Assembly: GCA_031257375.1 (NCBI GenBank)
Contig: JAIROU010000136.1
Location: forward strand, 1-34,329
Reading direction: 5' to 3'
DNA length: 34,329 bases
From: Bifidobacteriaceae bacterium
Lineage (GTDB): Bacteria > Actinomycetota > Actinomycetes > Actinomycetales > WQXJ01
The number at the start of each line of letters is the position of its first letter. Positions within the stretch are counted from its first letter, which is position 1. Of this stretch, positions 1 through 34,329 are shown piece by piece. The position numbers were made by a program, and so were the translations under genes. Below the pieces are notes generated by a model. The model was given only the letters and a program-made list of their open reading frames with translations. It had not been told where the DNA came from and did no database searches.

Positions 1-505
1 AGGCGACGAACTCGCGGAACAGGCTGAACGGAGGGTTGGTGATGATGAAGTCAGCCTCGTCGCGCAGCTTCGTGACCTCGGTGCCGCGGAAGTCGCCGTC
101 CCCCTCAAGGTAGCGCCACTGCAAGTCTTCGATGTTGGCCGCGCCGTCCTGGTTGACGTCATCGGCCTCCAGAGTGAACAGCTTCCCCTTCACAAGGTCC
201 CTGGCCTGGTCGAACTGGGGGTCACCGAACAGAGTCGGCTGGTAATAGGCGCCGCCGGCGTTGCTGTCCGGCGCGTAGCTGGTCGAGATCAGCTTCTTCA
301 ACCCGAAGTCAGCGAAGTGCAGCGCGAAGAACTTGGTGAAGTTGCTCCACTCCGGGTCATCGCATGGCAGCAGGACGACCTTGCCGCGGAACACATCGGG
401 GTTGTACTCCAAGTAGGCGTTCATCTCCCGTTCGATGTCCGCCCACTGAGTGTAGAACTCGTCGTTCTTCGCACGCTTGGCCGAAGCCAGGTTCGCGTTG
501 GCCAT
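1..505 (-). CDS. N6-adenine DNA methyltransferase, EcoRI-methylase-like family (partial; 3' end runs off the window)
   Basis: Not in the ORF track because it is open to the window edge. The minus strand has ATG at 505-503, preceded by GGAGGAAGGAG. It translates as MANANLASAKRAKNDEFYTQWADIEREMNAYLEYNPDVFRGKVVLLPCDDPEWSNFTKFFALHFADFGLKKLISTSY...DFIITNPPFSLFREFVA. The N-terminal KNDEFYT block, the (V/I)xxPCDD block and the catalytic NPPF motif are typical of the EcoRI-type adenine methylase family. Confidence 0.7.
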   Translation of the reverse strand, partial: MANANLASAKRAKNDEFYTQWADIEREMNAYLEYNPDVFRGKVVLLPCDDPEWSNFTKFFALHFADFGLKKLISTSYAPDSNAGGAYYQPTLFGDPQFDQARDLVKGKLFTLEADDVNQDGAANIEDLQWRYLEGDGDFRGTEVTKLRDEADFIITNPPFSLFREFVA

Positions 506-759
506 CTGCCCCACCGCTCCTTCCTCCCCGCCAACTGGTGATCCTCACAAGCCTACGGGAGGGGTCCGACGCCATGCCGAAGGGAAGCAAAAGTAGCTGC
601 GTCTGCCGCTGCGCTCTTGCGCAGTTTCAGTGTATCGCTGAACGCTCCCTCGGTCCGCTGGGGAGCGTGAGAGTTGCCGCACCGCTGAGTTGCCAAAAAT
701 GCCAGTCCCGGACCGCTGCGGCGCGCATGGGTGTGGACCGAGGCGACTAACCTGGCCCT

Positions 760-1839
760 GTGAGCGGGAGCGACGGTGCCACCAAGAACAAGGATGGCAG
801 TGGGGCGAAGTCAGATGATCAGGGCCTGCCAGAGGCCGCTTCGGCTGAACGGCGTCCAACGGAGCGCGCCACTGAAGCAGCGGTTCAGGCCCCGCATGGC
901 AATTCGTCCTGGGCTGGGCGAGGCGTCGCCCAGTTGCCACGGTTGGCGTCGCTTCCTGAGCTGATTGACTTCAGCTTTCCTGTCTCAGCGTCCTGGTCAA
1001 AGGTGTGGGAGCAGATCGGACGGAGCTTCTTGGCCAATATCGAGTTCCCGCGAATTGACCTGGGCGCGGGAGTGGCGTCTCTTCTCGGGCGCATCGATTT
1101 TGGCGCTTTCGACATTTCGCGCGGGTTAGCCAAGATCTTCGAGGCACAGCAAGCGCACCTGCTTGAAGCCCTGGCCAGTATCCGCCTCCCAGCGAATCGG
1201 GACCTGTACCCGCCGAACCTCAAGGACATTGATGGGCTGACGCTGGAAGAGATTCGAGAAGTCGCAATGGGCGACGGAATCGCGCTGTATCGCGTGCCTC
1301 GCAAGTCAACGGCCGAAGCCCTGATCCGAGCGCCCGGCGCTTCTGCGCGCCGACAAGTCCTCGGGCGGCGCTGGGCATCGATCTCTGCCGACTGCAGGGC
1401 ATGCGCGGAAGGCTGGGTCTCCGAGGCGACGGTACCGCTCAGAGCGGCAACCCTAGCCGCTCTCGACGCTTGCGACAGCGGCCACACCCAAGCGGCACAG
1501 GCGCTGACGGGATCCCTTGTGGACACGATCGTCCGCCGGTTGCTTGGTCAGGACCGACCCAAGTACGTCGAGAGCAAGGACACGACAACCAGCATCGCCT
1601 ATGACGATCTCACGGTTGGCGAGTTCATAGCCTTTGCCCCAATCTGGTCCGCGCACCTGAAGTTCTATCCCAGCGAGGGCGCGGCCGTGCCATCGGTGTT
1701 CAATCGACACGCCACGGCACACACCGTCAGCGCCAAACAGTTCAACCGGAGGAACACCATCCAAGCGCTGATGCTGGCATGCGGGCTGATCTCTTGGGCG
1801 GAAGACCAGATGCCCCATTCTGGGACGGTGGAGCATTGA
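760..1839 (+). CDS. hypothetical protein (359 aa), no recognisable family; C-terminal NRHATAH (Rx4H) motif weakly compatible with HEPN
   Basis: Long ORF with a GTG start at 760, co-directional with the kinase gene 113 bp downstream. Composition is lower-GC by eye than the core genes. The first ~60 aa are low complexity, so the true start may lie further downstream. The only motif seen is FNRHATAHTVS. Confidence 0.5.
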   Translation: MSGSDGATKNKDGSGAKSDDQGLPEAASAERRPTERATEAAVQAPHGNSSWAGRGVAQLPRLASLPELIDFSFPVSASWSKVWEQIGRSFLANIEFPRIDLGAGVASLLGRIDFGAFDISRGLAKIFEAQQAHLLEALASIRLPANRDLYPPNLKDIDGLTLEEIREVAMGDGIALYRVPRKSTAEALIRAPGASARRQVLGRRWASISADCRACAEGWVSEATVPLRAATLAALDACDSGHTQAAQALTGSLVDTIVRRLLGQDRPKYVESKDTTTSIAYDDLTVGEFIAFAPIWSAHLKFYPSEGAAVPSVFNRHATAHTVSAKQFNRRNTIQALMLACGLISWAEDQMPHSGTVEH

Positions 1840-2122
1840 GAGTTTCCACCGCTGCGGCCTTCTGCCGGAACCCGCAAAAAATCTACGGCAACGCCAGCCC
1901 GAGCGGCGCGCGGGATGCGTTTGACAGACCACGTTAGGAGTGGAACGACGCCATGCCTCTTGCAGCTGACCTAATGCTCAGCGATCTCAAGCAACGTTAC
2001 GCTGCTCGCGCTGCGACAGACGCTTTCACTCGGCTCTATGATGATCGGGAGTTCGGTCACATGTTCTCCGTGCTGCACCAGTGTCTCAACCAGCACTTTA
2101 TCGACATCAACGGTCGCGCTAA

Positions 2123-3114
2123 GAGGCTGTTTGGGAACCTGGCGGTGCGGCGTGTCGGGTCTGTGACGTGGGGGAACTCCTGGTAGCAAGGGAGCGACAA
2201 AACCACCCTTCCACCAGGAGTTCCGGTGCTAGTCTGCCTCACTTCCCCAGGCGGCGGCGAATCGGGGTGCTGTCGGCTCGCCGGGTACCACCCCGACGGG
2301 CGTGTGAGGCCCCGCCGCTACCCGACCGACCTGACCGACGCCCAGTGGGCGGTCCTCGACCCGCTCCTGCCCGACCCGGCATGGGCGGCCGGGCTCGGTG
2401 GACGCCCCGAGAAGCACTGCCGAAGACGGGTCGTGGACGCGATCTTGTACGTCCTGGACAACGGCATCAAGTGGCGCGCCCTGCCAGCGGACTTCCCGCC
2501 CTGGCAGACCGTGTACAGCCTGTTCCGCCGCTGGGAGCAGGCCGACGCCTCCGAGCGGATTCTGGACACCTTGCGCGACCGGGTCCGGCTCAAAACGGGC
2601 CGCGAAGCCGCGCCGTCGGCCGCGGTGATCGACTCCTCCTCGGTCAAAGGCGCACCCACCGTCGGCGGCCCGACCAGGGGATACGACGCCGGGAAGAAGG
2701 TCTCGGGCCGAAAACGCCACATCGCTGTGGACACTATGGGGCTGCTCATCTGCGTCCTGGTCACCGCCGCCAACGTCCAAGACCGCGACGGCGCCCGGCC
2801 CCTGCTCGAACTCCTGGCCGACGCCAGCGCCCGACTCAAACTCGTGTGGGCAGACGGCGGGTACGCGGGCAAACTCATCGACTGGGCCCGCCAGGCCACC
2901 GGCCTGGTCGTGTCCGTCGTCAAACGGACCGAACAGCACAAGTTCGTCGTCCTGCCCCGCCGCTGGGTCGTGGAACGGACCCTCGCCTGGATCGCCAGGC
3001 ACCGGCGCTGCGCCAAAGACTACGAGACACTCCCCGCCTGCCACGAGGCCTGGGTCCGCTGGTCACAGATCCGACTACTGCTCAGACGACTCGAATAAGT
3101 TCCCAAACAGCTTC
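2123..3114 (+). mobile_element. IS5-family insertion sequence (992 bp) with 16-bp terminal inverted repeats and a 3-bp TAA target-site duplication
   Basis: The left end is GAGGCTGTTTGGGAAC (2123-2138). The right end is GTTCCCAAACAGCTTC (3099-3114), whose reverse complement is GAAGCTGTTTGGGAAC, giving a 15/16 match. TAA lies at 2120-2122 and again at 3115-3117. There is a single transposase ORF inside. Confidence 0.85.
2226..3098 (+). CDS. IS5-family DDE transposase (DUF4096-type N-terminus + DDE_Tnp_1-type core)
   Basis: The translation contains TDLTDAQWAVLDPLLP, ILYVLDNGIKWRALPADFPPWQTVYSLFRRW, AVIDSSSVKG, GYDAGKKVSGRKRHIAVDTMGLL, WADGGYAG and RRWVVERTLAWI..RRCAKDYE, all typical of IS5-family transposases. 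The GTG at 2226 is the longest start. The GTG at 2304 (VRPRRYPTDL...) is a plausible real start. Confidence 0.85.
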   Translation: MLVCLTSPGGGESGCCRLAGYHPDGRVRPRRYPTDLTDAQWAVLDPLLPDPAWAAGLGGRPEKHCRRRVVDAILYVLDNGIKWRALPADFPPWQTVYSLFRRWEQADASERILDTLRDRVRLKTGREAAPSAAVIDSSSVKGAPTVGGPTRGYDAGKKVSGRKRHIAVDTMGLLICVLVTAANVQDRDGARPLLELLADASARLKLVWADGGYAGKLIDWARQATGLVVSVVKRTEQHKFVVLPRRWVVERTLAWIARHRRCAKDYETLPACHEAWVRWSQIRLLLRRLE

Positions 3115-4139
3115 TAAGACAACCCACCATTACTGGGCCGAACCCAGTCGCGACCTGCTTTCGCTCATCGATGAGCTTTGGGAGGATCTTGGCGGTCTGA
3201 ACAGTATCGGCATCGAGGTGGCGCTCGACCGGAGATACCGCGACGCGCTCGAACGCGTTCGGCCTTGGCTGTCGAGCAGCGGCGGCAGTACCGTGCCCGA
3301 CGATTTTGAGCTTATCGAGGTGATCAAGTTCGAACCGGTGTTCACCCGATCGGCTACCGCTGTGGGCCTCGGGAAGAACACGGCGCCCGCGAAGCTCGCA
3401 ATGATCGGGGAGGGCTCATACGCAACGGTGTATTCCTTCGTTGACCCCGACTACGGCATCAAGGTCGCCGTCAAGCGCGCCAAGCGAGGGATCAGCGAGC
3501 GTGACCTCTACCGCTTCAGACAGAAGTTCGAAGTCATGAAAGCTTTGAACTTCCCCTACATCGTCCAGGTTTACCGATACGGCAACGACCGCAACGAATA
3601 CCTTATGGAGTTCTGTGATGAGACCTTGAGAACATACATAGCGAGCCGGAACAGCGACCTCTCGTTCTTGTCACGAAAGCGGATTGCCCTTCAGTTCCTC
3701 TACGGCATCAACTACCTCCACAGCGAGGGCTTGCTCCACCGTGACGTCAGTCTTCAGAATGTGCTGCTCAAGGTCTACGCCAAGGGCGCGGTCTTGGTGA
3801 AGCTGTCCGACTTCGGTCTCGTTAAGGATCGGGATTCCGAGTTCACGCGGACGCGAACAAACATGCGGGGAACGATCAGGGACCCCCTTCTCCACAGCTT
3901 CAAGGACTACGACGTCGTCAATGAGATCTACTCCATCGGATGGGTTCTTTCCTACATTTTCACTGGCCGCGAAGCGCTGGCCACGTCTGGCGGACCCGTA
4001 GGTGCGATCATTGAGAAATGCACGGTCAACAACGCCGAGCAGCGTTACCAACGCGTCCTCGCCTTGATTTCTGACGTTGAAGGCCTCCCTGCCACCCCGA
4101 CAGACGCTCCCGCCTAGACATGGCGCGGCCATCGCGTGG

Positions 4140-4180
4140 GGACAGAGGGCAACCGATGGCGGACCGATTGCCCTCTGTCC
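4140..4180. terminator. perfect 13-bp-stem hairpin between the convergent kinase and relaxase genes (putative bidirectional terminator)
   Basis: GGACAGAGGGCAA (4140-4152) and TTGCCCTCTGTCC (4168-4180) are exact reverse complements around a 15-nt loop. The hairpin lies between the stop at 4117 (+) and the stop at 4227 (-). There is no clear U-tract. Confidence 0.5.
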
Positions 4181-4226
4181 GCTGGGGCCAAGTCCGTTCG
4201 GTTTGTCCTGTTGACGGGGGAGGTCA

Positions 4227-7200
4227 CTACAGCGATGGTCCGGGCCGCCTGCTGGTCTCGTTGTGCTTGGCAACGACAGGCGCCAGTCCGCGGCGTATCC
4301 GCTGCACCCGTTCGACCGCCTCCCTTGCTGCTTCCTCGGTGGCAGCCCGTGCGGATTCGATCAGAGTGGCGGCCTCGCCGATGGGCAGGGCGCGCAGTTC
4401 GGCGGCCTGTCTGCGAGCGGTTTCCGCATTGGCGCGGGCGGCGGCGGCTTGCCGGGCGGGGTTGGTGAGCCTGGCCCGCACCGGGTCGCGGCGGACTTGT
4501 TCGGCCCCGTATTCGGCAGCCAGCAGCGCCATCCGCTCGCGCTCGTGCCGCGCCCCGGTCGCATCTTGGGCGGCCTTCACGGCCTGGACCGTCCGGGTCG
4601 CGGCAACCACGCCGGGGTCGCTCTCGGCCTGCTTCTTTGCTTGCTCGACGGCCCAGGCGCCCATGGTGTCGGCGTCTCGCGGGGCCTCGTTCCAGGCGGC
4701 GCGGACCCGTTGACGAGCCTGGTCGGCCTTTGCGGCCGCGCTGCGGTGCTCGGTTCTGGCGCGGCGCCGGGCGAACCTGCCAACCGTGGCGGCTCTGGAG
4801 CGGGCGGCGGCTTCGTCCGCGACGGCCGCCAGGAACTCCGCGCCTTCGGTTTCGGCCCGGACGGCCAGCGGTGCCGCCGCCTGGGCGAGTATCCGCGCGG
4901 CGTGTTCCTCGGCCCGGCGCACCGCGGCGGCGGCTTGCTCGTCTTCGGCTTGGTGGGCGGCGCGTTGGTTGTCGAGCCGGGAGGCGGTCTGCTCCCACCG
5001 GCCGGCGCGGAGGTCCGCCTGCCTGGCTTGCTGGTCGAGGCGGGCCAGTTCGGCGGCGACCAGGCTGGCCGGGCCGTCAGCGACGAGGCCGGACACTGCC
5101 TCCTTGGCGGCCTGGGCGGCGGCGGACAGGCCCCGGTCGGCGCGGTCGCGTCCCATCGCCTCAACATACTGGGCTTTGGCGTCGGCCATGCCGACGGCCA
5201 CGACGTGCAGGGTGTTGGTTTGTCGGCCCCGGGTCATCCCGACGTAGACGCCGGCCGCGCCCAACCCGTCAGACAACACCGTGTGCGACTGCGCGACGGT
5301 GGCGCCTTGGACGCCGTAGGCTGTGGCGGCGTAGGCAAGGTGGGTGTGCCCGGCCACGTATTCGGAGGGCAGGAGCACCGTCCTGGGGCGCTTGCGGCCG
5401 ACGCTGGTCTCGCGGGCGCGGACGGCGCCGTCCTCGGCGACTTGTTGGACGGTCCAGGTTTCCCGGTTCGCCACGCCCAGGCGGGCATCGTTCAACCGGG
5501 TTTGGATCACATCGCCCGCGCCGATGGGCAGCCCGTCGCAACCGGCCGCGGTCAACGTGTCGTCAACCTGGCCGCGTTCCACCCGCTCGGCGCGGATTTG
5601 CTGGTTCAACAAGGCGGCCTCGTCGTTGGTGGCCGCGGTGACGGCCGAGCCGTCCGAATGCCCGGCGGCGATGTGGTCGCGCAGCGAGTCCTCGTCGGTG
5701 TGCAACTGGACCAGGCCCAGGTTCCGCAACTGGTCGAACACGCCCGCCGGGTCCGCGCCGTCGCGCATTTGGATCGTCAATTGGGCGTATTCGGGGTCGT
5801 TGAACCGGTGGACGCTGGCCATGTCGAACACCCGGCCCCTGATCTGGGCGGCCATGTCCAACACCCCGCCCCGCCCAACTGCCGGGAGTTGGGCGCGGTC
5901 CCCGACCAGGGCGATGGTCGCGCCCGCTTGTTTGGCTACGGTGAGCAGCGCGATGGCGGTGTCCTGGTCGAGCATGCCGGCCTCGTCCACTATCACCCTC
6001 TCGCCCCTCGCCAGCCTGGCCGCCGGGGGCGGGCCGGCGTAAACGGCCCCGGTGGCGGGGTCCGGGTCGCCGGTCTGGAGGCGGGTCCACACGCCGTCTT
6101 GGTTCCACCGCCACCCGTGGGCGTGGACCAGCGCGGCCGCCGAGCCTGCGGGGACTCCGAGTTCTTGTTCTGCGGCCCGGGCGGCGCGCAGTGTCGGGGC
6201 GACCAGCCGCGCCGCCCGATCCGTCCTCGCGGTGGCGGCGATGGCGGCGCCGAGCATGGTGGTCTTGCCGGCCCCGGCCGCGCCCTCCACTATCACCAGC
6301 GGATCGGTTGACGCGATCTCGGCGGCCGCCGCCGCCTGGTCCGGGTCCAGGTTCATTGCGGTGGCCAGGTCCGCAAGGTCGGGGAGGTCAGGTTCTGCGC
6401 TGGGGACGCTGGTTTGCAGCAGGTCGCGCAGCGCCAGGTCGGCTTCGATGACGCGCAGGGAAGTCCAGTGCGCGGCGTGCTCCGGGGCGGGCGCGCCCAA
6501 CGGCAGCACCGAGAAGCAGTCCTCCAACGCCAACCGCGCGGCGATGGCGGTGAACTCGCGCAACTCGGCGGGGGTGGCGGTGACGCCGTGCTCGGTGGTG
6601 ATCCGGGTGACATGCTCCAAGATGGTGTGCGCGGTCCAGGTTGACGCGGCCGCGGCGCACCGGTCCAACGCCCTTGACGCGACCTGCTGGACGCTCAGAT
6701 CGGCCAGCGCGACCGGCGTGGACTGCGCGGCGCGGCGCAGCCCGGCGGGGTCGCAACCCGCCTGGCGCAATTCCGCCCGCCACCATTCCTCGCCGCGCAG
6801 CAGGTCGGGCTTCTTGCCGGGCCGGCCGCGCGCCCACGCGGTGGCCTGCATCCTGGCCGTCAACGCCGGGCCGGGAGTCTCGCCCGGATGCGCCGCCTCC
6901 CACTCGGCGCGCATCTCGGCCAGGTTCCGCTGGATCTGCGCAGAGCGTTTGCTCATTACACCGTTGAACTGCTGCAACTCGATGACCTCCCCGGACACCG
7001 GGTCGAGCGTCAAACCGCAACTGTCCAATGCCGCCGCAAGCCGCGGGTGGGCAGCGATCACCGCCGCGCCCAAAGCCCGGATCGCGCCTTGCTGCTTGAA
7101 CAGCGCCGCCGTGTCGAGCGCCCGCCACGCCCCGGCGGCGTAGACCCTCGCGCCGATCTGCAAATGGCTGTGGCAGTGCGGGTCCCCCGCCCGGCTGGTG

Positions 7201-7679
7201 CGGTGCGCGATGCCCACGGCCTGCAACCGCTCCACCGCGACGACCTCCTGCGAGCCGCGCGGCCCCACCCTGGTCACCGAATGGGCCGCCAGCCACCGTT
7301 TGATCTCGGCCACCGCGTCACGCTGCGCCAAGTCCAACGCCGCAGACACCTCCGGGTGCAGAACCGCCGCCACCGACAGCGACTTCGGCGCGTTGACAAC
7401 CATCTCCGCGAACAACGGCGAACCCCGCCGCCCCTCGCACGGCAGGCGAGGCTTGCCCATCTTCTCCCCGGTCGCGGGGTCGGCCCAGTTGACCCACGCC
7501 TCGTACTCGTCGGCGGACAAGGAGCGCTGGCTGATCGTTTCGCCGTCCGGCCCCAACTCGGCCCATTCGGCCACGCTGCCGCCGCCGAGGTAGTAGTCGT
7601 CGACGCGGGAATGATCTGCCTCCACGTAGCGGCGCGCGGCCGCGCCCGAGCCCCGGAACAGGACCACCCCGCCCGTCAT
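4227..7679 (-). CDS. traA: conjugative relaxase-helicase, MobF/TrwC-TraA type, with a long Ala/Arg/Glu-rich C-terminal tail
   Basis: The N-terminal relaxase domain has the histidine triad HRTSRAGDPHCHSHLQI. A central AAA_30/RecD-like helicase has Walker A VIVEGAAGAGKTTMLG and Walker B RVIVDEAGML. The C-terminal ~350 aa looks like low-complexity coiled coil. The start is chosen at the ATG at 7679 (MTGGVVLFRGSG...), preceded by AGGGAGGG; the track ORF extends to 7724. Confidence 0.85.
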   Translation of the reverse strand: MTGGVVLFRGSGAAARRYVEADHSRVDDYYLGGGSVAEWAELGPDGETISQRSLSADEYEAWVNWADPATGEKMGKPRLPCEGRRGSPLFAEMVVNAPKSLSVAAVLHPEVSAALDLAQRDAVAEIKRWLAAHSVTRVGPRGSQEVVAVERLQAVGIAHRTSRAGDPHCHSHLQIGARVYAAGAWRALDTAALFKQQGAIRALGAAVIAAHPRLAAALDSCGLTLDPVSGEVIELQQFNGVMSKRSAQIQRNLAEMRAEWEAAHPGETPGPALTARMQATAWARGRPGKKPDLLRGEEWWRAELRQAGCDPAGLRRAAQSTPVALADLSVQQVASRALDRCAAAASTWTAHTILEHVTRITTEHGVTATPAELREFTAIAARLALEDCFSVLPLGAPAPEHAAHWTSLRVIEADLALRDLLQTSVPSAEPDLPDLADLATAMNLDPDQAAAAAEIASTDPLVIVEGAAGAGKTTMLGAAIAATARTDRAARLVAPTLRAARAAEQELGVPAGSAAALVHAHGWRWNQDGVWTRLQTGDPDPATGAVYAGPPPAARLARGERVIVDEAGMLDQDTAIALLTVAKQAGATIALVGDRAQLPAVGRGGVLDMAAQIRGRVFDMASVHRFNDPEYAQLTIQMRDGADPAGVFDQLRNLGLVQLHTDEDSLRDHIAAGHSDGSAVTAATNDEAALLNQQIRAERVERGQVDDTLTAAGCDGLPIGAGDVIQTRLNDARLGVANRETWTVQQVAEDGAVRARETSVGRKRPRTVLLPSEYVAGHTHLAYAATAYGVQGATVAQSHTVLSDGLGAAGVYVGMTRGRQTNTLHVVAVGMADAKAQYVEAMGRDRADRGLSAAAQAAKEAVSGLVADGPASLVAAELARLDQQARQADLRAGRWEQTASRLDNQRAAHQAEDEQAAAAVRRAEEHAARILAQAAAPLAVRAETEGAEFLAAVADEAAARSRAATVGRFARRRARTEHRSAAAKADQARQRVRAAWNEAPRDADTMGAWAVEQAKKQAESDPGVVAATRTVQAVKAAQDATGARHERERMALLAAEYGAEQVRRDPVRARLTNPARQAAAARANAETARRQAAELRALPIGEAATLIESARAATEEAAREAVERVQRIRRGLAPVVAKHNETSRRPGPSL

Positions 7680-7737
7680 TTCGCCCTCCCTGGTGAGTTG
7701 TTTCACCAGGCAGGTGCGCATCATCTACCTGCGGTAG

Positions 7738-7852
7738 CATCCGTCCATCCAAGTCAGTCCATCCAAGTCAGTCCAAGTCAGTCACATCCAAGTCAGTCAT
7801 CCAAGTCAGTCATCCATCAATCACATCCATCAATCACTCGATCCGTCAATCC
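7738..7852. repeat. tandem array of about nine 10-14 bp ATCC-initiated units, 60-170 bp upstream of the relaxase start
   Basis: TCCAAGTCAGTC occurs at 7748, 7762, 7772, 7787 and 7800. ATCCATCAATCAC occurs at 7812 and 7825. Degenerate units ATCCGTCC (7738) and ATCCGTCAATCC (7841) flank these. The region is non-coding; only the spurious ORF 6888..7994 overlaps it. Confidence 0.9.
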
Positions 7853-8204
7853 AATTCGGAGTCGGAGTCGCGTGGATGAGCTTCCTCATCAGTCATTCAG
7901 CGCCTGCGGCGCGCCGTGGGCTGGGAAAGCCGGGAATAGTGGGCGAGTTTCCGGGATGGGCGGGGCTTGCGGGGTGACTCCGGGCGGGGCATGATCGGCG
8001 TGGGACGTTCGCCGGGGCATCCCCGGAAACCTTCTTGGGGCCCGTGAGCCCGGTAATCAGTCTGGCGGATGGTGGCCTTTCCGCGGTCGGGACCGTGGCT
8101 TGTCGCTTTGAGCACGTGCGTCAGAATCGCACAGAGATGTATTTCCCAGGCCGCCGCCCGGGGTCCGTCCTGACCGGATGAGGGGACAACGGACGGAGGA
8201 GGCT

Positions 8205-9536
8205 ATGGAGGTCGTGCACCCGCGGTGCGCGGGGATGGACATATCGAAGACGGACGCGAAGGTGTGCGTCCGCGCGCAGGGCGCCGGGAGGCGCAAGACC
8301 TCGACGGAGGTGACCGAGTGGGCGGCGAAGACGTCGAAGGTCATGGAGTTGGCGGACTACCTGCTGGCCCAGAAGGTGACATGTGTGGTGATGGAGGCGA
8401 CCGGGAACTATTGGAAGATCTTCTGGCATTTGCTGACGGGCGCTGGTTTGGAGGTGGTGTTGGCGAACGCGGCCCGCGTGAGGCAGATCCCGGGAAAGAA
8501 GACGGACATAGCGGACTGTGTCTGGTTGGCGGATTTGTGCGCGCACGGGCTGGTTGCGGCGTCGTTCGTGCCGCCTGCGCCGGTCGCCCAGTTGAAGGAT
8601 CTGGTCCGGGCGCGGGCGAAGTACGCGAAGGTCGCGGGCCAGGAGGCCCAAAGGCTGCAGGACGTGCTGGAGTCCGCGGGGGTGAAGCTGTCGTGCGCGG
8701 TGACGGACATTATGGGCGTGTCGGGCCGGCGAATGGTCGAGGCATTGATCGCGGGCGAGGGGGACCCGCTCAAGCTGGCGCGTTTGGGCGAGCGGAACCT
8801 GAAGGCGTCCGAGGAGGAGTTGGCGGAGGCGTTGACGGGCCGGTTCTCGGAGCACCACGCGTTCTTGGCGAGAACCCATTTGGACACGATAGACCACCTC
8901 CGTGGCAAGGCCGCCGCGTTGGACGCCCGGATCGACGCGTTCTTCGACCCGGACTGTGAGATCCCGGCGGGTGGTTCGGGGGCGGGTTTGTCGCGGGAAG
9001 AGCGGGAGGAGTGGCGCAGCAAGCGGGAGTTGTTGCAGACGGTGCCGGGCGTGTCGGAGACGGTCGCGGAGCAGATCCTGGCGGAGACAGGCCCGGACAT
9101 GTCGGTGTTCGCCTCGCCTAAGCATTTGGCGTCGTGGGCGGGGGTCGCGCCGGGCATGAACCAGTCCGCGGGTCGGGCCAAGCCGACCAAGGCGAAGAAG
9201 GGCGACAAGCATCTGAAGGGCGCTCTGGGGGTGGCGGCGCTGTCCGTCGCGCGGCATCCGGGGACGTTCCTCCATTCCCGTTATAGGCGGGTGTGCGCGC
9301 GGCAGGGGAAGATGAAGGCGTTGGTCGCCGTCGAGCGGTCCATGGTGGTGTCCATATGGCACATTCTTTCTAAGGGCGAGCCGTACCGGGAGTTGGGCGC
9401 CGACTATTATCTGCGGCGCAGGCCTGGCGCGGCGATACGCAAAGCGGTGGACAACCTGCGCCGCCTCGGGTTCGAGGTGGATGTCAACGACGGGGAAGCG
9501 CCGACGGCTGTGCTCACCCCGGTCCCGCTCGGGTGA
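8205..9536 (+). CDS. IS110-family (DEDD) transposase; the ends of the IS itself are not resolved
   Basis: MEVVHPRCAGMDISKTDAKVCV..., VVMEATGNYW, GKKTDIADCVWLADL, and C-terminal PGVSETVAEQILAETG...FASPKHLASWAGVAPGMNQSAGR...KGDKHLKGAL are typical of the IS110 family. The start at ATG 8205 is preceded by GGAGGAGG; the track ORF begins at 8178. Confidence 0.85.
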   Translation: MEVVHPRCAGMDISKTDAKVCVRAQGAGRRKTSTEVTEWAAKTSKVMELADYLLAQKVTCVVMEATGNYWKIFWHLLTGAGLEVVLANAARVRQIPGKKTDIADCVWLADLCAHGLVAASFVPPAPVAQLKDLVRARAKYAKVAGQEAQRLQDVLESAGVKLSCAVTDIMGVSGRRMVEALIAGEGDPLKLARLGERNLKASEEELAEALTGRFSEHHAFLARTHLDTIDHLRGKAAALDARIDAFFDPDCEIPAGGSGAGLSREEREEWRSKRELLQTVPGVSETVAEQILAETGPDMSVFASPKHLASWAGVAPGMNQSAGRAKPTKAKKGDKHLKGALGVAALSVARHPGTFLHSRYRRVCARQGKMKALVAVERSMVVSIWHILSKGEPYRELGADYYLRRRPGAAIRKAVDNLRRLGFEVDVNDGEAPTAVLTPVPLG

Positions 9537-9730
9537 CGCCACCGCTCATCACCGCGTGGCCGAGTTGGCTTTCGCGTCAGCGTCGGCGAGAATCTGTAGG
9601 TGCATGAAGGATCGCCGCGCTCAACCGGCATCGGGATCGTCCCCGGCGTCGCCCTCGGTTTTCCTGACAGTTTCCTTCTGGTTTACCGAACTGGCCTACG
9701 CTGGTGAGAGGTCGCTGCGAAGGGGTGAAG

Positions 9731-10852
9731 ATGACCATCAGGCGCAGGCTGTTCCTCTCGAACACCCTCATGCTCGTGCTGCCCGTCTTCCTCACCCTCG
9801 CAACCTTCGTTGCGGGAGAGTTGGTCTTGTTGCATCTGTTCGGCTTCGACGTGGAGGTGGACAGCGCAGAGCCCGAAGGCGACGAGTTGACCGCTCATCT
9901 GGCCATCGTGGCGGCGCTGCTGGCCTTCATAATCGTGATCGTTGTGGTGACGAACCGTGTGCTGACTCATTTCGTGACGAAGCGGATCACGACCTCCATC
10001 GACACCCTGAGTTCGGGTGTCCACGAGTTGCGGGACGGCAATCTGGACTACCGCATTGACTACAGCCGGGACGATGAGTTCCGGCCGGTTTGCGCCGACT
10101 TCAATGAGATGGCCGAGCGTTTGTCCGACATGGTGGCTGCGCGCCAGCGGGATGAGGCGAGCCGCCGCGAGTTGATCGCTGGGATCTCGCACGACTTGAG
10201 GACCCCGCTGACGGCGATCAAGGCGTACCTTGAGGGCTTGGACAAGGGTGTGGCGAGCACTCCCGAAGACCGGCGGCGCTACTTGGACACGATCCGGGCC
10301 AAAGCCGACGATCTGGAGCACATCATCAGCCAACTGTTCTTGTTCACCAAACTGGACCTGGGCGAGTTCCCGCTCTGTCTGGAGCGCGCTGACGTGGGGC
10401 GAGCGCTCAGAGAGTTCGTCGCTTCGGTCGAGTCCGAGTACGCGGCCAAGGGGTTGACGGTGAGTCTCGCCCCGCCTCCGGACGCCTTGTGGGCGAATCT
10501 CGACATCGTGCAGTTCCGCAACGTCCTCCACAATGTGCTGGCAAACAGCGTCACCTACGCGACAGGCGACGGCCCGGGGTCCCTGATCGAACTGTCGGGC
10601 GACGGCGTCAGCATCACAGTGTCACTGACGGATGACGGCCCCGGCGTGCCCCCGGAGTCCACCGGCAGGTTGTTCGACATGTTCTACCGGGCTGATCTCG
10701 CCCGCCAGGACTCGGCCAACGGTTCCGGTTTGGGCCTGGCCATCGCGAGGAAGATGGTCGGGCGCCTGGGTGGGGCGATGAGGGCCGAGAATGCCGAGCC
10801 TCACGGTCTGAGGATCGTGGTGACGCTCCCCAGGGTGGAAGGTGACAGGTGA
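9731..10852 (+). CDS. sensor histidine kinase (two TM helices with a very short external loop, HAMP, HisKA, HATPase_c)
   Basis: H-box ELIAGISHDLRTPLTAI, N-box HNVLANSVTYA, G-boxes DDGPGVP and GSGLGLAIARKMV. The N-terminus has two hydrophobic segments separated by about 20 aa. The start at ATG 9731 (MTIRRRLF) follows GAAGGGG. Confidence 0.85.
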   Translation: MTIRRRLFLSNTLMLVLPVFLTLATFVAGELVLLHLFGFDVEVDSAEPEGDELTAHLAIVAALLAFIIVIVVVTNRVLTHFVTKRITTSIDTLSSGVHELRDGNLDYRIDYSRDDEFRPVCADFNEMAERLSDMVAARQRDEASRRELIAGISHDLRTPLTAIKAYLEGLDKGVASTPEDRRRYLDTIRAKADDLEHIISQLFLFTKLDLGEFPLCLERADVGRALREFVASVESEYAAKGLTVSLAPPPDALWANLDIVQFRNVLHNVLANSVTYATGDGPGSLIELSGDGVSITVSLTDDGPGVPPESTGRLFDMFYRADLARQDSANGSGLGLAIARKMVGRLGGAMRAENAEPHGLRIVVTLPRVEGDR

Positions 10853-11541
10853 AGAAGAGGGTCCTCATCATTGAGGACGACCGCGCCATCGCCGAGATCG
10901 AGCGGGACTTCTTGGAGATCGACGGCTTCGACACGGTCATCTGCTCGGACGGATCGGTCGGTCTCCGCGCGGCGCAAACCGAGGCGTTCGACCTCATCTT
11001 GCTCGACTTGATGCTGCCCGGTGTGTCCGGCCTCGACATTTGCCGCGCCGTCCGGGGTTCGACCGACGTGCCTATCCTCATGGTGACGGCGCGCACTGAG
11101 GACGCCGACAAGGTGCGCGGCCTTGGCCTGGGCGCCGACGACTACATCGCCAAACCGTTCTCGCCGACCGAATTGGTCGCCAGGGTCAAGGCGAACCTGG
11201 CCCAGTACGACCGCCTGAAACAAGGTGGCCCCGGCCAGGTGCGGGAGTTGAGCATCGGGGCTCTGACCGCGGACCTGGACACGCGCCGGGTCCGGCTGGT
11301 GGACAAGGAGATTGACCTGAAGAACAAGGAGTACGAGTTGCTCGTCTTCTTGATGGCCAACCCAGACATCGTGTTCTCCAAGGACAGGCTGTACGAACGG
11401 GTCTGGGGCGCGGACGCCTTCGGCGACCTCAAGACCGTCGTGGTCCACATCAACCGGTTGCGGGACAAGATCGAACCCGACCCGCAGAACCCCTCCTACA
11501 TTCAGACCGTGTGGGGAGCCGGATACCGCTTCCGCGTTTGA
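10849..11541 (+). CDS. OmpR/PhoB-family response regulator
   Basis: Receiver domain VLIIEDD...DLILLDLMLPG...ADDYIAKPF, plus a winged-helix C-terminus (LKNKEYELLVFLMANPDIVFSKDRLYERVWG...IQTVWGAGYRF). The GTG start overlaps the kinase stop by 4 bp (GTGA), which suggests translational coupling. Confidence 0.9.
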   Translation: MKKRVLIIEDDRAIAEIERDFLEIDGFDTVICSDGSVGLRAAQTEAFDLILLDLMLPGVSGLDICRAVRGSTDVPILMVTARTEDADKVRGLGLGADDYIAKPFSPTELVARVKANLAQYDRLKQGGPGQVRELSIGALTADLDTRRVRLVDKEIDLKNKEYELLVFLMANPDIVFSKDRLYERVWGADAFGDLKTVVVHINRLRDKIEPDPQNPSYIQTVWGAGYRFRV

Positions 11542-11566
11542 GCGCGGGGTTTCGGTTTCCCGACTG

Positions 11567-11583
11567 TTTACCGCCTTTTACCG
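11567..11583 (+). promoter_or_regulatory. direct repeat TTTACCG-N3-TTTACCG (10-bp register), candidate OmpR-family response-regulator box upstream of the NOX-like gene
   Basis: TTTACCG lies at 11567-11573 and 11577-11583, about 85-100 bp upstream of the ATG at 11667. A related TTTCCTT-N4-TTTACCG lies at 9671-9688, about 45 bp upstream of the kinase start. At least one further TTTACCG lies inside the kinase pseudogene (~3568), so the heptamer alone is not unique. Confidence 0.3.
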
Positions 11584-11666
11584 GATCGTGTTCTCGTTGT
11601 GGTCGTCAGTTCGTTCCCTCTGGTCAGGATGGGTGGCGTCTCGCACAGTGAGGGGAATAGAGTCCG

Positions 11667-12911
11667 ATGAAAAGGCACCACCTGCACATGGCAGGGTTGG
11701 TCGCGGTCACCGTCGCGGTCTGGTCTATGACCAGACCGAGCGTTGACATTTCGACCGCCCTGGAAGTCGCGCAGCTGTTCGGCGCACTGTCGTTGGTAGG
11801 CCTTGCCGCCGTCAACTTCATCACCACCCGGCACGGGTCGGTGGACGCCATCTTCGGCGGGCTGGACAAGTCCTACGCCGTGCACAAGCGGCTGAGCGTG
11901 GCCTCCCTGGCGTTGGTCGTCGTCCACGTCGTAATCGCCGTGGAAAACGAACCAGCGGTCGAAGCCGGAGGAGGACACGGTGCTTCGGCCGCGGGGGTCT
12001 TCAGCCTCGTGGCGTTCGCGCTCTTGACGTTGGTCGCCCTGCTCGCCCGGAAGCTCAACTACGAGCGGTGGAAGGCAGTCCACAAGTGGATGGTCCTGCC
12101 GTATGTCATCGGCCTGATCCACTACTACGGGGCTTCCGATTACGCTGTGCTGGCGTGGACGCCGCTGAGTCTCTGGCTCAACGTCGTCAATCTGATCGGC
12201 GTCGCCTCCTGCTTCTACAGCGTGTTCCTTTACGAGCGCCTCGGCTTCCCCTGGCGTGGCCGCGTCGAACACGTCCAGGAAGTCGCGGCGGGCACGGTCG
12301 AGTTCAGGGTGAGGATGAACGGCTTCACGGCGCGACCCGGCCAGTTCGTCTTCCTGAAGGTTAACCCCAAGACCCGACGCTTCCCCTCTCATCCGTTCAC
12401 CGTCAGCGGCCTGTCAGAACGCGGTCTGGTCCAGTTCACGGTAAAGAGCCTCGGCGATCACACGGCTCGGCTGGTCAGGGGGTTGACGGTCGGCGATGCC
12501 GTGTGGCTGAGTCGGGCACACGGCAGGTTCGACTACTCCAAGGGCCGTCCACGGCAGGTGTGGATCGCCGGGGGTATCGGAATCGCGCCTTTCAGGAGCT
12601 TTTACGAGGCTGGTGTCCCGCAAGTCTTCGACATCGACCTGTTCTACGCCTACAACAGTGAGGCCGAGAGTCCCTACTTGCGTGAAGTCAAAGCTCTCGA
12701 CGAAGAGAGCAACATCCGCGTCCACCTGTGCGATTTCACTGAGACCGGCTTCCTGACCGCCAGGCGCATACGACAGCACCTGCACCCCGAAGAGCAGTTC
12801 GACGTCTACTTCTGCGGGCCGAAAGCCATGCTCGGCAGCCTGCTTCCCCAACTGGCCGACATCGAACTCAAACCCGCCAGCGTCCACTACGAGGAGTTCC
12901 AGTTCAAGTAG
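11667..12911 (+). CDS. NOX/ferric-reductase-like flavocytochrome (FRD bis-heme transmembrane domain + FAD/NAD(P)H-binding FNR-like domain)
   Basis: There are two histidine pairs in TM helices with NOX-type spacing: HKRLSVASLALVVVH (Hx13H) and HKWMVLPYVIGLIH (Hx12H). The FAD motif is HPFTVSG and the nucleotide-binding motif is WIAGGIGIAPF. The C-terminus is CGPKAM. Confidence 0.8.
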   Translation: MKRHHLHMAGLVAVTVAVWSMTRPSVDISTALEVAQLFGALSLVGLAAVNFITTRHGSVDAIFGGLDKSYAVHKRLSVASLALVVVHVVIAVENEPAVEAGGGHGASAAGVFSLVAFALLTLVALLARKLNYERWKAVHKWMVLPYVIGLIHYYGASDYAVLAWTPLSLWLNVVNLIGVASCFYSVFLYERLGFPWRGRVEHVQEVAAGTVEFRVRMNGFTARPGQFVFLKVNPKTRRFPSHPFTVSGLSERGLVQFTVKSLGDHTARLVRGLTVGDAVWLSRAHGRFDYSKGRPRQVWIAGGIGIAPFRSFYEAGVPQVFDIDLFYAYNSEAESPYLREVKALDEESNIRVHLCDFTETGFLTARRIRQHLHPEEQFDVYFCGPKAMLGSLLPQLADIELKPASVHYEEFQFK

Positions 12912-13548
12912 GGCTGATCGTTGGAGTCGAAGTCGAGCAGGGGGGCGTAGAACGATGACAGGCCCACTTCGCACTTCTCCGACGGGGCGAGCCGCGGGCG
13001 CCGGCACCTCGGGCCTGGGCCGCCGGGAGTGGCCGCCTTGGGTAGACTGCGGTTCGCCTTCTTCGCCATGGCTCTTTCTTTTCCTTCCCCCGTGGTCAAT
13101 TGGGCCACACCAGATGGGGAGAATTGGAACCCGTCACCGGTCAGCGATCTCGGACGCGGAACGTCTCAGCCACCGCCTGCGAGTGGTTCGCTGCCGCAAG
13201 TCCGACTGGAGTGCCGTTCAATCTGAACCCAAGTGTTTGGCCCGGCGGAGTGATGGCGGCAGTGTCCGCAGTCTTCAGCACTGCCAAGCTCTGCGTCTTC
13301 GACGGGAAGAAAGTGTCGATAACCGCAAGCAATGTGGGCTGCGTGCTCGTGAGTGTCGCCATGCTTTCTGCCGGTGTTGCCTGTGTTGCCGTCCTCTTGG
13401 GAGCTTGACTCCACCGACCCAACGTTGGGGCAGCGGAACAAACGGCCTGAGCCGCCCATCATTCGCGGCTCCGTGTCTGCCGTCGTCTGACGGCAGGCAC
13501 CGAGCCAGTCGTTGAGGACCGCTTTGGCACTCGACCGGCACCACAAAC

Positions 13549-14556
13549 ATGTTCTCAGCAGAATCCGCGAATCGCAGCGATGGGCGGCTTTTCGTGGAGG
13601 TCGGGGCGCCGTTCTGTGGGCAGGACCTGGCTTTGCGGAATCGGCTTGCGCCCGTGGCGTATGACTGGATGGAGGTCGTCCTGATTCGGGAGGGCACATG
13701 CGAGGTGATCCACCGGCGTGATGGGGCCAGGAACATGGTGCGGCCTGGGCATGTGGTGGTGTTGATGCCGAACGTGCCCTGCGGGATCGTTCCTGAGGGC
13801 CAGGTGAGGGTAACCCGCCTGTTCTATCGCCCTCCGTTCGTTGTCCAGCAACTCAGGTGGGCTGATCCCACTGCCACGCCACACATGCTGGGCGCGTGGA
13901 GCAGGTTCGAGCGGGCCAAGCCGTCCCAGGTGGTCGATCTGGCCGGTGACTACTGGCCAGAACTGATCGGCCTGGCCGCCAGCCTGGTCGGGCTTACGAG
14001 AGCCGGGTGGCTGCGGTCACAGCACTTGAGCGCCGCCGGTTGGGCGTTGCGTGTCCTCGGTGTCATCGAGAACAAGCTGGCAGTAGGCCGCGCGCACGGC
14101 CTGTTCGCCGCTGACCACAACCTGGTCAACCGCCCAACCGAACCGGCGTTCGGGAAGTTACGGCCATTGCATGAGGGCATCAGCTTGGTGGTGGACAGGC
14201 TGCGGGAACAGCACGCGGAGCACCACACGGTGGCGGAGCTAGCCTCATGGGCCAACCTCTCACCGAGCCAGTTCAGGCGCAGGTTCGTCCAGCAGGTCGG
14301 GAAAACGCCGAAGGCGTACCAGGACATGATCCGGGTCAGGCGGATGGCCGAGTTGCTCTTGACCACGGAGTTGCCGGTCGCGCGGATCGCGGCAGTGGTG
14401 GGCTGGCTGGACCCGTCGCGGGCAGCGCAAGTGTTCAAAGAGGCCGCGGGTATGACCCCGCTGGGCTACAGGCGCTCCTTCGGCGTCATCGCCGACCGGC
14501 CTGGGTATGCCGAAGATGCCATGTTTGGCGCTGTAATGACTACTTTTGGCATCTAG
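13549..14556 (+). CDS. AraC/XylS-family transcriptional regulator (cupin-like N-terminus + HTH_18)
   Basis: The C-terminal tandem HTH is HTVAELASWANLSPSQFRRRFVQQVGKTPKAYQDMIRVRRMAELLLTTELPVARIAAVVGWLDPSRAAQVFKEAAGMTPLGYRR. The exact start is uncertain. Confidence 0.8.
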   Translation: MFSAESANRSDGRLFVEVGAPFCGQDLALRNRLAPVAYDWMEVVLIREGTCEVIHRRDGARNMVRPGHVVVLMPNVPCGIVPEGQVRVTRLFYRPPFVVQQLRWADPTATPHMLGAWSRFERAKPSQVVDLAGDYWPELIGLAASLVGLTRAGWLRSQHLSAAGWALRVLGVIENKLAVGRAHGLFAADHNLVNRPTEPAFGKLRPLHEGISLVVDRLREQHAEHHTVAELASWANLSPSQFRRRFVQQVGKTPKAYQDMIRVRRMAELLLTTELPVARIAAVVGWLDPSRAAQVFKEAAGMTPLGYRRSFGVIADRPGYAEDAMFGAVMTTFGI

Positions 14557-14718
14557 CTCTGCCGCAATGGCGCGGCCCGTGGCGTGCTTGATGCGCGCGC
14601 CACGCCATCAGCTTGTCCTTGACGGCACCGGACCTCCGACAATGCGGGGGCACCCTCCGCCGCGGCTGGGACGTGCCGCGCACCTGTCAGGTGTCCGCAC
14701 ATTCCCACGGGAGGATCG

Positions 14719-14871
14719 ATGGCCTCAAATCCGGATTGGCGCTCAGAGCGTGAAACGAAGCTGGAAGCACTGCGCGAGAAGCTGGCGAGCGCCGTTGAAA
14801 GCTTGGCGACCGGCGAGGATTGGGCCAGGGCGGTCGTGTTCGCCGCGCGGTTCCAGTATCGGAGGAGTGGC
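14719..14871 (+). pseudogene. N-terminal remnant of an ArdC-like (DUF1738-type) ssDNA-binding/antirestriction protein
   Basis: MASNPDWRSERETKLEALREKLASAVESLATGEDWARAVVFAARFQYRRS matches my recollection of the ArdC-like N-terminal pattern (L..L...V..L.sGEDW...L.fAaRF..YS). The expected continuation (FxNxxLI...) is absent, and the frame degenerates into Gly/Arg-rich sequence. Confidence 0.35.
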
Positions 14872-15408
14872 GGCTGCGGCGTGTTCAGAGTGCGTGAATC
14901 CCTGGAACCAGAGGGCGCGCCTGGCGGCGCAGTTTGCCCATTGTCCTTGGGTGATCCCGGTGGGGTGGGCGATGGCGACAGGTTTGAGGCCAAGGACGCC
15001 GGCGGGCATCGCGGGGGGCACGTCGCCGGCGAGTTGGTCGATGGCGGCGAGTCGCCGCCATCTGGGATGGATGCCGATGGTTGCAAGCCTGACGCGGAGA
15101 GACGAGGCGGTCACCGGCTTGTCGGCGTGGCCGCCGCTGAACAGCCACCGGGTGGGGAGCCGTTCAGCGGGTCCGTCCCCGCGGCGGCGCGGGAGTTGGC
15201 GGGCAAGGGCGGCGAACGGCTCGGGCAGTTCCAGAGGGTCGGCGCCAAGGCGGAGCGTCACAGTCGTGCCGGATACGGTGCCGTCTTCGGTTCGGGCCGC
15301 GGCAGGCCCGCCGCGGGAAGAGCGCAGCAGCGAGGCGCCGGCCCTGGTCAGCGTCCCCGACACCATGCCGCGGGCGGTCGCGGGCGGTCGGGGTTGGGGC
15401 GTGGACAT
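14743..15408 (-). pseudogene. C-terminal remnant of an actinobacterial integrase-like protein (no catalytic His/Tyr recognisable)
   Basis: TVTLRLGADPLELPEPFAALARQL...RWLFSGGHADKPVTASSLRVRLATIGIHPRWRRLAAIDQLAGDVPPAMPAGVLGLKPVAIAHPTGITQGQWANCAARR resembles the C-terminal region of tyrosine-recombinase-like proteins of actinomycete elements. The N-terminal ~2/3 of such a protein is missing. Third-position GC is acceptable in this frame. The recognisable part ends near 14917. Confidence 0.35.
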
Positions 15409-15519
15409 GGCCCCGTCGCGGGACCGCCCGCGAGTCAGCCGCCCCGGTGGCCCTGTCGCCGTCAAGGCCGTTTCGCGCTGTGGCACCATGCCGGGGCCTG
15501 CCGGTTCCGGGGTAGCCCA

Positions 15520-16260
15520 GTGAACCGGGCCAGTCGGCGGCGAGCGGCGAGCGGGCGTGATGGTTGGGAGCGGTTCGAGGACTCGGAGTACCTGCGGGAG
15601 CTATTGGCCCGTTTGAGTCGGGACGGCTGGGCGCGTGACCTTGAGGCGGACGAGCTGATCCGCTATTGCGTCAGCCGGTTCTCCGGTTTGGCCCGCAAAC
15701 ACCGTTTGGAACCCGACGACGCGCGGTGGGCGGCGTTCGAGGCGATGCGCAACCCCAGCGCCAGGAACGGCACCGACCCGTGGGCGGTGATCGTCAAAGC
15801 CGTCGCTGTGACGATGCGGGCCGCCGAGTTCGCCCGCCCGTTCCGCTCGGACCTGGACTGCGCGGAGGGGGACGATGCGGCCGGGCCGGGCTCGATCCCC
15901 GCCCGGGCCGCCAACATCGCCGCCTGGTTGCGCTGTCACGGGTGGGGTTTGGAGACAGCCCGCGTCGCGGTGGAGGTTGTCATGCTTCGCCTGGCGGAGG
16001 CCGGGTCGAGGCCGGCCGCCTGCGAGCAGTTGCGGAAGGACCGCCACGCCAGGGCGATCACCGGCCTGCCCGCCAGGTCGTGTACCGCGCTGCTGCGGTT
16101 GCTGCTCGGCGCGCCCGGCCATGACAAGGCCCGCGCCAATCGGGGGAAGGGCGTCCTGCTGCGGCTGGCGCTGGGCGAGGCCCCGGCGCGTTTGGACGCC
16201 GACGCCGCCCTCGCGGAGGCGGCCGCGGCGGCCGCCCCGAAATGGGCGGGGCGGCTGTGA
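15520..16260 (+). CDS. hypothetical protein (246 aa), overlaps the start of the ParB-like gene
   Basis: This is the only part of track ORF 14719..16260 that is not contradicted by the minus-strand remnant. The in-frame GTG at 15520 gives VNRASRRRAASGRDGWERFEDSEYLRELLARL.... No recognisable domain. There is a 19-bp overlap with the next gene. Confidence 0.45.
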   Translation: MNRASRRRAASGRDGWERFEDSEYLRELLARLSRDGWARDLEADELIRYCVSRFSGLARKHRLEPDDARWAAFEAMRNPSARNGTDPWAVIVKAVAVTMRAAEFARPFRSDLDCAEGDDAAGPGSIPARAANIAAWLRCHGWGLETARVAVEVVMLRLAEAGSRPAACEQLRKDRHARAITGLPARSCTALLRLLLGAPGHDKARANRGKGVLLRLALGEAPARLDADAALAEAAAAAAPKWAGRL

Positions 16261-17360
16261 CCGCGGGACCGCTGGACGGGGCGGTGAACCTGGAATGGTC
16301 GATAGACGGCATCACGGTGGGGTCCAGGCACCGCCAAGACCTCGGCGACCTGGAAGAGCTCATCGGGTCGATTGAACGGCTCGGGTTGTTGCAGCCGGTC
16401 ACGGTCACCCCTGACGGGGTGCTGATCTGCGGGGTCCGGCGGTTGGCCGCGTTGAAACGCCTCGGCTACAAGCGGGTGCCGGTGTGGGTGAGGTCTGGCC
16501 TTTCGGACCGGTTGTCGTCGTTGATGGCCGAGCGCGACGAGAACACCGCCCGCAAGGACTACACGAAAACCGAACTGGCCGCCCTGTACGCGGAACTCAA
16601 GAAGGAGATCGCCGCGGACGCGGCCCGCCGCCAGCGAGCCACCCGGTTCGGCTCCGACCCGCGCGACCCCAGTTCGGACGGTGCCGCACATTTTGCGGGA
16701 CCGTGGCGGGAAACCGCGGACTCGCGCCGCCAGGCCGCGCAAATGGTTGGCGGCCCTTCCCACGCCACGTTGGAGAAGATCCTCGCCATCCAACAAGCCG
16801 CCCAGGACGAGGGCCGCCCGGCGGGTTTGCGGGCCGAGGCACGCCAAGCCGCGGACAGGATTGGCGCGGGGGAGGCGGTGGACCCGTTGTTCAACCGGCT
16901 CCGCTCCCTGGTGCGCGTAGACGACCTGGAGCGGATCGCCGCCGACCTGGCCCAGGCCGGCGCCGCGCGGGAGGCGGCCAGCCGGGGTGCCGTGCTGCTG
17001 CGCCGACTGGGCGACGACCCGGCGATGACGCCCCAAGACTTGGACCGGGCCGCCCGCGCCGCCCTGGCCCGCGTCCGGCGAGCCCAGGGACGCGAACCCG
17101 AGCCGTCGCGGCAGCCCGAACCAGAGCCGAACCGACCGGAGCAGCCCGTGTTCAAGACGGTGAAGTCGTTCATTTGGACGTGGACCGAGATGGCCGACTG
17201 GCCCAACCAATACGACCCCGCCGAGATAGCCGGGGCGTTGACCAAGGACCAATACCAGCGGTTCGCCAAGACGATGGCCGATGCCAACCAGTTCACCGCC
17301 GAACTGGCCCGGCGCCGCGAACAACAGACAAGCGCCGCCTCGAAGCCGACGAAAGCGTGA
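16242..17360 (+). CDS. ParB N-terminal (ParB/Srx nuclease-like) domain protein
   Basis: SRHRQDLGDLEELIGSIERLGLLQPVTVTPDGVLICGVRRLAALKRLGYKRVPVWV is the classic ParBc box (GLLQP..V...LI.G.RR..A). The C-terminal two-thirds is unassigned. Confidence 0.75.
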   Translation: MGGAAVTAGPLDGAVNLEWSIDGITVGSRHRQDLGDLEELIGSIERLGLLQPVTVTPDGVLICGVRRLAALKRLGYKRVPVWVRSGLSDRLSSLMAERDENTARKDYTKTELAALYAELKKEIAADAARRQRATRFGSDPRDPSSDGAAHFAGPWRETADSRRQAAQMVGGPSHATLEKILAIQQAAQDEGRPAGLRAEARQAADRIGAGEAVDPLFNRLRSLVRVDDLERIAADLAQAGAAREAASRGAVLLRRLGDDPAMTPQDLDRAARAALARVRRAQGREPEPSRQPEPEPNRPEQPVFKTVKSFIWTWTEMADWPNQYDPAEIAGALTKDQYQRFAKTMADANQFTAELARRREQQTSAASKPTKA

Positions 17361-17649
17361 GCCGGCGAACCCAGACCGGCCGGGTCGCCGCCGGGCCACC
17401 CCGGGCGCCACGGGATAGACCAGCCAAGACCCGGCCGCGCCCAAGGAGGTGGCGGCGCACCTGGCCGACATGGCCGACACCCCAAACCCCGCCCCCGGCG
17501 CCGTCCGCGCCGGCGGGGCGGCGGGCCTGGGCACCCGCATGGCAGTCGAATCGCGCGCCCAGCAAGGGCTCGGCGCCGGCATAGCGGACCTGACTGCGGC
17601 GGACCGGCTGCGGGGCATGTGCAGCCTGCCCCGGCCCCGCCGCGCCGGG

Positions 17650-19203
17650 TCACGCTCTCCACACCAACTCGACCCGCTGGGCGAGTAGCCGCCGACGGTG
17701 GTCGCGGAGCCTGGCGGCGTAGGACTCGTCCGTGTCTGCCTTCCGCCTCGGGATTACCGCGGCCACCCCGCCGGGGTGGGCGTGGACCAGCACCGCTTCA
17801 AGGACCAGGCTGGCGGCGGCGTGCCGCCACGCGACGGTCCGCCCCTCCCACTCGTCCGCCACGCTCGCCATGTCCACGCCCTGCCCGACCAGCACCTCTG
17901 GCTGTCGCGCCGCCCAGTCTTTCTGCCGGGCCGCGATCCGCTGGCTGATCCGAGCCCGCTGGCGCGCCCACGTCGCCTTGTCGATCAGCCCGTCGTAATG
18001 GTCGTCGTCCAACTCCTCCAACGCCGCCCGATCCGCGTCGAGTCGCCTCCCCAACACATCGAGGGCGCCACCGGCTGTTTGGACGCGGCCCAGGCCCGGC
18101 TTCAACGCGATCTGGGCGAACACCGACAAAACGGCTTCTTCGGCCAACTCGGTCACCTCGCGGGCGTCGATGCTCCGAGCGCAGGCGCCCGGCGTCGGCG
18201 GAACACACGAATAGGCCGGTCCCTGTTTGCGCATCGCGGTCCCGCACCTGGAGCACCGGATCAGCCCGCTGAAGACATGCACCCGCTTGGTGGAACCCGG
18301 CCAGGTGGTCCGCGCCGCCTTGCGGGCGTCCAGCACATCTTGGACCCGCCGCCAAGTCTCGTCGTCCATCAACGGCTCCCACACCGCCGCAGTCTCGACC
18401 ACGGGTTCCGGGGCCGGTGCCCCGTCAGCTTGGACCGGCCGGTAAACCCGCACAGCCTTCGTCGCAGGATTCCGCAGCATGCACTTGAGCGCGTGCTCGG
18501 TCCACAAACAGCCCTTCGCTGACCGCAGCCCGCGCGCGTTCCAGTCGCAGCGGATCCGATAAAGCGAATCCCCCGCCAACACGCGGTCCACCGCCTCCAG
18601 CAGCAAGGCCGCCTGCTCGGGCACCACTTGCAAGGTGTCTTTGGCAGACCGGTACCCGAACGGCGGCGTCCCGCCAGGCCACTTGCCTTCCACCGCGCTC
18701 TGTCTCTTCGCGCGCGCGACACGGCGCGCGGTGTCAGCGCTGGACTTGTTCGCCATCGCGACCAGCACCCGCGCCATCGCCACGTCTGCGTCAGTGTCCA
18801 AACGCAAAGAGCCAGTCACTGAACGGACCCCGAACCCGTAGAGCACTTTCGCGTCTATCAGATCCTCCAAATCGCGCGGGTCGCGCACGGCCCGGTCGAG
18901 ATCGTAAGCGACCATCACATCCGCGCCCTTTTGGGCCAGGCGTCCCAACATCGCCCTGAACCCCGGCCGGACGACCCGGCGGACCCTCTCTCCACTCGCC
19001 AGCGTGATGACACGCTGCTTGAACGCCGACGTATCGTTCTCCCTGAACACTTCAACAACTTCCCAACCGTTGGCCTCAGCCAACGCCCGACAATCCTGTT
19101 CTTGCCGGTCAACGCCCCGTTCGAGGCCAGCCGGATCGTCACTGATCCTCACATACAACACAACCCGACGATCCGATCCGACGCCCTCCACACTCCCGCC
19201 CAT
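17650..19203 (-). CDS. large serine recombinase (resolvase catalytic domain + recombinase domain + zinc ribbon + coiled coil)
   Basis: VVLYVRISDD (catalytic Ser), VDRQEQDCRALA, RPGFRAMLGRL, VMVAYDLDRAVRDPRDLEDLID, PPFGYR, and a Cys cluster CSRCGTAMRK...YSCVPPTPGAC. The start is chosen at the second ATG (19203), which follows GGAGGGGA; the track ORF begins at 19218. Confidence 0.85.
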   Translation of the reverse strand: MGGSVEGVGSDRRVVLYVRISDDPAGLERGVDRQEQDCRALAEANGWEVVEVFRENDTSAFKQRVITLASGERVRRVVRPGFRAMLGRLAQKGADVMVAYDLDRAVRDPRDLEDLIDAKVLYGFGVRSVTGSLRLDTDADVAMARVLVAMANKSSADTARRVARAKRQSAVEGKWPGGTPPFGYRSAKDTLQVVPEQAALLLEAVDRVLAGDSLYRIRCDWNARGLRSAKGCLWTEHALKCMLRNPATKAVRVYRPVQADGAPAPEPVVETAAVWEPLMDDETWRRVQDVLDARKAARTTWPGSTKRVHVFSGLIRCSRCGTAMRKQGPAYSCVPPTPGACARSIDAREVTELAEEAVLSVFAQIALKPGLGRVQTAGGALDVLGRRLDADRAALEELDDDHYDGLIDKATWARQRARISQRIAARQKDWAARQPEVLVGQGVDMASVADEWEGRTVAWRHAAASLVLEAVLVHAHPGGVAAVIPRRKADTDESYAARLRDHRRRLLAQRVELVWRA

Positions 19204-19364
19204 ACGTGTCCCCTCCATCTCTATCCGAGACGCAGGTACGTTTACGCTCCCCAGCCATGCCGCCCTTCGCCAAGTTAGAAATCCAAAGTGGAGGGTAAAT
19301 GGAGGGTCGGAACCGATGTAAGGCCTTACCCGGCCAGAAAAACATGCTCTGACCTGCTAAAACG

Positions 19365-19437
19365 TGGAGCCGACCGGACTCGAACCGGCGACCCTCTGCT
19401 TGCAAAGCAGATGCGCTACCAACTGCGCCACGGCCCC
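19365..19437 (-). tRNA. tRNA-Ala (anticodon UGC)
   Basis: The reverse complement is GGGGCCGTGGCGCAGTTGGTAGCGCATCTGCTTTGCAAGCAGAGGGTCGCCGGTTCGAGTCCGGTCGGCTCCA. It forms a cloverleaf with the G3:U70 identity pair, a TGC anticodon and a GGTTCGAGTCC T-arm. CCA is not encoded. Confidence 0.95.
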
Positions 19438-19520
19438 TTTGGGGCGGCGCGGCACCGTCCCCGGCCGCGCGCCACCCACCGCCGACGGGACGAGGCCCGC
19501 CGGTGATCCAAGCCAGCCGG

Positions 19521-19640
19521 TCAGTCGACCGGATCGGTGACTTCGGCCCAGAGGTCCAATTCGGCCCGGTCCTGGGCGACTTTGCGGTAAATCAGCAAGG
19601 CCGCGCCGACCAGCCCCAGGACGATCAGAAGCTTTTTCAT
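19521..19640 (-). CDS. DLW-39 family small membrane protein (39 aa)
   Basis: It falls below the ORF-track size cutoff. The ATG at 19640 follows GGGAGGGG. The translation is MKKLLIVLGLVGAALLIYRKVAQDRAELDLWAEVTDPVD, with one TM helix and the DLW motif. Its position between tRNA-Ile and tRNA-Ala fits this actinobacterial family. Confidence 0.75.
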   Translation of the reverse strand: MKKLLIVLGLVGAALLIYRKVAQDRAELDLWAEVTDPVD

Positions 19641-19710
19641 ATTGGTTCCCCTCCCAGTTGTCTTGGCTTGGGCCGCGGGCGGGCCACCCGCGGCTCGGTG
19701 CCCGAAAGAC

Positions 19711-19787
19711 TGGTGGGCCTAGGAGGACTTGAACCTCCGATCTCTTCGTTATCAGCGAAGCGCTCTAACCGCCTGAGCTATAGGCCC
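19711..19787 (-). tRNA. tRNA-Ile (anticodon GAU), CCA encoded
   Basis: The reverse complement is GGGCCTATAGCTCAGGCGGTTAGAGCGCTTCGCTGATAACGAAGAGATCGGAGGTTCAAGTCCTCCTAGGCCCACCA. The acceptor stem is GGGCCTA/TAGGCCC and the anticodon loop is CTGATAA. Confidence 0.95.
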
Positions 19788-19925
19788 GAATCGGCGCCGG
19801 CCTGGTGACCGACGTCCCGCGAGAGTACATCAACCGGGGTCTGCAGGGCAAACAGACCACCGCCGCCCACCAGCCTAAGGCCCGCGGGCACCCCATGGCC
19901 AGCCCGCGACCCGCGGGCGCCGGGT

Positions 19926-20894
19926 TCAGTGTTCCTTCAAAGTCACCCGCACCCCGCCGACCAGGGCCGCGATGATGTTGTAGATCACCGCCAGGAGGGT
20001 CGAGATGACGGTGAACACGATCACGTCGATGATGGCGATGATGGCCGCGCCGGACATGACCCGGCTGGGCTCGACGTATTTCAAGATTTCCAGGGACTCG
20101 GGCCGGTTCTGGCCCACCAGATCGGTGATCATCTGGTTGATCTGGGTGAAGATCTGCCGGTCGTTGAGCACCGTCCAGAAGATGTAGACGGCAACGACGA
20201 AGGCGATGCCCATGGCCACCGACACCAGGAAGGCGATCTTCATGACCGACAGCGGCGCGATGTAGGACAGGTTCAGCTTGACCCGTTTGCGCCCCTTTGC
20301 GCTGGTGGCTGCGACGACCTGCCCGGTCGCCTCGATCCCGGCGGCGGCCGCCACAACCTGGGTCAAAGCGGCCTGGTCGACCGGGCCGGCGCTGGGCGCG
20401 GGCCTCGCGGCGGCTGGGACGGGGCCGCTCGGCGGGGCCTGCAGGGGGGACGCGGCCGGGCCGCCGGCCGGCCGGGGCCCCCGCGGCGCCCCGGCGGGGA
20501 CCGGGCCGGTCGGGGGCCGGACGCTGGTCCGGGCGGTCGCCGCCGGCGGGCCGGGCGCGTGCGGCGGCTTCTTTGCCCCCGCCTCCTGGACCACCATCGA
20601 CCGGGTTGTCCGGTAGGACCGTTTCGAACCGGTGACGGACGGGCCGGACTTGGGATGGCTCGGGCCCGACTCGCCTTCGCTGTGCCCGACCCGCTTGACC
20701 GGCGTGGCCGGCGCGACGGTCGGGCTCGGGCGCGACTTCGGCCTGATCGTCGGCGGCGGTTCGACGGCGTGTCCGGACCGGGCGGCGCCTTTGGCCCCGG
20801 CCGGCTTGCGCTCGACCCCCCCGCCCGCCTGTGGCGGCTGACCGGCAGCGCCGGCCGGCGTCGGCTCGGGCGCCGAGCCTGATTCACTGCTCAT
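19926..20894 (-). CDS. DUF3566-type transmembrane protein (Rv0007-like) with a long Pro/Ala/Gly-rich N-terminus
   Basis: The conserved C-terminal block is KLNLSYIAPLSVMKIAFLVSVAMGIAFVVAVYIFWTVLN...GAAIIAIIDVIVFTVISTLLAVIYNIIAALVGGVRVTLKE. Its position directly after gyrA is as in other actinobacteria. Confidence 0.8.
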   Translation of the reverse strand: MSSESGSAPEPTPAGAAGQPPQAGGGVERKPAGAKGAARSGHAVEPPPTIRPKSRPSPTVAPATPVKRVGHSEGESGPSHPKSGPSVTGSKRSYRTTRSMVVQEAGAKKPPHAPGPPAATARTSVRPPTGPVPAGAPRGPRPAGGPAASPLQAPPSGPVPAAARPAPSAGPVDQAALTQVVAAAAGIEATGQVVAATSAKGRKRVKLNLSYIAPLSVMKIAFLVSVAMGIAFVVAVYIFWTVLNDRQIFTQINQMITDLVGQNRPESLEILKYVEPSRVMSGAAIIAIIDVIVFTVISTLLAVIYNIIAALVGGVRVTLKEH

Positions 20895-21103
20895 TCATCG
20901 TCACTCTCTTGTGCGTGGGCTCAACCGCACACAACGGTACCTGACAAACCGCCCGCGCTCGCCCTGCCGGAGGATTAGTCTGGCCTGCGACCGCCCGCCA
21001 GGCCAGACGGTCGCGCCGGGCCGCCGCTGCGGCGCCTGGCTCGCGTTCGCCACCGGCCGGCCAAGGCGCACGATGCCGTCCGCCAGCCAAGACCCCGAAC
21101 CCA

Positions 21104-21139
21104 GGGACACTCTCCATGTCATGACAAAGGGAGTGTCCC
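21104..21139 (-). terminator. hairpin about 70 nt downstream of gyrA (possible intrinsic terminator, no U-tail)
   Basis: GGGACACTC (21104-21112) pairs with GAGTGTCCC (21131-21139) around an 18-nt loop. Confidence 0.3.
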
Positions 21140-21209
21140 CAAGTTTGAGACGAAAGGACCGTCCCCGGGTTTAGGGGCGCCGGCCGCGCCGCTGGGACCG
21201 GCGCCGGCG

Positions 21210-24020
<2,811 letters not shown>

Positions 24021-24040
24021 AGCTGTCCTCGGTGTCCTCT

Positions 24041-26098
<2,058 letters not shown>

Positions 26099-26217
26099 CT
26101 ACCTTCCGGGCGCTCTCACCCGTTGCGTGTACAGGGGTAGCCGCGAGACAGTCTACCGCCCCAGCGCCCGATTCCGGCGCTTTTGGGTTCCGCCTGTGGA
26201 AAACCCGCGCCGCCCGA

Positions 26218-27186
26218 TCAGATTCCCAAAGCCGTCACGGTGATCGCCACAAGCCGCTCCCACGAAGGCCCGTCCATCTCGACCACCTGCTCAAAATCGA
26301 GCCACTCCTGCGTCGTGGGCGACTCTTGTCTGAGCCGACTCATGTCCGCCCGCTCGAGCGAGATTATCGTCCAGCAGTTCTGCGCTCCCTGAGCCCGCGC
26401 CTTGCGGTGGGATTTCTCGGCCTCTCCGGCCCGGTTGTGGAGGTTGGCGTAGTCTGTGCCGCCTTTGATCTCGATGGCCGCCGTGTAGACGGACTGGCCG
26501 TTGATCGTCTCACGAATGACCATGTCAGGATCTGGAGCCAAGGCTACGGTCACATTGCGGTCGGGCGACTTTTCCACCGTCACCGATGACTGGGTCCATC
26601 TCGGCTCGCTGTCGGTGTGGTCCGCGATAATGCTGATCATCGCCTGGAAGACGGCTGCCGTGGCGTCACGCCCGATCTGTCCCCGCCACGCCCCATCCGC
26701 CTGCGCGCCGAGCGTCAACAGCGGCAGTTGCTCGATGTCGACCCGCAAACCTCCACTCGGAAGGGCGACCAGGAAATCGGTCATGGCCTCGTTTAGCTCC
26801 TGACAGAGATCTTCGATCAGTTCGCCGGCCGCAGCGGTCACGACTTGCCGGTCCTCCATCGCCTTGAACCTGCTCAAGCCGGTCTTCGTCGTGTAGAACT
26901 GTTTCTGGGACATTCCCAGAAGAAGCCGGTAATGGCCAAGAACGCCCGGCGCCGACTTCAGAAGCGTGGGAGTCGCGAAGACTTCTTCCGCCCTAATGCA
27001 CTCACCCTGAAGGAGTTGAAGACCCTTCGGCGGGACGGTGCGTCTGAGCTCCTGCTCCAGCACGGACGGTTCGATGGCAGCTGCCGCGTCCCGTAGAGCC
27101 GCCAGTAGACTGCGCTGACGGTAGTCTGACAAGAAGGCCTGGACAAACACCTGTCGGCCTGGCGCTGGGAAGCTAAATCGTTGCAT
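26218..27186 (-). CDS. type II restriction endonuclease candidate (PD-ExK fold); possibly XcyI/Cfr9I-like
   Basis: It overlaps the methyltransferase stop by 14 bp on the same strand. A PD...ExK arrangement is visible: LAPDPDMVIRETINGQSVYTAAIEIKGGTD, followed by NLHNRAGEAEKSHRKA. Composition is lower-GC by eye. The specific family assignment comes from memory only. Confidence 0.55.
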   Translation of the reverse strand: MQRFSFPAPGRQVFVQAFLSDYRQRSLLAALRDAAAAIEPSVLEQELRRTVPPKGLQLLQGECIRAEEVFATPTLLKSAPGVLGHYRLLLGMSQKQFYTTKTGLSRFKAMEDRQVVTAAAGELIEDLCQELNEAMTDFLVALPSGGLRVDIEQLPLLTLGAQADGAWRGQIGRDATAAVFQAMISIIADHTDSEPRWTQSSVTVEKSPDRNVTVALAPDPDMVIRETINGQSVYTAAIEIKGGTDYANLHNRAGEAEKSHRKARAQGAQNCWTIISLERADMSRLRQESPTTQEWLDFEQVVEMDGPSWERLVAITVTALGI

Positions 27187-28150
27187 GGCGCCGGGTCTCG
27201 GGTGTCGCGGGAACGTGGGCAGAACTCGCTTCAGCCTCCTTAAAGCCAGCCTCGCGCAGACGGTGGCGGCTCATCTCGAGGTAATCGGGGTGAAGCTCGA
27301 TCCCCAGGAATCGGCGGCCCAGCCGGCCCGCGACCAGGGCGGTTGTGCCTGATCCCAGGAATGGGTCGAGAACTAAGTCGCCGGGCTCCGATGTGATCCT
27401 CAAGCACCTGTCGACCAGATCGTCGGGGAAAGTGGCGAAATGACCCGAGGCCTCGCGCCGGGGCCGCGTGCTGATGTCCCAGACTGTGCGCAGCCGTCTG
27501 CCGTTTGGACCCTTGACGGCATGCACGTCATATTTGTACTTCTCAGCTTTGGAGAACAGAAAAAGCTGTTCATGGTCTCGGGTGGGCCGATCTTTGACGC
27601 TCTCCGGTTGGGCGTTGGGCTTGCGCCAAATGACCTCGGACCGCAGGTACCAGCCCCTGTCTTGGAGCGCGAAGGCCAGCCGCCAGGGGACGCCGATCAG
27701 GTCTTTGTCTTTCAGGCCTTCCGGCGTCGGTGGCCTCAGACTCATAGCCCGGGCAGGGTTCTTCCGGTCCGGCGCCCGCCAGCCCCGGTTCCCCGACGTG
27801 TACGAGTCGCCGATATTCAACCAGAGCGTGCCGTCCCGGATGAGCACGCGAAACACCTGGTCAAACACATCGGCCAAGTGGTCGACGAACGAATAGACGC
27901 TTTCCTCCAGACCGATTTGCCCGCCGATGCCGTAGTCCCGCAAACTCCAATACGGCGGCGACGTGACCACTGTCTGAATCGAGTTCGCAGGCAAGGCCGA
28001 CAGGACTGCCAATGCGTCTCCCCCGATCAGGGCCGACCTGCCGAGGTCGACCGGGGCGCCCGCGCCAAGGCGATGCGCCTGGACCTCGAACTCCGGCGGC
28101 CGCAGCCAGGTTGGCCTGGCAGGCCAGCCCCCAGTCGTCGCCTCATCCAC
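27173..28150 (-). CDS. beta-class DNA methyltransferase (N6_N4_Mtase type), probably N4-cytosine
   Basis: Motif IV TSPPYW precedes motif I LDPFLGSGTTALVA, which is the beta-class order. SPPY/SPPF is characteristic of N4-cytosine enzymes, whereas DPPY marks N6-adenine enzymes. GTG start at 28150. Confidence 0.8.
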   Translation of the reverse strand: MDEATTGGWPARPTWLRPPEFEVQAHRLGAGAPVDLGRSALIGGDALAVLSALPANSIQTVVTSPPYWSLRDYGIGGQIGLEESVYSFVDHLADVFDQVFRVLIRDGTLWLNIGDSYTSGNRGWRAPDRKNPARAMSLRPPTPEGLKDKDLIGVPWRLAFALQDRGWYLRSEVIWRKPNAQPESVKDRPTRDHEQLFLFSKAEKYKYDVHAVKGPNGRRLRTVWDISTRPRREASGHFATFPDDLVDRCLRITSEPGDLVLDPFLGSGTTALVAGRLGRRFLGIELHPDYLEMSRHRLREAGFKEAEASSAHVPATPETRRHATI

Positions 28151-28471
28151 CCTCAGAGCCTACTTCGGCCGGCCACCGACTTCGGCCGCGACCCGCCCGC
28201 AGCCCTGCGGCAGAGTTTGGTGCCATGGCGGGCGGGACGCGCCGCGCGCGGGCAGGCCGGGCGCGGCCTGCCTGACACCAGAGATTCTCGACCTGTCCGC
28301 CGACGAACTGTCCGACCTCGCCCCGCCCCCGAAATCCCCGCGCGATTCTGACCTCTGGCCGCCAAAGGACCCCGACCAAGTCTTTGTCCCTCAGGCTATC
28401 GGGCGTCTGCTACCTCAGACTCCTCGCCCGGGACGTGAACCGCCCTGGACCGGATATGCGGCTGCTACAGT

Positions 28472-28723
28472 ATGCTCGTGAAGACTGAGCGGCTGCAGGT
28501 CCTAATCGAGTCCGACCAGCGCGAACGCCTCGAGCGGGTGGCGGCCGCGCGCGGAGTTTCTCTAGGCGCGCTGGTCAGGGACGCCATCGAGATTGTTTAT
28601 CCGGCCGGTTCCGACGTCCGGGCGCGAAGGGCGGCGGCCATCCTTGCCGCCGCCCCGATGGAGGTTCCTGATCCGACCCCGCTCCGAGCAGAGCTCGACG
28701 CGCTGAGAGGGCGGCGCGGATGA
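28472..28723 (+). CDS. vapB: ribbon-helix-helix (CopG/VapB-type) antitoxin
   Basis: The 83-aa product is MLVKTERLQVLIESDQRERLERVAAARGVSLGALVRDAIE, a beta-strand/helix/helix RHH pattern. It overlaps the PIN gene by 4 bp (ATGA). Confidence 0.7.
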   Translation: MLVKTERLQVLIESDQRERLERVAAARGVSLGALVRDAIEIVYPAGSDVRARRAAAILAAAPMEVPDPTPLRAELDALRGRRG

Positions 28724-29142
28724 TCCTGGTGGACACCACCATCCTGGTCTACGCGGTCGGCGCGGACCACCCGTTGCGCGAACCGTGCCGGGCGCTGGTG
28801 GCGGCCATCGGCGAAGGTCGCCAGGCGGCCACCACGACGGTCGAAGTCCTCCAGGAGTTCACCCATGTGCGGTCCCGCCGCCGCAGCCGCCAGGACGCCG
28901 CCGACCTGGCGGAGCATTATGCGGCGCTGTTGTCGCCGCTGGTCGAGGTCGGGGCGGCGGACCTGGCCGCCGGCCTGCAAATCTACCGGTCAGCGCCGGA
29001 CTTGGGGTGTTTCGACGCCGTCCTGGCGGCCGTGGCGCTGCGCCGGGATCACATCACCGCGCTGGTCTCCGCCGACCAGGCCTTCGCGGCCGTGCCCGGC
29101 CTGCGCCACATCGACCCGGCCGATCCCGGCGAGACGTTCTAG
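28720..29142 (+). CDS. vapC: PIN-domain toxin (VapC-type ribonuclease)
   Basis: The acidic PIN residues are in the expected places: MILVDTTIL (D5), TVEVLQEF (E), CFDAVLAAVA (D) and LVSADQAF (D). The product is 140 aa. Confidence 0.8.
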   Translation: MILVDTTILVYAVGADHPLREPCRALVAAIGEGRQAATTTVEVLQEFTHVRSRRRSRQDAADLAEHYAALLSPLVEVGAADLAAGLQIYRSAPDLGCFDAVLAAVALRRDHITALVSADQAFAAVPGLRHIDPADPGETF

Positions 29143-29615
29143 CGGCGGCGGGCGCGGCGGGCTTCTGGGCCCAAGACTTCGACGGTGGTCACTAGCCCGG
29201 GCGCGACGTGGCGGTCGATGGCGGCGCGCAGTTGCGGGGACAGCAGGCGGATCTCGGCCGCCCAGGGCGACGAATCAGCTTTGACGGTCAGCTTGCCGTC
29301 CTCCAGGCCGACGACTTGGCAGTGGGCGGCCACCTGGTGGCCGACTATCCGGGGCCAGTCGGCCAGCAGCGCGCCGGTCTTGGACTCGGCCTGCCAGCCT
29401 TCTACCTCGATCAACTCGTCCACCAGTTCGCCGACCAGCCTGGGGTCGCGGCTGGCGGACCACTTGGGCGCGGGGCCGCCTCGCCTGAGCCGGGTCGACC
29501 CGCGCATGATCCTGGCCAGGACGGCCTTCTCGGCGGGCAGGCGCCCGCCGCCTGCCCCGCCCGCGCCGCCGCCCGCCGCCGACCCGGCCGCCGGGCCGGC
29601 CGCCTGGTCACTCAC
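29139..29615 (-). CDS. dciA: DUF721/DciA-family protein (predicted replicative-helicase operator)
   Basis: LVGELVDELIEVEGWQAESKTGALLADWPRIVGHQVAAHCQVVGLEDGKLTVKADSSPWAAEIRLLSPQL. It occupies the conserved slot after recF, as Rv0004 does in mycobacteria. The GTG start overlaps the recF stop by 8 bp. Confidence 0.75.
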   Translation of the reverse strand: MSDQAAGPAAGSAAGGGAGGAGGGRLPAEKAVLARIMRGSTRLRRGGPAPKWSASRDPRLVGELVDELIEVEGWQAESKTGALLADWPRIVGHQVAAHCQVVGLEDGKLTVKADSSPWAAEIRLLSPQLRAAIDRHVAPGLVTTVEVLGPEARRARRR

Positions 29616-30729
29616 GCGGCCTCACGCTCCCCGACCCGACCGTGTACCAGCGGTCGGTCAGACCCTCCGGCACGTCATCCGCCACCGCCGCCGTCACCAG
29701 GACCTGTTCGACGCCCTCGACCAGCCCGGTCAAGGCCCGCCGCCGGTCCTGGTCGAGCTCCGCGAAGACGTCGTCCAGGATCAGGATCGGGTCGTCGTCC
29801 AACTCGGCCCGGATGACCGCGAACGCGCCCAGCCTGAGCGCCAGGGCCAACGACCACGACTCCCCGTGCGAGGCGTACCCCCTGGCCGGGAGGCCGCCCA
29901 GGCTCAGCGCCAAGTCCTCGCGGTGCGGGCCGTACAGCGACGCGCCGCGCTCGATCTCCCTGGCGCGGCCGTCCGCCATCGCCGACAGGAGTTTCGCCGT
30001 CACGTCGCCGGCGGCATCGTCGACCGTCGCGGCGACGCTGGCCTTGTACTCCACCGCCGCCGTCCCCCGCCCGGCCAGCCCCCGGTAGGCGGCGTCCACC
30101 AGCGGGCCCAGCTGGGCGGTCAGGGCCAGGCGCTGCGCCGTGATGGCCCCGCCCAGCGCGGCCGCCTGACCGTCCCAGACCTCAAGGCCGCCGATGCCGT
30201 CGCGCCGCTGTTGGCCGGTCAGCCCGGCCAGCGTCTTGAGCAGGGCAGCCCGCTGGCGGACCACCCTGTCGTAGTCGGCCAGCACGCCCGCCAGCGACGG
30301 CCTGAGTTGCAGGGCCAACTCGTCCAGGTAGCGGCGCCGTCCCTCCGGCGGCCCTTTGACGAGGGCCAGGTCCTCCGGCACGAAGGCGATCGCGCGGGTG
30401 ACGCCGAGCAAGTCGGCCGGTTTGACCTTGGCCCGGCCGAGGAAGGCGCGATTGGCCTGCCCGGGCACGATCTCCAGCGAGACCACGGCCGCCCTGGCGC
30501 CGCGGGCGAGCCGGGCGCGGACGACCGCCTTGTCCGCCCCCTGGCGGACGAGGGCCTGGTCGGCGCCGGCCCGGTGGGAGGACAGGGTGGCCAGATAGGC
30601 CACCGCCTCGACCAGGTTGGTCTTGCCTTGGCCGTTGGCGCCGGTGAAGGTGGTCACACCCGGCCCCAGCCGCACCACCGCCTCGCGGTGGGACCTGAAG
30701 TCGGTCAACGCCAGGTCCGTCAGGTGCAC
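29608..30729 (-). CDS. recF: DNA replication and repair protein RecF
   Basis: The N-terminus is MHLTDLALTDFRSHREAVVRLGPGVTTFTGANGQGKTNLVEAV (Walker A). The signature is SHGESWSLALALRL and Walker B is ILILDDVFAELD. GTG start. Confidence 0.92.
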   Translation of the reverse strand: MHLTDLALTDFRSHREAVVRLGPGVTTFTGANGQGKTNLVEAVAYLATLSSHRAGADQALVRQGADKAVVRARLARGARAAVVSLEIVPGQANRAFLGRAKVKPADLLGVTRAIAFVPEDLALVKGPPEGRRRYLDELALQLRPSLAGVLADYDRVVRQRAALLKTLAGLTGQQRRDGIGGLEVWDGQAAALGGAITAQRLALTAQLGPLVDAAYRGLAGRGTAAVEYKASVAATVDDAAGDVTAKLLSAMADGRAREIERGASLYGPHREDLALSLGGLPARGYASHGESWSLALALRLGAFAVIRAELDDDPILILDDVFAELDQDRRRALTGLVEGVEQVLVTAAVADDVPEGLTDRWYTVGSGSVRPRE

Positions 30730-30790
30730 CCACTCAGCGTACCGAGGCCGCCCGGCGCCGGGAAGGGCGGGCCGGCCGGTCCGGCGGGAG

Positions 30791-31918
30791 TCACACCGCG
30801 AAACGGATCGGGACCAGCAGGTACCGGTAGTCCGGGGCAGGCCGGCCGTCTGTCTGGCCCTGGAAGAGGACCGGCCTGGTGGCCGAGTTCATATTCAGGC
30901 GGACCGATGGCGTGCCCATCACCGACAGCCCCTCGAGCAAGAAATGCGGGTTGAAGGCGACCGTGATCGGGCTGGTGACCTCCGCCTCGAGGACCTCGGA
31001 GGCTTGGGCGTCGTCGCCGGCGCCGGCGTTGAGCACGGCCTCGCCCTCCGAGAAGGCGATCTGGACCGGGCTGTTGCGCTCGGCCACCAGGGAGACCCGT
31101 CGGACCGCCTCGATCAGCGAGCCCACCGACAGGACGGCCGAGACGTCGAACGAGTCCGGCACCAGCTTGCGGACCTGCGGGTAGTCGCCGTCGATCAGCA
31201 GCGACGTGGTCTCCCGGCCGGCGGCCGCGAACCCGATGATGTCAGCCACGCCGGGGGCGGTCAGCGAGACCTGGACCTGTTCGGTGTGCCCGAACGAGCG
31301 CGCCACCTCTGTCAGGGTGCGCGCCCTGACCAGCGCCACCCGCGAGACGTCCGGCGCGGCCGGGCGCCAGGTGAGATCCTTGATGGCGAGGCGGTAGCGG
31401 TCGGTGGCCAAGAACGTCAGGTTCTCCCCCTCGATCTCGATCCGCACGCCGGTCAGCAGCGGCAGGGTCTCGTCCCGGGTGGCGGCGATGGCGACCTGGC
31501 CGACTGCCGCCGCCAACTGCCCGGCCTCGATCGCCCCGACGGCGCCCGGCAGGGACGGCAGCGACGGGTAGTCGTCAATCATCATGGTCATCAGGGTGAA
31601 GGTGGACGAGCCGCAGGTGACCACGGCCTTGGGACCCTCCAGGTGGAGGGTCACCGGCTTGGCCGGAAGCAGTTTGGCGATCTCCGCCAGCAGGCGTCCG
31701 GACACCAGGATCTCGCCGCCGTCCTCCACCTCCGCGCTGATCTCAACCTTGGCCGAGACCTCGTAGTCGAAGCTGGCCAGCGTGACTCTGCCGCCGTCCT
31801 CGGCGGCCGCCTTGACCCGCACCCCGCTCAGCACGGGACTGGGCGGCCGGGCCGGCAGCGCCCGCGCCGCCCAACCCACCGCGTCGGCCAACACATCTCG
31901 TTCGACCATGAACCTCAT
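30791..31918 (-). CDS. dnaN: DNA polymerase III beta sliding clamp
   Basis: The product starts MRFMVERDVLADAVGWAARALP and has the three-domain clamp length (375 aa). It lies immediately downstream of dnaA/oriC. Confidence 0.92.
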   Translation of the reverse strand: MRFMVERDVLADAVGWAARALPARPPSPVLSGVRVKAAAEDGGRVTLASFDYEVSAKVEISAEVEDGGEILVSGRLLAEIAKLLPAKPVTLHLEGPKAVVTCGSSTFTLMTMMIDDYPSLPSLPGAVGAIEAGQLAAAVGQVAIAATRDETLPLLTGVRIEIEGENLTFLATDRYRLAIKDLTWRPAAPDVSRVALVRARTLTEVARSFGHTEQVQVSLTAPGVADIIGFAAAGRETTSLLIDGDYPQVRKLVPDSFDVSAVLSVGSLIEAVRRVSLVAERNSPVQIAFSEGEAVLNAGAGDDAQASEVLEAEVTSPITVAFNPHFLLEGLSVMGTPSVRLNMNSATRPVLFQGQTDGRPAPDYRYLLVPIRFAV

Positions 31919-32327
31919 GGCGTCTCCTCACGAATCGTCTCACTATTCCCTCAACCTTACGCCCAGGCCAAGCCGGGACTGGTCCGGCCGCACGCCTATG
32001 TGGGCTGTCCACAAGCTCTCAGGTAAAGAAAAGTAGTCGTAATAATAGGGCCTGTGGAGACTGTGGGCGACCGGTCCGCGCCGAGGTCAGAGGGAGCGCG
32101 GGCCTGTGGAGAAGGTGGGCGCCGGGCGGTGGGCAAACGGGGCCGGCTGTGGACGGCGCCGGGGGGTGGGCCGCTTTTCCCCAAAGCGGGCGCCGGTTGT
32201 GCCCCGCCCGGGCTTGCTCTTCCACCGCCGTCCACAGGGTTTCCCACAACTGGGGAATTCTCGATAACCGGCGAATAGACCAACTGCGTTCACCCGGCGT
32301 TAAGCGGCCGTTCAAGTTAAGGCCCGG
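31919..32327. other. oriC (dnaA-dnaN intergenic region) with a DnaA-box cluster and an AT-rich tract
   Basis: Matches to TTGTCCACA or its complement TGTGGACAA are as follows. CTGTCCACA at 32005-32013. TGTGGAGAC at 32054-32062. TGTGGGCGA at 32063-32071. TGTGGAGAA at 32105-32113. TGTGGACGG at 32138-32146. CCGTCCACA at 32228-32236. TTTCCCACA at 32240-32248. The AT-rich tract AGGTAAAGAAAAGTAGTCGTAATAATA lies at 32021-32047. Confidence 0.8.
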
Positions 32328-33707
32328 CTAAGCGCTGGCTTGGCGTTTGATGCGGTAGGTCAGCTCGGAAATCTTGGTGTAAAGGCCCGGCTCTTCGGGC
32401 AGGGCCTTGCGCAGTTTCGTGTAGGCGCTGAGGACCGTGGTGTGGTCGCGGCCGCCGAACTCGCGGCCGATCAGGGGCAGGGACAAGTCCGTCAACTCGC
32501 GGCACAGGTACATGGCGATGTGGCGGGCGTCGGTCAGCGGCCTGGTCCGCGAGGGGCCGACTATTTGCTCGACCGTCAAGGAGCAGTATTGGGCGACTTG
32601 CCCGATTATGAGGGAGGGCGTGATCTCCGTGAGATAGTCGGTCACCAAGTCCCTGAGGACGATCTCGGCCAGCGGCAGGTTGACCGGCTGGGAGTTCAGG
32701 TTGGCGAAGGCCGTCACCCTGATCAGTGCCCCCTCCAGGGCGCGAATGTCGGAGGAGACCCGCGAGGCGATGTATTCGAGCACGTCGTCGGGCACGTTCA
32801 AGCCCTCGCTGGCGGACTTCAAACGCAAGATCGCGATCCGGGTCTCCAACTCCGGCGGGATGACATCGGCTTTGAGGCCGCCCTCGAAACGGGTCAGCAA
32901 CCGCTCTTGGAAACCGTTCAACTGTTTGGGCGGGGTGTCGGAAGTGATAACGATGTGGCTGCCGGAGCTGTAAAGGGTGTTGAAGGTGTGGAAGAACTCA
33001 TCCATCGTCCCGCCCTTGCCGGTCAAGAATTGGATGTCGTCGATCAGCAGAATGTCGTTGGAGCGGTAGCGGTACTTGAACGCCTCCATTTGACGGGTCT
33101 GGACGCAGTTGACGAAGTCGTTGACGAACTCCTCGGAGGTCGTGTAAAGGACCTTCAACTCCGGTTTCAGGGTCAAGGCGTAGTTCCCGATGGCGTGCAG
33201 CAGGTGGGTTTTGCCGAGGCCGGAGCCGCCGTAGATGAATAAGGGGTTGTAGGTCGTGGCCGGCGATTCGGCGACGGCCCGCGCGGCGGCGGCGGGGAAG
33301 CGGTTGGACGGTCCGATGACGAACGAGTCGAACGTGTAACGGGGTTGGAGATGGGATTGGTGCCCGGCCGCGGGCAGGTAGGCGGCCGGCGGCGGGGCGG
33401 TGTCAGGTTCGGGCGGGTCCGGCTCGTCCGGCGGCGGGTCGGCCAGGGCCGGGTCGACCGTGACGGCGAAGTTGAGCGGCCGTCCGGCCACCGCCGCGAG
33501 GGCGGCGATCAAGGCCCCGCGCAACTGGGTTTCCATCAACTCCTTGGCGTAATCGTTGGAGACGGCCAGCAAGGCCGTGTCCTCGAGCATCCCCAGCGGT
33601 TTGACCAGTTGGATCAGCCCGTAACTGCGGCCGCCCAGTTGACCGGAGTCGACCAGCGAGGCGACCGCCCCGCCCCAGAGCTCTTGGATCTCCTGCGGAT
33701 CGCTCAA
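32328..33707 (-). CDS. dnaA: chromosomal replication initiator DnaA
   Basis: YTFDSFVIGPSNRF, Walker A NPLFIYGGSGLGKTHLLHAIGN, DILLIDDIQFL, and DNA-binding domain IAMYLCRELTDLSLPLIGREFGGRDHTTVLSA. The TTG start at 33707 follows AAGGAG. Confidence 0.95.
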   Translation of the reverse strand: MSDPQEIQELWGGAVASLVDSGQLGGRSYGLIQLVKPLGMLEDTALLAVSNDYAKELMETQLRGALIAALAAVAGRPLNFAVTVDPALADPPPDEPDPPEPDTAPPPAAYLPAAGHQSHLQPRYTFDSFVIGPSNRFPAAAARAVAESPATTYNPLFIYGGSGLGKTHLLHAIGNYALTLKPELKVLYTTSEEFVNDFVNCVQTRQMEAFKYRYRSNDILLIDDIQFLTGKGGTMDEFFHTFNTLYSSGSHIVITSDTPPKQLNGFQERLLTRFEGGLKADVIPPELETRIAILRLKSASEGLNVPDDVLEYIASRVSSDIRALEGALIRVTAFANLNSQPVNLPLAEIVLRDLVTDYLTEITPSLIIGQVAQYCSLTVEQIVGPSRTRPLTDARHIAMYLCRELTDLSLPLIGREFGGRDHTTVLSAYTKLRKALPEEPGLYTKISELTYRIKRQASA

Positions 33708-33985
33708 GAACCGCTCCTTTCGCCACAGACTTGAGGTCTCAGCCTAACGCCGTCGCGCCCGCCTGTCTCTACCGTTTTGGCGCCTTGCTTTTGGGCCGGG
33801 CGGCGGCGGCGGGACGGGCCAGTTTGACCCGGACCGCCGCCGCCGCCTAGATTTTGTTGCGGCTATGTGGCTGACGCTGTCCATTCATGGGCGCCCACTG
33901 CGCGGGGTTCGGGCAGTCACGCTGTCCAGTGCCGCCCTCGGCGTAGTAGGGGCGGAACCACCCAGGAGCTTCCAGGAGTAGTCAC

Positions 33986-34123
33986 GTGACCAAGAGGACC
34001 TTCCAGCCGAACAACCGGCGGCGCGCCCGCAAGCACGGCTTTCGCCTGCGCATGCGCACCCGAGCCGGACGAGCCATTCTGGCGGCCAGGCGCCGCAAGG
34101 GGCGGGAAAAGCTGAGCGCCTGA
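33986..34123 (+). CDS. rpmH: 50S ribosomal protein L34
   Basis: It falls below the ORF-track cutoff. The GTG at 33986 follows AGGAG. The translation is [45 protein letters not shown]. Confidence 0.92.
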
Positions 34124-34132
34124 GGACCCGCA

Positions 34133-34329
34133 ATGCTAGCCCAGGCCCACCGCCTGCGGCGGAGCGCTGATTTTCAAGCTGTCATCCGCCGGGGACGGCG
34201 TTGCGGCGACCGCCTGCTGGTGGTGTACGCCGCCCCGGCCGCCCGAGCCGTGTCGGCTGTTCCAGCCGCCGCGGTGGAGACGGCGGCCATGGACGGCGCC
34301 GGCCGCCGGGCCGGTTCGCTTGGCGCGGG
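34133..34329 (+). CDS. rnpA: ribonuclease P protein component (partial; runs off the window)
   Basis: The ATG at 34133 lies 10 bp after rpmH. MLAQAHRLRRSADFQAVIRRGRRCGDRLLVVY fits the RnpA N-terminal pattern (RL....dF..v...G.r....l.v). Confidence 0.7.
   Translation, partial: MLAQAHRLRRSADFQAVIRRGRRCGDRLLVVYAAPAARAVSAVPAAAVETAAMDGAGRRAGSLGA

What the first reader, a model, noticed from the sequence alone, without database searches (positions are those of the whole stretch)
760..4117. Candidate undescribed defence-like two-gene cassette: unknown 359-aa protein + kinase with a novel N-terminal domain
Two co-directional genes lie 113 bp apart. Both are visibly lower in GC than the surrounding DNA, and they sit inside a mobile element. 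A divergently transcribed EcoRI-family adenine methyltransferase lies next to them. Gene 1 has no family I can recognise; its only motif is an Rx4H element (NRHATAH), as used by HEPN RNases. Gene 2, once the IS is removed, encodes about 390 aa. That product has an unassigned ~150-aa N-terminal domain followed by a complete Hanks kinase (IGEGSYATVY, VAVKRAK, HRDVSLQN, DFG). The HRDxSxxN catalytic loop is unusual compared with the canonical HRDLKPxN. Kinase-based anti-phage systems are established (Stk2, PglW in type 2 BREX, the TerY-P triad), but this pairing matches none of them. Inactivation by an IS is a common fate of costly or toxic defence genes.
Basis: partly seen in the sequence, partly recalled or inferred. 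Interest (0 to 1): 0.72.

Follow-up and report, generated by a model that had tools for sequence, protein, structure and literature searches.

The report
Two unlinked accessory genes, not a cassette
The two neighbouring genes are real, but their relatives are not neighbours elsewhere: one is an IS-broken copy of a widespread sensor-plus-kinase protein of the abortive-infection type, and the other belongs to a small uncharacterised family found on mobile elements and beside restriction systems.

Summary
The sequence features are confirmed. Gene 1 is 760-1839. Gene 2 (1953-2123 + 3119-4117) is split by an intact 990-bp IS5-family element and reads as 389 aa once the IS is removed. Both genes have lower GC than the window, and a partial EcoRI-type methyltransferase lies upstream on the opposite strand.

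None of 53 genomic loci with a gene-1 homologue has the kinase within 10 kb. Only 1 of 66 kinase loci has a weak gene-1-like gene, and it is not adjacent. Neither family has any conserved neighbour.

Gene 2 belongs to a large, multi-phylum family. Its ~146-aa helical N-terminal domain also occurs fused to Abi_C (AbiJ-type HEPN), TIR, CAP12-TIR and DUF559 nuclease domains. This fits the AbiJ-NTD1 + kinase architecture predicted computationally in 2013. The HRDxSxxN catalytic loop is a family-wide signature. I read gene 2 as a single-protein, Stk2-like abortive-infection kinase that is inactivated here.

Gene 1 belongs to an actinobacterial family of about 140 proteins, all unannotated, with an invariant Rx4H motif. 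No detectable HEPN or other fold match was found. Its relatives recur in prophages, conjugative elements and next to R-M systems.

Overall the finding is ordinary to moderately interesting.

The parts
1..505 (-). 5' part of an EcoRI-family N6-adenine DNA methyltransferase gene (start codon at 505-503; the gene runs off the window)
   Evidence: The translation MANANLASAKRAKNDEFYTQW...ITNPPFSLF matches PF13651 EcoRI_methylase with E=3.7e-56, profile positions 1-156 of 345.
760..1839 (+). Gene 1: 359-aa ORF (alternative TTG start at 943 gives 298 aa). It belongs to a family of about 140 unannotated proteins, almost all actinobacterial. The conserved all-alpha C-terminal ~200 aa carries the invariant motif F-S/N-R-H/N-A-T-A-H (Rx4H).
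   Evidence: Searches cover the ORF, the homologues and the invariant residues. One search gives the AlphaFold model (pLDDT 74, all helical). No Pfam, NCBIfam, PADLOC, PDB or BFVD match was found.
1953..2123 (+). Gene 2, 5' fragment: codons 1-57 of the N-terminal (AbiJ-NTD1-like) domain
   Evidence: The frame continues at 3119 once the IS is removed. Full-length homologues were found.
2124..3113 (+). IS5-family insertion sequence, 990 bp, with 15-nt imperfect terminal inverted repeats. The CTAAG target duplication lies at 2119-2123 and 3114-3118. This is the only copy in the window.
   Evidence: Inverted repeat I2; sequence; a blastn self-search finds only this copy.
2226..3098 (+). IS transposase, 290 aa, a single intact frame
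   Evidence: PF13340 DUF4096 with E=9e-29 and PF01609 DDE_Tnp_1 with E=1.4e-27.
3119..3385 (+). Gene 2, remainder of the N-terminal domain (aa 58-146). It includes the family-wide H-Y-W-A-x-x-S-R and G-G-S-x-V-P motifs.
   Evidence: Alignments A2 and A3. A profile search found 377 representative proteins with this domain.
3386..4117 (+). Gene 2, protein kinase domain (aa 147-389) and stop codon. Motifs: G-loop aa 153-161, K176, HRDVSLQN aa 264-271, DFG aa 288-290.
   Evidence: Pfam Pkinase E=1e-27. PADLOC mad6 2e-34, Stk2 1e-29, PD-T4-6 1.5e-24, all over the kinase domain only. Foldseek matches PknB, FAK and JAK kinase domains.
4227..7724 (-). TrwC-type relaxase/helicase (1165 aa), convergent with gene 2; marker of the conjugative element that carries the two genes
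   Evidence: PF08751 TrwC with E=4.9e-42 and AAA_30 with E=2.3e-39. The closest kinase homologue (P0078) also lies next to a TrwC relaxase.
17650..19218 (-). Large serine recombinase next to tRNA-Ala (19364-19437) and tRNA-Ile; probable integration end of the element
   Evidence: Resolvase, Recombinase and Zn_ribbon_recom domains; tRNAs; chromosomal DUF3566, gyrA, gyrB and dnaA lie to the right.

Best explanation
Genes 1 and 2 are two independent accessory (cargo) genes. They happen to be neighbours in the variable region of an integrated conjugative element; they are not a functional pair.

Gene 2 encodes a single-polypeptide, abortive-infection-type defence protein. Its ~146-aa helical N-terminal domain is best matched by AbiJ-NTD1 in the literature. 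I infer that this domain acts as the sensor or auto-inhibitory module and that the C-terminal Ser/Thr kinase is the effector. On that inference, when the N-domain meets a phage component the kinase is released and phosphorylates many cellular and/or phage proteins, arresting growth, as shown for staphylococcal Stk2. In this genome the gene is dead, because an intact IS5-family element sits after codon 57.

Gene 1 is a stand-alone member of a small family, almost all actinobacterial, that travels in prophages, conjugative and integrative elements, and beside R-M-type systems. My working guess is a single-gene defence or toxin-like function that uses the invariant Arg/His pair, possibly a very divergent HEPN-like RNase.

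Shown here: the gene structures, the IS insertion, the family memberships, the lack of conserved linkage, and the modular domain swapping. Inferred: the sensor role of the N-domain, kinase-mediated abortive infection, and any function for gene 1.
For: No linkage:
- 0 of 53 gene-1 loci contain the kinase, and 1 of 66 kinase loci contain a weak, non-adjacent gene-1-like ORF.
- The closest relatives are also unlinked.
- Neither family has a conserved neighbour or a conserved small upstream ORF.

Kinase as a modular defence protein:
- An N-domain profile finds 377 representative clusters.
- Among the top 150, 67 carry the kinase, 13 Abi_C, 3 DUF559, 1 TIR_2 and 1 CAP12-TIR.
- AbiJ_NTD3 co-occurs in some of them.
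- The 2013 HEPN survey lists AbiJ-NTD1 (~140 aa, mostly helical) fused to AbiJ HEPN, S/T/Y kinase, REase and nucleoside deoxyribosyltransferase domains. It proposes that these N-terminal domains sense phage components and gate toxic effectors (PMC3710099).
- The catalytic residues are invariant across 32 homologues: G-loop, K176, D266, N271 and DFG; the alphaC Glu E193 is nearly invariant.
- The kinase domain scores best against defence kinases in PADLOC.

Context of kinase homologues:
- Tyrosine and serine recombinases, GntR regulators and FtsK/TraB-like proteins (AICE-like elements), ApeA-HEPN, nSTAND3, PemK toxins, and a lone oppositely oriented gene in Bacillus phage PHBA67-T.
- The family spans many phyla.

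Gene-1 contexts:
- A prophage, directly after the lysin genes.
- Between Mrr and a type I R-M system.
- Type I R-M in two further genomes.
- An SNF2 / DUF1156 / HEPN_Swt1-DUF499 island inside an integrase element.
- A conjugative element.
Against: - No member of this kinase family or of the gene-1 family has been tested experimentally, as far as the searched literature shows.
- The N-domain could not be compared directly with the AbiJ-NTD1 type sequence.
- The N-domain alone matches neither the Stk2 model nor any other PADLOC model, so the Stk2 analogy rests on the kinase domain and the overall logic.
- Defence-island association was judged from about a dozen annotated loci and an ad hoc marker panel (12 of 53 and 17 of 66 loci with a marker). 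It is not a genome-wide enrichment statistic.
- In this window and in L135 the kinase lies beside the relaxase. That position would also fit an establishment or anti-defence role.
- For gene 1 nothing beyond context and one motif points to any mechanism.
Confidence: 0.66

Rival explanations
1. One reading: genes 1 and 2 (perhaps with the methyltransferase) form one defence operon. Gene 1 would be a HEPN RNase effector controlled by the kinase, a split analogue of RNase L / Ire1.
For: The genes are co-directional and 113 bp apart, and both have low GC. Gene 1 has an invariant Rx4H motif in an all-alpha domain. One Microbacterium island (L131) contains both a kinase homologue and a 33%-identical gene-1-like ORF.
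Against: Adjacency is absent in 53 of 53 gene-1 loci and 65 of 66 kinase loci, and in the closest relatives of both genes. In L131 the two genes are separated by a 655-aa ORF. The kinase family is about ten-fold larger and far more widely distributed than the gene-1 family (913 hits, and 356+ loci in many phyla, against about 139 proteins). No HEPN similarity was detected.
Confidence: 0.04
2. The kinase is not a host-protecting defence. It would be a mobile-element tool: an establishment or anti-defence kinase (like the phage T7 kinase that phosphorylates host defences), or a regulator of transfer or lysogeny, expressed from the region next to the relaxase.
For: It lies next to a TrwC relaxase here and in the closest relative L135. 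Homologues are frequent in integrative and conjugative elements and occur in a Bacillus phage. Phage and prophage kinases with anti-defence or regulatory roles are documented (PMC13645617 and PMC11341870, listed).
Against: The same N-domain is fused to TIR, CAP12-TIR, Abi_C/HEPN and DUF559 nuclease domains. These are typical suicide effectors, not anti-defence modules. Only 1 of 66 kinase loci has a TrwC homologue nearby. Many copies sit in chromosomal islands with toxin or defence genes.
Confidence: 0.15
3. Gene 1 is a mobile-element maintenance, regulatory or anti-restriction protein rather than a defence or toxin protein. Its closeness to R-M systems would simply reflect shared location in variable islands.
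For: It is found in a prophage, in conjugative and integrase-bearing elements, and next to an LPXTG surface protein typical of Gram-positive conjugative elements. It has an acidic N-terminal region. There is no hit to any defence model.
Against: In Georgenia and Aldersonia it lies directly beside type I R-M genes, and in Mycolicibacter beside an SNF2/DUF1156/DUF499 system. That is the classic placement of accessory defence genes. The strictly invariant polar residues (R136, R137, C151, R255, H260) suggest catalysis.
Confidence: 0.2

Closest known systems
AbiJ-NTD1-containing Abi-like proteins (Anantharaman, Makarova, Burroughs, Koonin, Aravind 2013, Biol Direct 8:15; PMC3710099)
   Same: Both have an N-terminal domain of about 140 aa that is mostly alpha-helical, followed by a swappable effector. 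The fusion partners seen here are Abi_C/AbiJ HEPN, S/T/Y kinase, a REase-fold domain (DUF559) and a TIR/NDT-like domain (CAP12-TIR). These mirror the published partner list. Co-occurrence with AbiJ_NTD3 is also as published.
   Different: Identity with AbiJ-NTD1 could not be tested by sequence, because the type protein Bcep1808_2091 and the paper's alignments were not obtainable. The lactococcal AbiJ model in PADLOC matches only the HEPN part of the relatives. The published description is purely computational.
Stk2 of Staphylococcus epidermidis (abortive-infection Ser/Thr kinase activated by phage protein PacK; PADLOC PDLC02375)
   Same: Both are stand-alone defence-type Hanks kinases with a non-kinase N-terminal region of roughly 125-150 aa. 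The kinase domain matches the Stk2 model with E=1e-29. The predicted logic is the same: phage-triggered mass phosphorylation followed by growth arrest.
   Different: The match covers only model positions 128-348 of 500. Ten diverse N-domains scanned alone give no Stk2 hit even at E<=1. There is no C-terminal extension. No Staphylococcus locus appears among the best 80 relatives.
PD-T4-6 (single-gene E. coli kinase defence) and Mad6 of the MADS system
   Same: The kinase domain is similar to both: mad6 E=2e-34 and PD-T4-6 E=1.5e-24. PD-T4-6 is also a single gene.
   Different: In these models the kinase sits at the N-terminus and other domains follow it. NCBIfam MAD6 scores 47.8 bits against a cut-off of 460. 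MADS is an eight-gene system, and no such neighbours are conserved here.
RNase L / Ire1 (kinase fused to a KEN-type HEPN RNase)
   Same: Relatives of gene 2 do pair the same sensor domain with either a kinase or a HEPN (Abi_C) domain.
   Different: Here the kinase and HEPN are alternative effectors on one scaffold, not partners. Gene 1 shows no detectable HEPN homology and is not linked to the kinase.

Membership tests
Conserved two-gene cassette (gene 1 + kinase) | Homologues of the two genes are neighbours in other genomes | tested here: not met
   0 of 53 gene-1 loci and 1 of 66 kinase loci (weak, non-adjacent) within +/-10 kb. The closest relatives are also unlinked.
Eukaryotic-like (Hanks) protein kinase, Pfam PF00069 | Profile match above the gathering score, and a kinase fold | tested here: met
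   97.6 bits against a cut-off of 31.7. Foldseek probability 1.00 to PknB, FAK and JAK kinase domains.
Eukaryotic-like (Hanks) protein kinase, Pfam PF00069 | Catalytic residues: G-loop, VAIK Lys, alphaC Glu, HRD Asp, catalytic-loop Asn, DFG | tested here: met
   G154/G156, K176, H264-R265-D266, N271 and D288-F289-G290 are invariant, and E193 is nearly invariant, in 32 homologues.
Eukaryotic-like (Hanks) protein kinase, Pfam PF00069 | Canonical Ser/Thr catalytic loop HRDxKxxN (the Lys contacts the gamma-phosphate) | tested here: not met
   The loop is HRD[IVL]SxxN. The Ser is invariant, appearing in 46 of 47 intact loops across the whole N-domain-kinase family. This is a family signature, not decay.
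Stk2 defence kinase (PADLOC PDLC02375) | Full-length match to the Stk2 model, including its N-terminal region | tested here: not met
   Only model positions 128-348 of 500 align. N-domains alone give no hit at E<=1.
Stk2 defence kinase (PADLOC PDLC02375) | Phage-protein-triggered kinase activity causing abortive infection | not testable with these tools
   This needs phage challenge and phosphoproteomics.
MADS Mad6 (NCBIfam NF047741) | Score above the equivalog cut-off, and a multi-gene mad context | tested here: not met
   47.8 bits against 460. No conserved neighbours.
AbiJ-NTD1 + effector proteins (PMC3710099) | An N-terminal domain of about 140 aa that is mostly alpha-helical | tested here: met
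   Domain aa 1-146. The model has helices 2-17, 35-57, 64-86 and 95-107, with pLDDT mostly 80-93.
AbiJ-NTD1 + effector proteins (PMC3710099) | The same domain fused to AbiJ-type HEPN, S/T/Y kinase, REase-fold and NDT/TIR-like effectors | tested here: met
   Abi_C (PF14355), Pkinase, DUF559, CAP12-PCTIR_TIR and TIR_2 were found downstream of the domain in relatives.
AbiJ-NTD1 + effector proteins (PMC3710099) | Sequence or profile similarity to the type sequence (Bcep1808_2091, aa 1-140) | not testable with these tools
   There is no Pfam model. The supplement holds no alignment. No Burkholderia locus was recovered.
HEPN superfamily (gene 1) | A conserved Rx4-6H motif in an all-alpha domain | tested here: met
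   R255-x4-H260 is invariant in 35 sequences. The model is all helical, but the motif region itself has pLDDT below 55.
HEPN superfamily (gene 1) | Significant profile or fold similarity to a known HEPN family | tested here: not met
   No Pfam hit for any of 35 members. hhalign against an Abi_C alignment gives probability 0.4%. Foldseek against PDB and BFVD finds nothing below E=1. Only one HEPN family was compared by profile, so a very remote relationship is not excluded.
HEPN superfamily (N-domain of gene 2) | A conserved Rx4-6H motif | tested here: not met
   R55 and H61 are invariant only within the actinobacterial clade. In distant relatives the Arg is K/S/Q and the His is Y/N/L, and only N53 and S67-R68 stay conserved.
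IS5-family insertion sequence | DDE_Tnp_1 transposase, terminal inverted repeats and a short target duplication | tested here: met
   DUF4096 + DDE_Tnp_1; 15-nt inverted repeats and the CTAAG duplication.

The most novel reading that the evidence does not exclude
Gene 1 founds an undescribed single-gene defence or toxin family, almost all actinobacterial. It would be a highly divergent HEPN-like RNase using the invariant R255/H260 pair, riding on prophages and conjugative elements and acting as a second line beside R-M systems. Separately, the AbiJ-NTD1-like kinase family, with its Lys-less HRDxSxxN catalytic loop, would be an experimentally untested and very widespread abortive-infection kinase class, distinct from Stk2 and PD-T4-6.
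Probability: 0.25. Interest if true: 0.6.

Novelty: new member of a known kind. Interest (0 to 1): 0.33.

Why it matters
The proposed new two-gene system does not exist as a unit, so it should not enter a list of candidate systems.

Two things are still useful. First, the analysis links a large, multi-phylum family of about 390-aa 'protein kinase family proteins' to the Abi-type sensor-effector design. Databases give these proteins no further annotation. The family has 913 close hits and 356+ genomic loci. A tractable prediction follows: the N-domain gates a kinase with an unusual Lys-less catalytic loop.

Second, it flags a small orphan family (gene 1) that repeatedly sits in prophage accessory slots and beside R-M systems. 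It is a cheap candidate for a defence screen in Mycobacterium, Streptomyces or Corynebacterium, where few defence systems have been tested.

Tried and rejected
1. Looked for a conserved small upstream ORF (toxin-antitoxin-like) before gene-1 homologues, after seeing overlapping 77-83-aa ORFs in two loci. None is conserved across the 53 loci.
2. Tested whether the long Stk2-model alignments of some relatives meant that Stk2 shares the N-domain. Scanning N-domains alone gave nothing, so I treated those alignments as extensions from the kinase match.
3. Considered the N-domain itself as a HEPN, because of the RAKTTHH stretch. Rejected, because R55 and H61 are not conserved in distant relatives.
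4. Considered a MADS-like system (methyltransferase plus Mad6 kinase). Rejected on score and context.
5. Searched phage genomes for gene 1 by tblastn and found no hit. The plasmid collection gave only chromosomal-type matches for the window.
6. Tried to recover the AbiJ-NTD1 type protein through the paper's supplement and through a genome scan with N-domain + Abi_C proteins. Both failed.
7. Scanned for a promoter or terminator between the two genes. The result was uninformative.
8. Searched for direct repeats that would mark the element's attachment sites near the tRNA genes. None were found.
9. Searched the literature for an experimentally characterised member of either family. None were found.

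Full report
**Observation.** The ORF map and sequence confirm gene 1 at 760-1839 (+). It is 359 aa from a GTG start. The public gene call starts at TTG 943 and gives 298 aa (P0001). The first 61 codons show no GC3 bias, so the true start is uncertain.

Gene 2 begins at ATG 1953, 113 bp downstream of gene 1, behind an AGGAG box. After codon 57 it is interrupted by a 990-bp element (2124-3113). The element has 15-nt imperfect inverted repeats and a CTAAG target duplication. It encodes one intact DUF4096 + DDE_Tnp_1 transposase, which places it in the IS5 family.

Joining 1953-2123 to 3119-4117 gives an uninterrupted 389-aa protein. That protein aligns over its whole length, at 62-75% identity, with hundreds of 389-393-aa proteins, so the reconstruction is correct.

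GC is 62.9% for gene 1 and 57.4% for gene 2, against 67.8% for the window. The divergent upstream gene (1-505, cut by the window edge) is an EcoRI-family methyltransferase, PF13651, E=3.7e-56.

**Context.** Downstream of gene 2 lie a convergent TrwC relaxase/helicase (4227-7724), an IS110 element, a two-component system and other cargo. A large serine recombinase (17650-19218) follows, directly beside tRNA-Ala and tRNA-Ile.

To the right of the tRNAs the window is chromosomal origin-region DNA. It holds DUF3566, gyrA, gyrB, an XcyI-type R-M pair and dnaA. The two genes therefore sit in the cargo of an integrated conjugative element. Its left end lies outside the window.

**Test of the cassette idea.** A scan of one genome per species returned 53 loci with a gene-1 homologue, each with up to 10 kb of flank. 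None contains a homologue of the kinase or of the EcoRI methylase.

The reciprocal scan returned 70 kinase loci, of which 66 were analysed. Only one, from a Microbacterium, has a gene-1-like ORF. That ORF is 33% identical, about 2.8 kb away, and separated from the kinase by a 655-aa gene.

Clustering all neighbouring ORFs found no conserved partner for either family. The only large clusters were shadow ORFs on the opposite strand. No conserved small upstream ORF exists either.

The contig of the closest gene-1 relative (57% identity) carries an LPXTG surface protein and an unknown repeat protein, but no kinase. The contig of the closest kinase relative (75% identity) carries a TrwC relaxase, a zeta toxin and a Dam methylase, but no gene 1.

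**Gene 2: kinase domain.** The kinase domain (aa ~147-389) passes Pfam's threshold and has a kinase fold. The G-loop, K176, HRD, N271 and DFG are invariant, and E193 is nearly invariant, in 32 homologues. The catalytic loop is HRD[IVL]SxxN, not HRDxKxxN. This holds in 46 of 47 intact loops across the whole family, so it is a lineage signature and not a sign of decay.

**Gene 2: N-terminal domain.** The N-terminal 146 aa has no hit in Pfam, NCBIfam, PADLOC or PDB sequences. A profile of this domain was searched against 1.84 billion representative proteins and found 377 clusters.

In the top 150 clusters the domain is followed by:
- the kinase in 67,
- Abi_C, the AbiJ-type HEPN, in 13,
- a DUF559 nuclease-fold domain in 3,
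- TIR_2 in 1,
- CAP12/Pycsar-type TIR in 1,
- unknown tails in 11.

The remaining 54 are short proteins or fragments with no substantial tail after the domain. AbiJ_NTD3 is present in addition in some proteins. A constant N-terminal module with interchangeable toxic effectors is the signature of single-protein abortive-infection systems.

The 2013 HEPN survey describes exactly such a module, AbiJ-NTD1. It is about 140 aa, mostly helical, and fused to AbiJ HEPN, S/T/Y kinase, REase and nucleoside deoxyribosyltransferase domains. The survey proposes that these N-terminal domains recognise phage components and restrain the effector (PMC3710099). I could not obtain the type sequence for a direct comparison. 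The identification therefore rests on description and fusion partners.

**Gene 2: relation to known defence kinases.** Similarity to Stk2, PD-T4-6 and Mad6 is confined to the kinase domain.

Kinase homologues are stand-alone genes. Their neighbours include tyrosine and serine recombinases, GntR regulators and FtsK/TraB-like proteins (AICE-type elements), ApeA-HEPN, nSTAND3 and PemK toxins. One homologue is a lone, oppositely oriented gene in Bacillus phage PHBA67-T.

The wider family occurs in Actinomycetota, Bacillota, Campylobacterota, Elusimicrobiota, Verrucomicrobiota, CPR and other phyla.

**Gene 1.** Searches found only about 76 homologues with the single sequence and 139 with a profile. 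Almost all are from Actinomycetota, a few from Chloroflexota, and none carries a name or a Pfam domain.

The N-terminal 60-100 aa is variable and acidic. The C-terminal ~200 aa is conserved and has invariant polar residues (R136, R137, C151, R255, H260).

The AlphaFold model is all-helical, with pLDDT 74 overall, above 90 for residues ~90-200, and below 55 at the motif itself. It has no match below E=1 in PDB or BFVD. No Pfam hit appears for any of 35 members. A profile-profile comparison with an Abi_C HEPN alignment gives a probability of 0.4%. HEPN membership is therefore unsupported, though a very remote relationship cannot be excluded.

Its genomic contexts are suggestive:
- in M. abscessus prophages, directly after the lysin genes and beside polymorphic-toxin cassettes;
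- in Georgenia, between an Mrr-type nuclease and a type I R-M system;
- beside type I R-M genes in two further genomes;
- in Mycolicibacter, beside an SNF2 / DUF1156 / HEPN_Swt1-DUF499 system inside an integrase-bearing element;
- in Saccharopolyspora, at the edge of a conjugative element.

An ad hoc marker panel found mobile-element or defence markers in 12 of 53 gene-1 loci and 17 of 66 kinase loci. These are lower bounds from single-sequence tblastn, not an enrichment statistic.

Gene 2 is an IS-inactivated member of a very widespread sensor-kinase family. The family was described computationally in 2013 and, as far as the searched literature shows, has not been tested experimentally. It most likely works like Stk2, as a phage-triggered abortive-infection kinase.

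Gene 1 is an orphan family whose function is open. A stand-alone defence or toxin role is the best guess, with low confidence.

Noticed in passing
window 26218-28150 (-): A complete XcyI-family type II restriction-modification pair sits inside the otherwise conserved chromosomal dnaA...gyrB origin cluster. RE_XcyI has E=4.6e-68 and N6_N4_Mtase has E=2.3e-48.
   Followed up: no
window 8178-9536 (+): An IS110-family transposase (DEDD_Tnp_IS110 + Transposase_20) is a second insertion sequence in the element's cargo region.
   Followed up: no
window 9704-12911 (+): The mobile-element cargo includes a HAMP/HisKA histidine kinase, an OmpR-type response regulator and a ferric-reductase-like flavoprotein.
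   Followed up: no
window 15714-15788: A 75-bp stretch is 90.7% identical to an Arthrobacter replicon, and it is co-linear with the tRNA region in Nocardia and Tsukamurella hits. ARAGORN and Rfam find no tRNA there, and no direct repeat with the tRNA genes was found. It could be a remnant attachment or boundary sequence of a nested element.
   Followed up: partly
window 15936-17618 (-) and 12955-13515 (+): A 560-aa ORF next to the serine recombinase and a 186-aa ORF have no Pfam match.
   Followed up: no
L131 (Microbacterium sp. NPDC058021) 9001-15447: One island holds a kinase homologue, a 655-aa unknown protein, a distant gene-1-like protein (314 aa, 33% identity) and an ApeA-type HEPN protein. 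It is the only locus where both families co-occur.
   Followed up: partly
L036-L051 (gene-1 loci): About a dozen gene-1 homologues appear as two out-of-frame pieces or as short fragments. Many are nanopore MAGs, so sequencing error cannot be separated from real pseudogenisation. Truncated kinase copies inside long contigs (L115, L116) were also seen.
   Followed up: no
L137 7324-9143: In one metagenomic contig a gene-1 homologue overlaps by 4 nt the stop codon of a cytidine/MafB19-type deaminase gene. This may be an operon, seen only once.
   Followed up: no
L135 8611-9863 and 10456-15140: The closest kinase relative lies between a TrwC relaxase and a zeta-toxin gene, followed by a Dam methylase and a 1388-aa unknown protein. 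This is a related conjugative element with different cargo.
   Followed up: no
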